A stretch of DNA of 60,693 nucleotides from a virus. Below are positions 1 through 60,693 of this stretch, piece after piece. The DNA is taken from IMG/VR virus record IMGVR_UViG_3300029604_000003; one strand, written 5' to 3'. The number at the start of each line of letters is the position of its first letter. Positions within the stretch are counted from its first letter, which is position 1. The position numbers and the translations under genes were made by a program. Below the pieces are notes generated by a model that was not told where the DNA came from, ran no database searches, and was given only the letters and a program-made list of their open reading frames with translations.

Positions 1-99
1 TATACCAACTGAAGCATCTCCTTTATACGTTACTACATTCTCATACATATGTACGATATCGCCGAAGTTTATGAGCTTTTCAGTTAACGAATTGTTTTC
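1..99. repeat. Terminal direct repeat copy 1 (= 60595-60693); circular-closure overlap
   Basis: Read directly: bases 1-99 are identical to 60595-60693. A tail-gene reading frame runs seamlessly across the implied junction. Confidence 0.95.
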
Positions 100-573
100 A
101 AATGGAAATTCGAATTTAGGATTGACGCCACTAAATAATGTAAGCGTCTTTCCATTAGTTGCATAGAAGTATGGGTCTGGACAAATTACGGAGATTTGAG
201 TAGTTTCATGAGCCTGGAATATTTCAGGTTCATTCGACTCGACGTAACCGAAAGCATCAAGAGATCTCTGATCCGTTACGAATGTCAACATGAGGTATCT
301 CTTGATAGGGAAATACTTATATGTAGTATGCCTAATAGTTTCGATATCTGTTCCGAATCTAAAATCCAGAGTCATAACGATATTTCTAGTTTCAAGTTTA
401 GCACTATTATATAATGCTCCATCTCCGGTCGCTATCTCACTAGTGTTGATAGTTGCCTTAACTGGCCCCAAACCTTCAATGTCTGTTATAGCTAGACCCG
501 AAACCTCAGGCCTAGCTAGTTCCATTTCTAGGGATTCCCCTAAATAATTAGTAACGATTACTTTCTTTATCAT
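1..573 (-). CDS. Distal tail protein (Dit / siphovirus tail family), N-terminal 191 codons; same gene as 60259-60594 across the circular junction
   Basis: ATG at 573 overlaps the TMP stop (ATGA). The frame stays open to base 1 and continues at 60594, giving one 302-aa ORF. The N-terminus MIKKVIVTNYLGESLEMELARPEVSGLAITDIEGLGP looks like Sipho_tail/Dit proteins. The gene lies directly after the tape measure gene. Confidence 0.7.
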   Translation of the reverse strand, partial: MIKKVIVTNYLGESLEMELARPEVSGLAITDIEGLGPVKATINTSEIATGDGALYNSAKLETRNIVMTLDFRFGTDIETIRHTTYKYFPIKRYLMLTFVTDQRSLDAFGYVESNEPEIFQAHETTQISVICPDPYFYATNGKTLTLFSGVNPKFEFPFENNSLTEKLINFGDIVHMYENVVTYKGDASVGI

Positions 574-3500
574 TTAAGAGCCCCCTTTAATTGACTAAAC
601 TGGTTCTTTGTCTGTCGATATATCTCTTTATTAGATAATGCTACAGGCGAATTATTAGTCTGGTTGAATGTATAGTTGTTAGTTACATTGGTACTAGATC
701 CTTTTAGAGCGCGACCAGTTTTACTACCCCTTCCGCCATTCTGCAATGCCGCCAAAGCTTTGCTAAGACCGTTACCTTTGCCGAACACACTTCCGGCTAT
801 TCCACTAGCTATAGAAGCTGCAAAACCAGCGCTAGCTCCTGCTACAGAAGATCCCGTAGCTGATGTCACTCCGCTACTAACCATTGACGACAGATTCGAA
901 GTGTTAACACTGGCACTTAAACTAGGCATCTGTATTTTAGATAGTACTGCGTTTACAGCGTCAACTAATTCCTGAGCAGCACTAACAGCTGATGGTATAG
1001 CTCCTCTAATGCCTCGAGCAAATGAATTACCAAGTGCACTTCCTTTAGAAGATGCTTTGTCGCTGCCTTTTGAAAACGAAGATAATGCTTTATCTACCAC
1101 TGATTTACAAGAAGATTCTACAGCTGTTAACACCGTTGTTGCAGCAAGACCTAAAGCAAAGCAATAACCAAGAGATGTTCCGGAAGATTTAAAAGCTTTC
1201 TTGAAATTTGTTTCTGCGTAATTCGTAAAAGCTGTGCAAGCCTTCTTGGCAGATTGCTTTGCAGATTTTGCAACCCCTTCGGAAGCCGAGTCAATTCCAG
1301 CTTTGAACTGGTTTCCAGCTTTCTTACCTGAAGACTTGAACGACGTATCTTTTTTAAGTACTTCGTCAAATGACTTAGCTACCGCGTGAACAGTTTTTGT
1401 CGCTGCAGATCCTTTGAGGTTCCTAGATGAGCCTTTCTTAGAAGATACATCCTTGCCTGTAGCAGCATCAATCATTCCCTGATACATGGAATTGACAGCT
1501 CCTAGACCTGCTTCTTTGTACGAATCAGATACTGTTTTTGCTACTTCTTCATTTATTGACAATTTTTCGACATACAGATCGTTCATTTCTTTTCTTTCAG
1601 CAGGCGTCATGCTGTAATATACATCAACAAGATCAGCTGCGCTCATTCCCTGATCGACTAGTTCTTTTAACAATCTAGGATCTAGCGATTTAGCAAGGTC
1701 AAGTATTTCAGCTTCCCATTTCTTAACAGCTTCGACATTATCTCTGGCTTGTTGCTTTACTGAATCTTTTGTCATTTGCATTTTTTCAGCAAATAGATTA
1801 TTTACTTCTGTAATTTGTTCACTAGTTGCAAGCTTGAATCCTTCGATATATGGTATTGCTTGCGTCCCTAGACTCTTAAGATAATCCAGCAATCCATCTG
1901 CAAATCTCATATTCTTTAGTTCTTCAAGACCTTCGATTACTCTCTTTTCAGCATTAACCTGTGACCACATACGATCAATAATAGTATCATTACCAAGATC
2001 GTTTACTACTTCTTCGTATCTCGTAAAGTAATCCGTAGAACTTGAAATGTCGAAATTAACAAACGATGTGAAACTATCAAGACTGCTCTTTACAGATTCT
2101 GTCATAGACTTTGCAGTATCTTCGATTTTCTTCTTTGCATCGTCCCAATCATTGTTTATCTTCTTGAGGTTTTTCTCCATTTCCTTAGCTGCTTCTGAAA
2201 CAGCATTAGGAATTTCTTTTACGTCTTTCTTAACCTCTTTTGCCGTTTTCTTAACAGCTTTCTTTGCTTTCTTCTTGGCCGCTTCTTTCTCTTTCTTCAA
2301 AGCAAATGACTTGATAATATCATTAGCTCCAGATTTCTGAAGTTTAAGATTCTTAACATACACATCGTTTATTTCTTTACGTTCTTCATCTGAAAAAGTA
2401 AGCATTTCCAATACTTTGCTAAGATTTCCAGGACCTTCATCGACCAATTCCTGAACAAGTCGAATATCCCAACCCTGATTGAGCATCTTCTTGATAGAGC
2501 TCTTCCACTTAACAGCATCTTGATAAGTCTGCTTATAAGAAGCGATAATATCTTCTTTAGTTTGCTTACTAGCTTCTGCATACGCTGTGTTTGCCCTATC
2601 GATTTCTTCTTTTGAAGCATTTGCAAATAATTTTATGTATGCATAACCAGATTCTCCCATACCTTTAAGAGTATCAATAAGTCCTTTACTAAGACCATTC
2701 TTGGATAATTTCGCAAGGTTATCCTTCATCTCCTGATAACCATCAACCTGACTTTCCATGTTCTTAAGAACTGTACTCATCTCATCGTCCATAGAATCAG
2801 AGAACTCGGAGAATATGTTCCTAGAGTTATCGAATGCAATATTCGTAAACTTAGTATATTCCTTTATCGAATTAATAATATTGTTCCTGTATTCTTTGAA
2901 CGTCGAGTTAATGTTGGACTGGATCGTCTTTTGATCATCTTTCAGCTGTTTCACAGCATTTTTAATAGCAGTGTTATTTTCCTTAATAGCCGAATTGAGA
3001 TTCTTTTTGCTAAGCTTTTTGCCTGAAGCACTAAGGCCCTTCTTTAAACGGTCTTGAGTTTTAAGGAGCTTCTTTAAAGCTGCCTCATGCTGCTTAACGG
3101 ACTTAGTGTCTTCCTTATACTGATCCGATTCCTTATACAGTGCAATAGCAAAATTCTTGATAGTTTTTTCGGCAGTTTTAGTAGCTTTGCTAAGTGTCTT
3201 AAGCTTAGGTGTTGTCTTGAGAAGCTCTTTTCCTAAACTCTTAGAGATTTTAGTAATCGTCTCATAAGGAGTTTTATTAAACGAGCTTACAGCTTTGTCG
3301 AAAGTCTTTCCAAACTGATAAGCGACCTTAATGATTTTGGTCATCTTGATCTTTGCTTTCTTGCTGTTCTTCTTAGACTTACTTGCGATTTTCTTAGAAG
3401 TGGCATCATATGAACTAGTTACACCATTTCCAGCTTTGTTAGCACTCTTGATAATGTCTTTTGTCGTCTTATCCATTTGGTCTGAAAACGTACTGTTGCC

Positions 3501-6500
3501 AGCATTAAGAATGCCATTTACGGTCTTCATGACGCCATCAACGTCTTTATTTCCAACCGATTTACTAATGGATTTCTTAATTCCCTTGACATATCCTGTA
3601 ACTGTTTTTTGAACTTTCTTAGCGCCGTCTTTTATTCCTTTTCCAGCGCCTAGCAAAGCTCCTCTTCCAGCGTCAATACCCGCAAGTTCAATGTCTCCAG
3701 CCGTTGATTTAACACCTTTAACAAGTCCTTCTCCGGCATAAGCGCCAATCTTATTGGTTTTCTTGGAAGGGGAATGCTCATCAAGAGATTTCTTGCTCTT
3801 CATGCCCTTAAGTAATTGATTACCTAATGAAACACCCGTCGAGTATACATCTGAGCTCTTGTTCTTTGCTCCGCTCATAAAACCTATAGCTGCATTAGTA
3901 CCAGCCGTGCTAAAATCCTTAGAATTAGATTTCATGCCGCTAGCAAGATTCTTAGCTAATGAAGAACCTGCATCTTTGAATTTTGAATTGTAATCCTTGA
4001 ATGTGCTATTAGCAGTACTAAGAGCGCTATTTACCACTGAATTAAATCCATCGGTAGTATCTGTATCCGATTTAAATGCATCAGTGACGTATTTCAAGAA
4101 CTTCTTAGCTACGCTTGATGACGGAGACTTCATATCTTCGCTGTTATTTTTCATTCCAGTGGAAATCCACCCAACAACCTTAGAGCCAACCTTTTCAAAG
4201 TCCCCCGATTTTGATTCAAATCCATTCTGTACGGATTTTAGAGAAGTCTTACCCAAAGCCTTAAATGCTTTGTTCATATCCTTGACTTTCTTGGCCAGTC
4301 CACCCTTAACACCGTTCAGAGAATTGATGAAATCGGACAATTGCTTAGCGATAGTTCCTGCGTTAGATGTATCAGCTCCTTTTATTGTAGTTGAGAAGCT
4401 GACAAAACTCTCACCAAATGATACAAGGTTCTTTCCGAACTTCTTTAAGCTCTCCTTGTTTCCACCAAAGAGTATGCTTTTAGCAGATGTCGCTTCTGGA
4501 AGGTCATCGTTTAACTTTGCAATGGATGTGGCAGCAGCCGATGTAGCCGTTATGGTTGAGGTATCAATTCCAGATACTGTTTTAGAGTATTTAGCAAATG
4601 ACTTACCAAACGAGACCATACTCTTGCCGAAAGTTCCTAAGTCCTGAGAACCTCCGACAAACCATTCTTTCATACCATCTAAACTCGGTATTGTTTTTGC
4701 CAATTTGGTAATTGTCATTGCTGCTGCAGACGTTGCATTTATCGATTCAGTATCAACTTTAGATACAGAATCAGAGTATTTGGCAAATGAATTACCGAAT
4801 GAGACCATACTTTTTCCGAAAGTTCCTAAATCTTCAGAACCTCCTACGAACCACTCTTTCATACCATCTAACTTAGGGATGGAATTTGCAAATTCGCTTA
4901 TCGTCATTGCTGCTGCAGATGTAGCCTTTATAGTTGATGTATTAACGCCAGCCACCAGACTAGAATAAGTAGCAAATGCTGCTCCAAATGGAATAAGAGA
5001 TAATCCAAATGAAGTTAAACTTTTAGACCCTGTCAGTAGCTGTTTTAATCCGCCTGCTTCAGGTATAGCGTTAGCTAAATCTGTTAATGTTTGAGCTGCG
5101 GAGGATGTTCCTTTAATTACCCCAGGATTTATGTTAGCGACTTCTGTAGCATATATTGCAAATGCTGCTCCGAATGGGATAAGAGATAATCCAAAATCAG
5201 CGAGATCCTTTGCCCCAGCTAACAGCTGAGCTAACCCTCCAGATCGTGGTATAGCTTTAGCTAATTCAACTAACGTTTTAGCTGCTATAGCAGTACCCTT
5301 AACTGTTTCCGGATTGACATTTGCTACTTGATCACCATATGATTTCATACCAGCGCCAAGGTACTGAAGTTGGTAAGCAAATTTCTGAATTGGATCTTTT
5401 CCAAGGTTTACAAAGGTAGAAATGGCATTCACAATCTCAGCTCCAGCTATTTTGACAATACACCCCGCCAGCACGGACATAGATGATCCTATCTCAGGTT
5501 TTACTTTGCCCATTGCAGATAAAAATGGCTGCAGTTTCTTTGCAAAGTCTGATAGATTTGTAGCTATTTGCGGCAATCCATCTGTAATTCCCTGACCAAC
5601 GCCGGATATGATTCCGCCGACTAATTTTCCTAAACCTTCGCCAAGGATTTCTAATACTTGAACTCCACCGTTCATGAAATCCTGGAATCCAGGTATCTTA
5701 TTGAGACCTCCGAGTACAGCTATAATTGCTGCGAGTCCAGCGACAAATATCGAGAAACTTCCTAACGAATTTATAGCCCCGGCAATAGGAACATTTTGAA
5801 GTATCAGCATAGAAGCTGATATAGATAACAGAACCATGCTTAATCCAGCTGATGCCGCTAACGATCGTTTCCAATCCAATTGAGCTACTAGCCCAATAAC
5901 ACCAGCTATTTCCAAAAGAACTGCACCAGCTAAAAGAACGCTAGCGCGCACCTTTCCAACACCAGCGAACCCTTTTAAGCATAATGTAAATACACCTAAA
6001 AGCAATGATATTGCTGCTGATCCTGCCATAACTCCAGTTGGATCTAGCTGAGCCAACAAAGCAATAACTCCAGCTATCTCGCCTACAACCAAAGCAGCAA
6101 CTATCACTGACTTCTTAGCATCAATTGATACATCGCCAGCTTTGATCATAGCTGACATGCATAAGATTATGGAATCAACAGCTGCGGTCGCTCCTGCCAT
6201 TTTTGACTGGTCAAGACCGGATAGTATAGCTATAGCCGCAGTTAAAATTACAATAGAACCAGCAACGGTCATCATCATAACACCAGCTCTAGCAGCATAT
6301 TGTCCAGCGCTAGCGCTAGCTTTAATTAGACCCCCAATAGGTATCATCAGTGCAATTAGATCCGTTATGCATTTAGCCATTGTCTTAAAATCGTACTTCT
6401 GTAATTTCTCAAATGCAGCAAGTAAAACATGTAGACTAACAGTAAATCCAAGTAGTAATACGGCTGCTTTAGAGGCATTCGGACCAGCTTTAGCAGATGC

Positions 6501-9368
6501 CTTAAATAACAGCATCATCGTTCCGAATACGGCTACAAATTGTTTCCATCCTTTCTTCATGGAACTAAAGTCCATCTTAGAAATTTTAGACATTACTTTA
6601 GCTAATCCGTATATTGCTACCACGGAACTTAACAATGTAAGCGCTCCTCTAGCTCCGCCTAAACCATTCGCTTTTCCAACAGCAATCATAAGAACCGATA
6701 ACGATCCAACAGCTAATACTAAAGCACCAATAGTGCTCCCAGCATCTTCAATATTGTAATTAGACAACCCTTTTATAGCTTTAACCATCAGTAGTAGAGA
6801 GGCTGCTAAAGATACAATTTGAAGAGCTCCAGCAGATGCTAATTTGGCGTTAGCGCCCATTGTATATTTAGTTAATGCCCCAGAGCATATAGTAATTACT
6901 CCAACTAGACCAGTTATTACTCCAATGTTAATAGCCATAGACTTATTGATGGTCACATTTTGAAGTTTTTCTAATGCTATCGTCATTAGTAAAATACTTC
7001 CAGCGATAGAAATTACCATGGCCGAAACTCCGGAGAATCCTTTTGCTAACTTTTCTGTTGAAATAGAACCGATCGCGTAAGCAAATGCTGTTAATGCTGC
7101 TCCCAATATTCCTATCAAGACAACGGCGCCTTCGATTCGATCCTGAGGTAACACGGTTAGCAAAGCTATAGATCCTACTAATATAGCTACGGCTTTTGCA
7201 ATTTTAATCACTATGTCAGCTTTGATAGAATCCTGCCAAGTTTTAAGGGTTAGTGCTCCTTGATTCATTAATTTAATAAAGCTGTTAGCCATTGCTGATG
7301 GTAATGCAAATAAACCGCCAAATCTGTCCGTAAGAACCTGTAATAATTTAGAGAGATTATAAAGGGCCTTTACAGAAACCCCTCCTAACAAGATAGTTAA
7401 GATATTAGCTGTATTAACCTTTCCGGATTTGTCTTCAATGAAAGAAAATACACCATCAAATGTATCAATCATCGTTTTCTTAAATCCGGCTGCCTGATCG
7501 GTCCAACCTTTTAAATATCCTGTTATCTTAGACCTAAGAGAATATAATTTCGAAGTAAAAGAATCTATCGAATCTCCTGCTCCACCAAAACTCTCTTTAG
7601 CAATTGCTCCTATTCCAAGAATAGTACTGAGTAAAGCTTTGAAATCTATATGGCCAACTTCTTTACAATGATCAATAAATTCATCAATCAGTTTCCCAGC
7701 ATTTTCACCAAAGTCTTTTATATCCGGCCACAGTGTTTTAACTATTAATTCATCTAACAGTTTTATTACTTCCTGTGTACCTTTCCAATTCCATATCGCT
7801 TTCGCAAAGTACTCGACATTTTTGATGGAGAACGCTATTGCCGATGATATCAGATTAACGCCTTTGGCCACTACATCAGATACCTTCGCAAACTTGTCAA
7901 ATTGAACGATTCCATCGCCGAGAACAGCAGTAAGATCGAGTACACTATTTACAGATACTCCCAATAATTTAGAAACTATCTGTAAAGCGATTTTAAGTCC
8001 TACGCCAAGAACATTTTTAACAATTTTTACAATTGTAAACAGGCCCTTTAAAGTTCGATATAATTTATCAACTTTATCTCTAGACATTATCAGTTTCTTG
8101 GTAAAGACTTCGAATGCATCAGTTATGTTTTTTATTTCTTTTGCATTCTTTTCTGGGAATATAGCCCTATAAGCAACTCTAAATGTATCCAATACTCCTA
8201 CTGCGGCTGCCATTACGTTAACAAATGAACGCATTAAAGAATTTCGCCCACCCATTTTTTTCCAAGCGTCAAGGGTGGCATTCTTAGCTGCAAATGTTTT
8301 TACGATGTAGTTACCGATTATATTGTCTAAGAAGCCCCAAAGTTTTTTAGATTCTTCGAAGTTACCAAATATCGTTTCCCAAGTATGTTCCCATCCCGAG
8401 CCAATAGCTTCTTTCCAAGCAGCAAACATCTGTCCGGCATCTTTAAATTCAGAAGCAGCAGCATATGCTTTTTGACCAAGTTCTGTGGTTTCATCAGTAT
8501 ACTTGCTAAGTGTCTGAACAAGAACATCAGTAGTCATCCACTGATACTGAAGGTTATCATTCCAGTTTTTTGTAGCATTGAATGCGTCAGATGTAGCCCC
8601 TTTAGCATTTGTAGTTGTGGTGTAGTAGTCTTCACCCTTTTTAACGACTGTTCCTAGAGCAACGGCAGTATCAAGCAAGTTCTGTTTGAAATCCATTGTT
8701 GCCATATTAGCAACTTCAATTGATTTCCAGTCGATAAGCTTTACGTATCCGGCTGATAATGCCTGAGCAAAGTTATACATTGCGTGAGACGCCTGTTCTG
8801 CATTTGCACCAGAAATTGCCGCTTCGTTTGATACACCTTTGATTGCCGCAACTGCGTCTTTTAACCCAACACCAGCATTCGTAAACTTTCCAATATTTGC
8901 GGTCATGTCTGAGAACGAATAAATAGTTCTATCCGAATACGTATTAAGTTCGTCAAGATACTTATTTACCGTAGACAAACTTTCTCCAGTGGACATAATA
9001 ATTGTCTGAATAGAGTTCATCTTTAATTTATATTCGTTCCAACCATCGGACATACCATCAAAAGCTAAAGCAGATACTATTTTTTTGCCTGCGTCAACAG
9101 CTGCATTCGTAAGTCGATTCAGCACACTCATAACTACGGTATCCATAGCTGAGAATTTGACTTGAACTGCTTCTACCGTTCTGCCCATTCCGTCCATGTT
9201 GAACTTTTTGGTCTCATTTTGAAATTTAGCAAGACTCTTTCCAGACTCACTAAAGTCGATGCTTTTCTTAAGAGCTTCTATAGATTTTTGACTTTGACGA
9301 ATTTTTTTCTCGAATTGTCCATTCTCAAATTGCATTCGAACAACGTCGTCTTCAACAACTTTACCCAT
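570..9368 (-). CDS. Tape measure protein (about 2,932 aa)
   Basis: Longest ORF, lying between the chaperone region and Dit. It has Lys/Ala/Ser-rich helical N- and C-terminal thirds, a long hydrophobic core and tandem 62-aa repeats. I prefer the ATG at 9368 (MGKVVEDD; AGGAGG upstream; TAATG overlap with the upstream stop) over the track start at 9389. Confidence 0.85.
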   Translation of the reverse strand: MGKVVEDDVVRMQFENGQFEKKIRQSQKSIEALKKSIDFSESGKSLAKFQNETKKFNMDGMGRTVEAVQVKFSAMDTVVMSVLNRLTNAAVDAGKKIVSALAFDGMSDGWNEYKLKMNSIQTIIMSTGESLSTVNKYLDELNTYSDRTIYSFSDMTANIGKFTNAGVGLKDAVAAIKGVSNEAAISGANAEQASHAMYNFAQALSAGYVKLIDWKSIEVANMATMDFKQNLLDTAVALGTVVKKGEDYYTTTTNAKGATSDAFNATKNWNDNLQYQWMTTDVLVQTLSKYTDETTELGQKAYAAASEFKDAGQMFAAWKEAIGSGWEHTWETIFGNFEESKKLWGFLDNIIGNYIVKTFAAKNATLDAWKKMGGRNSLMRSFVNVMAAAVGVLDTFRVAYRAIFPEKNAKEIKNITDAFEVFTKKLIMSRDKVDKLYRTLKGLFTIVKIVKNVLGVGLKIALQIVSKLLGVSVNSVLDLTAVLGDGIVQFDKFAKVSDVVAKGVNLISSAIAFSIKNVEYFAKAIWNWKGTQEVIKLLDELIVKTLWPDIKDFGENAGKLIDEFIDHCKEVGHIDFKALLSTILGIGAIAKESFGGAGDSIDSFTSKLYSLRSKITGYLKGWTDQAAGFKKTMIDTFDGVFSFIEDKSGKVNTANILTILLGGVSVKALYNLSKLLQVLTDRFGGLFALPSAMANSFIKLMNQGALTLKTWQDSIKADIVIKIAKAVAILVGSIALLTVLPQDRIEGAVVLIGILGAALTAFAYAIGSISTEKLAKGFSGVSAMVISIAGSILLMTIALEKLQNVTINKSMAINIGVITGLVGVITICSGALTKYTMGANAKLASAGALQIVSLAASLLLMVKAIKGLSNYNIEDAGSTIGALVLAVGSLSVLMIAVGKANGLGGARGALTLLSSVVAIYGLAKVMSKISKMDFSSMKKGWKQFVAVFGTMMLLFKASAKAGPNASKAAVLLLGFTVSLHVLLAAFEKLQKYDFKTMAKCITDLIALMIPIGGLIKASASAGQYAARAGVMMMTVAGSIVILTAAIAILSGLDQSKMAGATAAVDSIILCMSAMIKAGDVSIDAKKSVIVAALVVGEIAGVIALLAQLDPTGVMAGSAAISLLLGVFTLCLKGFAGVGKVRASVLLAGAVLLEIAGVIGLVAQLDWKRSLAASAGLSMVLLSISASMLILQNVPIAGAINSLGSFSIFVAGLAAIIAVLGGLNKIPGFQDFMNGGVQVLEILGEGLGKLVGGIISGVGQGITDGLPQIATNLSDFAKKLQPFLSAMGKVKPEIGSSMSVLAGCIVKIAGAEIVNAISTFVNLGKDPIQKFAYQLQYLGAGMKSYGDQVANVNPETVKGTAIAAKTLVELAKAIPRSGGLAQLLAGAKDLADFGLSLIPFGAAFAIYATEVANINPGVIKGTSSAAQTLTDLANAIPEAGGLKQLLTGSKSLTSFGLSLIPFGAAFATYSSLVAGVNTSTIKATSAAAMTISEFANSIPKLDGMKEWFVGGSEDLGTFGKSMVSFGNSFAKYSDSVSKVDTESINATSAAAMTITKLAKTIPSLDGMKEWFVGGSQDLGTFGKSMVSFGKSFAKYSKTVSGIDTSTITATSAAATSIAKLNDDLPEATSAKSILFGGNKESLKKFGKNLVSFGESFVSFSTTIKGADTSNAGTIAKQLSDFINSLNGVKGGLAKKVKDMNKAFKALGKTSLKSVQNGFESKSGDFEKVGSKVVGWISTGMKNNSEDMKSPSSSVAKKFLKYVTDAFKSDTDTTDGFNSVVNSALSTANSTFKDYNSKFKDAGSSLAKNLASGMKSNSKDFSTAGTNAAIGFMSGAKNKSSDVYSTGVSLGNQLLKGMKSKKSLDEHSPSKKTNKIGAYAGEGLVKGVKSTAGDIELAGIDAGRGALLGAGKGIKDGAKKVQKTVTGYVKGIKKSISKSVGNKDVDGVMKTVNGILNAGNSTFSDQMDKTTKDIIKSANKAGNGVTSSYDATSKKIASKSKKNSKKAKIKMTKIIKVAYQFGKTFDKAVSSFNKTPYETITKISKSLGKELLKTTPKLKTLSKATKTAEKTIKNFAIALYKESDQYKEDTKSVKQHEAALKKLLKTQDRLKKGLSASGKKLSKKNLNSAIKENNTAIKNAVKQLKDDQKTIQSNINSTFKEYRNNIINSIKEYTKFTNIAFDNSRNIFSEFSDSMDDEMSTVLKNMESQVDGYQEMKDNLAKLSKNGLSKGLIDTLKGMGESGYAYIKLFANASKEEIDRANTAYAEASKQTKEDIIASYKQTYQDAVKWKSSIKKMLNQGWDIRLVQELVDEGPGNLSKVLEMLTFSDEERKEINDVYVKNLKLQKSGANDIIKSFALKKEKEAAKKKAKKAVKKTAKEVKKDVKEIPNAVSEAAKEMEKNLKKINNDWDDAKKKIEDTAKSMTESVKSSLDSFTSFVNFDISSSTDYFTRYEEVVNDLGNDTIIDRMWSQVNAEKRVIEGLEELKNMRFADGLLDYLKSLGTQAIPYIEGFKLATSEQITEVNNLFAEKMQMTKDSVKQQARDNVEAVKKWEAEILDLAKSLDPRLLKELVDQGMSAADLVDVYYSMTPAERKEMNDLYVEKLSINEEVAKTVSDSYKEAGLGAVNSMYQGMIDAATGKDVSSKKGSSRNLKGSAATKTVHAVAKSFDEVLKKDTSFKSSGKKAGNQFKAGIDSASEGVAKSAKQSAKKACTAFTNYAETNFKKAFKSSGTSLGYCFALGLAATTVLTAVESSCKSVVDKALSSFSKGSDKASSKGSALGNSFARGIRGAIPSAVSAAQELVDAVNAVLSKIQMPSLSASVNTSNLSSMVSSGVTSATGSSVAGASAGFAASIASGIAGSVFGKGNGLSKALAALQNGGRGSKTGRALKGSSTNVTNNYTFNQTNNSPVALSNKEIYRQTKNQFSQLKGALK
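4400..5420 (-). repeat. About six tandem ~186-nt (62-aa) repeats inside the tape measure gene
   Basis: Protein units of the form GG(L/M)K(Q/E)..G(S/A)..L..FG.S(L/M).(P/S)FG..FA.Y...V..(V/I)(N/D)...I..T(S/A)(S/A)AA.T(L/I)..LA..IP recur six times. DNA blocks such as gagaccatact..ccgaaagttcctaa recur at about 186-nt spacing. Boundaries are approximate. Confidence 0.8.
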
Positions 9369-9742
9369 TATCCAGTGACCTCCTTCCAAGCATCTTTAGC
9401 TAGCCTATCAAATACCGGTTTTAAAGCCGGGTTAATATAGTCAACCCCCTGAACATATCCACCATTTCTAGTTCCATGTCCATATTGTAGAATAATAGCT
9501 ATATTCACATGGTTCACTACATTAGAATTTTTAAAAACCAAACTTACTGACCCATTGCCACGAACTATTTCATAATACCACGATGCTGCTGTTACTCCAG
9601 TGTCAACAGGAGTTGCAGCCTTGAGGGCAGCTACGCCTTCACGTCCGTACTTGTTTAATATACCAACGTTAACGCCTTCCAAAAGTTTTTCGAAATAATT
9701 ATCGAGCTTTTTAAAGTTACCCTCAAGTTTGCATCTGATCAT
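9368..9742 (-). CDS. HK97 gp10-like tail/neck component (124 aa)
   Basis: ALKAATPVDTGVTAASWYYE and LQYGHGTRNGGYV resemble the HK97 gp10 family (TG.TA.SW motif). The gene is translationally coupled to the TMP start. Confidence 0.5.
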   Translation of the reverse strand: MIRCKLEGNFKKLDNYFEKLLEGVNVGILNKYGREGVAALKAATPVDTGVTAASWYYEIVRGNGSVSLVFKNSNVVNHVNIAIILQYGHGTRNGGYVQGVDYINPALKPVFDRLAKDAWKEVTG

Positions 9743-9753
9743 GTCATTTCTCC

Positions 9754-10686
9754 TTATCTAATTAACGCAGAAGATTCTACAAATCCTGTATACTTCTTTC
9801 CTTTAATGGTTACAGCACAAAGTAACCATACAGATTTTTTATACTTGCTGAAGTATCCGTAGCATTCAACCTTTCTCCCAGCTGGAATTTCAACCATAAG
9901 CTTTTTGTTCCATCCAGCGTCAATACGCATAGGAGTTTTCTTAGAAGTTTTATATGAGCCCTTATAAAAACAGCTCAAATGTGCTGCATAACAAGTAGTA
10001 GTCGTTATTCCACATGGTGTGTTAATTACTGCATCTACTTCTTTCATAACGGCGTTGACATCATAATGCTTTTCTTTAAGATTCGATTTATAATCTTCTC
10101 CCCATTGACCAGCGATTACTTCTCTTGCTACTGTTTTAACTTCTTTACCGGCATGGCGGTGAGTGCTGGTACTGATCTTTGGCGGATCAGCATCGTATTT
10201 TGGCGTGATGAATCCTCTTATGAATTTGCCATTGATGCTTACCGTTCTCTTCTTAACAGAATCTTTATAATTACCTTCTGTTACGACAAAGTAGCCTTCA
10301 TTCCTATTAACATAGGTAACCATTCCAACATGCTTTGGTGTTCCTTTGTTGTCTCCAACTCCATTATCCTTCCAATCGTAAAGACAAGCATCTCCAATTT
10401 TAGGGATGTAACCATCATTCTCTTTCCAGCAACCAATTTTCTGAGCCTTTTTAATAAGATAATAACAGCTGCACTCAACTGGCATGATATCAGTATATCC
10501 AAGGGCAATTGCTACTGCAGACCAAGTTGTAGCGCACCACGCCATTCCAGGTTTCATAGTAACACCTCTTGGTTTCGTTTTCTGTTTGTTGTAAATATCA
10601 AGAATGGATTTATAAGATCCATCTTTTTCGTTTTTGCCAACCCAAGAATTAATAAGGTTAACAGCCGCTTTTCGTGTTCTGGCCAT
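9754..10686 (-). CDS. CHAP-domain peptidoglycan hydrolase with C-terminal SH3b-like domain (310 aa)
   Basis: Catalytic-type Cys (GMAWCATTWS) and His (PKHVGMVTY) have CHAP/NlpC-P60 spacing. The C-terminal ~65 aa (RIDAGWNKKLMVEIPAGRKVECYGY...KYTGFVESSALI) look SH3b-like. I moved the start to ATG 10686 (AAAGGGGTG RBS), which removes the overlap with the upstream gene. Confidence 0.7.
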   Translation of the reverse strand: MARTRKAAVNLINSWVGKNEKDGSYKSILDIYNKQKTKPRGVTMKPGMAWCATTWSAVAIALGYTDIMPVECSCYYLIKKAQKIGCWKENDGYIPKIGDACLYDWKDNGVGDNKGTPKHVGMVTYVNRNEGYFVVTEGNYKDSVKKRTVSINGKFIRGFITPKYDADPPKISTSTHRHAGKEVKTVAREVIAGQWGEDYKSNLKEKHYDVNAVMKEVDAVINTPCGITTTTCYAAHLSCFYKGSYKTSKKTPMRIDAGWNKKLMVEIPAGRKVECYGYFSKYKKSVWLLCAVTIKGKKYTGFVESSALIR

Positions 10687-10690
10687 ATTA

Positions 10691-11251
10691 TCACCCCTTT
10701 GTATGTAATTCTTTTTTTCTTCGTTCATTTTCTTTCTTTTGCCATCTACGGATTTCTTCATTGGTCATTTTCTTAGGAGGATTTGTTTTTACCGTGTACA
10801 ACTCTATGAGCATAAAAACGCGTCTAATATTCCATTTCTCACAGGGATCAAATGGTATTCTAGCCATAGCTAAGTAAGCATATATTAGCTCGCTTGTTAA
10901 TGTCTCCGGTTTCCCTTTATCGTCATCACCAATTGTAAAAACCCTAGATGCTGTAGCTGGGTCCTCGATATAGTCAATTATTTTTTTAAGTAAACTATCA
11001 TCAAGTCGCTTAAAAAACTCAACCTTATCGAAAGACCCAACTATCATACAGTACATATAATCAAGAAACTCTTCGTCGGTTAGAGTTCCCTCATCCATAG
11101 ATTTCAATAATGGTTTATGCCATACTTGCTCCCATTTTGAAATTGCTATTAGGGAATGCTCGAGCTTAATCTTAGTAGGTTTTACAACCTTCCCAAAAGT
11201 TTGAGTTTCTTGATCAAACGGCTCATATCCAGGAAGAATTAATTCGAGCAT
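10691..11251 (-). CDS. Putative tail assembly chaperone / Gp15-like protein (186 aa)
   Basis: Lies between the tail tube gene and the TMP, with an acidic body and a basic tail. The family assignment rests only on weak recollection. Confidence 0.35.
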   Translation of the reverse strand: MLELILPGYEPFDQETQTFGKVVKPTKIKLEHSLIAISKWEQVWHKPLLKSMDEGTLTDEEFLDYMYCMIVGSFDKVEFFKRLDDSLLKKIIDYIEDPATASRVFTIGDDDKGKPETLTSELIYAYLAMARIPFDPCEKWNIRRVFMLIELYTVKTNPPKKMTNEEIRRWQKKENERRKKELHTKG

Positions 11252-11261
11252 TATTATCTCC

Positions 11262-11768
11262 TTAGTTTGCTTCTTTCACAGCGTCATCTGTAGCTGCTAC
11301 AGATCCTGCTACTTCTGCCATTGCTGCTGAAATCGCCTTTCTCTGAGCATCGCTTAATGTAGCATCGTCATATACTCCGGATTCCGCCGCTTTCTTGATC
11401 TTGTCATTTACTTCGTCAGGCATGATATTAAGCAGAAACTCGGAAGCTTTTGCTTCGTCCATACAAATTTCCATAAAGAACTTGTCATATGCTGCAGTAG
11501 CCTTGAACTCTGCCAGTGCTTCAGGAGTCTTTGTAAATGTACGGCCGTCAAGAGATTTGATTCCGTAAGATGCATCAATAATCTTCTCAAAAAGATTCAT
11601 GATATCCGGCTGAGACTGTTTCTGCACCATAAGGCTCATGTATGATGTTAAGCCCCCGTTAAGGCTTGTTTCCAATTTTAAAATTTCACTCTGAGTAAGA
11701 TTGAAGTAGAAATCTTCAGATCTCTCATTTCCGTCAAAGTCCTTGTAATTGATAGTTTTGATAAGCAT
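11262..11768 (-). CDS. Putative tail assembly chaperone (168 aa, acidic)
   Basis: First gene downstream of the major tail protein unit, in the gpG-like position. Acidic helical protein. Confidence 0.4.
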   Translation of the reverse strand: MLIKTINYKDFDGNERSEDFYFNLTQSEILKLETSLNGGLTSYMSLMVQKQSQPDIMNLFEKIIDASYGIKSLDGRTFTKTPEALAEFKATAAYDKFFMEICMDEAKASEFLLNIMPDEVNDKIKKAAESGVYDDATLSDAQRKAISAAMAEVAGSVAATDDAVKEAN

Positions 11769-11796
11769 AATTTAGTCTCCTTTCATTCTTAAAAAT

Positions 11797-11824
11797 CCCA
11801 GTCTGCATATTTCAGCAGACTAGG
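11797..11824 (-). terminator. Intrinsic-terminator-like hairpin after the major tail gene
   Basis: The minus strand reads CCTAGTCTGC-TGAAATAT-GCAGACTGGG (10-bp stem with one G-U) followed by ATTTTTAA. It lies in the 63-nt gap after the 11832 stop. Confidence 0.55.
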
Positions 11825-11831
11825 AAAAACT

Positions 11832-12251
11832 TTATTCTGTTTTAAGTGTTACGCCTGTAAGTAAGTATTCTTTTGTTTCTGTCGCGCCTTTGTTAGTTGC
11901 TTTAATCAAGATAGACTGCTTATTAGTGTCCTTGATCTTAAGAACTGCCTGATGATCAGACTGGGGAAGTTTAGATGGGCCAGATGTTCCATTTTTAACT
12001 TCAACCGTTAATGATTCAGGGAAACCACTCTTTGGAGCAATGTCAAGAGCGATGTAATTACCACTCTGTTCGTCGACTTTACTGCTGAATCCAGTATAGC
12101 CCGTCACATAGTTAAGAGTACCAGAAATTACTCCAGTACTCTCATTCACCTTGATATTTGACTGAAGGTCAGCTGCCTTCTTGCCAAACAGGTCATCTTC
12201 TCCTGTAATAGGAGTTGCAGAGACGTCCAGTGACGGGTCAGTTATTTTAAA
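11832..12251 (-). CDS. -1 frameshift extension of the major tail protein carrying an Ig-like domain (about 137 aa added)
   Basis: The -1 frame is open from the slippery heptamer at 12245-12251 through to the stop at 11832. It reads ...FKITDPSLDVSATPITGEDDLFGKKAADLQSNIKVNESTGVISGTLNYVTGYTGF... There is no RBS or ATG of its own; the track start at 12149 is a GTG. Confidence 0.6.
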   Translation of the reverse strand, partial: FKITDPSLDVSATPITGEDDLFGKKAADLQSNIKVNESTGVISGTLNYVTGYTGFSSKVDEQSGNYIALDIAPKSGFPESLTVEVKNGTSGPSKLPQSDHQAVLKIKDTNKQSILIKATNKGATETKEYLLTGVTLKTE

Positions 12252-12889
12252 AGTTTAATGATCTCATCTGGAAGAAGCAATTTAGCTTCTGTATCTTCTG
12301 TTCCATACAAAGCATCCTCGATCTTCTTCATCTTGGTAGCTTCGACCTTTGTAGAATCGATCTCTAGGTGCGCTGTTGGCTTAAAGCCATCAACTGTAAC
12401 TGGTGTTGTTGAAAGCTCCCAGCTGAATGAAATTGCCTCTGGGGAATCATTTACTGTCTGGAAGCCTTTCTCGGATGGAGAAGCCTTAGCTCCGTAAATA
12501 ATGTGAATCTTGTAACCATAATCGTTACTCTTTACATCATTGCCGAGCAATGTGCGGTAAGAGAAACCAAATGTGTCTCTGTTCTGCTGACCAATAGTAA
12601 CTCCCTTGGTAATCTCAGCTGTTCCATTACATCTGTCGAATGCTTCCGGATAAGTATAAGCTTCGATTGTAGCTCCAAACTCCTCTGCTGACATAAGGCT
12701 TAGATACTTCATGTTATCAGCATATACAGCAGATGCTTCTGCTCCGGATGGAGATTCTGTAACTGCAGTGAGACCGTTCCATGCAGAACCAGCGCCATAT
12801 TCACCATCAATAACTGGATAAATAACGCCATGATCCACACCGGTCTCGTACTTACGTTCTCCGGTTTTGTCCCATGTTAATTTAGACAT
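12242..12889 (-). CDS. Major tail (tube) protein (215 aa)
   Basis: MSKLTWDKTGERKYETGVDHGVIYPV... resembles siphovirus major tail proteins. It lies between the neck genes and the chaperones and has a strong RBS (AGGAGGAAAAAC). Confidence 0.75.
   Translation of the reverse strand: MSKLTWDKTGERKYETGVDHGVIYPVIDGEYGAGSAWNGLTAVTESPSGAEASAVYADNMKYLSLMSAEEFGATIEAYTYPEAFDRCNGTAEITKGVTIGQQNRDTFGFSYRTLLGNDVKSNDYGYKIHIIYGAKASPSEKGFQTVNDSPEAISFSWELSTTPVTVDGFKPTAHLEIDSTKVEATKMKKIEDALYGTEDTEAKLLLPDEIIKLLK
12245..12251 (-). promoter_or_regulatory. Candidate -1 programmed ribosomal frameshift site T TTA AAA
   Basis: The minus strand reads CTT TTA AAA TAA. This is a canonical X XXY YYZ heptamer in the zero frame, ending immediately before the stop codon of the major tail gene. 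Confidence 0.6.
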
Positions 12890-12901
12890 GTTTTTCCTCC
12901 T

Positions 12902-13237
12902 TTAAAATATAATTACAAAGACCGAATGATACAGTCCATCTGATAAGTAAGATCTGTTAAATCTTGCCGTTGGTATTTCCACTATCTTATCGACTAATGT
13001 GTCATCCGGGTCTTTAGTTACCACTTCTACTGAGTATTCTTTATCAATACTATAGTTCTTGTTATCTGCCGATCGAATATTGTAATCATCGACAGAGTAT
13101 ATTACTGCCGGATATTTGATGTTCTTTATAACTTTTTGCCCAGCACCGGATACATTGGAAGGTGGCTGGAAATATACATTGGCACACTTACCAACAATAT
13201 CTTTTAAATATCTATCGAAGTCAAGTCTCGTCCTCAT
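12902..13237 (-). CDS. Head-tail joining / tail completion candidate (111 aa)
   Basis: Assigned by position only, between the capsid and tail tube genes. Confidence 0.3.
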   Translation of the reverse strand: MRTRLDFDRYLKDIVGKCANVYFQPPSNVSGAGQKVIKNIKYPAVIYSVDDYNIRSADNKNYSIDKEYSVEVVTKDPDDTLVDKIVEIPTARFNRSYLSDGLYHSVFVIIF

Positions 13238-13556
13238 TCCACAGCTCCCCCAATGTTATTATAAGTCTAGGGGCCTGTGAAGCATCAACTTCTGTTGCCT
13301 TCCACTTAGCCCCCATAAACTCAATCCATCTCATGTCAACGAAATGATCACGTATATAGGCATCGCCGATAACACTTATCTGATTAGAGATTGAAATGTT
13401 GTATGAAATCTTCTCTTGCGAATCCTGAAGACGTCTCGTATTACGAAGAATATCTCCTCGATAGATACGTTCCGTTATTTGCTCAGTCCAAACTGATTGA
13501 GCTGTTTCCACCTGTTCAGCAAAGCCGATCTTGCCGTACCATCTATTCACGATCAT
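13221..13556 (-). CDS. Head-tail joining candidate (111 aa)
   Basis: Assigned by position only, immediately downstream of the capsid gene. It overlaps the next gene by 17 nt. Confidence 0.3.
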   Translation of the reverse strand: MIVNRWYGKIGFAEQVETAQSVWTEQITERIYRGDILRNTRRLQDSQEKISYNISISNQISVIGDAYIRDHFVDMRWIEFMGAKWKATEVDASQAPRLIITLGELWNEDET

Positions 13557-13571
13557 TTCCTCCCATTTTGA

Positions 13572-15467
13572 TTAGTTACCGCTGACTCCAGTTCCTGATC
13601 CAGCAGATGCCTTGCTAAGGTCTGCTGTAGGAATTTTTGTCTCGATTGCAATGGCAGATAATGGTTTGATCAGAGCACCAGAGATACGTGTCTCGATAAG
13701 ATACTTCTGAGCGTTGTAGTCGATATCGAAATCATCGAACATGTTAATAGCTCCGCCCTTGTCAGCACCAATGTTGTAATCCTGCAGGTTTACAATAATA
13801 CCCTGAAGAGCTAATGTGTCAGTCTTGTCTACACGGCTAAGACCTTCCATAACTGGAACGGAAACAATCTTAGATACACGGCACGCTGTAGCCAGCTTCT
13901 CGATGTTGTCGTAGATGATACGTCCATTCTTATCCTTCAGCAGTAAGCACTCAGTAATGATTGACTCTGGAGCGAACAGCTTTGGATTACCAGAACCCTT
14001 GTATTCGATACGTGCTCTTACACAAGCCTCAATAAATGCTGTAGCCTTCTCAGCTGCGGTTGACTCTTTTGTGATCGGAATAGCATACTTGATTGTGTAG
14101 AGATCAGCATCTTTCCAAATTGGACGGATATTGTCCTCTTTGATGTGATCGTCGCTGGATGTAAGACGTCCATCACCAACCAGAACTGCTCTTGCGATTT
14201 CCTCGTTTAGCATCATTCTCATTTCTGTTTTCAGCCAAACGATTACGTCGAAATCTGTAATATCAATTACATCATCACGATCAATCTTCTGTTTCTTGTA
14301 GATTGTCTGCGGGGTGGTTGTTCTCTTAAGTAATGAGAACACTTCTTCCTTCTTCAGTTTGCCTTTAATGTAACCTCTTGCACGAGCTTCATCCTCACGC
14401 AGGTCTGCAAATGTAGACTTGATTCTTGAGAATGGCGTGTGATGTACACCGTTCATTACCTCGGTTACCCATCCCTGATCTCTTGCAATGAACTCAGGCG
14501 GTGTGTTTAAGTTTTTGGCATCCGGGAACAGGTACTCAATATTTGTAATACCATGAGCAAGGAATGATTCTTTCATAGAACCATATCTCTTACCGTCCTC
14601 GATAATCTCCTGCATTTCGCTGTGGGACAGAACGTCTCCGTTGTCTGCATTGTTACCTTCGAATAAGTTATGTGCAATTGCACCCATGTCGTCATCCTCC
14701 TCTTCATATTCTTCGGAATCGTCATCATCTTTGTCAGGATCTTCGTCGTCATCTTTGTCAGGATCTTCGTCGTCATCCTCCTCTTCATATTCTTCGGAAT
14801 CGTCGTGATCCTCCTCTTCATCCTCGTCCTCGTATTCATCTTCGTCTTCGAGAGCGTTAGGATCTTCTGCTAATGCACTTCCTACAGCCATGTAGAAAGC
14901 ATCCTTCTGTTCTGGCGTCATTGTATCAACGACATCCTGAATGCTCTTATTATCCACTTCGTCTTCTCCTTTCTCATCTGAGTGCATAATCTCAAGATAC
15001 TCTCCCGAATAAATATATGCCTCATAATCATCATTGTCAATTGTGTCGCCATGTGCTAAGGCAACATCTTCAATGTATGCTCCTGGATTTGCTCCTGCAA
15101 GAACAAGGCTAAGTTCTTTAATTTCACCATGCTGAACATATGGCCCACGCTGCTGAAGATGATTAGCCCAAATGCTAAGCGAATCCATATCTCCGTGCTG
15201 AACAGCATCTTTCGCGATTTGACCATTATCTGAACCGTTGAAATATCCGTACGCATAAATACCATCTTTTCGGCATTCCATATAAGCATGCCCAAGCACG
15301 CCATTAATGTTATCGTGATCATGGTTATACACTAATGGAACTTTAGCGCCATCGATATCATCAAAAGCACCATGCTGAATAATTCTTCCATCAGCGCAAA
15401 GAATACCAAACTTTGTAGCCCAGCCCTTAAAGTCGCAATCGGCATACTTTGAGCGTTTAGCTCCCAT
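13572..15467 (-). CDS. Prohead protease - acidic scaffold-like linker - HK97-type major capsid protein fusion (631 aa)
   Basis: The N-terminal ~140 aa (FKGWATKFGILCADGRIIQHGAFDD..VPLVYNHD) match the HK97-family (S78) prohead protease pattern. Residues 201-260 are almost pure Asp/Glu. The C-terminal ~360 aa sit in the capsid position, and no separate protease, scaffold or capsid gene is present. Confidence 0.7.
   Translation of the reverse strand: MGAKRSKYADCDFKGWATKFGILCADGRIIQHGAFDDIDGAKVPLVYNHDHDNINGVLGHAYMECRKDGIYAYGYFNGSDNGQIAKDAVQHGDMDSLSIWANHLQQRGPYVQHGEIKELSLVLAGANPGAYIEDVALAHGDTIDNDDYEAYIYSGEYLEIMHSDEKGEDEVDNKSIQDVVDTMTPEQKDAFYMAVGSALAEDPNALEDEDEYEDEDEEEDHDDSEEYEEEDDDEDPDKDDDEDPDKDDDDSEEYEEEDDDMGAIAHNLFEGNNADNGDVLSHSEMQEIIEDGKRYGSMKESFLAHGITNIEYLFPDAKNLNTPPEFIARDQGWVTEVMNGVHHTPFSRIKSTFADLREDEARARGYIKGKLKKEEVFSLLKRTTTPQTIYKKQKIDRDDVIDITDFDVIVWLKTEMRMMLNEEIARAVLVGDGRLTSSDDHIKEDNIRPIWKDADLYTIKYAIPITKESTAAEKATAFIEACVRARIEYKGSGNPKLFAPESIITECLLLKDKNGRIIYDNIEKLATACRVSKIVSVPVMEGLSRVDKTDTLALQGIIVNLQDYNIGADKGGAINMFDDFDIDYNAQKYLIETRISGALIKPLSAIAIETKIPTADLSKASAGSGTGVSGN
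14688..14867 (-). repeat. Poly-acidic low-complexity tract with internal direct repeats (capsid fusion linker)
   Basis: The protein reads EDPNALEDEDEYEDEDEEEDHDDSEEYEEEDDDEDPDKDDDEDPDKDDDDSEEYEEEDDD. DNA blocks (cctcctcttcatattcttcggaatcgtc; atctttgtcaggatcttcgtcgtc) each occur twice. Confidence 0.85.
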
Positions 15468-15481
15468 TTTGAATTCCTCCT

Positions 15482-16726
15482 TTATTGTTCTTCTGTTTCC
15501 TCGTCAGCAGAATTTGTATTATACATCTGATCCAATTCAGTGTTCGACGCCGAAATATTATTGTTCGTCAGCGTATCTGCCTTAGGATCATCTACTGGCC
15601 TTAGGCCAATTACTTGACGGAACTCATTGGACGTCATGATACAGTTTCTCGTGAACTTATCAGCAAGCTCTGCAAGATTTGTAGTAGACACCAGTTTGAA
15701 TGGGTCCCTGAAATATTTAATTGCATGCCCTTTGGTCCTAGCAGTCTTTGTTAAGAACTTCCGATTCATCTCATCTACGACTGCTGCAAGTATTGGCTCA
15801 ACTATACTATTGTAGTAGTTATTCATTGTATTCTCGTCTGCTGTGCCATTGAGAATCTCTACCGTCATTCCAAGCTGAGAGAATAACAAATTTGTGAAAT
15901 ACTCTACCTGCTTGAGTAAATTGTTTTCAATCGACCTATTGAGCTGCGTTACATGCTCAGTAGAATCGATGTAAGCAATGCCGTATTCCGAGCTTGCCAA
16001 TTGTTCAGTAAGTTCTTTACGACGTTCTTTAGCCTGAGCTCTCTTTGCTTCGGACTTAATCGTATATGGCAACTGAATAATCAAATCAAGCTTATCAGAT
16101 CCACTTCGATCATCTATGAAATCGAGAATTGCAAGCTTTCTTTTCAGTCGATGTGCCGTTGAATTCTGTGCATTCATAATTGCATAGAATGGATTTTCAA
16201 CGATCGCGACCATTTTCTTTGGAAGGTCCATTTCCTCGAATTCACCAGTGTGATCATTGTAGATTCGCACTCTAACATGGCGCGGATACCAATTGATTAT
16301 CTTTGCTGTACGCATCGTCTGAATATCGTAAACGTTGCCATGCACAGGGTCCATAGTCGTATCAATCGGAACTATAGCAACGCATCCTTCGTCAAGAAGT
16401 TTCAGGAAAATATCCTGTTTAAACGCTCGCGATGTCTGATCAATATTGGCTTCCATTGTTAAACAGTAGTTAAGCCCATCCTCAACGTCGTCAGTAAAGC
16501 GTTTGTCTGCGTCTAGCATGACGTGTTCTACGTCAATTGCTGCGGCATCTACGGATATCTTATTGTAGATCGTTGTAACGATTGACCGCTCATTTCCCAT
16601 CGTAAGTCTAGGACGAGATGGATTGTCATAACTCACTGCGCCAAGACCAGTTCCATTTTGATACGCTGTTGGATCTTTGTTCATAAATGCATTCCAACCA
16701 TGCTTTAATCTGTTCATAAAACCCAT
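15482..16726 (-). CDS. Portal protein candidate (414 aa)
   Basis: Lies between the terminase and capsid genes and has a size compatible with a small portal. The N-terminal pattern ERSIVTTIYNKISVDAAAIDVEHV recalls portal/connector families. Confidence 0.55.
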   Translation of the reverse strand: MGFMNRLKHGWNAFMNKDPTAYQNGTGLGAVSYDNPSRPRLTMGNERSIVTTIYNKISVDAAAIDVEHVMLDADKRFTDDVEDGLNYCLTMEANIDQTSRAFKQDIFLKLLDEGCVAIVPIDTTMDPVHGNVYDIQTMRTAKIINWYPRHVRVRIYNDHTGEFEEMDLPKKMVAIVENPFYAIMNAQNSTAHRLKRKLAILDFIDDRSGSDKLDLIIQLPYTIKSEAKRAQAKERRKELTEQLASSEYGIAYIDSTEHVTQLNRSIENNLLKQVEYFTNLLFSQLGMTVEILNGTADENTMNNYYNSIVEPILAAVVDEMNRKFLTKTARTKGHAIKYFRDPFKLVSTTNLAELADKFTRNCIMTSNEFRQVIGLRPVDDPKADTLTNNNISASNTELDQMYNTNSADEETEEQ

Positions 16727-16737
16727 AAGTAATCTCC

Positions 16738-17691
16738 TTATTTAGTAAGGTAATCCAGATAAGCTTTGCCTGCACGCTTAGCTTTATTGAAAGATCTGCT
16801 TACTTTCTTAGATTTCTTCTTAGCTGATTTGTAAGCTTTGCTGGCATCTCTAGAAACTCTATTGTATTCTTTCTTAGCTGACTTATATGCCTTGTTAACA
16901 TTCTTCTTTGCCGATGTTACATAAGGTTTAGCATCATTGGCAAGCTTCTGACCAGCTCGTTCAATTTTGTACTCTGCCTTTGATCTGACAGAATTTGCCT
17001 TATTGCGTGCTTCTGCAGAAGTCATTGCACGGTCTCTAGCAGTTGACGTAGCTTTTCTTACTTTCTTATATGCACCAGTCTTCTTAACATCACGAGCAAG
17101 TTTCTGTCCAGCTCTGGTAACTTTGTACTCACCCTTTGAAATTACAGACTTTGCTTTTGCCCTTGCAGCGTTTGCTGTTGGGGATTTTGAAGCTTTATCC
17201 AGAAGATATCTTGCTGCTACTGTCTTTGCAACTGCATCTCTGGTCGCTACCTTTTTAGCAAAGTTTGCTGCTTTCTTAACTTTTGTTGAAGGGGCATTCT
17301 GTTTCTTAACATTGGCTGCAATTTGTTTCATCTGTCGGTCCTGCTTCTTCTTTACCATATCAGCATTCTTCTTAGCTACAGTATGAGCATTCATTGCTCT
17401 GACACGTTTTTGGAAATCTTTTTCTTTTTGGACCTTCTGTGCTGCAATTGCATCTGTTGGACCTTTATAAGGTATATTCTTTTTTGCTTGATTAGCGGCA
17501 TTGTTCTTATAACGAAGCTTTTGCATTGCTTGCCGCCTCTGTATTAATACAGCATTTTTTTGTGCTGCTTCATCTTCAGGATAAATATATCTACCGTTCT
17601 CGATACGAATATATTTATGATTTTTCCAGCTATGTTTGAGAACGGTGTTTCCGTCCTCATCGGTGGCCTTGTAATATACAGAATTACTCAT
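16738..17691 (-). CDS. Highly basic Lys/Ala-rich repeat protein with degenerate HxY..R..GRY motif (317 aa)
   Basis: The N-terminus VYYKATDEDGNTVLKHSWKNHKYIRIENGRYIYPED aligns with the N-terminus of the adjacent 178-aa protein. The rest is K/A/R-rich with an internal duplication (KGEYKVTRAGQKLARD / KAEYKIERAGQKLAND). Confidence 0.6.
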   Translation of the reverse strand: MSNSVYYKATDEDGNTVLKHSWKNHKYIRIENGRYIYPEDEAAQKNAVLIQRRQAMQKLRYKNNAANQAKKNIPYKGPTDAIAAQKVQKEKDFQKRVRAMNAHTVAKKNADMVKKKQDRQMKQIAANVKKQNAPSTKVKKAANFAKKVATRDAVAKTVAARYLLDKASKSPTANAARAKAKSVISKGEYKVTRAGQKLARDVKKTGAYKKVRKATSTARDRAMTSAEARNKANSVRSKAEYKIERAGQKLANDAKPYVTSAKKNVNKAYKSAKKEYNRVSRDASKAYKSAKKKSKKVSRSFNKAKRAGKAYLDYLTK

Positions 17692-17714
17692 ATTACCATC
17701 CTTTCTGTTTCTTT

Positions 17715-18251
17715 TTAAGTTTTTTGAACGTATTTTGCACCACGGATAGAAGCTAACTCAGCATCTACCGCTTTCTTCTTTTCTGCAGTTCTGCTTGTAC
17801 GCCGTTTGATTGCTTCAGCCTTCCTGGTGTACTTAGCAGCTTTCTTTCCATAACGGTTCGCTTTCTTCCGAGCTCGTTCGGCTTTTTGAAGATTTCCGGT
17901 ATACCCAATATCTGTAATAGCGTGGTCACGCTTAACACGTTTTGCCTCTTCCTTTTCTTTGAACTTGACTCTTTTAGTCATAGCTTCTGAAGCTTTTCGT
18001 TCGTAATCAGATATACGTGACTTTGTCTTCTGAGAAGTTTGTTTCTTCATCTTAGATGCAAGTCGATCCGATTTTGACTCTAGATGCGATGCTCTTCTTC
18101 CAGAATGCTGATACGGATCTTTTCCCGATCCATACTTGTAACGGCCAGACCGCCTTGGCAGTCCATAATGTTCCAGATGGTCACCGCCTAAGCCCGAATG
18201 AACTAACGAAAACGTGCCATCGTCATTCTTTATTTTTACATACATAACCAT
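17715..18251 (-). CDS. Basic protein with HYGLPRRSGRYKYGSGKDPYQ motif (178 aa)
   Basis: The motif is read at aa 28-47, and the remainder is Lys/Arg-rich. The gene lies immediately downstream of TerL. Confidence 0.6.
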   Translation of the reverse strand: MVMYVKIKNDDGTFSLVHSGLGGDHLEHYGLPRRSGRYKYGSGKDPYQHSGRRASHLESKSDRLASKMKKQTSQKTKSRISDYERKASEAMTKRVKFKEKEEAKRVKRDHAITDIGYTGNLQKAERARKKANRYGKKAAKYTRKAEAIKRRTSRTAEKKKAVDAELASIRGAKYVQKT

Positions 18252-18256
18252 TACTC

Positions 18257-19999
18257 CTATTCGAATGCGTCTTTATTAACTTTGTAAGCAACAAGTGCAT
18301 CCATCAATGCTGAGACGTTATCGATTTTGTCTTCGTAACGTTTCTTGTACAGTTTCCTGTTTCCGTTTGTATCTTCCAATGTTATGCAATGGCCCATACA
18401 GAAACTCATTAAAGATTCATCGAATATCAGCATCCTCTTTTCCGATAATTTCTTAATTTCTCCAAGAGGAACCGTTTCAGTTCTAACGCCCTGCGGAACT
18501 TTCTCAATTCCGAATGACCCATTCTCCTGAGCCCATCTTTCAATAAACTCTTTTGCATTATATGGGTCATAGCCCAAAGCGCAAACATCATACTGAGCGT
18601 CTATTATGAACTTGTCGAGATCCTCATATACATCTTGCACATCGATGATGCTTCCCTCCATAACAATAAGAGTGCCTTCGTCGATAAACTCTTGATACTT
18701 TTGTCTCATTGCTAAGTTCAACTTACTCAAAGTAAGTGTGGTTATATAACTTCTAACTTTTACTCCAAACATTCCGTTTCTCAGTGGGAACAAGAATGTG
18801 AAAGCACAGAAGTCATCACCTTGAGAAAGGTCCGCTCCCATTGCGCATGACATTTTCCAAAAGCTTCTAGGTCTGTGCGGAAGTGTTTCTTCGTAAGAGA
18901 AATAATATGTATATCCCTCCATAGGAATTCCGAAACGTTTTGCCAGAATATCATTTCTTGTAGCTGGTGCTTTCTCAGCTCGTTCAACATCTTGCTGAAT
19001 CGTCTCATAGCTGACTGTGATCGGTAGGTTCGGATTAGCCTTAGGCCACATGTCTGGGTCTCCGACTTCATCCACGCTATCAAGCCTGTAATACCAAATA
19101 CTAGTATGCCAGTTCTGGTATTCGCCTTTGAGAATGTCCATTAATTCCATTTTAATGGCATCTCCACATCCATTACGGACGGTACCTTCCGAACTTACTG
19201 CTAAGATTACATATCCATCTATTTTGGCTGCACCCTGCTCGATCGCACCAATTGGATCTTCTCTCAATTCACCAGAGAGCCATTCGTCAACCGTTGCTAC
19301 TTTTACTCGTAATCCCTGAAGTTTGTTAATGCTCAGGGGTCTTATCTCGAGTAGTGAATCCGTAAGAAAGTTCTGTATACCTTTTTTGGTTGATGCAAGC
19401 TTTACACGGTTCGCTTTTGAACCTGTGGTGTTCTGTATAGAACCTTCGGTTAAAAACTGGAACACCGGCCCTCTCGCTCTGGCTATGGCAGTGCTAATCG
19501 CACTTGTAACCTCTTCAGCCTGTTTCATTGTTGGGGCTGTTGTAATCTGATGTGTCGTTGTTGTATCGACTGTCAGAAAATAAGCTTGCACTAAACTCTC
19601 GTATAACGATTTTGCATTACTTCGAGAAATGATAAGATACTGTTTGTTGACAAGACGCTTTTTGACGGATTTCCTTACGAAATGTCCGCCTCGTCCAGAA
19701 GCATTTGGTTCATACACCGTTTTCTCAACGTAATAGAACCAACCAAATAATTGCTCTCCCCAAAGTTTAAATGTATCCAACAGTTCCAAGTCGGACCCAT
19801 CGGTCAAGACCATTTCAGATTCACAGAAAGCAATCCATCCTTCTACAGCATTGTCGTCATAGTATACACCGGGGTTAGCTATAAGCCAATCAATACGGTT
19901 CATCTCCATGGAAATCTCCCTATTAACAGGAATCTCTCCATCCAGGACTTTATCTCGGAACTCCCCGTAGTACCTAGGCGTTGCCGTATTGCTTAGCAT
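18257..19999 (-). CDS. terL: Terminase large subunit (580 aa)
   Basis: Size and N-terminal layout are typical of Terminase_1-type TerL. It has a Walker A-like IISRSNAKS, a Walker B-like VKVATVDEW, and a C-terminal nuclease-region pattern ALGYDPYNAKEF. An HNH gene lies nearby. Confidence 0.8.
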   Translation of the reverse strand: MLSNTATPRYYGEFRDKVLDGEIPVNREISMEMNRIDWLIANPGVYYDDNAVEGWIAFCESEMVLTDGSDLELLDTFKLWGEQLFGWFYYVEKTVYEPNASGRGGHFVRKSVKKRLVNKQYLIISRSNAKSLYESLVQAYFLTVDTTTTHQITTAPTMKQAEEVTSAISTAIARARGPVFQFLTEGSIQNTTGSKANRVKLASTKKGIQNFLTDSLLEIRPLSINKLQGLRVKVATVDEWLSGELREDPIGAIEQGAAKIDGYVILAVSSEGTVRNGCGDAIKMELMDILKGEYQNWHTSIWYYRLDSVDEVGDPDMWPKANPNLPITVSYETIQQDVERAEKAPATRNDILAKRFGIPMEGYTYYFSYEETLPHRPRSFWKMSCAMGADLSQGDDFCAFTFLFPLRNGMFGVKVRSYITTLTLSKLNLAMRQKYQEFIDEGTLIVMEGSIIDVQDVYEDLDKFIIDAQYDVCALGYDPYNAKEFIERWAQENGSFGIEKVPQGVRTETVPLGEIKKLSEKRMLIFDESLMSFCMGHCITLEDTNGNRKLYKKRYEDKIDNVSALMDALVAYKVNKDAFE

Positions 20000-20009
20000 T
20001 TTGCATCAC

Positions 20010-20585
20010 CTACTTCTTTTTCTTTTTCGTACTATTTGTTTCAGCTTTAACTGCTTCATTAATCATCTTCTGAGCGGCAGCATTGAGTTTACCCTTGATA
20101 TAAACTTTTCCTTGTTCTTTCACAACTTCTGTAACTGCAGGAACAATAATATCTTTCATAGCTTTATCAACTAACATCTTTGGTAATGGCTGCTTCTGCG
20201 GATGGTTTTTAAGGTATGTGGCTTCCATCTGATCTCGAGTATTTATTCGTTTAAGCTCTTCATCAGATAAAGTTTTTACATATGCCTTTTCGTTTCTGTA
20301 TTTAGATTTTTTTTGTTTCTTTTTATCAAGTTGGACTGCTTTGGTTCTTTCTCTTCTTTTGTTATTTTGTTTTTCAACTCCACTCTTTTTAGAAAAACTT
20401 TTTATAAACTTTTCACCAGCTTTAGCCGATGATCTAAGACTTTGATATGGTTCCTTCCCAGATCCCCATTTGTATCTTCCGGATCGTCTTGGTAATCCGT
20501 AATGTGCTAGATAATAGTCAGAGAATTCCTGATTGTTGACTAAGAAGTCTTTTACATCATCTGCTGAGTAATTAGTCATCGTCAT
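20010..20585 (-). CDS. Basic protein with HYGLPRRSGRYKWGSGKEPYQ motif (about 191 aa)
   Basis: The motif is read at track aa 34-54, with a Lys-rich C-terminal half. I chose the ATG at 20585, which follows AAAGGAGAG. The gene lies immediately upstream of TerL. Confidence 0.6.
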   Translation of the reverse strand: MTMTNYSADDVKDFLVNNQEFSDYYLAHYGLPRRSGRYKWGSGKEPYQSLRSSAKAGEKFIKSFSKKSGVEKQNNKRRERTKAVQLDKKKQKKSKYRNEKAYVKTLSDEELKRINTRDQMEATYLKNHPQKQPLPKMLVDKAMKDIIVPAVTEVVKEQGKVYIKGKLNAAAQKMINEAVKAETNSTKKKKK

Positions 20586-20946
20586 TCTCTCCTTTCTTAT
20601 CATCTTCGGAAACAGGATAGTACATTATGTACAATCTCCATTCCATTTCCTTAAGTTGCTCTTTCAAACTGTCCATTAATGAACCACTTGTTGGCGGATC
20701 GAATAACAGACGAGTTTTGATGTACACATAATCTTTTATCAAACTTGACTTCTGAGTGTCCTCTTCGAATTCACTCCAGACATTATCCGGACCAGTGATT
20801 CGGTATCCTTCTTTCGGACCAACTCCTAATTGAGTGAGAGCTGCAAATGCAGAATTGATATGAATGGTTAAATCCAAGTCAAACTGCTCAAAGTCGTCAG
20901 GACATCCAATAAGCTGCTTGATAGTCTTAAGAATGCTCTCTTCCAT
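20572..20946 (-). CDS. Head-tail connector / DNA-packaging-type small protein (124 aa)
   Basis: MEESILKTIKQLIGCPDDFEQFDLDLTIHINSAFAALTQLGVGP...FDPP resembles gp6/gp15-like connector families. The start at 20946 follows GAGGAGG. Confidence 0.4.
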   Translation of the reverse strand: MEESILKTIKQLIGCPDDFEQFDLDLTIHINSAFAALTQLGVGPKEGYRITGPDNVWSEFEEDTQKSSLIKDYVYIKTRLLFDPPTSGSLMDSLKEQLKEMEWRLYIMYYPVSEDDKKGENDDD

Positions 20947-20957
20947 TGAATTCCTCC

Positions 20958-21389
20958 TCAATGTTTCCAAGGGCATGTATCATTTGGTCTCCTTATTACA
21001 GGGCCGCTACGAACATTTGTATCGTGTCCATAGTGTATGGCATTATGTGTTTGATGGGTTGTTGTCACAACGTTATTCATGTCGAATACCATTGGGTCTC
21101 GGTTAAGTATCATCTCTTTGGTAACTGGATTTATGTGATGTATCAACGGTCGTGTTTGTATCTCGTATCCTTCAACACCTAAATCGCAACCGCCATCTCT
21201 GACAATTACTTTATGACGAAACTCTCTCCATTCGCCTGATGAATATAATGCCTGATTAACCCATCGGTCATAGCCGAATGTCTCGTATCCAACAGAACCA
21301 AACAGCATTAAATATTGCAGTCGTTCTTCAAACGAAGAATACTGGATCATTTCCAAATATGATCGTGACATTGGACTTGATCTACTCAT
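20958..21389 (-). CDS. HNH endonuclease (143 aa)
   Basis: HHINPVTKEM...NNVVTTTHQTHNAIHYG is an HNH (H-N-H) core. It lies next to the terminase genes, as in cos-type HNH/TerL systems. The start ATG at 21389 overlaps the upstream stop. Confidence 0.75.
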   Translation of the reverse strand: MSRSSPMSRSYLEMIQYSSFEERLQYLMLFGSVGYETFGYDRWVNQALYSSGEWREFRHKVIVRDGGCDLGVEGYEIQTRPLIHHINPVTKEMILNRDPMVFDMNNVVTTTHQTHNAIHYGHDTNVRSGPVIRRPNDTCPWKH

Positions 21390-21708
21390 CTTCGATACCC
21401 TGGTATCTACGCATTGCTTCAATTGCTGCGGCGTATCTCTCTTCACTCTTAGCAGAAGCTTCCAACGAATCGATTTTGGCTTTAGTCTGCTTTGTTTCTT
21501 CTCTGAGCTTGTCCTGTTCCAGCTGTTCTCTTGAAGAACCGAGTTTTAAGAAATGTGTAATGACCTGCGATGAGGCTGTGCCTTCACGTAACTGCTTTTC
21601 AGCAGCATCGAGTGAGAGATTAATCAAGTACTGTTCCCTGTCTTCAGGAGTCATAGGAACCCTTGAACGCTTCTTTGCGGAAGTAGCTGTCGCTGCTCTT
21701 CTTCCCAT
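21382..21708 (-). CDS. Small terminase-like / DNA-packaging protein candidate (108 aa)
   Basis: First gene of the late block. It has a basic N-terminus followed by a helical, coiled-coil-like body. Assigned mostly by position upstream of HNH and TerL. Confidence 0.35.
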   Translation of the reverse strand: MGRRAATATSAKKRSRVPMTPEDREQYLINLSLDAAEKQLREGTASSQVITHFLKLGSSREQLEQDKLREETKQTKAKIDSLEASAKSEERYAAAIEAMRRYQGIEDE

Positions 21709-21753
21709 ATACTTTTGTCTCCTTTCTAATATCTTTTGCCAAGGTTTCGAATA

Positions 21754-21879
21754 CTTTACGCCCTCTCTATAAGAGATCTTGGTATGTTTTAATGACCCTG
21801 AAAGGAGTCTTTAACTGAAAGAGGGTCCTTCTATGTGCGACAAAAGAAGACCAAGATCTCTTATAGAGAGGGCGTAAAG
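21754..21879. repeat. Perfect 30-bp inverted repeat (21754-21783 / 21850-21879) with 66-nt spacer
   Basis: ctttacgccctctctataagagatcttggt is the exact reverse complement of accaagatctcttatagagagggcgtaaag. The spacer contains a nested gaccct...agggtc repeat. Confidence 0.9.
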
Positions 21880-22062
21880 TCGCTAACCTAAAATCCATTT
21901 TGACAGGATTTTAACCCCCGGAGAATTTTCAAGGAGGCCGGCGATGACAGAGGGGGTGCTATTTTTACGACCCCCCTCCGGGTGCTAGCTGAGACACTCG
22001 AACGCTATTTAGAGTCTTCGTGTTTGTGAAAGCTCTAAAAACATTCAAATCTCAACTTTTGT

Positions 22063-22401
22063 TTACTTGTTTCTATGGATTTTTGGTTTTGTTTCTCCGT
22101 TTACACGAGTTACTCTAAAGTATTGGCCCATGAAATCGTTATTGAGAATCTTGTTGATAGCAATAGCCAAACGCTCTTCATACTCAGCATCACTCATATC
22201 TGATGTGTCAGTATCAAAGTATCTAGCTAAGTATCCTGAAGTGCAATAGCCTTTTGACTCGTCAAACCTGTACCAATTGTCGAAATCAACAAAAGGATCA
22301 AAAGGGTTATCCACTGTTGTGATCCATATATGTAATGTATCATTGCGATCAGCAGGACTTTGCGTTGCTAACTTAAGTGATTCATCTTCTGCATTGCTCA
22401 T
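22063..22401 (-). CDS. Hypothetical acidic protein (112 aa)
   Basis: Minus-strand ORF coupled to the upstream gene. No motif recognised. Confidence 0.55.
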   Translation of the reverse strand: MSNAEDESLKLATQSPADRNDTLHIWITTVDNPFDPFVDFDNWYRFDESKGYCTSGYLARYFDTDTSDMSDAEYEERLAIAINKILNNDFMGQYFRVTRVNGETKPKIHRNK

Positions 22402-22419
22402 TCCCCCAATTCTCCTTTC

Positions 22420-25119
22420 CTATAAATATTTATTGATAGTTGATACAGAAAGTCCAGTTGCTTCAGCGACTTCAGCTTGTGTATAACCGAAGTTAAGCAT
22501 AGACTTGATTCGTGAAACTTGTGAAGCATTAACTGTAACAGCTTTTCTAGGTGAAGCGAGTTGCTTAACCTTGTCTGAATCAGCATTGTTAAGTATTTGC
22601 TCAAGCTTTGATGTACTGATTGCACCAGCTTGAATTGCTTGCCATTCTCTTTCAGATATGTCGATCTGAACATTAGACTTAGATGCGCCAACTTTTGCTC
22701 TAGCTGCTGTTAAAGACTGCTGACCAGCTCGTTTGATTTCATCCGGTGTCCAATCAGGATTAGCTGCTTGCTTCTTCTTTAATGTCTTGTTAGCTATGAT
22801 TTGGGCCTGTCGCTCCTTTGGTGCGTTCTGTAATGCCCTGTTTAACTTAGCATTAAGACTTGCAACTTCTGCTGAATACACTGTTTTAGCTTGAGCATTC
22901 ATCTCAATATTCTTAGTTGCAACCTGATTCTTTCTTGCTAAATTAGCCATATGCTTAAGGGCATTGGCATAGTCGGCATATGCGACCTCTTTTGGATTCG
23001 GGTCCTTAGATAATAAGGTACCTGCATCCTTAGTGGCCGCCATCTTGGTTGTTTTTACAGTAGCCAGTTTTTCACCATTTGATTCCCAACTACCGTCTTT
23101 GTTTCTTTTCCAGTCCGTATAGGTACGCCCCGTAGCCTCTGGATGTACTTCACCAGTCTTAGGATCGATATCCTTTAAACGAATCTGTTTTGTTTCTGGA
23201 ACATACGCCACTGACTTAGCCCGGGATAGGAGTGTGGATGCACCAGCATCACTGGCACCCTGGTACTTCTTCTTTAACTCGGCTATACGGTTCTCTTCAA
23301 AGGACCTCTTATAGTCCAGTCCATGCTTAGGGGCATCGATTACAACCATTGAGTGACGTACCGCTCTTGCAATTTCTTCAGGCTTTGCACCTTTCAGTGT
23401 CATATCATTAATCAGGTTGGAGATCTTACCCATTTCCAATCCTTTACGTTTCTCAGGAAGTTTTGCTGTAACTCCTTCAATGCCACGGTAGGCAATCTTA
23501 GGATCGAAATCTTTTAAACCAACATAAGCACTAATATCAGAAGTAGTTATCTTAACTTTGGATTTTGGTGAATTAGACGGAATTACTACTGCAGTGTCAC
23601 CATCAAAGTCAGCTCCTGACAATCTTTCAGCAACCTTGGAGTTGATACCGACAGCATCAATTGCATTACCAAGCATTGCTCTTCCTTGTGGATTCTTATT
23701 GTTTACTTTGAGTTCCGGAATCTCGAATGTACCACCATGCGGATAACGAACAAGACATACTGTTTCTCCATTCTTATATGATGGTGCATATATCTCGTTA
23801 TCTTTCAGAGAAGAAACGGGTAATATTACCTTAGAGCTTTGTCTTGGAAGTGCTGCTGCTTTAAGATCCACTGCCTGGCTGTCGCAACCTTCAGCAAAGT
23901 CTGCTAACAACTTCCGTTTAACAACTGGGTTTGTCATTTTGAGGATCTTATCAAGCTCATCCTGACGATTGTCAATCGATTGCTTAAGCTGCTTCTTGAT
24001 CAATGGAAGCTGCTGCTTTGACAGGAACTGAGAAGCAAGGTTCTTAGAATAGTGATCCCAATCGCCTTCCTCTTTCAGCTTATTGATAGCTCCGAGCTTT
24101 TCATTTCCATCTTTATCTTTGTAATGGTACTGACCGTTTGCCTTAATTGTTGCTCCAAATGGGTTGTCCGGATCATCTTTCATCTTCTTGAAGACATCCA
24201 TCTTTGGTACATCACTTGTCTTGTTGGTATTGAATATAACATCAACGCCTTTTGGCATGTCATCTGAATAGATTGCCATACCTTTCAGATAATGAGTGCC
24301 ATCAACAGCGATTCGCACCTGTGCATAATGTGAGTCTCCAAGATCCAGATCTGCAACTCCTCTTCGAAGCTCAATAACACCATCTTTCTCTAATCCGCCT
24401 TTATCACCATATCTTACAGCTACTCGGCTTGACGAGATACTTGATGGATACTCTGGTGCCCAGAATGTTGTTCCACCATCATGAGAATACTCATTTACTG
24501 GCTGAATCTTGTCAGTGTGCTGCTGAACATCTTTCCATTCAGTTCCTGGAGGGCAAAGAACTTTTGTGGTCGTGTACTGGCCTTTCTGATTGATCTGTGG
24601 AACTCTGACTGAATGTACTTCATAACCAGCTTCTTTTAAGATCTGAAGAGATACATCCAATCTTGTTTTGGTAATTCCCATTTCTCTTTCGACTCCAGTA
24701 CCAACATCGACAAAATTCTTAGTGCCGACTCTCTTGGCTAAAGTCTCTGCTGCATTGATACATGCATCTTTCTTAAGCTTTTCACCCTGGTTCAATAACG
24801 ATCGAACTGTCGACTCTTTTGTTGCAGAGTCAAACATCATTTCAGCTATTTTGACATTGGAATAGCCATGCTCTTTCAACTTCATAGCTCTATTGATTCG
24901 ATCTACTTTCTCAGCATTAACATAAATTGACTGCTTATTTCGAAACTCAGTCGTTTTCATACCCATGAATGCAGCAATCTCTTTTTCACTTTTTCCTCGA
25001 GCTTTCATCTCTTGGACAGTCCTTAAGAATTCTGCATTATGCTGGTATGGATTATCCCCAGAACCCCAAGGATAACGACCGGAATGGCGTTTAGTGCCAT
25101 AATGTGCTAAGTGGCTCAT
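22420..25119 (-). CDS. Single-chain two-barrel RNA polymerase (YonO / QDE-1-like), 899 aa, with N-terminal HYG..GRY.WGSG motif and HTH-like ends
   Basis: RLSGADFDGDTAVV occupies aa 499-512, with DFDGD encoded at 23596-23610. It is preceded by CLVRYPHGGTFEIPELKV, and an upstream barrel-like segment reads HYLKGMAIYSDDMPKGVDVIFNTNKTSDVPK. The C-terminal GYTQAEVAEATGLSVSTINKYL looks like a helix-turn-helix. Confidence 0.7.
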   Translation of the reverse strand: MSHLAHYGTKRHSGRYPWGSGDNPYQHNAEFLRTVQEMKARGKSEKEIAAFMGMKTTEFRNKQSIYVNAEKVDRINRAMKLKEHGYSNVKIAEMMFDSATKESTVRSLLNQGEKLKKDACINAAETLAKRVGTKNFVDVGTGVEREMGITKTRLDVSLQILKEAGYEVHSVRVPQINQKGQYTTTKVLCPPGTEWKDVQQHTDKIQPVNEYSHDGGTTFWAPEYPSSISSSRVAVRYGDKGGLEKDGVIELRRGVADLDLGDSHYAQVRIAVDGTHYLKGMAIYSDDMPKGVDVIFNTNKTSDVPKMDVFKKMKDDPDNPFGATIKANGQYHYKDKDGNEKLGAINKLKEEGDWDHYSKNLASQFLSKQQLPLIKKQLKQSIDNRQDELDKILKMTNPVVKRKLLADFAEGCDSQAVDLKAAALPRQSSKVILPVSSLKDNEIYAPSYKNGETVCLVRYPHGGTFEIPELKVNNKNPQGRAMLGNAIDAVGINSKVAERLSGADFDGDTAVVIPSNSPKSKVKITTSDISAYVGLKDFDPKIAYRGIEGVTAKLPEKRKGLEMGKISNLINDMTLKGAKPEEIARAVRHSMVVIDAPKHGLDYKRSFEENRIAELKKKYQGASDAGASTLLSRAKSVAYVPETKQIRLKDIDPKTGEVHPEATGRTYTDWKRNKDGSWESNGEKLATVKTTKMAATKDAGTLLSKDPNPKEVAYADYANALKHMANLARKNQVATKNIEMNAQAKTVYSAEVASLNAKLNRALQNAPKERQAQIIANKTLKKKQAANPDWTPDEIKRAGQQSLTAARAKVGASKSNVQIDISEREWQAIQAGAISTSKLEQILNNADSDKVKQLASPRKAVTVNASQVSRIKSMLNFGYTQAEVAEATGLSVSTINKYL

Positions 25120-25682
25120 ACAATGCCCTCCTCTTTCTTAACAGTCACAATGATCTTGTCAAACGACTTGATCTTATCCATAATTGGCAATATCATTTCC
25201 GGTGTAGGAACCTCTTTGAGAATCTCATTATTTTGATAGATCCTCAGTTCGATTCCAATATCTCCAGGCTTGATTCCATACTCCAAACAAAACAGTGCAG
25301 TATAAATTTCCAACTGCTGCATGTGTGCAGGAATGTCGCCTGTTTTCAAATCGTGAATTCTAAGAAAATCTTTTGAAAACTTAATAGCATCTGCTGTTCC
25401 AAAACAATTTTCAGAATAGTATAACACCTGCTCTGGTGTCATTCTGTACCCAATTGCATCGTTTACATGCATGTTGAGTGTTAATGGTGTTCTCGGCAAC
25501 TTCTGTCGAAGCTTGATACATTTTGCTGCAAACTCATGCAACTCTGTTCCTTGCTGTGCTTTTAAGAATCGCCGATACGTACTCTCAAGCTTTGCAGCAT
25601 CATAGTTTATCCAGTGATACTTACTAGCTCCGAGATATGCGTGATCTCCTTCTTTTACTTGTAAATGTTTCCTGAATTCCAT
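25116..25682 (-). CDS. PD-(D/E)XK-type nuclease (Cas4/RecB-like exonuclease fold), 188 aa
   Basis: GTADAIKF...LRIHDLKTG fits a D...(D/E)xK arrangement. It lies in the replication/recombination block. The start ATG at 25682 follows GGAGG. Confidence 0.5.
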   Translation of the reverse strand: MEFRKHLQVKEGDHAYLGASKYHWINYDAAKLESTYRRFLKAQQGTELHEFAAKCIKLRQKLPRTPLTLNMHVNDAIGYRMTPEQVLYYSENCFGTADAIKFSKDFLRIHDLKTGDIPAHMQQLEIYTALFCLEYGIKPGDIGIELRIYQNNEILKEVPTPEMILPIMDKIKSFDKIIVTVKKEEGIV

Positions 25683-25950
25683 TATAAACCTCCGTCTTAT
25701 TTTGAGGGTAAATGAAACTTCCGTATTGACCGAGTTCATTTGCCTTGTTTACATAATAGTCCTGATTAGGTCTGTGACTAGCATTAGCGTCTCTTTTAAC
25801 TTCGAGTAATGCCCAACCTTCTCTGTCCAATAAAACTAAATCCGGAATGCCCTGTTTGTAATTAGGGTCGTTCTTTAAAATAATAGAATCTGGGAATAAC
25901 TCTTTTAACTCCGAAATTATATCGGATTGAATTTTGTTTTCTTTCTTCAT
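25624..25950 (-). CDS. VRR-NUC domain nuclease (108 aa)
   Basis: KQGIPDLVLLDREGWALLEVKR matches the VRR-NUC G.PD...(E)VK core. The start ATG at 25950 is preferred; the longer track ORF begins in the intergenic promoter region. Confidence 0.6.
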   Translation of the reverse strand: MKKENKIQSDIISELKELFPDSIILKNDPNYKQGIPDLVLLDREGWALLEVKRDANASHRPNQDYYVNKANELGQYGSFIYPQNKTEVYNGIQETFTSKRRRSRISRS

Positions 25951-26085
25951 TGTTATCCTTTCGTGAGGCCGGAGGTAAACGTAATGGCAGATTGTAGTAA
26001 ACAGACGTAAGAACTTTAATACATAAATGAGCCCCACGAAAAGACAAACAAAAAGAGAAAGAGGCAGATTCTGCTCTCCTCCCCT

Positions 26086-26110
26086 ATAATAATCCATGTT
26101 TTTTTCGCGA
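26086..26110 (-). promoter_or_regulatory. Promoter-like motif, variant copy (TCGCG-N14-TATTAT)
   Basis: The minus strand reads TCGCG AAAAAAACATGGAT TATTAT, between the helicase stop and the VRR-NUC gene. Confidence 0.4.
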
Positions 26111-26113
26111 GGC

Positions 26114-27319
26114 CTATTTTATGAAAGCAGACTCGTTGAAGTTCTTTTTCTGAGCTAGAGCTCTTGTAATTCTAAGCTCAATTGGACTTCTACATTTTAA
26201 GTGAAAGTACTTAAGTTCTTTGTATGGTGTAGTAAGTCTGTCGATTCTTCCACTTGCCTGTTTCATCATTTTATACGAATAGTTTTGTGAATAGAAAACC
26301 ATCGTGTCTGTTTTTATACAATTCCATGCTTCCGACCCAGCGTTATACTGAACCAAGTAAAGCCATTTTAAATTGCCGAACGGTTCCGGATCATGCCGAT
26401 GTCCATTTAACTCAGCAATTATAACATCTTCTCCAAAGTCTATATTTTTGATTATCTCCAACTCGTAATCGAAATTGTAGAAAACTATCAGCTTGTTATG
26501 TTCTTCGAAAATATTTCGTAATGCTTCGGCTCTGCTTTCATCAGCGTAGCAGATCTTTCTTAGCTTATAGCACAACTCGCTAACGTTTTCTATTGGTTCA
26601 CCTTTTTCATAATCGAAACGATTTTTCATAAGGTCCTTATAAGCTTCCTTATTGAACGAACACCAAACGTCTTCATGATGTTGAACCGCTGGATTCTGGT
26701 ATGGCATGTCTACTAAAACTCTTCTTCTTAATCTATTCAGTCTTTCAGTTCCAATGAATCTTTCGATTTGAGGGAACTTACTAAATCTAGAATACACACA
26801 ATGTTCTGCAGTGAACTCACTTTTATTTTTGTAGAAACCATTTGCAATGAAGACTGGCATGTAGTCCATATAGTTATCACCAGGCGTTGCAGATAATAAT
26901 ATCCAGTCATTGGCCTTTGCAATCTTTAGGAATGACTTAGTCCAAGCGCCATAACCAACTACTCGCTGTTCGTCAAAAATAAAGAAGCTGTTTTTAACGT
27001 CAGCATATTTCTTAATATTGTTCCATGAGTCTATGACTATTTTATGATCATAGATCTTAGAATTATCGTCTGGTGTTAAATGAAACCAACTCATGTCTCC
27101 AAGCCATTCGCCGCTATCTCTTTTCTTAGCAGTTGTTATGATGTAGAGATCTTTTGGATTTTTCATCTTTGTCATTGGCTCTAGCTCTCCACCATTTCGG
27201 ATGAAGTAGTACGCGAGTCCGGTAATAGATTTACCAGACCCTGTACCGCCACAAAGTATACAGCCGTTATGCATTTTCCTTATCGCACTCTTTTGGTGCG
27301 GCTTCAACTTTAATTCCAT
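26114..27319 (-). CDS. SF2 (DEAD/SNF2-like) helicase (401 aa)
   Basis: Motif I is CGGTGSGKS, motif II is FIFDEQ, and the C-terminal helicase motifs include QASGRIDR. Confidence 0.75.
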   Translation of the reverse strand: MELKLKPHQKSAIRKMHNGCILCGGTGSGKSITGLAYYFIRNGGELEPMTKMKNPKDLYIITTAKKRDSGEWLGDMSWFHLTPDDNSKIYDHKIVIDSWNNIKKYADVKNSFFIFDEQRVVGYGAWTKSFLKIAKANDWILLSATPGDNYMDYMPVFIANGFYKNKSEFTAEHCVYSRFSKFPQIERFIGTERLNRLRRRVLVDMPYQNPAVQHHEDVWCSFNKEAYKDLMKNRFDYEKGEPIENVSELCYKLRKICYADESRAEALRNIFEEHNKLIVFYNFDYELEIIKNIDFGEDVIIAELNGHRHDPEPFGNLKWLYLVQYNAGSEAWNCIKTDTMVFYSQNYSYKMMKQASGRIDRLTTPYKELKYFHLKCRSPIELRITRALAQKKNFNESAFIK

Positions 27320-27320
27320 A

Positions 27321-27776
27321 TTAATCTAAGTCAGCGTATTTCTCGGCGAACTTGTTTTCACGAATTGTTACATACATCGAATCAACATATGCGGTGATTC
27401 CAGTACGACCATTCATCTCCCATTCGTAAGGACGAATTGAAATATCACAGTTTACAATGTCAACAACATCAAGCTGGGATACTGTGTCTTCATCCAGGAG
27501 CGTCTTGTGATTACCGACAATAAGCCATACCTGTGTATAACGGTTCATATTGAGTTTTACAGGAAGAGTCCATTCCTGTTCAGAGTCATCTGCTCCTTCT
27601 TGAAGAGGACGATCTTTTACATTCCATCCTTCCTGTCTCAGTTCATCAGCCATTACTGTATCATCAATTACAACACTGAATCCTCTTTTACCAGGATTGA
27701 ATTTATCTCTTTCTCCTGAAAAGTTCTTCCAAATAATCATTGCGCCTTCAATGTTAATATTGTTTACGTTTGCCAT
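27321..27776 (-). CDS. Putative ssDNA-binding protein (151 aa)
   Basis: Lies between the polymerase and helicase genes and has an OB-fold-like beta-rich pattern with an acidic C-terminus (EKYADLD). The assignment is tentative. Confidence 0.35.
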   Translation of the reverse strand: MANVNNINIEGAMIIWKNFSGERDKFNPGKRGFSVVIDDTVMADELRQEGWNVKDRPLQEGADDSEQEWTLPVKLNMNRYTQVWLIVGNHKTLLDEDTVSQLDVVDIVNCDISIRPYEWEMNGRTGITAYVDSMYVTIRENKFAEKYADLD

Positions 27777-27791
27777 AATAGACCTTCCTTT

Positions 27792-30700
27792 CTATGCTGC
27801 CATATCGGTATGTTCATCAATTGCAAATTTCTCAAAGTCACCAAACTCTGAGATAGTTTCTATTGCTTTATTAGCAAGTTCCTCATAATAAGACATGTCA
27901 ATCTTATCCTGAATATTGTTTGTTATTACATCTTCAGATTCGAGCCAACGGTACCCCTTTGTTCCAGATGGTGCAAAGTACTTATCGTCTTTTACTCTGA
28001 ATAACTGAGCTCCACCGCAGCCTTCTTGGATTGGGCAGAACTGACCAACTTTACCAACGAACTTATAGTCGTGTTCGTCTTCTGCCAGATTCTCGTTAAA
28101 GTCGAGGTCAAGCTCTCCACCATTGCTGACGGCGATTGTCTGACATAAGTCATTGAATTCAATCTTTTCATGAGTGAAGAGTTTCTTGAATACATATGGT
28201 ACTGCGAACTGAGTTCCAGTTGCCGTCCACCCTTCGCTTTTCTCATATGCAATGTAGACTGCATTGTTTACTAAGCAGATTTTCTCATACTCAGCTTCGA
28301 TCTCGAATGTATATCCATACTTCTTTCCGAAGTCATAGATGAACTGCTCAACTTCCGGTGTCGGATTATCGATTTTGATTGAATCAGTCTTGATGTGAAC
28401 GACGTGTGCTCCAAGTTTCTCAACTTCGCCTTTAAGTGTTGCCATGAAGAGTGCTCCACGTTTAGCAACGATGTTGTCGATGTTTCTTTCATCCTTGAAT
28501 AGATTACTGAAGTGAGCTGATGTCAGTCCATATACAGAGTTAATTACAATCTTCAGAGCATTAGCAAGTTTGTCGAGTTCTTCCTCAGCAAGATTAGCAA
28601 ACCGAGCAAATGCTCCGCCGAACAGAGTCTTTAATGCTTCAACGTCACGATGCTTAATAGCAATGCGAGCATCAACAAGATCTTTAAATCTCGCGGTATA
28701 CTTCTTACCAAACAGATTAAGCGCGATTACAGAATGTGGATGCATAGATGCTACATCAAATGTTTTGACATTGCGATACATTCCAGGATCAGCAATTACT
28801 AATCCACCTTCATTAAGTTTGATATCACGATATGTTGATACTCCGTGATCGAAGACATAGCCTTCAAACTTATTGAATTCATTGTAGGTTTCATTACCAT
28901 CCATATCAACAGAGATTCCTGTAGACAGATCAGTATATACAAACTCTCGCTGTGGATTCTTGTCTTTTCCAAAGATCAGTTTACCAGACAACATGTTGTT
29001 TGTATCGTTTGGACATCCGCCAGCAATTTCAGCTAAGACACATCTTGCTTCAAAGTCTTCAATGTTAGCTTCAAATGTAGCTTCTGTTGCAATGACATCA
29101 TTATCACAATACTCAGCAACCTTAGGCCACAGTTCTTCTGGTACTGGCTGATCCCAAGGCAATGCCCATTCCTGATGATGAATACCTAACTTGATTTCCC
29201 ACTTCTTCAGACTCTGCTTCTTGGCGCAGAAGTCATAAACATCCGTATAACTTAAGTTATATGCTGATCCGAAGAAAGCATTCGGACTTTTGTTGATAAT
29301 ATCTTGTGAGAGCTGGAATAAAGCTTCCAATGAATATCCCATCATTCGAGCATATAGAATGTGGTTATCATATCTTCGACAGTTGAATCCAACAAGTTTC
29401 ATTTTGAGGAATTCTTCAACTTCTGCCGGTGACGGATTGATCATCCTGTGACAAGGTCCAGGTTCTCCTCTGTATTTCCAGTTAACCAATAACAGGTTCG
29501 GAAACACCTCAATATCATAGAATACAATTCTGTCGTCTTTTGGAGAGTTTACTCCAGCAACATCATCTGAGCAGTAATGAATCTTTCCAACCTGCTCGAG
29601 ACAATAGTCTGCATGGTTTGTACTTGATGCAGCAAACGCTACGATATCATTACGCATATCTGTTACATCATAGTGTTCTCCTGACTCGTATGCATCGTCC
29701 AGAATCTTTTTAATGAAGTCAACACTTGGTTTAGTTCCAGGATGACTTTCTTTCCGAAGATTCTTTTTGATCAATGCTCGAATCATCTTTTCGCTGGCGA
29801 CTACTTTAAAGTCGACCATATTATCACTCCTTTTCTTTAATGGTAATCCTGAAGATATAGTAGCAATTGGAGTTGAGTTACATGCTGTTACAACTCTTCG
29901 CAATGCTCCTTTACCACTATAAACCTTGATCTCTATATTGTCGCTATATACATTATCAAGTTGTTTAGGGTCACCAGCATAATAGTAATGAAGATGCACA
30001 CCTGCACCACTCTTTGAGAACTCAGCATATGTTGGCGGCCATTGAGATGCCGCGTCTAAGTTCATTTCCTTAGACTTATTCCCTTCAGCATCTTTCAGAT
30101 CAAAGTCAATGACTATTAAATTCTCTGGAACTCTAACATAGTGAAGTTTAGTAGTATCCAGATCCTTCAATGTTGTACCAACTCGATCCCACGCTTTTGA
30201 TGGCGCATCGCCGCGTGCATATTGTGCTGGGCAATCTTTACACACTTCATCTAAGATAGATTTAGTGCTATCCATTTTGAGCCATGATTCTTTGGCTTCG
30301 TCTGGCTTAAGCTCTTTGTCTACGAACTTATCTTTCTTGAAGCCTTTGTAATAGCTTCTAGCTCTTGTTCCATCTTCCAAAGTAATTCTGTCGAGAAACT
30401 CATCGAAGTAATCTTTCAAGTCTTCCCTGAATTTGTACATTGGCATTTTGTTTGGGAGCCCAGTGTTGTCGCAATACTCTTTATACAGACTATATGCTGC
30501 TTTTAATGTTGTTCCATCATCCTTCTCAAAGAACGGATAACAGCTTTCTACGAAGTTGAAGAAGACGTCTGTTTTGAACATCATATCCAATGGCTTATAT
30601 CCATCGTAGTAATGCTTTCCGTATTTCTGGTATACTTTGAGACAATGATTAGCTATAGCTCCAAGCTCATATGGAATCTGACTCATGCATTCCTGGTAAG

Positions 30701-31622
30701 TATCTGGCTCGAGTAATTCGCCAGTTGGCTTAACATCAATCAGTCGTCTTATAATACCTGACTTTGCATCAGTGATTTTGACTGGTCGGTTTGTACCCAT
30801 GAATAGCATACTGTTAACTCGCATTGGATACTCAGCTTTATACTTTTCAGAAATGCCGATTTCCTCGTGTGCGATTATAGAGTTGAGAAGGGTGTTATCT
30901 TCAATTCTACTTAAGTCACCGTCATGTTGAATCATTACCAGAGGGTTATCTTTGAATGCGGCAGTCGCGAATGATTTTGACGGAGTAGCTAAGTCTTTAG
31001 CATTGAATGTTCCGCAATATCCTTCGAACAGCTTTTGGATGATGTTAAGGATTGTCGATTTACCTGTTCCAGCTTCACCATAGAAGACTAAGAACTTCTG
31101 AATCTTTTTAGAGTCACCAGATATAACTGATCCAATGGCCCACTCGATCTTTCGTCGTTCTTCTGCATCATACAGAGTTGAGATGATTTTGTCATAGCCC
31201 GGTGTCTTGCCTGCTTTGATGTCGTATGGTAAGGTCTTGGAACGATAGTCCTCTTTGGTTGTCTTCTGGTTTAGGAATGTAATATCAGAATCTAACTGTA
31301 TTGAAGACGACGGACTAAGCTGGCAATACTTCTTGTACTTTTCCCAGCGTCCATTGTCGAAGTCCCTTAAGTAGTCTTTTTCGATTTTGCTGGTTGTAGT
31401 CTTGCTAACTGTTTCATATGCTTCATCGATCAAACGATCTACATAATCAACAACATCGTATTCATCAGTAGACCATCTGTTATTCTTCTCATCCCAGAGA
31501 GCATAGAACGCCTTACCTTTACATAACAGGTTATCAACTTTCTTAGAAACAGCAAATGTTGGGTGAATGACCGTGGCATCCCTAGACTTGACATATGAAC
31601 TCTTAATTGTTACAAAATTCAT
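27792..31622 (-). CDS. Replicase fusion: P-loop (D5/SF3-like) NTPase + AEP prim-pol + family B DNA polymerase (1,276 aa)
   Basis: Walker A GEAGTGKST lies at 31053-31079. The AEP motifs are VIDFDLKD and SGAGVHLHYYY (about 29979-30107). The PolB exonuclease motifs are FYDIEVF, FNCRRYDNHILY and YCDNDV. The polymerase motifs are DVASMHPHS (28731-28757), KIVINSVYG (28527-28553) and IKTDS (28380-28394). The start ATG at 31622 follows GGAAAGGAAAAAG. Confidence 0.8.
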   Translation of the reverse strand: MNFVTIKSSYVKSRDATVIHPTFAVSKKVDNLLCKGKAFYALWDEKNNRWSTDEYDVVDYVDRLIDEAYETVSKTTTSKIEKDYLRDFDNGRWEKYKKYCQLSPSSSIQLDSDITFLNQKTTKEDYRSKTLPYDIKAGKTPGYDKIISTLYDAEERRKIEWAIGSVISGDSKKIQKFLVFYGEAGTGKSTILNIIQKLFEGYCGTFNAKDLATPSKSFATAAFKDNPLVMIQHDGDLSRIEDNTLLNSIIAHEEIGISEKYKAEYPMRVNSMLFMGTNRPVKITDAKSGIIRRLIDVKPTGELLEPDTYQECMSQIPYELGAIANHCLKVYQKYGKHYYDGYKPLDMMFKTDVFFNFVESCYPFFEKDDGTTLKAAYSLYKEYCDNTGLPNKMPMYKFREDLKDYFDEFLDRITLEDGTRARSYYKGFKKDKFVDKELKPDEAKESWLKMDSTKSILDEVCKDCPAQYARGDAPSKAWDRVGTTLKDLDTTKLHYVRVPENLIVIDFDLKDAEGNKSKEMNLDAASQWPPTYAEFSKSGAGVHLHYYYAGDPKQLDNVYSDNIEIKVYSGKGALRRVVTACNSTPIATISSGLPLKKRSDNMVDFKVVASEKMIRALIKKNLRKESHPGTKPSVDFIKKILDDAYESGEHYDVTDMRNDIVAFAASSTNHADYCLEQVGKIHYCSDDVAGVNSPKDDRIVFYDIEVFPNLLLVNWKYRGEPGPCHRMINPSPAEVEEFLKMKLVGFNCRRYDNHILYARMMGYSLEALFQLSQDIINKSPNAFFGSAYNLSYTDVYDFCAKKQSLKKWEIKLGIHHQEWALPWDQPVPEELWPKVAEYCDNDVIATEATFEANIEDFEARCVLAEIAGGCPNDTNNMLSGKLIFGKDKNPQREFVYTDLSTGISVDMDGNETYNEFNKFEGYVFDHGVSTYRDIKLNEGGLVIADPGMYRNVKTFDVASMHPHSVIALNLFGKKYTARFKDLVDARIAIKHRDVEALKTLFGGAFARFANLAEEELDKLANALKIVINSVYGLTSAHFSNLFKDERNIDNIVAKRGALFMATLKGEVEKLGAHVVHIKTDSIKIDNPTPEVEQFIYDFGKKYGYTFEIEAEYEKICLVNNAVYIAYEKSEGWTATGTQFAVPYVFKKLFTHEKIEFNDLCQTIAVSNGGELDLDFNENLAEDEHDYKFVGKVGQFCPIQEGCGGAQLFRVKDDKYFAPSGTKGYRWLESEDVITNNIQDKIDMSYYEELANKAIETISEFGDFEKFAIDEHTDMAA

Positions 31623-31801
31623 ACTTTTTCCTTTCCTGACCGTTTGGACACAAAAATGTGCTCTCAAAAACTTTTATATATTTTCATACTTTCCTAAAAA
31701 GTTTTTAAACTATATAAAAAAATGGGCTTTTGGCCAATAATAGGGTAAAATAGCACTAAAAAGCCACTTTTTCATCAATTTTTGCAACTTGCTGGCCATT
31801 T

Positions 31802-32038
31802 TTATTTTGCGCTTTTTCCTGTCAAAACGCTGTAAATATAGTCTGCATCGTCCCCTTTTACTACCGAAATCAGTTGTAATTTCCCTTTCTGGCCATTTTT
31901 TTCACTTTCTCCAGCGACCGATAACCAGCTTTCATGCTTCCCATCAGACGGATTATACTGCAAAATAAGCAGTTTTCCACACTCGGAATTTGGCACAAGC
32001 TTGCCAACATAATCCTCATTTTTTCCTGTATTTCCCAT
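31802..32038 (-). CDS. Hypothetical protein, QYNPSDG paralog A (78 aa)
   Basis: Shares (L/F)I(L/C)QYNPSDG, overall layout and a near-identical upstream sequence (aaagaaagttgaggta) with 32072-32281. Confidence 0.55.
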   Translation of the reverse strand: MGNTGKNEDYVGKLVPNSECGKLLILQYNPSDGKHESWLSVAGESEKNGQKGKLQLISVVKGDDADYIYSVLTGKSAK

Positions 32039-32071
32039 AATTACTACCTCAACTTTCTTTATTATTTTTAT

Positions 32072-32281
32072 CTAAATCATCTTGTTATTTACGATGATGT
32101 CATGCATTTTATCAGCCTGATTGCCTTTCCAACATGCTACGGCTCGCAATCCAGCACTTTTACCATTCTCAATTTTTTCTTTAGCAACAGTAAAGTAGCT
32201 AGGACTAGCACCATCGGACGGATTATATTGGCATATAAACATCTCAGATTTATCCATATTAGGAATAAATTTCTTTGCCAT
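32072..32281 (-). CDS. Hypothetical protein, QYNPSDG paralog B (69 aa)
   Basis: Tandem paralog of 31802-32038. Confidence 0.55.
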   Translation of the reverse strand: MAKKFIPNMDKSEMFICQYNPSDGASPSYFTVAKEKIENGKSAGLRAVACWKGNQADKMHDIIVNNKMI

Positions 32282-32317
32282 AATATTTACCTCAACTTTC
32301 TTTAATATTTTCGCCTA

Positions 32318-32833
32318 TTAACTTCTTTTAACCAACTCGTCAGGATACGACGTAGTATCAGTACTAGATTTACAGCTCATAAAATTCCCGGAACTCTGCT
32401 GAGCACTCTCAATCTTTTCTTTGGCATTCGTCATTTCACTAAATGTATTCCTAGACCCTTTACGATTATCATTGGTTGCATCTATCATAGGTGCCGTGTC
32501 CCAAGGTGCGGGCTTAGACTTTTCCATATATACGTTCTGCCCAATGCCAGTATACAAGGCAAAGCACGATAAGACCTCGTCCCTAGGCATCATCTTACCC
32601 GCATCCATAGTTACTCTCGGCTTCTGTGCCCACGCAAGCTCATTCTTACCGAATGCTTCCGCCAGAATAGTAAGCAGCTTGATATCATTCCTACGCTGTT
32701 TGACAGTGCCTACGAACGGTCTTTCTGATTCTTTTTCCATCGTCTCAAGGTTCTTTGTAACTCGTACCAAGGCCTCTAAAACCATGTCATGTTGGGCAGC
32801 CGAACTGAATCCCTTAAACTCTTCCTTCGTCAT
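32318..32833 (-). CDS. Hypothetical early protein (171 aa)
   Basis: Minus-strand ORF in an operon-like array. No motif recognised. Confidence 0.55.
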   Translation of the reverse strand: MTKEEFKGFSSAAQHDMVLEALVRVTKNLETMEKESERPFVGTVKQRRNDIKLLTILAEAFGKNELAWAQKPRVTMDAGKMMPRDEVLSCFALYTGIGQNVYMEKSKPAPWDTAPMIDATNDNRKGSRNTFSEMTNAKEKIESAQQSSGNFMSCKSSTDTTSYPDELVKRS

Positions 32834-33089
32834 TGTCTTCTTCCCTCCCTAAATCTTTAACCCAGTCTAATTCTCCTGAAGCGAATGCAAAAGCAATAGC
32901 GTCAACAACATCAATAGCGGAATCGGAGAATACACCAGAAGGTCCATTCTTCTCTAAGTATCTAGCGGCATTCAGTACTGCACTATGAGATTCGTCACGG
33001 CTGAACATGCCTTCTACGCATCTTTCTACTTTAACTTTTTCAAGCTCCTTATATGTCATACGATTGTTAATACTTCTTTTAAATGTCAT
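32814..33089 (-). CDS. Hypothetical early protein (91 aa)
   Basis: Minus-strand ORF with ATGA-type coupling to its neighbours. Confidence 0.5.
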   Translation of the reverse strand: MTFKRSINNRMTYKELEKVKVERCVEGMFSRDESHSAVLNAARYLEKNGPSGVFSDSAIDVVDAIAFAFASGELDWVKDLGREEDNDEGRV

Positions 33090-33640
33090 AGATGAATTTC
33101 CTCCTTATAATTCGTATTGAGATACTCACACATCTGGTCCCAAATCTGCATGCGTCTCAAGTTCTTTTTAGTTCCTTTGACCCACCATAGGCCGCCTTCT
33201 CCATCCTGCTTATACTGACGTGAAGCACACTTCTTAAGGATTACTTCATCGTCTTCGGAGCAGTCAAGGTAAAGCCCAAGTGAGTCAACCATTACATTAA
33301 ACCAGTGAGGTGTACGGTCTCCAAATTCGTCATTTCCCATAATGGAATCTTCGCATCGCATGGCTAACCCAACCATCATTTCAAGCCAGGAGCACTGCTT
33401 ATCAAGTAATGCTTTTCTGACTTCTGGATAGCTATAGCCATACTCATATGCGAACGTTGAACGAAGATCGACACCGTCTGCAGCTCGGTTAGCGTCAAGC
33501 TTATGTGACCATTCGAAGTCTGTTGAGAACAGCCATTTGAACCCCTGAATGTGCTCATTTTTCGCTGGATCAACGGCGATTTTGCTTAAAAGCCACTCGA
33601 AATAGTCCATTTTGACCCTATTTTTGTCGATTTTTGTCAT
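33086..33640 (-). CDS. Hypothetical early protein (about 184 aa)
   Basis: Minus-strand ORF. I prefer the ATG at 33640 (CTAGAAAGGAAAAAA upstream); the ATG at 33610 is an alternative. Confidence 0.5.
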   Translation of the reverse strand: MTKIDKNRVKMDYFEWLLSKIAVDPAKNEHIQGFKWLFSTDFEWSHKLDANRAADGVDLRSTFAYEYGYSYPEVRKALLDKQCSWLEMMVGLAMRCEDSIMGNDEFGDRTPHWFNVMVDSLGLYLDCSEDDEVILKKCASRQYKQDGEGGLWWVKGTKKNLRRMQIWDQMCEYLNTNYKEEIHL

Positions 33641-33730
33641 TTTTTTCCTTTCTAGACCGTTTTTCGGCCTCTTTTTTAGCTTCTTTATACCTGTTGGCAC
33701 TGTGTAATGTGTCTGGATAATAGAATACTA

Positions 33731-34381
33731 TCATAACGTGACCTCCTCTAAGAATTCATCATAAGTCATGTCCTCGTACTGGATACAGTCGATCTTGACA
33801 CCTTCGCGAGCGTTCTTCACGTATAATGTATCAACCTCGAACTCACCAAATGAGTCTAAGTTCTCTTCACCAAGAAGCTCAATACCGTCCATAATTTCTT
33901 CAGTACCATCCTCTGAGTATACCTTGTTCTCCTTAGGTAAGTAGTTCCATACAACTCTCTTAAGACCATCATCTTCCATATACTCACTAGGATCAATCAC
34001 AACTGGACCCATTGCGCTGTCTACATTCTTCTCAACATCAATTTCGTCGATGTCTGGAGTCCTGATTTTGGCATAATTTACTCTTTCGAGCTTAGCATCA
34101 GCCTCTTTTCTGCCTGTATCTACACTAGAAATGCTCTTTTCAGTAACCGAAGCGTACTTTTTTAGGGCTTTTTCAGCGTCTTTTTCCAGATTTTCTTCCA
34201 TTTTCTTGACGTCTTCGCTCTTTTTTTCCTCTTTTTTCTTGTGAGCAGCCTCATAATCAGCCTTAAACTGCTCAATTTCCTTGTCGATGTACTTTTCACA
34301 GGCCTGTTTCATGCCAAAATACATACCTACTGCACCTGCAGTAGCTCCTAATACAAAACTTAATACTGCTTTTCCGCTCAT
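33731..34381 (-). CDS. Membrane-anchored acidic protein (216 aa)
   Basis: The N-terminal hydrophobic helix AVLSFVLGATAGAVGMYFG is followed by a Lys/Glu-rich helical segment and an acidic C-terminal domain. Confidence 0.55.
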   Translation of the reverse strand: MSGKAVLSFVLGATAGAVGMYFGMKQACEKYIDKEIEQFKADYEAAHKKKEEKKSEDVKKMEENLEKDAEKALKKYASVTEKSISSVDTGRKEADAKLERVNYAKIRTPDIDEIDVEKNVDSAMGPVVIDPSEYMEDDGLKRVVWNYLPKENKVYSEDGTEEIMDGIELLGEENLDSFGEFEVDTLYVKNAREGVKIDCIQYEDMTYDEFLEEVTL

Positions 34382-34549
34382 TTATTTGCCCTCCTTATTC
34401 TCATGTCTACTGATAAAAGCATTAACTGAGCATTCGTTATCTTTTCTAAACAAACACTCATCACATCTGAATTCTGGATCTTTATTACTTTTCGGATCTT
34501 TCTCACAATAAGCTTTTTTAAACTCCACTAAACATTCTTTTGCTGTCAT
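34382..34549 (-). CDS. Small Cys-containing protein (55 aa), not in ORF track
   Basis: MTAKECLVEFKKAYCEKDPKSNKDPEFRCDECLFRKDNECSVN... It fills the gap between neighbouring genes, and its stop overlaps the next ATG (TAAATG). Confidence 0.35.
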   Translation of the reverse strand: MTAKECLVEFKKAYCEKDPKSNKDPEFRCDECLFRKDNECSVNAFISRHENKEGK

Positions 34550-34552
34550 TTT

Positions 34553-34924
34553 TTAATCCTCCTTAAGATACTTAGCATTAGACAAATCAATTGTCAATGA
34601 TGCACGACGATCTCCACTACTGATAGATACATTGTATCCTGCATTGCCTAAGTAATCTGCAATATCGTTTGCAATTTTCTTTCCGTCCCTAGTAGCTGTG
34701 TCAACACCAAAAGAAACTAAATCAATTGAGATCTCATAGTCACATGTTTTAGGACTCATATCTGCACCTAAAATCCTAACGTCACTAGAATCTTCAATAG
34801 ATCCATCGAGAGATTTCCAGAAACTACTATGGCATTTATTACAAAAGTAGCAATATCCTTTAACGCCATCGATGTTTTTCATCGGGATTGATCCTACTTT
34901 GCCACCACACTTAGAGCATATCAT
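34553..34924 (-). CDS. Zinc-ribbon protein (123 aa)
   Basis: MICSKCGGKV...CYFCNKC carries CxxC...CxxC. The start ATG at 34924 (GGAGGTGTCAAAATG) overlaps the upstream stop (ATGA). Confidence 0.55.
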   Translation of the reverse strand: MICSKCGGKVGSIPMKNIDGVKGYCYFCNKCHSSFWKSLDGSIEDSSDVRILGADMSPKTCDYEISIDLVSFGVDTATRDGKKIANDIADYLGNAGYNVSISSGDRRASLTIDLSNAKYLKED

Positions 34925-35214
34925 TTTGACACCTCCTCTTCTGGCTGAACCCAAGATATCAGCAATGCCGCGTACCGCTCGTCTCCAGAAATTACAGAAT
35001 GATATCCTAAGCTTCTTAAATATCCAATAATTGCCATAGTGATTTTACGGCTTTCGTCTTCAGAAATATCCAGTCCACGGGCTGCAAGTTTAATAGAAAC
35101 ATTGTAATTACCTGCTTTAGCTTCTTCTAAAATCTTCCGTTCAATCTCGTCGAGATATTCTTGGCACTCATCATTTACAAAACTTATACTATAAGCTTCT
35201 TTTGCACTAATCAT
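34921..35214 (-). CDS. Hypothetical early protein (97 aa)
   Basis: Minus-strand ORF translationally coupled on both sides. Confidence 0.5.
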   Translation of the reverse strand: MISAKEAYSISFVNDECQEYLDEIERKILEEAKAGNYNVSIKLAARGLDISEDESRKITMAIIGYLRSLGYHSVISGDERYAALLISWVQPEEEVSK

Positions 35215-35387
35215 CTCCTCTTACCTCTCTTTCTGTTTACCATAGCCATACCGAAGTCACTGATTGGCACATACTCCTTATTAGGATCGCTGATCGGCCA
35301 CTCGTCGCCGCCCCAAGCCTCATATACCGCACGGTTAGATCTGTTTTTATCTACTCTGATGTTATGAGTTACATTTGTCTGTTTCAT
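35211..35387 (-). CDS. Small hypothetical protein (58 aa), not in ORF track
   Basis: MKQTNVTHNIRVDKNRSNRAVYEAWGGDEWPISDP... It has a GGAGGGGTCAAAATG start context and ATGA coupling at both ends. Confidence 0.35.
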   Translation of the reverse strand: MKQTNVTHNIRVDKNRSNRAVYEAWGGDEWPISDPNKEYVPISDFGMAMVNRKRGKRR

Positions 35388-35545
35388 TTTGACCCCTCCT
35401 TATTATATGCTGGGTTATCTTTGCACATGTATCTACATGCTCCCTGATTTCTTACCTGAATATAACACTCATCGAAATAAGGGCACGACATCTCTTGTTC
35501 AGTATATGTATAATCTTCTCTAGATGTATGATCAAATTCCTGCAT
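35384..35545 (-). CDS. Small Cys-containing protein (53 aa), not in ORF track
   Basis: MQEFDHTSREDYTYTEQEMSCPYFDECYIQVRNQGACRYMCKD... It has a GGAGG RBS, and its stop overlaps the next ATG. Confidence 0.35.
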   Translation of the reverse strand: MQEFDHTSREDYTYTEQEMSCPYFDECYIQVRNQGACRYMCKDNPAYNKEGSK

Positions 35546-35555
35546 AATAACCTCC

Positions 35556-35741
35556 TTAATGCAAATCTACTGACCATGATACAGCTATGCACATTCCGAT
35601 GATAATAATCACAAATTCTGAAATCAAGTCAATATCATGTTTCTTGAAAATACATTTTACGGTATGTACCACACCAGCAAACATAAGACCGCCTAAAATG
35701 AATAAGCTCAAAGTTCTGAAAAATATAAACACGCTATTCAA
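35556..35741 (-). CDS. Small two-pass membrane protein (about 58-61 aa)
   Basis: Two hydrophobic segments (LSLFILGGLMFAGVV; ISEFVIIIIGMCIAV). The start is ambiguous (TTG or GTG). Confidence 0.4.
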   Translation of the reverse strand: MNSVFIFFRTLSLFILGGLMFAGVVHTVKCIFKKHDIDLISEFVIIIIGMCIAVSWSVDLH

Positions 35742-35883
35742 TTCTCATCACCACCCCTGTCTGGATGTTCACATAATACCTGTGATGCTTGTATACTACC
35801 AAGTCTCCATCCCAATCTCCACCTGTGAGATAAAGTTTCTTCATAATTGCCGGTTTTCTAAACCAATCGATAATTCTGTTCAT
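35734..35883 (-). CDS. Small hypothetical protein (49 aa)
   Basis: MNRIIDWFRKPAIMKKLYLTGGDWDGDLVVYKHHRYYVNIQ... The start ATG at 35883 follows AGGAGGAATCAAA. Confidence 0.4.
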   Translation of the reverse strand: MNRIIDWFRKPAIMKKLYLTGGDWDGDLVVYKHHRYYVNIQTGVVMRIE

Positions 35884-35997
35884 TTTGATTCCTCCTATTT
35901 TTCGAAAAATGAAAGGAGATGCAAATGGGATATGGACCCACATCTCTGGTATGGGGATACCAGTGCACTGCTATTGTGCTATTACGCATCTCTTCTC

Positions 35998-36022
35998 ATT
36001 ATAAGCTTTGTTTTTTATGCGA
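35998..36022 (-). promoter_or_regulatory. Promoter-like motif TCGCA-N14-TATAAT
   Basis: The minus strand reads TCGCA TAAAAAACAAAGCT TATAAT, followed by GAGAAG, immediately after the 36024 stop. Confidence 0.5.
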
Positions 36023-36023
36023 G

Positions 36024-36290
36024 TTATTCAGGTTTATTCATTGGGAAGTTCTCATCCCTAGACATTTTTATCCAGTTGTAGAATCGCTCAAAACAATTAG
36101 GGCAAAGATCCATAACTGCTGGCATGTCAGTAAGCTTATCGCCACTCTGTGTGCTTAACTGAGAAGCTGACTCCGGAAACTTGTTTTCTCCAGCATTATT
36201 TTTCCACCATACAGTAATGCCATCATATACCGGGTTCTCTTTTTCACAGTATACATTGCCACATAAATCGCATTTACAAATTCCTCTCAT
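36024..36290 (-). CDS. Zinc-ribbon protein, paralog pair member (88 aa)
   Basis: CKCDLCGNVY...YDGI.VWW...MDLCPNCFERFYNWIK is a paralog of 36290-36541. Confidence 0.55.
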   Translation of the reverse strand: MRGICKCDLCGNVYCEKENPVYDGITVWWKNNAGENKFPESASQLSTQSGDKLTDMPAVMDLCPNCFERFYNWIKMSRDENFPMNKPE

Positions 36291-36541
36291 TATTTGTTCT
36301 CCTCCTTAAATGATTTAATCCAGTCACAGAACCGTCCAAAGCAGGCAGGACATACATCCATCATCTCTGGAGATCCTTTCATTGTTTCTCCATTCGGTTC
36401 AATAATATCATACTTTCGGTTTCCATGCATAGTAGTGCCAGTCTCTTGATCAGTATACCAAATCATGATTCCATCATAGTTCTTGTTCTCATCTTGGTGA
36501 TACACTTTTCCACAAATATCACATTTACAAAATCCAATCAT
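36290..36541 (-). CDS. Zinc-ribbon protein, paralog pair member (83 aa)
   Basis: MIGFCKCDICGKVY...YDGIMIWY...MDVCPACFGRFCDWIK. The start is trimmed to the ATG at 36541, because the longer track ORF overlaps the upstream gene. Confidence 0.55.
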   Translation of the reverse strand: MIGFCKCDICGKVYHQDENKNYDGIMIWYTDQETGTTMHGNRKYDIIEPNGETMKGSPEMMDVCPACFGRFCDWIKSFKEENK

Positions 36542-36554
36542 ACCTAGACCCCCC

Positions 36555-37025
36555 TTAAAATTCCTTATAGTATTTTGACGTAAGCTTCTTGATTTTCTTA
36601 ACAAATGACTTACTCTTGCTGCTTTTAGCATAGCTAGTTTTGTCAGTATAATCTTCAAAATCAATATCGTATTCACTGCAATAATTCCATGTAGAAGTAA
36701 CATATACACTTTCCCTAACGTTTCCGCCATAAGCATTGGACGCTGTATAATCCACCTTCCAAGTGATCGTCCTATAGCTATCAAGAATACCGCACGCCGC
36801 ATACACTTCAAAATTATCCTTATTTAGCACATATTTAACCTTACTAATTTTCTTTATTTTAAATGAATCTGGGTTTAACAGTTCACTATCCTGGAAGACA
36901 GCTAATGTGTAAGCTAAATTCTTTTCGGCCTTGGTGTATTTAGTTTTTGCATTTACCGGTTGAACTATAGTCAAACATACAATGACTGCAAGTAATAAGT
37001 ATAACCCTTTACTAATTTTCTTCAT
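36555..37025 (-). CDS. Secreted protein with N-terminal signal peptide (156 aa)
   Basis: MKKISKGLYLLLAVIVCLTIVQPVNA|KTKY has a basic n-region, a hydrophobic core and an AxA-like cleavage site. The start ATG at 37025 follows GGAGGAATTTAAA. Confidence 0.55.
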   Translation of the reverse strand: MKKISKGLYLLLAVIVCLTIVQPVNAKTKYTKAEKNLAYTLAVFQDSELLNPDSFKIKKISKVKYVLNKDNFEVYAACGILDSYRTITWKVDYTASNAYGGNVRESVYVTSTWNYCSEYDIDFEDYTDKTSYAKSSKSKSFVKKIKKLTSKYYKEF

Positions 37026-37026
37026 T

Positions 37027-37434
37027 TTAAATTCCTCCATTTTTATTCTGCTCTTCTTCACGTCTTTGGCGCATAAAGTCATTGAGCTGAATAAGTATTT
37101 TCTTTTCAATCGTATCGCCGATACCAGGTATGGTTGTAAGTCTGTTATACTTAACCCATTCAATCAGCTCTTTAATGTCTTTAGCTCCTCTTTTAACTAA
37201 GAATTTTCTAGTTCTAGGTGTAATTGACTGTAGATATCTGAGATCGTATGGATCTTTATAGACTTCTTCACCACGGAATAGCCGTACCTTAGTAATTATC
37301 TCATATATTCGCTGTGTAGAGACATATTCGTCCATCGCTATCATGCGAACGCTGTCTCCACTCTGCCAACGATTGAAGATTTCCAGATCGCGTTCCGTTA
37401 CAGTCCAGTTACTCATTTTTCTTTTGTCGCACAT
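37027..37434 (-). CDS. Putative transcription factor: sigma region-4-like HTH plus helix-hairpin-helix (135 aa)
   Basis: VTERDLEIFNRWQSGDSVRMIAMDEYVSTQRIYEI resembles sigma-70 region 4 / LuxR-type HTH. TIPGIGDTIEKKI is an HhH (GIG) motif. Confidence 0.45.
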   Translation of the reverse strand: MCDKRKMSNWTVTERDLEIFNRWQSGDSVRMIAMDEYVSTQRIYEIITKVRLFRGEEVYKDPYDLRYLQSITPRTRKFLVKRGAKDIKELIEWVKYNRLTTIPGIGDTIEKKILIQLNDFMRQRREEEQNKNGGI

Positions 37435-37445
37435 AGAAGAACCCC

Positions 37446-38129
37446 CTATTCTGTTACTTTCTTTATAGCAATATCAATTGTGTTCTTAATAGGCATACGC
37501 ATATCTGCCGCATTGTCGAGTTCTTTCTTCTCCACAGAGATGCTGAATCCTAATTTATCCTTAACAGAATCGAAATGAACTCCTAATCCTGTTATAGCTA
37601 CACCTGTTTTGACACCGGTTTCAGACTTAATATTGTTGAGCCCTTTATAAACCGCCCTTACTGAGTCAAAGGCATTGTTCACAATATCATGCTCTACTGG
37701 ATCGTCTTTAGGGAAGCTAACACTTGCACCGTCAGTTGTAACCTCGATGTTTGCTTTCAGCTGAGAATTTGTCTCAATTTTATTGATGTATGTATAGATG
37801 TCGGATATATCTTTAGCCACACACTCAGTCCCGCATTTCACTGAATCATCTATTTTGAACATCAGGTATACGCACATACTTTCGATATCTTGGTATAAAC
37901 CAATATCAGTAATATTATAGATATTAGACTTTAAATCGTTAATGCCAAAAGCGTCCAGGATTTCTTTTTCTGATTCCACCCCTAAACGATCTAAAAGTTC
38001 GAACCATATAACATTGCCTGATAAGACTCCATAATTACTTTGAGTAATCGTGTAAAGTCTATCGATCAGCGCATTGACAGAACTCTTTTTATATGGAATC
38101 ATGTCACATTTCAAATAAACTTCTTTCAT
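37446..38129 (-). CDS. Hypothetical protein, paralog pair A (227 aa)
   Basis: Shares N-terminal ~95-aa similarity with 38146-38691 (V..L..R...I.....GVL(S/T)G..IW...L..L....E.EI(L/I)DAFG). The start ATG at 38129 has the GGGGGTCAAAATG context. Confidence 0.55.
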   Translation of the reverse strand: MKEVYLKCDMIPYKKSSVNALIDRLYTITQSNYGVLSGNVIWFELLDRLGVESEKEILDAFGINDLKSNIYNITDIGLYQDIESMCVYLMFKIDDSVKCGTECVAKDISDIYTYINKIETNSQLKANIEVTTDGASVSFPKDDPVEHDIVNNAFDSVRAVYKGLNNIKSETGVKTGVAITGLGVHFDSVKDKLGFSISVEKKELDNAADMRMPIKNTIDIAIKKVTE

Positions 38130-38145
38130 TTTGACCCCCACTTTT

Positions 38146-38691
38146 TTAATCAATCATTTTTCTCATAACATCATCCAGTGCGTTCTCAATTGGAATCGTT
38201 ATATCTACAGCTTCGTCGAGTGTAAACTTCTGAATAATGATCCGGTATACAAGGTTGTCCTTAGAAGCTTCAATTTCTATACCGTCGGTTGTAATTTTAG
38301 CAGCTATTTTGACATCTGTCTTCTCCTGAAGTTCATTAAGCCTTGCGTAGACTTTTGCAAATGCCTCAGCAGCTTTACTATTGTCGATATTTTCTTCATT
38401 GGCATTACGTACATTGAACAGTAAGTATGTGTCATATGTCTTAGCATCTTTGTACAATACAACCGACTTGATATCATATATTTTGTCATCTAAACTGAAA
38501 AGACCAAAAGCATCAATGATCTCCTGTTCAGTGTTAATGTCTAAAGCGTGTAAGATATTTCTCCATATCATTTGCCCTGTGAGGACACCATCAGTGCTAT
38601 TGATAAGCGTCTCAAATCGTCTGAGCAACACGTTAACGGAATCCATCTTCTCCCGTACAAAGTCACTGTCTAAGTATATTGCGTTCTTCAT
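38146..38691 (-). CDS. Hypothetical protein, paralog pair B (181 aa)
   Basis: Paralog of 37446-38129. The start ATG at 38691 follows AAGGAG. Confidence 0.55.
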   Translation of the reverse strand: MKNAIYLDSDFVREKMDSVNVLLRRFETLINSTDGVLTGQMIWRNILHALDINTEQEIIDAFGLFSLDDKIYDIKSVVLYKDAKTYDTYLLFNVRNANEENIDNSKAAEAFAKVYARLNELQEKTDVKIAAKITTDGIEIEASKDNLVYRIIIQKFTLDEAVDITIPIENALDDVMRKMID

Positions 38692-38828
38692 TTCTTTTTC
38701 TCCTTCTTTACAAATATATTTGCCAGACATTTACCGCATAAGTTTTGCGTTGGTACGCCTTGAAAGAACTCTAACTCTGTAAGTTCGTTTTCCTCACATA
38801 CCTCACCGCATCCATCACATCTATACAC
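38688..38828 (-). CDS. Small zinc-ribbon protein (46 aa), not in ORF track
   Basis: The GTG-start ORF YRCDGCGEVCEENELTELEFFQGVPTQNLCGKCLANIF... has CxxC...CxxC. Its stop overlaps the next ATG (ATGA). Confidence 0.3.
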   Translation of the reverse strand: MYRCDGCGEVCEENELTELEFFQGVPTQNLCGKCLANIFVKKEKKK

Positions 38829-39171
38829 TGTAACCTCCCTGGTTATACTTCGTAGCACCATAAACTTTGTTAAGCATCCTTTTCATTTCCTCGGCTGTCA
38901 TAGATCCTATGTCACTTTTATTGCTTCCTATAGGCTGTCCAATATATTCTATAACTGGCTTACCCTTGAACTTAAGCTGGCCATCCATAGTTAAATCGGT
39001 ATTGTACTTGTAAAACGCGTGATCCTTGAAATACTCCACAAGGGCATCCATATGTTCATGTTCAATAGCAATGAAGTCTGCATCTGGGTTTTTGTTATAT
39101 TCTGTCGCTACAGCGATTGAAGCGGTTGCTATATAGCATGTATAATGGCTATTGTAATTTGTAGTACTCAT
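38821..39171 (-). CDS. Hypothetical early protein (116 aa)
   Basis: Minus-strand ORF with the GGAAGGAGTCAAAATG start context. Confidence 0.55.
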   Translation of the reverse strand: MSTTNYNSHYTCYIATASIAVATEYNKNPDADFIAIEHEHMDALVEYFKDHAFYKYNTDLTMDGQLKFKGKPVIEYIGQPIGSNKSDIGSMTAEEMKRMLNKVYGATKYNQGGYSV

Positions 39172-39268
39172 TTTGACTCCTTCCTACGGTCCTAGACCGC
39201 CCTTAGTAGCACCACTGCTGCCAAGGGTAATCTAATACACCGTCACTAAACATTATTTGTTCATCGAT

Positions 39269-40237
39269 TCATCTCTGTGATACTTCGCCGTAAATGCAAC
39301 CATCACAGTTGAAGTCGATCAGTAATGTTCTTTCATTTTCACCAGTTTCTTCATTCGGAACCATAACCCACTTGGTCAGGAATGTTACATTGTTGTCGAA
39401 CTTGCCATAGTCCGGATCTTTCTGGCTTCTGTATCTCCAACCATGTGTAAGACCAATGTCAGTAGGCTTCAGACCAATCATACGGTATACGTCATTAAGT
39501 GTCAGGATTCCTTCGCATTTTAACCGTGTATCTGCTTCCTTCTCACGCTGTGCAAGCATGAATTCATTTTGAGGGTTGTCATTGAACCACTCAGTAGAGT
39601 TCTCTCTGTTAAAGAGTCTTGCATACGGTGAGCCACCAAAGTTTCTGATAATCTCCTGCTCCTCAGTTACCTTCTTTTTCTCACCTGTCTCCGGATCTGT
39701 CTCAGTCTTCTTAACTGTCTTCTTTTCAGATCCATACAGCATTTCCTTGTCAACTTCTTCGCCGTACTTGTTGATTACATTTTGACGGTATGTCTGATAA
39801 GCCTTAACAATTGCTGCACAAGATGCTGCTAATGCCGCCTGACGCTGTTTCATAATATGATGAGATCCAAGAATGAGCCCGATAGATGCTACCTCAAGAA
39901 TTGCAGGTCCAACATAAAGCTTAACATACTCTAATGCTGTTTTACGCTTTAAGAGAACCATATCGTTTGCTGCATCTTCTCTTGTGTAAGGCTTATCGAG
40001 AGAATCCGGATCTTCTTCATACTTTGCTACTGTCTCTACGATCTTCTGTTTTGTAGCTTCTTCGTTTCTCTGTACTGCTGCAACTTTGAGTGTTGCTCTC
40101 TGTGTCATAATCAGAGCTCCAATACCTGCTCCAATACCTGCAATTAGCATGATCTCTGGAGAGTTCATTTTGGTCCAGGCCTTAGTATGGCCTACTACTG
40201 TTGATAAACTTGTTACTGCTGTGTCTAATGCTTTCAT
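39269..40237 (-). CDS. Two-TM membrane protein, paralog family member 1 (322 aa)
   Basis: Shares an architecture with 43165-43995 and 44010-44840: a short N-terminal segment, TM1 (IMLIAGIGAGIGALIM), TM2 (VGPAILEVASIGLILGS), a helix, then a C-terminal domain containing GW. From unverified memory this may be Pfam DUF6353. Confidence 0.6.
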   Translation of the reverse strand: MKALDTAVTSLSTVVGHTKAWTKMNSPEIMLIAGIGAGIGALIMTQRATLKVAAVQRNEEATKQKIVETVAKYEEDPDSLDKPYTREDAANDMVLLKRKTALEYVKLYVGPAILEVASIGLILGSHHIMKQRQAALAASCAAIVKAYQTYRQNVINKYGEEVDKEMLYGSEKKTVKKTETDPETGEKKKVTEEQEIIRNFGGSPYARLFNRENSTEWFNDNPQNEFMLAQREKEADTRLKCEGILTLNDVYRMIGLKPTDIGLTHGWRYRSQKDPDYGKFDNNVTFLTKWVMVPNEETGENERTLLIDFNCDGCIYGEVSQR

Positions 40238-40456
40238 TTATTTTTCCTCCTTATTTACAATTTCTAAGTACTGCTCTCTCCAATTGAATACGTTGGTTAA
40301 GCAATATGATCCAAAACCGATTCTATCGTCATCCTCGCCAAGCAGATGGTAAAGAATTTCGAAATACGGTTCTTCTTTTGTTCCGGAAACGATGATAATC
40401 GCCTTATCAACTTTTGCTTTATCGGCTTTTACAGTTGCCGAATTTTTAGTTCCCAT
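40238..40456 (-). CDS. Hypothetical early protein (72 aa)
   Basis: Minus-strand ORF with the GGAGGAATTCAAAATG start context. Confidence 0.5.
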   Translation of the reverse strand: MGTKNSATVKADKAKVDKAIIIVSGTKEEPYFEILYHLLGEDDDRIGFGSYCLTNVFNWREQYLEIVNKEEK

Positions 40457-40474
40457 TTTGAATTCCTCCTTCTG

Positions 40475-41440
40475 TTAGAAATAAGCATACCATTCTTCGC
40501 CATTTAAACGATCCACATAATCAATGGCATTGTTGTCCTTATAAACGAAAATTAAACCATATTCATCCCCATCCTTAGAAAATACAAAGTTCTTGAAACA
40601 TTTTTTCCATGCAATGGTTCTTGTGAATTCACCGACTACACCTTTGAAGTTAGGATATGATTTAAGCATAACATATATAATTGAAAACGCTTTAATCTCT
40701 TCTTTATTAAGTGCATTAAAGAAATTTCCGACAAACAGATCTCTAGCTAATCGGCTTTCGAATCGAATCAATGTACATGCCCCAGGACACATCTTTGCAG
40801 AATAGTATACTTTCATTTTACCAAAATCTTTCGTTTCGAATACAACACACATGTCTTTTGGTTTTGTTTCTTCGGCTTTCTGTTCCTTGTAGACAAATAT
40901 CAATTCATATTTGCCATCCGCTTCCTTGATAGCGAATCTGTCATGAACCTTTTCCCATGGTACAAGTTCATCCCAATTGTTCAATTTGTTTCCTTTTGTG
41001 AACTTGAACTTCATCTCTAAGCATGCGTCTGCGATTGAGAATTCGTCGTATCCTTCACTGATCATATTGTAAAATACGCTCTTGAATTCTTCTGCAGCAT
41101 CCTTTGTTTCGAAGATTAACTTCATTGGCATTCCTTTAGGATTCGTTCCTGCGAATATCCATATACGTCCGTACTCTTTTGAATACCATGTATCCCACAG
41201 TTTCTCTGCTGCATCGCATGTTGCATCCATATCTGCAATCAGATAGTCCAGATAATTCCGAGCTTTCTTCAGATCCTCAACACCATTTTTCTTCTGGAAC
41301 CGAAGCAGATACTTCATAGAATTCCATAACATTGCGGCCTGCTTGCCTGGCAGGTCCTTAACCACATCATTCAGAATATCAATAGCCTCAACGCCAGCAA
41401 TATTCTGATAATGATCTGGATGATTTACTTTGTTTCCCAT
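40475..41440 (-). CDS. DUF3310-like N-terminal domain protein with duplicated C-terminal domain (321 aa)
   Basis: NHPDHYQ...IEAIDI......MLWNSMKYLLRFQKKNGVEDLKKARNYLDYL matches the DUF3310 pattern as I recall it. Two C-terminal segments each end in (Y)(E/G)LIFVYK(E/D). Confidence 0.5.
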   Translation of the reverse strand: MGNKVNHPDHYQNIAGVEAIDILNDVVKDLPGKQAAMLWNSMKYLLRFQKKNGVEDLKKARNYLDYLIADMDATCDAAEKLWDTWYSKEYGRIWIFAGTNPKGMPMKLIFETKDAAEEFKSVFYNMISEGYDEFSIADACLEMKFKFTKGNKLNNWDELVPWEKVHDRFAIKEADGKYELIFVYKEQKAEETKPKDMCVVFETKDFGKMKVYYSAKMCPGACTLIRFESRLARDLFVGNFFNALNKEEIKAFSIIYVMLKSYPNFKGVVGEFTRTIAWKKCFKNFVFSKDGDEYGLIFVYKDNNAIDYVDRLNGEEWYAYF

Positions 41441-41452
41441 TTCTATACCTCT

Positions 41453-41650
41453 TTATTTTGTTGTTTCCAATGTGATACTCCTGTTGCACTGCGGACACTC
41501 CACGTAAGAATCCAAAAATACTGGTGAGTGTTTAATGTCTGGCAACTTATAATGACAGTGCTTAATATCTTCTTTCTCATAAGAGAATCTGCAGCCACAG
41601 TACTCACATTTAGTTACTGTTTTAGTTCCTGGTTCAATAATTTTGATCAT
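41453..41650 (-). CDS. Small zinc-ribbon protein, tandem triplet copy 3 (65 aa)
   Basis: MIKIIEPGTKTVTKCEYCGCRFSYEKEDI...CPQC. Confidence 0.6.
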   Translation of the reverse strand: MIKIIEPGTKTVTKCEYCGCRFSYEKEDIKHCHYKLPDIKHSPVFLDSYVECPQCNRSITLETTK

Positions 41651-41662
41651 TTCTATACCTCC

Positions 41663-41887
41663 TTATGCTCTCTGCATTTTAATTGAAATAACCGTAAGAT
41701 CCTTTCCGCACTGTGGGCACAATACATAATACTCAAATAATTTTGGAAGTTTTATAATACTTGGCGCACATCTATCAGGTGTCTTGTGTGGACGACTCTG
41801 AATATCTTCTTTCTCATAAGAGAACTTACAACCGCAGCTATTGCATTCGGCCACGGTTTTAGTTCCTGGTTCAATAATTTTAATCAT
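41663..41887 (-). CDS. Small zinc-ribbon protein, tandem triplet copy 2 (74 aa)
   Basis: MIKIIEPGTKTVAECNSCGCKFSYEKEDI...CPQC. The first ~90 nt are near-identical to copy 3. Confidence 0.6.
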   Translation of the reverse strand: MIKIIEPGTKTVAECNSCGCKFSYEKEDIQSRPHKTPDRCAPSIIKLPKLFEYYVLCPQCGKDLTVISIKMQRA

Positions 41888-41898
41888 TTTTGTCCTCC

Positions 41899-42081
41899 TT
41901 ATTTTGTTGTTATTATATATCTCTTACCACAATGTTGGCATTCAATATAAGATATAACTGCTTTTAATTCGCCTCTAGAATAAAGCTTATCTTCTTTGAT
42001 GTTTTCTCTATCCGAGAATCTACAACCGCAATTTTCACAATCATAAATAGTCCTGCTTCCAAACTCAATGATTTTGCTCAT
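41899..42081 (-). CDS. Small zinc-ribbon protein, tandem triplet copy 1 (60 aa, diverged)
   Basis: MSKIIEFGSRTIYDCENCGCRFSDRENI...CQHC. Confidence 0.55.
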   Translation of the reverse strand: MSKIIEFGSRTIYDCENCGCRFSDRENIKEDKLYSRGELKAVISYIECQHCGKRYIITTK

Positions 42082-42716
42082 TAGTCAAGTTCCTCCAATC
42101 TCGGCATCTCTAATACATATCCGCCGTCTCTAGACTTTCTAATATGAGCTCCACCAAGTTCATACCAACCATAATGGAAGTCATTTGCCTGTGTCGGAAT
42201 ACCAAGTGACTCGTATACATCTCCGACTGATACAGAATCATACTTGTCAAGATACTCAGTTAAGGTATCAAGAGTTAAATCTGCATCTGCTCGAGTCTTA
42301 AATCGGATGTTGTCCATATCGTATCTAGCCCGTCCTCGAGGAGCCGATCTACGTCTACGGTCATCAAACCTGTCATCGTACGATACTCGCTCTACGCTAC
42401 CACGACTGAAGCTACTACGTCCACGTGATCTACGTCTTGTATCGCCATAGAATGCCATGTTGATAGCACCTTCAACCATATCAACGAATGTGTCCTTTAA
42501 CGCTGGAATCAGAACATCATTAAAGATATACGATCCAACACCTTCGGATTCATCGCTTAAGAATGTTTCTCCGAATTTCTGACCCAGGGATTTTTTCTGA
42601 GTCGTTACTCTATTCTTTACCACTTTTTCAATCTTCTGACGCTCTTCAGATTTTGTAGATTTCTTATTTGTTGCCTTTGCGCCAGTAGCGATTGAGTTGC
42701 TCTCCAATCTTTCCAT
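42081..42716 (-). CDS. Hypothetical protein with Arg/Ser-rich central tract (211 aa)
   Basis: Minus-strand ORF. Its central tract reads RRRSRGRSSFSRGSVERVSYDDRFDDRRRRSAPRGRARYD. Confidence 0.55.
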   Translation of the reverse strand: MERLESNSIATGAKATNKKSTKSEERQKIEKVVKNRVTTQKKSLGQKFGETFLSDESEGVGSYIFNDVLIPALKDTFVDMVEGAINMAFYGDTRRRSRGRSSFSRGSVERVSYDDRFDDRRRRSAPRGRARYDMDNIRFKTRADADLTLDTLTEYLDKYDSVSVGDVYESLGIPTQANDFHYGWYELGGAHIRKSRDGGYVLEMPRLEELD

Positions 42717-42739
42717 TTTAGCTCCTTTCTAAGAAAAAA

Positions 42740-42770
42740 GTCTAAGACCATGTTTCCATGATCCCAGACC
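42740..42770 (-). terminator. Intrinsic terminator, GAAA-loop hairpin family
   Basis: The minus strand reads GTCTGGGATCATG-GAAA-CATGGTCTTAGAC (13 pairs including G-U) followed by TTTTTTC. Confidence 0.7.
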
Positions 42771-42795
42771 TTAAGATTTCCAATCTTGTTAAGTA

Positions 42796-43101
42796 CTACT
42801 TTTCGTTTTCAGTTTCATCCTGATCCTCATCAGTCTCTTCAGGTTCCGCTTCACGATAGTCTGCATCTTTAGAGTCTTTAAACCTCTTCAAGTCGGCTCT
42901 CTTTTCTTTTACCTTCTCGACTAACTTCATGCCTCCCTTAACTGCTGCTTTTCCAAGCGTATAAGTTCCGACAGCCGCTAATCCGATCAGTGCAATCCCA
43001 AGTTTGCCTAATGAATCGTCGTCCTTAGATTCCTCAGTTGCAGGCGTTGTGTTAACGTCCTCTGATACCATAACCTCTGTGTTCTCATGTAATTCTGACA
43101 T
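42796..43101 (-). CDS. Small acidic single-TM protein (101 aa)
   Basis: A central hydrophobic helix (LGIALIGLAAVGTYTLG) is flanked by acidic termini. Confidence 0.5.
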   Translation of the reverse strand: MSELHENTEVMVSEDVNTTPATEESKDDDSLGKLGIALIGLAAVGTYTLGKAAVKGGMKLVEKVKEKRADLKRFKDSKDADYREAEPEETDEDQDETENEK

Positions 43102-43137
43102 ACTTTTGTCCTCCTTAAATTTTTTGGTATATCTCTC

Positions 43138-43162
43138 ATTATAATATATGATTTTTTTGCGA
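43138..43162 (-). promoter_or_regulatory. Promoter-like motif TCGCA-N14-TATAAT
   Basis: The minus strand reads TCGCA AAAAAATCATATAT TATAAT, followed by GAGAG. Confidence 0.55.
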
Positions 43163-43164
43163 CC

Positions 43165-43995
43165 CTACATTAACTCGCGGTAATCAAACCTCGGATTTGC
43201 GAAATATCCAATTGTCAGGCACGGCTTTCCATTCCTTAACGTTGAGTCGAACTGCACATCCACATAAGTGTCTGGTGACCATCCTACGTCATCTCCTACT
43301 TCTACGTGACTTGCATTTACTTCATCGTAGAATTCATTCAGAGATATAAACATCTCACCGCCAAGGAATCGATCCTTTATCTTTCCAACGGCCTGCAGTA
43401 TTTCTTCTCTTGTCGAATAGAACACATTGCCTGTATAGAGGTCAATACAAACCTCTTTTCCTTCTGGCATGCCATCAAACTTAGACTCTGAGATCTCTTT
43501 TACCTGTTCGTCCCTAGCAGCTTTGGTAGCTTTGACATCTGTCTTTGGTGATACCTTAGCTACATTTCTACGGTATCTGTCATATGCATTAGCCGTGAAC
43601 TCGTACATTGCTGTCATAGCTGTAAGTCTGGCTGTGCTGATTTTGTATGATCCGACGAATGCTGAGATGCTTAAAGCCCCTAAAATCACTGTAGGGACAT
43701 AGCACTTCCAGCAAGACTTTACTATCTGCTTTGGTCCAAGTTCCTCAAATCTATAAGCCATATCAGACTTTGCTACAGACATTGGAAGATCCTCATATTC
43801 GATCTCTCCATTTTCATATCTGTTTGCAATCTCATCATCCATTTTGTCAATTGCCATTGGCGTAGCTTTAACCGCACTGATTACAGTAGCAGCTAATCCT
43901 CCGATCCCAGCAATCATAAGAAGCATTGGTGCATTCTTATCGGCAATGACTGGAACCTTATTTGCCTCCTTAATTAAACTGTTTAATAAACTCAT
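43165..43995 (-). CDS. Two-TM membrane protein, paralog family member 2 (276 aa)
   Basis: Same architecture as 39269-40237 and 44010-44840 (TM1 MLLMIAGIGGLAATVISAV; TM2 VPTVILGALSISAFVGS). Confidence 0.6.
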   Translation of the reverse strand: MSLLNSLIKEANKVPVIADKNAPMLLMIAGIGGLAATVISAVKATPMAIDKMDDEIANRYENGEIEYEDLPMSVAKSDMAYRFEELGPKQIVKSCWKCYVPTVILGALSISAFVGSYKISTARLTAMTAMYEFTANAYDRYRRNVAKVSPKTDVKATKAARDEQVKEISESKFDGMPEGKEVCIDLYTGNVFYSTREEILQAVGKIKDRFLGGEMFISLNEFYDEVNASHVEVGDDVGWSPDTYVDVQFDSTLRNGKPCLTIGYFANPRFDYRELM

Positions 43996-44009
43996 TTTGT
44001 TCTCCTTTC

Positions 44010-44840
44010 TTATATCAGCATGCTTGAACTGTATTCCATGTCTTTGAACCAGCCTTTAACTTCTCGTTTTTCCTGTTTAGTTTCCATGAATAACCCATGC
44101 GGTAAATCAAGATACCGTATATAGTAACCATCAGTGTTTTCAAACGGCACAAGTTGAATATCAACCCATTCGTTTGTCTTGTCATTCTCGTCCATATCGA
44201 TCTTAGACCAACCTACAACGCTTCCGAAACTTGTTGGATGCAAATCGAGATCGTATCTAAACTGATCGTAAGTTACCGTGTGAGCAGGGCTTAATGCCAA
44301 TTTCCTATTCAGCTTTAATATAGCTGATTCTACTGTCGCTTTGTCAGCATAGAAACCCTCATCGGTAAGACTGTCAATAAAGAACGTCAATCCCGTTGTA
44401 TCTACGAATTTTGATTCCTGCTCAGATACTGTTTTCGTAATTGGAGCTCTGCTAGCTTTCCAAATATTTTCTTCTTTTTCTTTGCCTACCTCGTGTACTA
44501 CTTCCTCTCTATATCGCTTAAAGTTAGCCTGTAAGAGACTCATAGCTCCTGCTAATGCTGCCAGCTGTTTCTTGTTTAAGAAGTTTGATCCAAAGATGCA
44601 CCCTATTGTAGCAGCGCCAACTACAATAGACGGAGCGTAAATCGGAGCTACAACCTTTACCTCTTCAATAAACGTAAGCTCTCTATGCTTCTTTTTCTCA
44701 ATCTCGTCAACTTTAAGTGTTGCTTTGATGGATGCTTTATTTGTAAGGATGTTTGATACTACCACACCTATAGCCGCACCTATAGATAAAATAGTAGGCA
44801 TGTTTCTTTTAATAAAATATCCTACCTGTTCAGTGTTCAT
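44010..44840 (-). CDS. Two-TM membrane protein, paralog family member 3 (276 aa)
   Basis: Same architecture (TM1 ILSIGAAIGVVVSNIL; TM2 PSIVVGAATIGCIFGS), adjacent to member 2. Confidence 0.6.
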   Translation of the reverse strand: MNTEQVGYFIKRNMPTILSIGAAIGVVVSNILTNKASIKATLKVDEIEKKKHRELTFIEEVKVVAPIYAPSIVVGAATIGCIFGSNFLNKKQLAALAGAMSLLQANFKRYREEVVHEVGKEKEENIWKASRAPITKTVSEQESKFVDTTGLTFFIDSLTDEGFYADKATVESAILKLNRKLALSPAHTVTYDQFRYDLDLHPTSFGSVVGWSKIDMDENDKTNEWVDIQLVPFENTDGYYIRYLDLPHGLFMETKQEKREVKGWFKDMEYSSSMLI

Positions 44841-44864
44841 TTTGACTCCTTTCTAGAAAAGGTA

Positions 44865-44884
44865 GAGGACCTGAATTAGTCCTC
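44865..44884 (-). terminator. Hairpin GAGGAC-N8-GTCCTC overlapping a stop codon (copy 1 of 2)
   Basis: gaggacctgaattagtcctc is identical to 48722-48741. In both copies the hairpin spans the ...EDED-stop end of a small gene. Confidence 0.5.
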
Positions 44885-45031
44885 ATCCTCTTTTTTGTCG
44901 GTTGATTCTAAAGCCTTTACTTTGTTATCGACTGCCTTATCGATACTTAACTGTGTCAAACAGATTCCTAAGAATCCTGCTATAGCAGTACATCCGATCT
45001 GGCCAATCTTTAATAAAGTTTCTTTGCCCAT
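44876..45031 (-). CDS. Small single-TM protein (51 aa), not in ORF track
   Basis: MGKETLLKIGQIGCTAIAGFLGICLTQLSIDKAV...KKEDED, with a GGAGGTGATAAAATG start context. Confidence 0.4.
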   Translation of the reverse strand: MGKETLLKIGQIGCTAIAGFLGICLTQLSIDKAVDNKVKALESTDKKEDED

Positions 45032-45322
45032 TTTATCACCTCCTATTATATGAAATGAATTATCTGCGATGTCGTCTTTCTGAAATCATCAGTACTATAA
45101 ACGCCGTTAAAAATGCTAATAAGAATGTATCCATAATAACTAACTCCTAATAAATATCTCTCTGAATTTCTTTTACGATCCTGTTAGTTTCTTCCTGCTG
45201 CTTGTCGTATTCATATCGTGTATATGCTCTAAACGATCCAAGTATAACGATCATTACAAGACAAAATATAAAGAATTTATCTTCCCTTTTCAATTTCCTC
45301 TCTCCTTCCTAGAAAAGCTTAA

Positions 45323-45342
45323 AGGCCATGTTTCCATAGCCT
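45323..45342 (-). terminator. GAAA-loop hairpin family terminator
   Basis: The minus strand reads AGGCTATG-GAAA-CATGGCCT followed by TTAAGCTTTTC. It is identical to the copy at 45716-45735. Confidence 0.6.
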
Positions 45343-45359
45343 ATAAACTTCGTTCTTTA

Positions 45360-45644
45360 TTATTTTGTGTTTCGATCCTGAAATTCTACTAAAGCCTTAA
45401 CAACTTCGGTATTTTCAATGTTGTCTCTCAGCATACGATCGTGAAAATCACTCATGCCTTTCTGCCATCCGTTTCTGTATGCTTCTGCATTTGTCATGCC
45501 AATGTACTTTCCAATCATAGCACCACAAGCACGACCAGTTGCAACAGCAATTACAGTCGTAGCGCAGAAAGCGATGATATCACTCTTATGCTCAACAACA
45601 TACTCTTTTGCCTCGTTAAGTTTCTGTTTAGTTTTTTCTTTCAT
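45360..45644 (-). CDS. Small single-TM protein (94 aa)
   Basis: Hydrophobic helix IIAFCATTVIAVATGRACGAMIG. The gene has its own promoter and terminator. Confidence 0.55.
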   Translation of the reverse strand: MKEKTKQKLNEAKEYVVEHKSDIIAFCATTVIAVATGRACGAMIGKYIGMTNAEAYRNGWQKGMSDFHDRMLRDNIENTEVVKALVEFQDRNTK

Positions 45645-45681
45645 TTTAATTCTCCTTTCAACTTAAAACAATAAAGTTCTC

Positions 45682-45706
45682 ATTATAGACTAAGAATTAT
45701 TTGCGA
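45682..45706 (-). promoter_or_regulatory. Promoter-like motif TCGCA-N14-TATAAT
   Basis: The minus strand reads TCGCA AATAATTCTTAGTC TATAAT, followed by GAGAACTTTATTGTT. Confidence 0.6.
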
Positions 45707-45715
45707 AAAGCTTAA

Positions 45716-45735
45716 AGGCCATGTTTCCATAGCCT
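45716..45735 (-). terminator. GAAA-loop hairpin family terminator
   Basis: The minus strand reads AGGCTATG-GAAA-CATGGCCT followed by TTAAGCTTTTC, directly upstream of the promoter-like motif. Confidence 0.6.
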
Positions 45736-45757
45736 ATAAACTTAACTTTCTTGTTTC

Positions 45758-46153
45758 TCAGATCTTCGTCTTTGGAAAGATCCCCGGAAATGCCTTACTA
45801 AGTATTGCTCCTCCATTACCTTCGAAGACCATCACTCCGATGCTAAGACCGGCCCAAGCGGCCAGCGTTACTCCGGATTTGATCAACTCTAATTTTGAAT
45901 TAGTTTTAGACTGCTCCAGTTCGCGTTCTCTAATGTCGAGTTCTCTTTCTTTGTGATCAAACTCTTTCATTTTGATATCGCGCTCCTGTGTGAGCTTATC
46001 TTCTTCTAATTTCAATTTGTAGAAGCTAACCAAATTGTCGGCAATAGCGTTTCGCTCGTCTCCAATCTTTTCATCGAAGAGTTTATTGTCCTCTTCAATA
46101 ATAGTTTGCTCTAATACCTCTCTTAAGTTTTCAGTTCCTTCTTCTCTTGCCAT
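45758..46153 (-). CDS. Coiled-coil protein with C-terminal TM helix (131 aa)
   Basis: A Glu/Lys-rich helical body is followed by GVTLAAWAGLSIGVMVF. Confidence 0.55.
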   Translation of the reverse strand: MAREEGTENLREVLEQTIIEEDNKLFDEKIGDERNAIADNLVSFYKLKLEEDKLTQERDIKMKEFDHKERELDIRERELEQSKTNSKLELIKSGVTLAAWAGLSIGVMVFEGNGGAILSKAFPGIFPKTKI

Positions 46154-46190
46154 ATTTGACTCCTTTCAATATTATAACAATAAAGTTCTC

Positions 46191-46215
46191 ATTATAAGCC
46201 CTGTTTTATTTGCGT
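46191..46215 (-). promoter_or_regulatory. Promoter-like motif, variant (ACGCA-N14-TATAAT)
   Basis: The minus strand reads ACGCA AATAAAACAGGGCT TATAAT, followed by GAGAACTTTATTGTT. It overlaps the 3' end of the upstream gene. Confidence 0.5.
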
Positions 46216-46437
46216 GCCTGACATACGCCTAACTTCGAACGTTACTGTATCGGAATTGTACATCTCTTTAAGAGAGTCTTTTCCCTTAACCTCAAGAGCA
46301 CAGTAGTACCCTTCGCTATCCTCGTCCCTAGCCATTTTGATGATGCCTGGGCAAGACATTTTCGTTACGTTTTTGCCAACATGCATACCGACAATATACC
46401 CAAGAGTTACACATATAATGCATACTAATACGTTCAT
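46192..46437 (-). CDS. Small N-terminal-TM protein (81 aa)
   Basis: MNVLVCIICVTLGYIVGMHVG hydrophobic N-terminus. Confidence 0.5.
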   Translation of the reverse strand: MNVLVCIICVTLGYIVGMHVGKNVTKMSCPGIIKMARDEDSEGYYCALEVKGKDSLKEMYNSDTVTFEVRRMSGTQIKQGL

Positions 46438-46438
46438 T

Positions 46439-46822
46439 TTAATTCCTCCTTATCTTTTTATATCCTATTACTATAGCTTCGATATCTCCGCATCTAATAC
46501 CTCCTTGAACTGCGGATGTGTAGGAAAACTCTGCGAGCGCTTTTTGGAGTTTGTCTGAAGATGATATTGTCTCTTGTGCAAATAAATATCTAGGGATAGA
46601 TGTGTGATCATAATATGTGACTCTTTTTGCATAGTTTTTCACCGCCTTTTTGAATGCTTGAACCTTGCCGTACTGGAACCATTTATAAGAGAAGTAGATC
46701 CTTATATGATCTGGTCTAGTGACAGTGGTTATTACGTCCCAGCCATTACGCATTGTAATAATATCGTGAACCATATAGTAAATATAATTCCGTCTAGAAA
46801 TATCAATATGAGTTTTAAACAT
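46439..46822 (-). CDS. Hypothetical early protein (127 aa)
   Basis: Minus-strand ORF with ATGA-type coupling to the upstream gene. Confidence 0.5.
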   Translation of the reverse strand: MFKTHIDISRRNYIYYMVHDIITMRNGWDVITTVTRPDHIRIYFSYKWFQYGKVQAFKKAVKNYAKRVTYYDHTSIPRYLFAQETISSSDKLQKALAEFSYTSAVQGGIRCGDIEAIVIGYKKIRRN

Positions 46823-47277
46823 TATAATCCCTCCTTCATAGTTTTAAACAGGTGCTCGAAGCTGTCATCATTGAATTCAATTGCATGACAGATATCTTTT
46901 GATATATCCCTAGTATCAACTGGAGTTCCTTTTGGCGATTTACCAGCGATTAACGGGCTCTTGCCTATTGTCTTCATAACTGAATTCAGCTCGATATATT
47001 TTGACAGCTTTACAGCCTTGAATCCAGACAAGTCTACAATGCCAGATGCAACATGAATATCAAAGATATTGTTGTCCAGGTACACCATCTTCTTATCAAG
47101 ATCTCTTGCTGAGAACGGAATAATCATACTCTGATCATTGTCCCGGTATAAGAAGACAGCAGACAACATGCCTCCACAATTCGGAACTAACCGAATAGAA
47201 TTGCAATCTGATGCTACCTTACTCTCGTAGAAATGGCCATCCAATCCAACGAAATCCTCAACATACTTTACTACCAT
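46822..47277 (-). CDS. Hypothetical early protein (151 aa)
   Basis: Minus-strand ORF with an AAGGAGGATACAAAAATG start context. Confidence 0.55.
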   Translation of the reverse strand: MVVKYVEDFVGLDGHFYESKVASDCNSIRLVPNCGGMLSAVFLYRDNDQSMIIPFSARDLDKKMVYLDNNIFDIHVASGIVDLSGFKAVKLSKYIELNSVMKTIGKSPLIAGKSPKGTPVDTRDISKDICHAIEFNDDSFEHLFKTMKEGL

Positions 47278-47334
47278 TTTTGTATCCTCCTTTAATTTAA
47301 AAAATATAAAAGGAGAAGCCTATGTAGGCCCCTC

Positions 47335-47508
47335 CTAGTTTTTGTGATGTTTTTTCCAGATATGTTTGATGATAGCATAGATTATCAATCCTGCCACTAT
47401 CACATCTCCGAAAGTGAACAGTATTGAAATACCTCCTGCTAAGAGCAGTGCTATTCCAACTACTATCACTCCTAATAAAATAGCTCCTAAAATTATCAAT
47501 GTAATCAT
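47335..47508 (-). CDS. Small two-TM protein (57 aa), not in ORF track
   Basis: MITLIILGAILLGVIVVGIALLLAGGISILFTFGDVIVAGLIIYAIIKHIWKKHHKN, with an AAGGAGGAATGTAAGATG start context. Confidence 0.45.
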   Translation of the reverse strand: MITLIILGAILLGVIVVGIALLLAGGISILFTFGDVIVAGLIIYAIIKHIWKKHHKN

Positions 47509-47530
47509 CTTACATTCCTCCTTTCATCTC

Positions 47531-47555
47531 ATTATACACTATGAGATTTTTGCGA
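47531..47555 (-). promoter_or_regulatory. Promoter-like motif TCGCA-N14-TATAAT
   Basis: The minus strand reads TCGCA AAAATCTCATAGTG TATAAT, followed by GAGAT. It overlaps the 3' end of 47539-47778. Confidence 0.55.
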
Positions 47556-47778
47556 GGCGTTCAAGCTCATCCATTACGAGGCTAATTCCCTCAAGTTTAC
47601 CTTTTAAGCGTTCCGTTTCCATAAGAATATGTAACCCTTCTACTGAATCTTCATCCGGTAACGCTTTTGCTTTCTGGTTCAATTCTTTTGCTCGTGTTAA
47701 GATTTTCTCTGCTTCTTTATTTGAGAAATCAATCATAGCTATTAACTTACTGTGTGTTAAAATTTCGTTTAATGTCAT
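47539..47778 (-). CDS. Small coiled-coil protein (79 aa)
   Basis: Helical Glu/Lys/Leu-rich ORF with an AAAGGAGTCAAAATG start context. Confidence 0.5.
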   Translation of the reverse strand: MTLNEILTHSKLIAMIDFSNKEAEKILTRAKELNQKAKALPDEDSVEGLHILMETERLKGKLEGISLVMDELERLAKIS

Positions 47779-47802
47779 TTTGACTCCTTTCTAGAAAAGC
47801 TT

Positions 47803-47828
47803 ATAGACCATGTTTCCATAGTCTATAA
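47803..47828 (-). terminator. GAAA-loop hairpin family terminator
   Basis: The minus strand reads TATAGACTATG-GAAA-CATGGTCTATA (11 pairs) followed by AGCTTTTC. Confidence 0.6.
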
Positions 47829-47923
47829 ACCTTATTACTACTCATTATTTTCTTGGTTTTCTTACTCCATAATTGTATGGTTTTTTCATACTAATCACCT
47901 CCTTATAATAATGTTTAGTTCTC

Positions 47924-47948
47924 ATTATAATGAATGAAATATTTGCGA
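47924..47948 (-). promoter_or_regulatory. Promoter-like motif TCGCA-N14-TATAAT
   Basis: The minus strand reads TCGCA AATATTTCATTCAT TATAAT, followed by GAGAAC. Confidence 0.6.
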
Positions 47949-47960
47949 GATAAAAGAAAG

Positions 47961-47980
47961 AGCCAATGTTTCCACTGACT
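47961..47980 (-). terminator. GAAA-loop hairpin family terminator (diverged)
   Basis: The minus strand reads AGTCAGTG-GAAA-CATTGGCT (8 pairs including two G-U) followed by CTTTCTTTT. Confidence 0.5.
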
Positions 47981-47988
47981 CATCCTAG

Positions 47989-48099
47989 TTAGAATAGTAA
48001 AGCTCCTATTCCAAGACCGATTCCTACCAGTGCAATTACCGGTCCTAAAATCGCTAATGTAATAAATACCTTTACTATGTTTGCTAAGAATTCTTTCAT
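47989..48099 (-). CDS. Tiny single-TM peptide (36 aa), not in ORF track
   Basis: MKEFLANIVKVFITLAILGPVIALVGIGLGIGALLF, with an AAAGGAGGAGCTAAAAGATG start context between a promoter and a terminator. Confidence 0.4.
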   Translation of the reverse strand: MKEFLANIVKVFITLAILGPVIALVGIGLGIGALLF

Positions 48100-48122
48100 C
48101 TTTTAGCTCCTCCTTTCTTCCT

Positions 48123-48147
48123 ATTATAGGAACAGAATATCTTGCGA
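48123..48147 (-). promoter_or_regulatory. Promoter-like motif TCGCA-N14-TATAAT
   Basis: The minus strand reads TCGCA AGATATTCTGTTCC TATAAT, followed by AGGAAG. Confidence 0.55.
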
Positions 48148-48155
48148 AAAAGGAA

Positions 48156-48173
48156 CGGGCTTTGAATCGCCCG
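48156..48173 (-). terminator. Intrinsic terminator hairpin
   Basis: The minus strand reads CGGGC-GATTCAAA-GCCCG followed by TTCCTTTTTC. Confidence 0.55.
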
Positions 48174-48186
48174 CGTCCCTAGACCT

Positions 48187-48411
48187 CTATTTAGTTGTGT
48201 TTTGATTTTTCTTCTTTCTCTTATCGAAATATGTCTGCAATTGGAAATACTCCCAAACTGATGCAAAATATCCAACAGCACTAAATGTTATTCCGATCCA
48301 GAGACCTACATTGTAGATCATCCAGAATCCAATGAACATTAGTAATGTTGGTGCGCATACAAAGCTTAAAGCTGACGCCAATGCAAATAATTTTTCTAAT
48401 CTTTTCTTCAT
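48187..48411 (-). CDS. Small two-TM protein (74 aa)
   Basis: Two hydrophobic helices (LFALASALSFVCAPTLLMFIGFWMI; LWIGITFSAVGYFASVW) and a basic C-terminus. Confidence 0.55.
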   Translation of the reverse strand: MKKRLEKLFALASALSFVCAPTLLMFIGFWMIYNVGLWIGITFSAVGYFASVWEYFQLQTYFDKRKKKNQNTTK

Positions 48412-48441
48412 ATCAAATTACCTCCTAAATGTTTAATCTTC

Positions 48442-48466
48442 ATTATAGTACATGAATATGCTGCGA
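48442..48466 (-). promoter_or_regulatory. Promoter-like motif TCGCA-N14-TATAAT
   Basis: The minus strand reads TCGCA GCATATTCATGTAC TATAAT, followed by GAAGAT. Confidence 0.55.
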
Positions 48467-48473
48467 AAAGAAA

Positions 48474-48492
48474 GAGGCCTTGTTTAAGCCTC
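48474..48492 (-). terminator. Intrinsic terminator hairpin overlapping stop codon
   Basis: The minus strand reads GAGGC-TTAAACAAG-GCCTC followed by TTTCTTTTC. Confidence 0.5.
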
Positions 48493-48669
48493 AATCTCAG
48501 ATTCGTTCATTTCGTTTACAATTCGGTTATACGCCCTTACACCTGTGTCTTTGTCGCATGTCCTTTTTAATACTTCATCAGTTCTTCTATCAACTACTAA
48601 GTATCCATTACTAGACACCTCCTGAACAAGTGCTATAGTTCCATTGCTTTTTACTAAATCGTAATACAT
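48484..48669 (-). CDS. Small soluble protein (61 aa)
   Basis: MYYDLVKSNGTIALVQEVSSNGYLVVDRRTDEVLKR... The start ATG at 48669 follows AAAGGAGTG. Confidence 0.5.
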   Translation of the reverse strand: MYYDLVKSNGTIALVQEVSSNGYLVVDRRTDEVLKRTCDKDTGVRAYNRIVNEMNESEIEA

Positions 48670-48685
48670 ATAAATCACTCCTTTC

Positions 48686-48710
48686 ATTATATGAAAAGAA
48701 AAATATGCGA
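48686..48710 (-). promoter_or_regulatory. Promoter-like motif TCGCA-N14-TATAAT
   Basis: The minus strand reads TCGCA TATTTTTCTTTTCA TATAAT, followed by GAAAGGAG, so the RBS follows almost at once. Confidence 0.55.
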
Positions 48711-48721
48711 AGAAAAGAAGA

Positions 48722-48741
48722 GAGGACCTGAATTAGTCCTC
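48722..48741 (-). terminator. Hairpin GAGGAC-N8-GTCCTC overlapping a stop codon (copy 2 of 2)
   Basis: Identical 20-mer to 44865-44884, followed on the minus strand by TCTCTTCTTTTCTTC. Confidence 0.55.
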
Positions 48742-48918
48742 ATCCTCTTCGTCATAACTAAACGCCATTGCTACAAAATATGCAATAATTCCACATCCAA
48801 ATGCTACAATTGGGTTCATGATTCCTACCATAGTCAATACCGCAATTACAAGTATTGCTACTGGGAATATAGTGATTAACCAACGTCCATCTTTGAATAT
48901 CTTTAATAATTCTTTCAT
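48733..48918 (-). CDS. Small two-TM protein (61 aa)
   Basis: WLITIFPVAILVIAVLTMVGIM and IVAFGCGIIAYFVAMAF helices, with an acidic C-terminus DEEDED. Confidence 0.55.
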   Translation of the reverse strand: MKELLKIFKDGRWLITIFPVAILVIAVLTMVGIMNPIVAFGCGIIAYFVAMAFSYDEEDED

Positions 48919-48954
48919 ATTTATGTACCTCCTTTAAATACGTCTCTAGTTCCT

Positions 48955-48979
48955 ATTATAGGAAAGGAATTAAATGCGA
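48955..48979 (-). promoter_or_regulatory. Promoter-like motif TCGCA-N14-TATAAT
   Basis: The minus strand reads TCGCA TTTAATTCCTTTCC TATAAT, followed by AGGAAC. Confidence 0.55.
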
Positions 48980-48993
48980 GGTAAAAATATAAA

Positions 48994-49011
48994 GCCCATG
49001 TTTCCATGAGC
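48994..49011 (-). terminator. GAAA-loop hairpin family terminator
   Basis: The minus strand reads GCTCATG-GAAA-CATGGGC followed by TTTATATTTTT. Confidence 0.55.
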
Positions 49012-49032
49012 AATATATTTTGATTTGTTGGT

Positions 49033-49248
49033 TTATTTGGTTTTCTTTTTGATAAGTTTCTCTTCAATGATACTCCAAATTACTAAACCTGCGCCTATAC
49101 CGATCATAGTAAGTGAGGCACCTTTGATAAGTCCGTCACGGTACATTTGACCGCCGAAGTTTATCAAAGCGTTACACTCATCACTACTCATCTTATTAGC
49201 GAGATTTTCAATAATGTTCTTCTGTTCATCTGTGATAACACTACTCAT
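49033..49248 (-). CDS. Small protein with C-terminal TM helix (71 aa)
   Basis: MSSVITDEQKNIIENL...GASLTMIGIGAGLVIWSII. The start ATG at 49248 follows AGGAGGTGATTTAT. Confidence 0.55.
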   Translation of the reverse strand: MSSVITDEQKNIIENLANKMSSDECNALINFGGQMYRDGLIKGASLTMIGIGAGLVIWSIIEEKLIKKKTK

Positions 49249-49262
49249 ATAAATCACCTCCT

Positions 49263-49287
49263 ATTATAATAACAGATTTATTTGCGA
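49263..49287 (-). promoter_or_regulatory. Promoter-like motif TCGCA-N14-TATAAT (first of the early array)
   Basis: The minus strand reads TCGCA AATAAATCTGTTAT TATAAT, followed by AGGAGG. Confidence 0.6.
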
Positions 49288-49327
49288 AAAAGAAACACAC
49301 CCTGAATTCTTGGCGATACTCTGACGT

Positions 49328-49356
49328 CCCTAGACCCTCGTATAGAAAGTCTAGAG
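49328..49356 (-). terminator. Hairpin CTCTAGAC-N13-GTCTAGGG at the end of the late operon
   Basis: An 8-bp stem (one G-U) lies 15 nt after the holin stop. There is no clear U-tract. A homologous hairpin occurs at 52940-52969. Confidence 0.4.
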
Positions 49357-49370
49357 ACATCGTATGTACG

Positions 49371-49595
49371 TTACTGCTTTCTAGCTGCGGCAGCTTTGCG
49401 CTTGTTATGCTGACTTGTGCTAATACCGAGCAGAGCACCCAGAAAAGTGTCAACTGCAGTAATAGTTCCTACGACCTGGTCTCCATATGGAAGCCCCCAG
49501 ATGGTAGCAAGTGTGAAATAAAGAGTACCAATCGCTGGTAAGGCAATTAATGCAATCCATTTAAGAATATCATACTGTTTATTTGTTAACTTCAT
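49371..49595 (-). CDS. Holin (74 aa, two TM helices, basic C-terminus)
   Basis: MKLTNKQYDILKWIALIALPAIGTLYFTLATIWGLPYGDQVVGTITAVDTFLGALLGISTSQHNKRKAAAARKQ has holin architecture (Dp-1/phiLC3-like pattern from memory). It is the last gene of the late operon. The start ATG at 49595 follows AAGGAGAAAGTCAAA. Confidence 0.6.
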   Translation of the reverse strand: MKLTNKQYDILKWIALIALPAIGTLYFTLATIWGLPYGDQVVGTITAVDTFLGALLGISTSQHNKRKAAAARKQ

Positions 49596-49923
49596 TTTGA
49601 CTTTCTCCTTCCGATATTGGTGGTACGGTAAATATTTTGAGTCGGTTGACTCCCTCCATAACCCTCTTTGCTGAGCCATTTCCGCCTAGGGCTTTGTACG
49701 GTTCATAAAGGTAGTCGCTCAAATTCTCATATTCATCTTTTGTGATCCATCCACGTTCAATGTACGTCATTCCTAATGCTACAATGCGGTCGTGGGCCAG
49801 TCCAATGAGCATCTGACTTTGTAATGATTTTTTGTCATCTTTTTTCTGGAGCCAAGCCCAGAATCCCGAGGATGCAATAACCGAACACAACACAGTGACG
49901 ATAATTGATACGATACTTTCCAT
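49579..49923 (-). CDS. N-terminal-TM protein in lysis cassette (114 aa)
   Basis: MESIVSIIVTVLCSVIASSGFWAWL helix followed by a soluble domain. It is adjacent to and overlaps the holin gene. Confidence 0.4.
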   Translation of the reverse strand: MESIVSIIVTVLCSVIASSGFWAWLQKKDDKKSLQSQMLIGLAHDRIVALGMTYIERGWITKDEYENLSDYLYEPYKALGGNGSAKRVMEGVNRLKIFTVPPISEGESQNEVNK

Positions 49924-49934
49924 AATCTTCCTCC

Positions 49935-50318
49935 TTATGCGATTACTTTATCAAGCTCATAAGGAATAAACATCCATGCGTCATTACCTAATACAGAATA
50001 AGCTATTGAAAATATCTTAGCTCCATAATCGGCTATAAAGTTGCAGACCCATTCTTCCGCTAATATCCAATATTCTGGTTTTACAACCTTATGAATATCG
50101 TCTAGCAGACCGTAACTAACAAGAGCACAATGACCTAGCTCATGGATAAGAACTTTCATGAGGAGTGCACCATATAAGCTCCTCGACATGAAAATAGTTG
50201 CAAGGTTTGGGTCTGTGGTGGCTAATGTCATTTTTCCAGTCCTATCCATAAGCATTTTGTCATTTGGGTTTACGAACTTTATCCTCCATAAATATCCATT
50301 CATTGAGAATCTGTCCAT
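49935..50318 (-). CDS. Small HExxH zinc metallopeptidase-like protein (127 aa)
   Basis: The motif VLIHELGHCAL is read directly. It lies next to the holin genes. The subfamily (ImmA/IrrE-like versus another) is not resolved. Confidence 0.45.
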   Translation of the reverse strand: MDRFSMNGYLWRIKFVNPNDKMLMDRTGKMTLATTDPNLATIFMSRSLYGALLMKVLIHELGHCALVSYGLLDDIHKVVKPEYWILAEEWVCNFIADYGAKIFSIAYSVLGNDAWMFIPYELDKVIA

Positions 50319-50332
50319 AATCGCAGTTCTCT

Positions 50333-50965
50333 TTAGATAGTCATGTTGTCTACTAATGTAGAAAGTTCGGTTTTCATTGCACGCTTCAATTCAGGGCTTG
50401 CTTTGCTCCAAATATCACGCATAGAGATAATGGCCTTCTCGACATGTTCTTTTCCACGCTCTTCCATTCTCTCTTTGTCTTCTGATGAGCCAGTTTTCGT
50501 GTAATGTTTTCTTGCATCAGACCAAGAATCATACGCAGCTCCATAAGTGCTAACTGGCTTGTTCATCATTTTTGGTTCATTTTGATCCATATAGCCAAAG
50601 CGGAGTTTCATTTGATCTGCAAACTCTGTTGGATCACCGGTGAGATATTGCTGCATGTTGTAGTCCTCACCTTCTAAATACGGCATATATCCGTATCTAG
50701 ATCCGTGCCCAGCTGAAGCGTATCTACCACTAGAGGCATAGCGATTTGGATTGTACCCGTAAGACCCATCTCCCATAGCCTCTACAATCGATTTGTAGTA
50801 CTTTGACTGCATGCAGTAGTTCTCGGCTTCATAAATATCTTTGATCATATCAACGACTTCGCCCATTTCATGAGCATCTACACACTCGATTCCATGAGAA
50901 AGCTGTTCCTTGACTGAATCTACAAGAGTTGCCTTAATAGAACAGAGATCTTTCATCTTTTCCAT
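50333..50965 (-). CDS. Hypothetical late protein with Tyr/Gly/Ser/Arg-rich centre (210 aa)
   Basis: Minus-strand ORF with a GGAGGTGTCGTCAAAATG start context. Its central tract reads GYNPNRYASSGRYASAGHGSRYGYMPY. Confidence 0.55.
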   Translation of the reverse strand: MEKMKDLCSIKATLVDSVKEQLSHGIECVDAHEMGEVVDMIKDIYEAENYCMQSKYYKSIVEAMGDGSYGYNPNRYASSGRYASAGHGSRYGYMPYLEGEDYNMQQYLTGDPTEFADQMKLRFGYMDQNEPKMMNKPVSTYGAAYDSWSDARKHYTKTGSSEDKERMEERGKEHVEKAIISMRDIWSKASPELKRAMKTELSTLVDNMTI

Positions 50966-50980
50966 TTTGACGACACCTCC

Positions 50981-51385
50981 TTAGGCAAGTCTACGGACAA
51001 TAAAAGCACTATTAGCAGCGACAGTTACGTCCGTAGTACCAGTATTAGTCACGGTTATACGATCGTAGTCCCCGCAACAATTCTTGACTAATGTCGAGGT
51101 AGCTACGTTATTAGAAGCATTGGCAGCTCCTGGAGTAGCAACCATAGTTGTCTCTGGCATCGTTGCCCCTCCTAATTGGAAAGCAAGCTGTACAGGAGTG
51201 CCTGCGACAGCGCCAGAGATGTTACCAGCAAAAGAAGCTTCATAAATGCCATTAGCTCTCATTTTGACAGATCCAGTGTTTGCTCTATGACACTCAGCGC
51301 AACCTGTCTTAAGAAGAACTTTGTCAAAGGTAATGGACTGACCAGCAGTTAATACCTGATCAGCAGTATTTGATAATTCAATCAT
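50981..51385 (-). CDS. C1q/TNF-like jelly-roll protein resembling the BclA C-terminal / BxpB exosporium domain (134 aa)
   Basis: The pattern ..GQSITFDKV....G....MRANGIYEASFAGNISG...GTPVQLAFQLGGATMPETTMV....ITVTNTGTTDVTVAANSAFIVRRLA parallels BclA-CTD/BxpB-type sequences as I recall them. Confidence 0.45.
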   Translation of the reverse strand: MIELSNTADQVLTAGQSITFDKVLLKTGCAECHRANTGSVKMRANGIYEASFAGNISGAVAGTPVQLAFQLGGATMPETTMVATPGAANASNNVATSTLVKNCCGDYDRITVTNTGTTDVTVAANSAFIVRRLA

Positions 51386-51449
51386 TTTATAATACCTCCA
51401 TACAAGGGAGAGCCCGTTTCTAGACCCTCCCTAATCATTTTGACGTTAA

Positions 51450-52199
51450 TTAGCAGCAACCGTTATTAGTTGATCCACAGTAGCATCCAAACCCGTAGTT
51501 TGCGTATGGATTTGGAACTGTAAATGCCGGAACAGCAGCTGGACGTAACTGATTAACAAGATACTGGTTCTGAGCACACTGAGATGCTGTAAGCTCCAAC
51601 TTGTTAATAGCAGCCTGCTGGCTAGCAATTGTCTGATCTTTTGCATCCATCTGCATTTTGACCATTTCATCATGCAGAGCACGATAGTTGGCATTATCAT
51701 TGTCGATAATGTCTCTTGTCTGATTGTTAATTGCATTTGTGATGGCACAAGTATTTGTAGCCATATCATACTGAATCTGAGCCTGTCCCTGGCGGTTCTG
51801 ACAGCAGCAATCAGCTAACTGTGTCTGAATAGCATTTGTTGACTGTAAATTTGCGATATTAGAAGCGTTAGCACTGTCACTGATAGCACTCTGAAGAGCG
51901 TTAGTAGACTGCAGCATGCTAGTATTCATAGCATAGAAGCCATCGCAAATTCCACTGTTGATGCCATTAAGCTTATTAAGAATTGACTGGGTATCAAATC
52001 CTCTCTGAAGATCGCCATTAGTTGCACAGCTATCTCCATTTCGTCCCTGGCCACCCCAGCCATTTCCCCATCCGCCGAAGATAGCAAACAGGATGATTAA
52101 CACCCACCATCCGTTTCCATTGCCCCAGCCATCACCATTTCCATCTTTTGTAACAGCAGCGATATCTGAAAGACTTGGCGCACTACCCATATTAAACAT
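51450..52199 (-). CDS. Gly/Trp-rich TM protein with Gln/Asn-rich coiled region and Cys-rich C-terminus (249 aa)
   Basis: GNGDGWGNGNGWWVLIILFAIFGGWGNGWGGQGRNGD is a YjcZ-like Gly-rich tiny-TM pattern. The protein also carries an internal CCCQNRQ and the C-terminal GFGCYCGSTNNGCC. Confidence 0.55.
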   Translation of the reverse strand: MFNMGSAPSLSDIAAVTKDGNGDGWGNGNGWWVLIILFAIFGGWGNGWGGQGRNGDSCATNGDLQRGFDTQSILNKLNGINSGICDGFYAMNTSMLQSTNALQSAISDSANASNIANLQSTNAIQTQLADCCCQNRQGQAQIQYDMATNTCAITNAINNQTRDIIDNDNANYRALHDEMVKMQMDAKDQTIASQQAAINKLELTASQCAQNQYLVNQLRPAAVPAFTVPNPYANYGFGCYCGSTNNGCC

Positions 52200-52212
52200 A
52201 ATTACTTCCTCC

Positions 52213-52425
52213 TTATTTTACATGGAAAAACTGTTCTGCCTGTCGGATAGCATCTTCTTTACTTACCCCCATAGACTTACAAATGTTCTCCGCAATCTCT
52301 TGCCCTTTTTTCTCATCGCCAGATTGAATAACGTTAATCATGCTTTGAGCATTAGGGTTATTAGCAATATTAGGATTCTCCTTTAGAATCTTCATTGCCA
52401 TTTGCTGAATACATTGACTTATCAT
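52213..52425 (-). CDS. Hypothetical small late protein (70 aa)
   Basis: Minus-strand ORF. The ATG at 52425 follows AAGGAGG, and the gene overlaps the upstream gene by 56 nt. Confidence 0.45.
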   Translation of the reverse strand: MISQCIQQMAMKILKENPNIANNPNAQSMINVIQSGDEKKGQEIAENICKSMGVSKEDAIRQAEQFFHVK

Positions 52426-52897
52426 TCTTCTTGTCCTCCTTGAATCGCGACTTATTTTGATGCCCTTGCCGTTTGAGCATATTCTCTATTCTGTCAAGCT
52501 GAGCTTTTAATTCTCCGGTGTTATCACCATTTTGGCACTCTGATTGAGCCTGCTCATTCGAACTTATAGAATAGATAATACTTTGCAGAACGCCATTGCT
52601 ATTCCACTGCTTAGCAATAACCTTCTTGCAATCCTCTGTCATAAACAGACAAATACTGCCATCCATTGGTATTTCTGCAGGCACAATATCCTGTTCTGAA
52701 GTTACAATCCTTCCTCTGATTGGAATAATTGGCCGTTGATTTGCCATTGCGTTTGCCAGATTAGGCTGCCCTACAGTCTGGTTATTCATAACTTGGGGAT
52801 TATGAATAAGTTTTGGTCCTCCATTCCAATTTGGTTGGTCTACAGGACCCATAGGCCGTCGCATTCCTTGGGCGTCGATGTTTGGTGTATAATCCAT
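52370..52897 (-). CDS. Hypothetical late protein (175 aa)
   Basis: Minus-strand ORF with a Pro/Asn/Gln-rich N-terminus followed by IPIRGRIVTSEQDIVPAEIPMDGSICLF. Confidence 0.55.
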   Translation of the reverse strand: MDYTPNIDAQGMRRPMGPVDQPNWNGGPKLIHNPQVMNNQTVGQPNLANAMANQRPIIPIRGRIVTSEQDIVPAEIPMDGSICLFMTEDCKKVIAKQWNSNGVLQSIIYSISSNEQAQSECQNGDNTGELKAQLDRIENMLKRQGHQNKSRFKEDKKNDKSMYSANGNEDSKGES

Positions 52898-52939
52898 AGC
52901 AAAACAGCTCCTTTCCTATTTTGATTTAAAAGTTCTTAT

Positions 52940-52969
52940 CCCTAGACACAAACGAGTAAAAGTCTAGAG
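52940..52969 (-). repeat. Hairpin CTCTAGAC-N14-GTCTAGGG (second copy)
   Basis: Same stem sequence as 49328-49356, in the 152-nt gap between 53050 and 52897. Confidence 0.6.
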
Positions 52970-53049
52970 ATATTATTTAATTTTCTTTTAACGTCACTTG
53001 GACGGTTGAGAATTACTGCAATGACATCACCTCCCAAAACCATTTTGAT

Positions 53050-53403
53050 TTATGTCAAAGACTCGCTAGTAGCCTCCGATTCCGAACTGTCGCCGTCTGT
53101 TGTACTAACTGGGTCATTCTTGTAAGCTCTGATAGTAACGTCATTAGATAATCCGTCATGAATCTCAATGACGTTGTCCAGCTTGAACCCGTCGAATGTA
53201 GTGACATTTCCATTGTCGTCTGTAATCTCCATATGAGAAATATTGTCTGCATTACGAGCAGTAGAAGCGATTCTGTCAAACACTGCTGGGGATTCGTATG
53301 TTGAAGTAATGTTCAGATAAGTTCTACCGGACTGATTCTGAGCATACTCTCTTGTAAATTTTCGAATATCAACTGTCGTTCCATTTCCAAATTTAAGTTT
53401 CAT
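53050..53403 (-). CDS. Hypothetical late protein (117 aa)
   Basis: Minus-strand ORF whose start overlaps the end of the radical SAM gene by 11 nt. It has an acidic Ser-rich tail. Confidence 0.55.
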   Translation of the reverse strand: MKLKFGNGTTVDIRKFTREYAQNQSGRTYLNITSTYESPAVFDRIASTARNADNISHMEITDDNGNVTTFDGFKLDNVIEIHDGLSNDVTIRAYKNDPVSTTDGDSSESEATSESLT

Positions 53404-54730
53404 TTTGATCCTCCTTACTTAATTCTTTAAGCATATCAAGTTCTTCCTCTCCGATAATAGGAATAGCCCATTCATCCGGACAGTATATTTTGAATCTTTG
53501 TTTCCAATGTTTCTTACGATACCACTTATTCCAGAAATATGCATTTGCAAGAGATCTGGTCTTGTGCATATCGCAAATATAAGTACAACGAGAATCCGGT
53601 GTTCCATTTTCCTGATAGTTGTATGCAGAGCACCAACTGCAGCCTTCAGCAATAGGACAATAGAAGCATTCGTCACTAGACTCTGTTCTTCTGTCAATTT
53701 TATTGAGGCACTCAACGCACTGCTTATCGCATTTTCTTTGAGCAATTCCGAAATTGACATGGCCAATTCTAAGAGGCTCTCGGGATGTACCTAGACTGCT
53801 TTCCATATATCTGATGCATGGGTAAAGCCATCCATCGGGGTCCATTGCTAACATGAAGCCAGTTCCTCCGCACCAGTTTTCAAGATCTGTTTCTTCCTTT
53901 GGTTTGAAGAAGTCATTCTCGAATAATGCCATGAAATGGTCATCAGCTAAGTCATTTTCAAGCCAATAATCGGCTAACATTTTGAGCTGCTCATAATAGA
54001 TTTTCGCGTGCTCCAATGTCCATCCTTTTTCATAAACGACATTCGCATTGATATCTTTGTATCCAAGTTCTACCATATGCTTAATCGCCGAGAATAGATG
54101 CTGCACATTACCTGGCGCTATGGTGATCTTAGAGCCCATATAGTATCCCCTTGATATCCAATCACGAGCTCCAGCTACTGCCACATCATAAGACCCAGTA
54201 CCATCTGGAAAGACTCTACAAGCATCATGCAGAGCCTTATTTCCATCGATGGTAATTGAGAAAGAGAGATTATGCCGCCATTTGTTCAGGAACTTCTGAA
54301 CCTTAGGCTCAAAATATAATACACCATTTGAGCAAATCGAAATACAGAATTTTGTTGCCCATGGATGCATCAACTCGATAGCTTTATCATAGAAATACGT
54401 GCAAATCTGATCAATAAGATCCACGCATAAGAAAGGCTCTCCGCCAATAAACTCAATGATAATACCAGGTGATGTAGAGGCGTCGATGTAGTTACCGAGG
54501 CGTTCATCACCGGTAAGAAGCATATCAATAAGTTTCTTTGCATCTTCGAACTTCATTTTTCTCTTGCCTTTGTTTATCTGGTAACAGTAGGTACAGCACA
54601 AGTTACACTCGTCTGTTACTTGAAAAGTCACGGTACGAGATAAAGTTCTTCTGTCAGACGCATTATTTGTAATAATTGTCTCAGGATACAACCTTCCAAT
54701 CATATCCTGAAACTGTTCAAACTTCTTCAT
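53393..54730 (-). CDS. Radical SAM / SPASM-domain maturase (445 aa), anSME/peptide-maturase-like
   Basis: FQVTDECNLCCTYCY carries CxxxCxxC (nt 54584-54607), and GGEP follows. The C-terminal region has auxiliary-cluster cysteines (WCGGTG...YPC...CDKQCVECL...CFYCP..EGCSWC...RCTYICDMHK). Confidence 0.85.
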   Translation of the reverse strand: MKKFEQFQDMIGRLYPETIITNNASDRRTLSRTVTFQVTDECNLCCTYCYQINKGKRKMKFEDAKKLIDMLLTGDERLGNYIDASTSPGIIIEFIGGEPFLCVDLIDQICTYFYDKAIELMHPWATKFCISICSNGVLYFEPKVQKFLNKWRHNLSFSITIDGNKALHDACRVFPDGTGSYDVAVAGARDWISRGYYMGSKITIAPGNVQHLFSAIKHMVELGYKDINANVVYEKGWTLEHAKIYYEQLKMLADYWLENDLADDHFMALFENDFFKPKEETDLENWCGGTGFMLAMDPDGWLYPCIRYMESSLGTSREPLRIGHVNFGIAQRKCDKQCVECLNKIDRRTESSDECFYCPIAEGCSWCSAYNYQENGTPDSRCTYICDMHKTRSLANAYFWNKWYRKKHWKQRFKIYCPDEWAIPIIGEEELDMLKELSKEDQNET

Positions 54731-54734
54731 AGGC

Positions 54735-55064
54735 TTAGCCCTCTAATACGGTAATGTGTACGAGGTGCTCTGAAAAGTCTGTTACTGCCCATCTGAATTT
54801 AACATCTTTTCCTTCATGCTCCAGAACACGAGGCTGTAAAGACTTTTCTAACTCAGCTTTAGCAATGTCGTAGGAACACTCAGCCTCTTCAAGCAGTTTG
54901 TGATAATGCTTGAATGGTACTGAGTCCAGCACTGAAGCATCCGTATCATCTTTCGCCGACTCAAGCATATGAGCTACAACGTCTTTTCTAGTCATAACCT
55001 CGTATGCAAGTCTCTGTAAATAGTCAGCTGTTTCCTTGTTAAGTTCTAATGTAAAGTTTTTCAT
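54735..55064 (-). CDS. Small acidic helical partner protein of the radical SAM system (109 aa)
   Basis: Lies between the Cys-ladder gene and the maturase, with a 4-nt gap to the maturase start. Size and position fit the accessory protein of CXXX-repeat systems (from memory, unverified). Confidence 0.5.
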   Translation of the reverse strand: MKNFTLELNKETADYLQRLAYEVMTRKDVVAHMLESAKDDTDASVLDSVPFKHYHKLLEEAECSYDIAKAELEKSLQPRVLEHEGKDVKFRWAVTDFSEHLVHITVLEG

Positions 55065-55094
55065 ATTAGTTAACTCCTTTTCTTTTAATAGTTT

Positions 55095-56540
55095 TTATGC
55101 TTTGATATTAAAATGTAATTCGCTATAATATGTATTAGCGAATGTCGCTAATGGCTTTCCCTTGTTAATCTTTAGCTTATATGTTGGATAACCTGGAACA
55201 AGATACCAATCATTTTTGCTATCTAATTTTATAGTCGGTTCGTTGGCACTCATTTTGGAAGGGTTAAGCAATGAATCATGTTCATTAATAAATGTTATTG
55301 CTGTGTCGCCCAGATTTGTTTTCTGATTTAAAATTGTTAAACCATCAATATTAAAATTATACTCTGTTCCTTTTCTAGTTACGCTTACAGATTTAGCAGT
55401 TACTAAATCGGTGTCAACTGCATAAGTCCATTCGCCATTAGCAATCAGATCTACTGTTAGGTCCTCACCCCCCCCCGATACTACGGCACCAAATGCTTGA
55501 GCTTGGCAGGTACCTGTACACGTTGCTGAGCAGGTAGTAGCACATGCGTTTTTACATTGTCCACTACAGCCATTACTACATCCGTCGCAATTTCCAGTAC
55601 ATGAGCCGTAACATCCAGAACCACATCCTCCTGAACATCCGGAGCATCCTCCAGAACAATCAGAACAGCCTTGGCATCCAGTTGTGCATGCCGATTCACA
55701 AGATCCTTCGCAGCCTTGGCATCCAGTTGTGCATGCCGATTCACAAGATCCGTCGCAGCCAGCATAGCATCCAGTACAATCTCCTCCGCATCCACTTGAT
55801 CCAGAACATCCTCCACAAGATGAACATGAAGAACACGAACTAGCACAGCCAGTACAACTATAGCATGTGGCACAAGCCGAACCCTTTCCTTTCGATGAAC
55901 ATGAACTAGAACAAGATCCTCCGCATCCAGCGCATCCTGAGCACCCTTCACAAGATCCGTCGCACCCACTGCACCCATTGCAAGATCTCCCACACCCGTC
56001 ACAAGATCCAGAACATCCTCCTTGGCATCCACTGCTACACCCTATGCAACCAGAGCAAGCATTGCATCCTCCACAATTGCCAGAGCATCCTCCGCAGCCA
56101 CTCGAGCCGCTGCCACCAGATCCACCAGATCCGCTACATCCACCAGAACAGCTGCTACATCCGCTGCATGTACTACCGCACGTCCCTACGCATAGTCCAG
56201 AGCATGCACCACGACATGAAGAGCTAGCCCCATCGATTGGCTCTTTAGACAACGAGTCAGTGTAAGATAGTAATTCATTATTGAACGATGATGGGATCTT
56301 AGAGCCCGTCTTAAGATCGGCAGTATTCAAATTACCATGGTCTTTAATGTTCAACAAAGGCTCGACTACTTTTTTACCTTGATCCGCTGTGACTTTAGTT
56401 CCGGATGTAGGAGTTGTGGAGAAGTCGTACGATGCAGATGCAAACCCAGTCATAGAACCATTATATGCTCTACGTTGCATTTCAGTTTTTACCTTGGCTT
56501 TAAGAGTGTTCATTTCTGCCGCGGTAAGAAAATTAGGCAT
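55095..56540 (-). CDS. Fibre-like protein with a ~237-aa Cys-X2-3 ladder between globular N- and C-terminal domains (481-484 aa)
   Basis: Residues 112-348 are almost only C/G/S/T/A with Cys every 3rd-4th residue (62 Cys by my count). The flanking 111-aa and 135-aa domains have ordinary composition. It is the next gene after the 795-aa fibre. The start is ATG 56540 (9 nt after GGAGG) or ATG 56549. Confidence 0.8.
   Translation of the reverse strand: MPNFLTAAEMNTLKAKVKTEMQRRAYNGSMTGFASASYDFSTTPTSGTKVTADQGKKVVEPLLNIKDHGNLNTADLKTGSKIPSSFNNELLSYTDSLSKEPIDGASSSCRGACSGLCVGTCGSTCSGCSSCSGGCSGSGGSGGSGSSGCGGCSGNCGGCNACSGCIGCSSGCQGGCSGSCDGCGRSCNGCSGCDGSCEGCSGCAGCGGSCSSSCSSKGKGSACATCYSCTGCASSCSSCSSCGGCSGSSGCGGDCTGCYAGCDGSCESACTTGCQGCEGSCESACTTGCQGCSDCSGGCSGCSGGCGSGCYGSCTGNCDGCSNGCSGQCKNACATTCSATCTGTCQAQAFGAVVSGGGEDLTVDLIANGEWTYAVDTDLVTAKSVSVTRKGTEYNFNIDGLTILNQKTNLGDTAITFINEHDSLLNPSKMSANEPTIKLDSKNDWYLVPGYPTYKLKINKGKPLATFANTYYSELHFNIKA
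55666..55755 (-). repeat. Tandem 45-bp duplication (44/45 identical) within the Cys-ladder coding region
   Basis: cagccttggcatccagttgtgcatgccgattcacaagatcc(t/g)tcg occurs twice back to back, encoding the duplicated (D/E)GSCESACTTGCQGC unit. Confidence 0.9.
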
Positions 56541-56672
56541 TATCTTCATCCTCCTTTTTAAAAACTTTATTTGATTTTTCCTCCCGGGGATTTTTTATAT
56601 CTCGTTTTTCGTTATCTTTTACAAAATGATCAAATCCCGATAAATACATTATATAATACCCCCCATTTTGAA

Positions 56673-59060
56673 TTATCCCCACGTCGCTGCTAATGGCGTC
56701 CAGGCAGAACCATTGTAGAATCTAGCTACACCTGAAGTATCGATCCACAGGAGCTTAGTATTGGCCGGGGCAGAAGCACCGTAATGATATCCTCCAGGGT
56801 CTTCCGATCCTACAGCAAGCCAGCCAGGATCTCCCCATGATCCTCCGTATGAAATATAAACATACATCATTTTATTACGAGGGTTATATACTAACTGGCC
56901 GGGATATGGAGAAGATGGAAAACCGCCGCCTTCTCCAATATAAAGGCCGTTGACTCCTCCCCAATATTTCCCATTATAAACCTGTAAAACATCTGATTGG
57001 TCCGGATTAACCCATAGATCACCAACTTTAGGATTTGTTGGTTTGGATGCTCCATAGCTAACTCCGCCAGACTCGGCAGATTTCTTGATTGACTCTAACA
57101 GGTATTTACCATTTGGCGCATCAGCATGGAATGACTGAACATTACCTGGAGAGATAATATGAGTAGCCCCATCGAATGCTTTTAGATCGAAATTAGGAAA
57201 CTCTGTAGCCTGAGTGAACTTCGTGGTTGAGGATCGATATGGGGCTATATCTGTAGCCGTTTCTCCTTCTTCTAATTGAACTTGAATTTGGCAGTCGGTT
57301 ACGGTCGTTCCTTTAAAAACGGACACGCCCATACTATCAAGTGCGCCTTCGACCCTTGTAAAAGTGAATGTTTTCGATTTTGTATTATCGTTTGCAATGA
57401 TGTCAACAATATCAGTAACAGCATTATCAGTTACGTTTATTAAGAATACTCTTGCTGTTCCATTTTTTACACTCGCCGTAATTGTATATTTATTGCCAAC
57501 CGTTAGACGAGGAACAAGAATTGTTCTAAATAGTGCGAAAGTCGCATCGGCAGAAGCATCTGCTGTTCCTGAAGCGTGTATTACTCCATTTGAATCTACA
57601 GTAAATGTTACTCCATTCATAGTATACGATGAACCATGAAAATATGGATACGGAATCAGATTCTTTCCAATCGTCTTAATATCATAACCAGAATATGGAA
57701 CGAATGGATCATCGGTGTCAGTTACCATCCTAATATTAGAAACGGTCCCGTGAACATCACCAGTGGTTTTATGATATTGAATTACATAGTTGCAACTATG
57801 GTTTGTCCAGTCGTAATCATTTTTTGATAAAGTCTCAATATTAGTTACCCAAAGACCATTTTTAAAAATCTGAAAAAATGTATGTAAGGTTCCTTTAATT
57901 GTCGTATCATACTTAGCATACAGTGTATTTATAGTATTATTAAATAACTTCTCGACGTGCTCATATAATACAAAACCAGGTTGCACAGTACCGTCGGATA
58001 TAGTACCGTCTAATGAAATTATTCCTTCTTTAGTGTATGTCATAGTTACACCATGCGAAACGCTTCCGCTAGCTTTGACGTATGGATAAGGTAATAAATT
58101 CCTGGTAGCCTTGCCAATCATCAACGGCGCTTCTACAGTACCTGTTAGATCCGTTTTCGTTGACTCGATAAGCGATACTTTCTCTTTACCTAGCTTCTCT
58201 GCTTCCAGAGTAAGTTTAGCTCCAAGGTCACCTTCGAGTTTGTTTTTTATATTTTCAAACCACTTATCAAACTCGGTCTGGGACGCCTTTTCCCACTGCT
58301 GGAACGTAGACCAGTTAGCATCGTAAGCGGCTTTAATTGTAGCGAACCACTGATCATAGCCATTCTTAATACTGTCGTACCATTTCTGATAGTCCGATTT
58401 TGAAGTTGCTTGCCAATCCGTAATCTCTTTTTTAGCTGCCGTGAGCCAAGCCTGGTAATTCTGCTTCTCTCCATTCATCCATGTATTGAAGTTTGCAGTA
58501 TTCTCTTCTACAAACCGATTCAAGATATCTTTCCATTGAGGAATAAGCTGTTCGATGCTGATTACCTCGAGAATGCCTGTAACAAATGGACATGCGCTCG
58601 TCCCTACACAGTTTTCAATATCCGCCTGTCTGATTGACGTAACCTCTTTACCGACTGTGACATATGCCAATGGATACTGATGAACTTCTTTAGTATTTGT
58701 CAATGCCGGTTTGGCTGGTGTAGACGATGGCGTTCCTTTAATTAATTTAATGCTGTTTGCTCTTACAGATTCAACTGAATTGATCTCCAGAACAACTGCA
58801 TCAATACGATCCATAAGAATCTCTGATGGTGGAATAGTCACTGGATAAAGAGCATCGTTGTAACTCCAAGTATGATTAAACCATGCTCGTCCAGTTCCAA
58901 CCGTTACATTCATCTGATTGCTCTGCTTTACGACAAGGCAGTCTCCGATGGATGCAAAAATTCCATCTCGAATCAAGCCATCAAATAATCTTGAAATGTC
59001 GGTAGCGTCATATAATCTATCATGATCTACGGAATTAAAAAATCCAGATGCAAAACTCAT
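56673..59060 (-). CDS. Tail fibre / receptor-binding protein (795 aa)
   Basis: The N-terminus MSFASGFFNSVDHDRLYDATDISRLFDGLIRDGIF is typical of Firmicutes phage fibre/structural proteins. A Trp-periodic helical segment (..W..) follows. The C-terminus carries repeated GDLWV / LLWID...YNG..W motifs. It lies downstream of the hub protein. Confidence 0.65.
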   Translation of the reverse strand: MSFASGFFNSVDHDRLYDATDISRLFDGLIRDGIFASIGDCLVVKQSNQMNVTVGTGRAWFNHTWSYNDALYPVTIPPSEILMDRIDAVVLEINSVESVRANSIKLIKGTPSSTPAKPALTNTKEVHQYPLAYVTVGKEVTSIRQADIENCVGTSACPFVTGILEVISIEQLIPQWKDILNRFVEENTANFNTWMNGEKQNYQAWLTAAKKEITDWQATSKSDYQKWYDSIKNGYDQWFATIKAAYDANWSTFQQWEKASQTEFDKWFENIKNKLEGDLGAKLTLEAEKLGKEKVSLIESTKTDLTGTVEAPLMIGKATRNLLPYPYVKASGSVSHGVTMTYTKEGIISLDGTISDGTVQPGFVLYEHVEKLFNNTINTLYAKYDTTIKGTLHTFFQIFKNGLWVTNIETLSKNDYDWTNHSCNYVIQYHKTTGDVHGTVSNIRMVTDTDDPFVPYSGYDIKTIGKNLIPYPYFHGSSYTMNGVTFTVDSNGVIHASGTADASADATFALFRTILVPRLTVGNKYTITASVKNGTARVFLINVTDNAVTDIVDIIANDNTKSKTFTFTRVEGALDSMGVSVFKGTTVTDCQIQVQLEEGETATDIAPYRSSTTKFTQATEFPNFDLKAFDGATHIISPGNVQSFHADAPNGKYLLESIKKSAESGGVSYGASKPTNPKVGDLWVNPDQSDVLQVYNGKYWGGVNGLYIGEGGGFPSSPYPGQLVYNPRNKMMYVYISYGGSWGDPGWLAVGSEDPGGYHYGASAPANTKLLWIDTSGVARFYNGSAWTPLAATWG

Positions 59061-59084
59061 ATTTTTCCTCCTTTATCTTATTCT

Positions 59085-60224
59085 TTAAGAGCCTACTGGT
59101 ATTCTATTATCATCGGCACTTACAAAGTCTGTAAAAGTAGGGTATGAAGTTTCCCCACTAGAATCTTGGGACATAATAAATTCCGACACGGTTGATGTCC
59201 CTTTAATACCATAGTCGTTTTCTATCTGTACTACATCCCCCATTTTGAAATCTCGTCCGTATACAAACATAGTATGAGGATCAACATCTCCATCCATAGA
59301 TATGGTATGTGGTTTCTCAGCTAAAGCTTCTTTGCCCTTCTGAGCAACTACTTTCAGTCGCTCGGCGTCGCTCATTTTATGGTCCTCATCCTCAGAAGTA
59401 ATCGATCCAGCATCAATATATATCTCGCATCGATGCATACCGCTCAACTGTTCCTGAGTTTCTCCGTCCCTAGTCACTTCTTTAGTAATCTTCAACGGAT
59501 TCCCGGATAATGTTTGTGTATCCCCATCTTCTCCAACAGTTAACGCAACGTTTGCGTAATCTTCTTTACTGTCCAAATAAGATGTGTTATTTAAGTTTTC
59601 AAATGAAGGACTGAATACAACATACGGAGTTAATTGCTGTGCATAAGATCTATCAATGCCTTTGTACAGCTCAAACTCAAATTGTTTATTTTCATTTAAC
59701 GTAACTTTAAACCCAATTTGCTTTTCTATGCAAAGAGAGTTTATTGCCTCATATAAGTTTTCATGCTGCTCATACTTGGCGTCGATTGTAAGGGCAGTTA
59801 TTCTACTGTCCGTACTTTTCTTGAATACAAAGTTAGGAATCTTTCTTTCCGATTTTGACGGTGCTATAATAGCGTCATTTATAAGCTTCTCTATTCCATC
59901 TTGGAAATTTCCGCCAAGTGTAGTATTGTCCCATATTATCCTACGCTTCAGCAAGCTCTCAAGAGAGTAGCCTATAACTTTAATTGTTGGTCCTTCTGTA
60001 GCATTCGTTTCAAGAAGCATTCCCTGAATAATCATCATGTGAACTGAATCATCATTTTGAAGATAGTAGTCATTGACTAGATAAGGAAACACTCCATCCA
60101 TGTCCAAAGTGAGGTAGAGTTCAAAGTCCCCATTCTCTTGATATCTATCAGTCCAAATGAAGGACTTGAACCTGTCAATAATGGCTACTTTTTCAAACCT
60201 TGAGTTTAATATTGTAGCTTCCAT
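59085..60224 (-). CDS. Gp37-like tail hub / Tal-position protein (379 aa)
   Basis: MEATILNSRFEKVAIIDRFKSFIWTDRYQENGDFELYL resembles the Siphovirus ReqiPepy6 Gp37-like family. It lies immediately after Dit. Confidence 0.6.
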   Translation of the reverse strand: MEATILNSRFEKVAIIDRFKSFIWTDRYQENGDFELYLTLDMDGVFPYLVNDYYLQNDDSVHMMIIQGMLLETNATEGPTIKVIGYSLESLLKRRIIWDNTTLGGNFQDGIEKLINDAIIAPSKSERKIPNFVFKKSTDSRITALTIDAKYEQHENLYEAINSLCIEKQIGFKVTLNENKQFEFELYKGIDRSYAQQLTPYVVFSPSFENLNNTSYLDSKEDYANVALTVGEDGDTQTLSGNPLKITKEVTRDGETQEQLSGMHRCEIYIDAGSITSEDEDHKMSDAERLKVVAQKGKEALAEKPHTISMDGDVDPHTMFVYGRDFKMGDVVQIENDYGIKGTSTVSEFIMSQDSSGETSYPTFTDFVSADDNRIPVGS

Positions 60225-60258
60225 TGCTTACCTCCTCAAATTAATCACATTCCATAAG

Positions 60259-60693
60259 TTATACTCCTTCGTATATCGTATCGTTTTCGATCTTGAACTG
60301 AATACTCATTGCTCCTTCTGTAGCATTGTAAATGAAGATATTATCTCCTTTCGACAGCTGGAACCAGCTCGATCCTTTACCTAAGCAGTTGAGAATGTTG
60401 GTCGTTAATCCGGCTCTCAGTAATGTAACTGACTTTTCTCCTCGCTTAGTATTTATAATGATATCATCACCAGCACCATATGCTTGACCGGTTAAGGTCT
60501 GTATAAAGTCAGTATTTATTCTCATAACTTCACGAGTTCTAGCGTTATAGATAACAATATCTTTTACTGTATCTAACGCATGAATTGTTATCGCTATACC
60601 AACTGAAGCATCTCCTTTATACGTTACTACATTCTCATACATATGTACGATATCGCCGAAGTTTATGAGCTTTTCAGTTAACGAATTGTTTTC
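60259..60693 (-). CDS. Distal tail protein (Dit), C-terminal part; continues from 573-1 across the junction
   Basis: The frame is open to the window end. 60595-60693 duplicates 1-99. The track's Met at 60642 is an internal residue of the 302-aa protein. Confidence 0.7.
   Translation of the reverse strand, partial: ENNSLTEKLINFGDIVHMYENVVTYKGDASVGIAITIHALDTVKDIVIYNARTREVMRINTDFIQTLTGQAYGAGDDIIINTKRGEKSVTLLRAGLTTNILNCLGKGSSWFQLSKGDNIFIYNATEGAMSIQFKIENDTIYEGV
60595..60693. repeat. Terminal direct repeat copy 2 (= 1-99)
   Basis: Identical to bases 1-99 by direct comparison. Confidence 0.95.

Follow-up and report, generated by a model that had tools for sequence, protein, structure and literature searches.

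A phage common in the human gut carries, directly behind its tail-fibre-slot gene, three co-oriented minus-strand genes (a Cys-ladder gene, followed by the genes for a 109-aa partner and a 445-aa radical SAM/SPASM enzyme), and we give about an even chance to the reading that this locus represents a version of the CXXX-repeat radical-SAM maturation system belonging to phage tail modules, which would yield an enzyme-crosslinked fibre-tip appendage with a phase-variable head. All three open reading frames lie on the strand and at the positions where the first-pass annotation had placed them in the window (the whole 60,693-nt stretch of viral DNA analysed). No prior description of such a system was found. 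The features concerned are as follows.

53393..54730, minus strand: radical SAM/SPASM maturase of the TIGR04115 family, 445 aa, with CX3CX2C at nt 54584-54607.
54735..55064, minus strand: 109-aa partner, modelled as a three-stranded sheet on a long helical hairpin (AF2, pLDDT 97).
55095..56540, minus strand: Cys-ladder protein, the presumed radical SAM substrate, 481 aa (484 aa if translation begins at the alternative ATG, 56549).
55098..55466, minus strand: optional, lineage-specific, beta-rich C-domain behind the conserved linker EDxTVDLIANG.
55468..55476, minus strand: G9 homopolymer (read as C9 on the plus strand) where ladder and C-domain meet, a candidate contingency (phase-variation) tract.
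55506..56216, minus strand: Cys ladder of 237 aa, in which 62 Cys recur at C-X2/3-C spacing and the rest is G/S/T/A (from the sequence).
56217..56540, minus strand: helical N-domain of ~108-110 aa (LK.KVK.EM.RR..GS…YDF..P..G…; family alignment A4).
56673..59060, minus strand: 795-aa virion structural protein, whose gene fills the fibre slot and immediately precedes the ladder gene, its N-terminal 236 aa matching phrog_1220/9534/5339.
56676..56804, minus strand: C-terminal fibre-tip motif (…YHYGASAPANTKLLWIDTSGVARFYNGSAWTPLAATWG-stop) of the 795-aa protein, kept upstream of ladder genes.

The enzyme scored 497 bits against NCBIfam TIGR04115 (cutoff 350; classical members, 483-564), which agrees with its earlier placement in the 'CXXX-repeat target' family. 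The CxxxCxxC motif that had been reported was found as CNLCCTYC (aa 42-49), and the multi-Cys SPASM-type region described at the C-terminus is real, with eight cysteines (C287/C305/C341/C355/C358/C364/C367/C386) invariant in 21 homologs; 3,384 homologs were recovered at E<=1e-30. The next best families were PapB (the freyrasin ranthipeptide maturase; 168 bits), QhpD (107) and SCIFF (96), all Cys-thioether formers with the SPASM cysteines conserved, but the window enzyme falls below the cutoff of each (340 bits for PapB, whose membership was rejected). An identity as anSME was likewise rejected (54 bits, cutoff 349). Its closest solved structure is the SCIFF maturase CteB (5WGG, E 1.8e-18); since only CteB residues from 88 onwards align, the N-terminal RRE of CteB has no counterpart in the window enzyme.

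The ladder itself agrees with the Cys-rich core first described, since all 62 of its Cys fall between aa 112 and 348, with 33 of the 61 Cys-to-Cys spacings equal to four and 25 equal to three. The 237-aa core is composed mainly of G65/C62/S52/T15/A12, and its longest run of consecutive Cys at spacing <=4 counts 26; no other window ORF of at least 100 aa has more than four. Only one 45-nt duplication was found in the ladder DNA and the Cys codons are mixed (TGT 33, TGC 29), so the periodicity is, on the sequence evidence, kept at the protein level and not through recent DNA repeats. Near-identical phages carry ladders of 205 to 247 aa with 55 to 64 Cys, and across the family the ladder ranges from 19 to 96 Cys. 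The ATG at 56540 is likely the true start of the gene, with correct spacing from GGAGG. The ladder protein matched no Pfam, NCBIfam or PHROG family, and AF2 gave no confident fold for the ladder (pLDDT 30-45).

As for chemistry, QhpD offers a case in which a protein subunit, and not a leader-cleaved peptide, is cross-linked. The acceptor residues of PapB and QhpD are Asp/Glu, however, and the ladder has only 6 Asp and 4 Glu, which counts against assigning an acceptor or reaction type; it would also offer tens of sites, compared with 1-6 for PapB, QhpD and CteB. We regard it as distinctly improbable that the ladder is a metal- or iron-sulfur-binding (metallothionein-like) module, or undergoes other chemistry (Cys to formylglycine or dehydroalanine, epimerisation, intermolecular cross-links), and is not an internally thioether-stapled rod. 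The scarcity of PapB/QhpD-type acceptors favours this alternative, as do the match of the ladder units to C-X2-C and C-X3-C, which are classical metal-binding motifs, the export of one classical relative by Tat, a route for folded or cofactor-bearing proteins, and the finding of no characterised TIGR04115 member in the literature. Nevertheless, all nearest characterised families by HMM score make Cys thioethers, the anSME model stays far under its cutoff, and simple metal binding needs no dedicated SPASM maturase.

The classical CXXX-repeat system, which comprises a TIGR04115 radical SAM enzyme, a TIGR04119 maturase, a TIGR04116 small protein and a TIGR04114 repeat peptide, is defined bioinformatically in NCBIfam and, to our knowledge, biochemically uncharacterised. 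The trio that the first-pass annotation ascribed to NCBIfam was only partly right, since the classical system combines TIGR04116 with TIGR04119 and an exporter. Both systems share the enzyme family, a substrate with Cys every 3-4 residues and a small helix-hairpin/beta protein beside the enzyme that is probably remotely homologous. In contrast, neither the TIGR04119 second maturase nor an ABC or Tat exporter was found in the window, its substrate has a folded ~108-aa N-domain in place of a ~25-aa leader or Tat signal, and its ladder mixes X2 and X3 spacings and has 3-5 times the length. Defining phage-type loci by the N-domain and/or partner with the radical SAM gene, and classical loci by TIGR04116 with that gene, HMM co-occurrence split cleanly into 24 classical and ~48 phage-type bacterial-genome loci; no exporter, peptidase or signal peptide was found in the phage-type system, unlike in classical clusters. 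The order ladder, partner, radical SAM gene recurred in ~40 genome loci (radical SAM identity 42-75%), whereas identity to classical members was 37-41%. Judged from these sequences, the phage-type system is a clade distinct from classical CXXX-repeat RiPP clusters.

The partner has its own family (114 clusters at 50% identity), and its gene always lies just upstream of, or overlaps, the radical SAM gene. It aligned end to end with TIGR04116 (hhalign E 7.9e-5, probability 61%), and the partner in locus L085 hit both families as a bridging member, so that the partner may be called at best a remote TIGR04116 relative. No PDB fold match was found for it, and an identity as a PqqD-type RRE was rejected on the AF2 model, whose β-α-α-β-β layout differs.

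In myo- and sipho-type prophages alike, the phage-type cassette immediately follows baseplate or tail-fibre genes, with upstream neighbours including baseplate wedge, Baseplate_J, P2-I, Mu-Gp48, BppU_N, collagen-like and tail-fibre proteins; tail-fibre-like genes flank the trio on both sides in MT835573. Checks in related loci placed the trio consistently within phage tail modules, a setting in which classical clusters differ, and found ladder, partner and radical SAM genes together in dozens of loci. In the window, the 795-aa gene follows a phrog_538 minor tail protein gene, and no terminator was found between it and the trio. Its description as a tail fibre holds for the slot but not for the PHROGs name, which is 'head protein / virion structural protein' (N-terminal 236 aa); locus L085 has the same N-domain ahead of its ladder gene. 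The usual end of the gene upstream of the ladder is a motif of ~45 aa (…LWIDT…KYYNG..W…WG-stop), which forms the very C-terminus of proteins, otherwise unrelated, whose genes come just before ladder genes, and which is positive by HMM in 32 of the ~48 phage-type loci. When the DNA of viral contigs was searched for the motif alone, 14 of 24 evaluable loci had the radical SAM system close by (base rate of the system, ~2 of 50,697 phage records; none found in cultured phages), and in this reverse search the motif always lay 8-12 aa from a stop. The motif also precedes unrelated genes in ~10 of the 24 loci, so it does not serve only for docking of this system, and a shared recombination module could by itself account for the link between motif and ladder; both points count against the appendage reading.

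This position also bears on the very improbable alternative that the ladder protein and/or partner is a fibre assembly factor or transient cap (Tfa/gp38-type, chaperone-like) that binds the conserved fibre tip during folding and is later discarded, the radical SAM enzyme only tuning the cap. Fibre chaperones are canonically encoded right after the fibre gene, where the ladder gene sits, and the fibre C-terminus is co-transferred with the downstream gene, as is typical of fibre-chaperone pairs. 'Transient chaperone caps' on Alteromonas phage fibres, as described in PMC10579305, provide a precedent. Even so, a chaperone whose 237-aa ladder took up to 62 radical-SAM turnovers to mature would be costly, and both the ladder, in its length (19-96 Cys), and the C-domain vary like exposed structural or host-contact regions. 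The tip motif, moreover, occurs without the system as well, so that fibres with this tip do not require the system.

The N-domain was modelled as four helices (AF2 pLDDT 86-95) and ends in …SSSCRGAC, where the ladder begins; no PDB or PHROG homolog and no fold match were found, which counts against the appendage reading, as do the lack of a confident ladder fold and the 61% probability of the partner's match to TIGR04116. It co-occurs with the phage-type partner and radical SAM enzyme, and with TIGR04116 only through the dual-hit partner of L085. Because it is kept across myo- and sipho-type tails and tracks these two proteins whatever the tail type, a leader/recognition role fits at least as well as attachment. 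We weighed a rather unlikely alternative in which the ladder protein is a non-structural late RiPP-like product, its N-domain serving as a long leader bound by partner and enzyme, and the modified Cys-rich polypeptide is freed at lysis and never enters the virion, perhaps acting as an antimicrobial, metal chelator, matrix/adhesion factor or anti-defence factor. This would accord with the co-variation of the N-domain, with the secretion of the classical relatives as short peptides through ABC or Tat exporters, and with most family members consisting of N-domain and ladder alone. The fibre-to-lysis interval, moreover, is a known cargo site and a classical location of accessory ('moron') genes, which counts against the appendage reading. 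However, the ladder gene tightly abuts the fibre gene, often by a few nucleotides, is specifically linked to the fibre-tip motif and in L128 is set between fibre genes; the 108-aa N-domain is confidently folded by AF2 and is not a typical leader; and neither a peptidase nor an exporter accompanies it. The swapping of a C-domain like that of a receptor-binding protein and its poly-G gating would also be hard to explain for a free peptide.

The C-domain, reported as 135 aa, counts 136 aa, and the plan first proposed, with N-terminal attachment, shaft and C-terminal receptor binding, is not that of the family, since nearly all relatives stop 5-10 residues past the ladder. No homolog of this domain was found in the phage database or in the other loci. 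Close relatives of the window phage have it swapped, deleted (missing in 7 of 44) or out of frame; at least four types, 53-62% identical to each other or unrelated, are exchanged at the linker between phages whose radical SAM genes and flanks are 98-100% identical. Because it is swapped at a conserved linker between near-identical flanks, its behaviour suggests a host-interaction module. The G9 tract is the only G/C run of at least 7 in the 60.7-kb window (expected runs of at least 9: 0.08), and its length varies from G4 to G9 among the 44 close relatives, so that the C-domain, its own ORF intact throughout, is read in frame in some relatives and out of frame in others. Poly-G tracts have precedent in phage receptor-binding proteins (PMC12633550, citing Sorensen 2021), and in Campylobacter Fletchervirus such contingency tracts are likewise G-runs of at least 7 in a host-interaction gene that differ in length between close relatives and toggle the reading frame (PMC12633550). 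The window tract differs in gating an extra C-domain fusion that leaves the rest of the ladder protein intact, and its variation is known between relatives, not within one population.

A further likeness is to the adhesin gp38 of T2/S16-like phages, a separate protein, encoded directly downstream of the fibre gene, which sits on the tip of the gp37 long tail fibre and has an N-terminal attachment domain, then Gly-rich repeats and hypervariable parts that contact the host (PMC12032242). The window protein similarly has a helical N-domain followed by a Gly/Ser/Cys repeat and is linked to a conserved fibre tip, but no sequence or fold similarity between the two was detected, gp38 adopts its polyglycine-II sandwich fold by itself, without a modifying enzyme, and attachment of the ladder protein to a fibre is putative.

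Under the appendage reading, the partner would, at a late stage of infection and in the anoxic cytoplasm of the host, present the ladder protein to the radical SAM/SPASM enzyme, which itself has no leader-recognition domain. The enzyme would then modify many C-X2/3-C units, most likely, by analogy with its nearest characterised relatives, forming non-reducible thioether cross-links that turn a Gly/Ser/Cys chain unable to self-fold into a stiff filament resisting proteases and reducing conditions. The mature ladder protein, presumably present in virions, would work with the tail fibre, its helical N-domain most likely docking on the conserved C-terminal tip of the upstream fibre protein much as gp38 caps gp37. 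In the window lineage, the extra C-domain would be an exchangeable binding head, whose fusion to the ladder may be switched on and off by slippage of the G-tract. Many Clostridia prophages carry the cassette in the tail-fibre slot, which suggests that they possess an undescribed enzyme-matured tail appendage.

We found three co-oriented ORFs on the minus strand of the window, as the first-pass annotation had described:

55095-56549 (likely start 56540), minus strand: Cys-ladder protein, 62 Cys, two genes upstream of the radical SAM gene
54735-55064, minus strand: ORF of the 109-aa partner protein
53393-54730, minus strand: radical SAM/SPASM maturase, TIGR04115, with CNLCCTYC at nt 54584-54607

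The first ORF likely starts at the ATG at 56540, giving 481 aa, and all of its 62 Cys indeed lie within aa 112-348, with a Cys-to-Cys spacing of three or four in 58 of 61 intervals. The 237-aa ladder core contains 65 Gly, 62 Cys, 52 Ser, 15 Thr and 12 Ala, and every other ORF of the window has at most four closely spaced Cys in succession. A recent DNA tandem repeat was ruled out as the source of the ladder (a single 45-nt duplication; Cys, Gly and Ser codons mixed), and selection for its periodicity therefore acts on the protein. The protein matched neither TIGR04114 nor any Pfam or PHROG family, and public sources annotate both ladder and partner proteins as 'hypothetical protein'. A single-sequence search with the N-terminal domain (N-domain) returned one protein, and a profile search returned 129 ladder proteins, each of at most 216 aa; these are few and short against the thousands of homologs of the radical SAM enzyme (rSAM) because gene callers often break the ladder gene. 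Long ladder proteins are almost missing from protein databases, and in the related locus L045 (2073-3187) the ladder gene was called as two overlapping genes on opposite strands. Spurious ORFs also cover the window ladder at 55481-56032 (minus strand) and 55867-56265 (plus strand). Several of the ladder proteins (P0124, P0126, P0172, P0179 and others) have a precomputed match to PF27846, perhaps a very recent Pfam entry that already covers part of the family.

The 445-aa enzyme scored 497.1 bits against NCBIfam TIGR04115, the 'radical SAM peptide maturase, CXXX-repeat target family' (E = 3.7e-149; profile positions 2-359 of 359; curated cutoff 350 bits), and the membership previously proposed was thereby borne out. 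This family was already known, as a bioinformatic definition only. The adjacent Cys-repeat target that belongs to its definition is present as the 62-Cys gene two genes upstream, and a ladder gene adjoins the rSAM gene in nearly all of 79 genome loci. The CX3CX2C motif reads CNLCCTYC (aa 42-49; C42, C46 and C49), and the SPASM-type region was likewise upheld by a C-terminal Cys set conserved in homologs, with C287-x12-G-x4-C305, C355-x2-C358-x5-C364-x2-C367, C341 and C386 invariant in 21 of them. Identity as an anSME or sulfatase maturase was ruled out (TIGR03942, 53.8 bits vs cutoff 349), as was membership of the PapB, SCIFF and sactipeptide families, all scores being under cutoff (bits vs cutoff: PapB, 168 vs 340; QhpD, 107 vs 453; SCIFF, 96 vs 425; RumMC, 52 vs 720). 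The closest solved structure is CteB (5WGG; E = 1.8e-18), a thioether-forming SCIFF maturase with an N-terminal leader-recognition domain (RRE), whereas the window enzyme is without one, because the alignment starts at CteB residue 88. Since the nearest characterised relatives all form thioethers, the modification might by analogy be an intramolecular Cys thioether, a reading to which we give even odds; the usual Asp/Glu acceptors are rare in the ladder, which speaks against it, and beside it stands the lesser alternative that the ladder binds metal or receives a different chemistry. At E ≤ 1e-30 we recovered 3,384 rSAM homologs, many on phage-sized contigs. Several close homologs of 580-780 aa contain intein, Hint or LAGLIDADG Pfam domains (proteins P0042, P0058, P0067, P0069, P0077, P0078, P0080, P0091, P0092, P0100, P0103 and P0115); their maturase genes are interrupted by inteins, as is typical of phage genes.

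The 79 loci came from a scan of one genome per species and were mostly found in Lachnospiraceae, Oscillospiraceae and other Clostridia. Cultured carriers are Anaerolentibacter hominis CSJ-1 (L054), Eubacterium pyruvativorans i6 (L055), Neglectibacter timonensis SN17 (L062), Desnuesiella massiliensis mt10 (L074) and Anaerobacterium chartisolvens DSM 27016 (L078). HMM co-occurrence cleanly separated about 48 phage-type loci (N-domain and/or phage-type partner with the rSAM) from 24 classical RiPP-type CXXX-repeat clusters (TIGR04116 with the rSAM, never the N-domain). At rSAM identities of 42% or more, the substrate plan is constant, comprising an N-domain of ~105-125 aa (consensus …LK.KVK.EM.RR..GS…YDF..P..G…EH..K…SSCRGAC), a ladder of 19-96 Cys and 5-10 further residues, and the genes run from the ladder, in some loci via one extra gene, to a ~100-118-aa partner and then the rSAM. 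The classical relatives are more distant (rSAM 37-41% identical). Their substrates are short, with 12-16 CXXX repeats in peptides of 76-94 aa, and their clusters also encode a ~90-aa TIGR04116 protein, a second maturase (TIGR04119, fused or separate; present, for instance, in the classical loci L113 and L105) and ABC exporters. One classical locus, L129 (MT837480, 2222-6270), encodes a 174-aa ladder peptide with 32 Cys and a twin-arginine signal, followed by rSAM, TIGR04119-like and TIGR04116-like genes and TatA/TatC; its Tat signal implies that the product is exported in a pre-matured state or with a cofactor bound. We detected no TIGR04119 match in proteins neighbouring the window trio and no ABC or Tat genes near it, and the extra ~180-aa genes of some phage-type loci gave no TIGR04119 match either. 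The classical system pairs a short-leader or signal-bearing peptide with a dedicated exporter, whereas the window has a folded 108-aa N-domain and no exporter. This difference bears on the main rival explanation, in which the ladder protein is a late-expressed RiPP-like product acting outside the virion with the N-domain as a long leader; kinship with RiPP-type clusters lends it some weight, and with a folded N-domain and no exporter beside it we consider it rather unlikely. From the comparative sequence data it is highly probable that the enzyme has the ladder protein as its substrate, because the two are co-conserved in two clades with different substrate architectures.

The partner gave no HMM match to TIGR04116 even at E = 10, and a full-length profile-profile alignment reached E = 7.9e-5 (probability 61%). 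Partner and TIGR04116 profile have a terminal W-x-[ILV]-D-F motif in common, and the partner of locus L085 is matched equally by the phage-type partner and TIGR04116 HMMs. On these sequence grounds, the partner is regarded as probably a divergent TIGR04116-type protein. Its family comprises 114 clusters, and the cluster of the window phage has 396 members, one of which occurs on 212 contigs. The AlphaFold2 (AF2) model of the partner (pLDDT 97) is a three-stranded sheet on a long helical hairpin (β-α-α-β-β), with no PDB fold match beyond generic helical hairpins, and searching BFVD with it returned uncharacterised gut-phage proteins only. A PqqD-type RRE was ruled out, given this unlike model and no Pfam or NCBIfam match. 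The partner's putative role, on which we are evenly divided, would be to mediate recognition of the N-domain.

The trio had been suggested to stand beside fibre genes, and in related loci the same gene order recurred with baseplate and tail-fibre genes upstream. Just upstream of the ladder gene we found genes for baseplate wedge, Baseplate_J, P2-I, Mu-Gp48, Sipho_Gp37, BppU_N, collagen-like and tail-fibre proteins, and therefore the cassette occupies the fibre slot of prophages of the myo and the sipho type alike. The fecal phage MT835573 (L128), whose ladder protein has 193 aa and 22 Cys, bears fibre-like genes on either side of the cassette, and in the window a phrog_538 minor tail protein and a 795-aa structural protein precede the trio, with no terminator-like signal between the 795-aa gene and the trio. 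Among terminators or promoters that would isolate the trio as a moron, none exceeded chance. Variant architectures occur in L084, L088, L089, L091, L094, L124 and L125, loci in which the N-domain was not detected; in some, the ladder stands N-terminally before a C-terminal part of ~105 aa and the gene lies downstream of the rSAM, and the L125 protein has 920 aa, 91 Cys and a C-terminal region of 559 aa. Locus L065 has two ladder genes. In a related phage (L047/L048) the trio is directly followed by genes for a 705-aa protein, a second radical SAM protein (321 aa), a Glyco_transf_8-like protein and a GHMP kinase, which suggests that the tail region holds additional modification enzymes.

Several other genes surround the trio in the window. 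An acidic 117-aa protein is encoded at 53050-53403, its start overlapping the rSAM stop by 11 nt; it was ruled out as a fourth conserved component, with a homolog in L049 only. Farther downstream lie a 249-aa protein (51450-52199, phrog_16490), Gly/Trp-rich at its N-terminus and Cys-rich at its end (…GFGCYCGSTNNGCC), and a 134-aa protein (50981-51385, phrog_20016) with a weak match to 'collagen like minor tail'; both may be further appendage proteins. A 127-aa protein with a HELGH metalloprotease-like motif (49935-50318) and small holin-like proteins (49033-49923), membrane-spanning by eye, probably mark the start of the lysis module. On the minus strand, a very large ORF (2,939 aa) spans 570-9389. 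The window resembles a circularly permuted phage genome of ~60 kb, related IMG/VR contigs measuring 57-61 kb.

A more specific link between the ladder protein and the fibre came from the ~45 residues that close the 795-aa protein (…APANTKLLWIDTSGVARFYNGSAWTPLAATWG-stop), which recur at the C-terminal end of the gene immediately upstream of many ladder genes:

56676-56804, minus strand: fibre-tip motif (…LWIDT…KYYNG..W…WG-stop), also found among loci L045-L156

The upstream proteins bearing this tip are otherwise unrelated, ranging from 122 to 1,017 aa and including BppU_N, collagen-like and other types. An HMM of the motif matched 32 of the ~48 phage-type loci and none of the classical ones. 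We then ran the reverse test, searching viral contigs with a degenerate DNA pattern for W-I-D-T…K-Y-Y-N-G, and obtained 27 matching contigs against an estimated ~0.1 chance matches. A stop followed 8-12 residues past the motif in all 26 evaluable matches, and an N-domain, partner or rSAM lay within a few kb in 14 of 24 loci with enough flanking sequence, compared with a base rate for the rSAM clade of about 2 in 50,697 phage records. A different rSAM lies near the motif in L136. Where the tip ends in W/F-G, the ladder gene came next in seven of eight evaluable cases, usually within a few nucleotides. The motif also precedes unrelated genes, and the tip is thus a general joint and not a dedicated site. 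A tblastn search of cultured phages with the motif gave no match, its sensitivity being low for 45 aa. The gene linkage speaks for a ladder protein that acts together with the distal end of the fibre; either its N-domain would dock there, or tip and trio would travel jointly as a module. In function, the closest parallel is gp38, whose gene directly follows that of gp37; an N-terminal attachment domain fixes gp38 to the fibre tip, and its Gly-rich domain displays hypervariable loops (PMC12032242). Homology between gp38 and the ladder protein is not detectable. On this genomic evidence, we put the chance that the mature ladder protein is a virion part at the fibre tip at one in two. The same linkage could accompany an assembly factor or a transient cap, which we regard as a lesser alternative.

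The AF2 model of the ladder protein, which used 47 database homologs, has a compact N-domain of four helices (pLDDT 86-95), no predicted structure for the ladder (pLDDT 30-45) and a beta-rich C-domain modelled without alignment depth. Homology of the N-domain to known fibre or adaptor domains was not found: its best match in a PDB profile search was not significant (8y6v gp162, E = 0.037), PHROGs and Foldseek gave none, and the whole model had no PDB sequence or fold match. A ladder chain unable to fold unaided, combined with a cross-linking-type enzyme, would be consistent with a covalently stapled filament. The hosts are strict anaerobes, and a plausible rationale is that thioethers would replace disulfides, which are unusable in the reducing gut, and that the rSAM needs anoxia.

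We further compared 44 IMG/VR contigs of close relatives (L001-L044; rSAM 98-100% identical). Their ladder proteins have in common the N-domain, a ladder of 205-247 aa and the junction QAQAFGAVV…(E/Y/Q)DPTVDLIANG, beyond which they diverge. The C-domain is in frame in 23 of the 44, as at least four types that are 53-62% identical mutually or unrelated. It is cleanly deleted in seven contigs, with the stop directly after GAVV(SG), partially deleted in two, and interrupted by a single in-frame stop in three; in a further 8-9, a G-tract of varying length (G4 to G9) puts it out of frame with its ORF fully intact:

55468-55476, minus strand: G9 tract (plus-strand C9) at the ladder/C-domain junction, its length differing among near-identical phages

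The tract is the sole G/C homopolymer of at least seven in the 60.7 kb, with 0.08 expected for runs of nine or more. Sequencing error is an unlikely source of the poly-G differences, since the rSAM ORF is intact in all 44 contigs and independent nonsense mutations and deletions fall at the same joint. As a long coding homopolymer that differs in length between close relatives and thereby switches the frame, the tract is a candidate contingency locus (homopolymer phase variation), and the poly-G tracts of 7-11 in Campylobacter phage receptor-binding proteins are a precedent for it, according to PMC12633550, which cites Sorensen et al. 2021. No C-domain homologs were found in phage records or other loci. 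From these sequence patterns, the C-domain appears to behave as expected of a host-interaction head. The three-part fibre of the first-pass annotation, with an N-terminal attachment domain, a Cys shaft and a receptor-binding C-domain as core, did not survive this comparison: because the C-domain is optional, swapped and gated, the conserved unit is the N-domain plus the ladder.

Taken as a whole, the reading that a widespread group of gut Clostridia phages has virions with a fibre-tip appendage, made from a single chain into tens of thioether macrocycles by a phage-encoded rSAM and bearing in this lineage a poly-G-gated swappable head, is tentative and somewhat less than an even bet. The searchable literature held no description of the phage-tail clade, the folded N-domain substrate family, the partner family, the fibre-tip linkage or the poly-G-gated head. 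To our knowledge, radical-SAM/RiPP chemistry has so far concerned secreted peptides and a few enzyme subunits. If the reading is true, this chemistry would build a viral host-recognition organelle, a new role for SPASM maturases. The system would be the first case in which a structural protein of a virus matures through RiPP-type enzymes, and in an anoxic habitat it would serve as a redox-proof stand-in for disulfides. The shaft would then not be a folded trimer, and covalent enzymatic stapling would be a new principle for phage fibres; virion incorporation and stapling, if shown, would place the system in a new category within phage structural biology. With its dozens of enzymatic cross-links, it would also be a natural scaffold of interest for peptide and protein engineering, and the poly-G-gated swappable C-domain is a further example of contingency loci in phage host-range genes. 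The system is common, cultured carrier strains have been identified, and TIGR04115 gains a concrete, testable substrate and phenotype.
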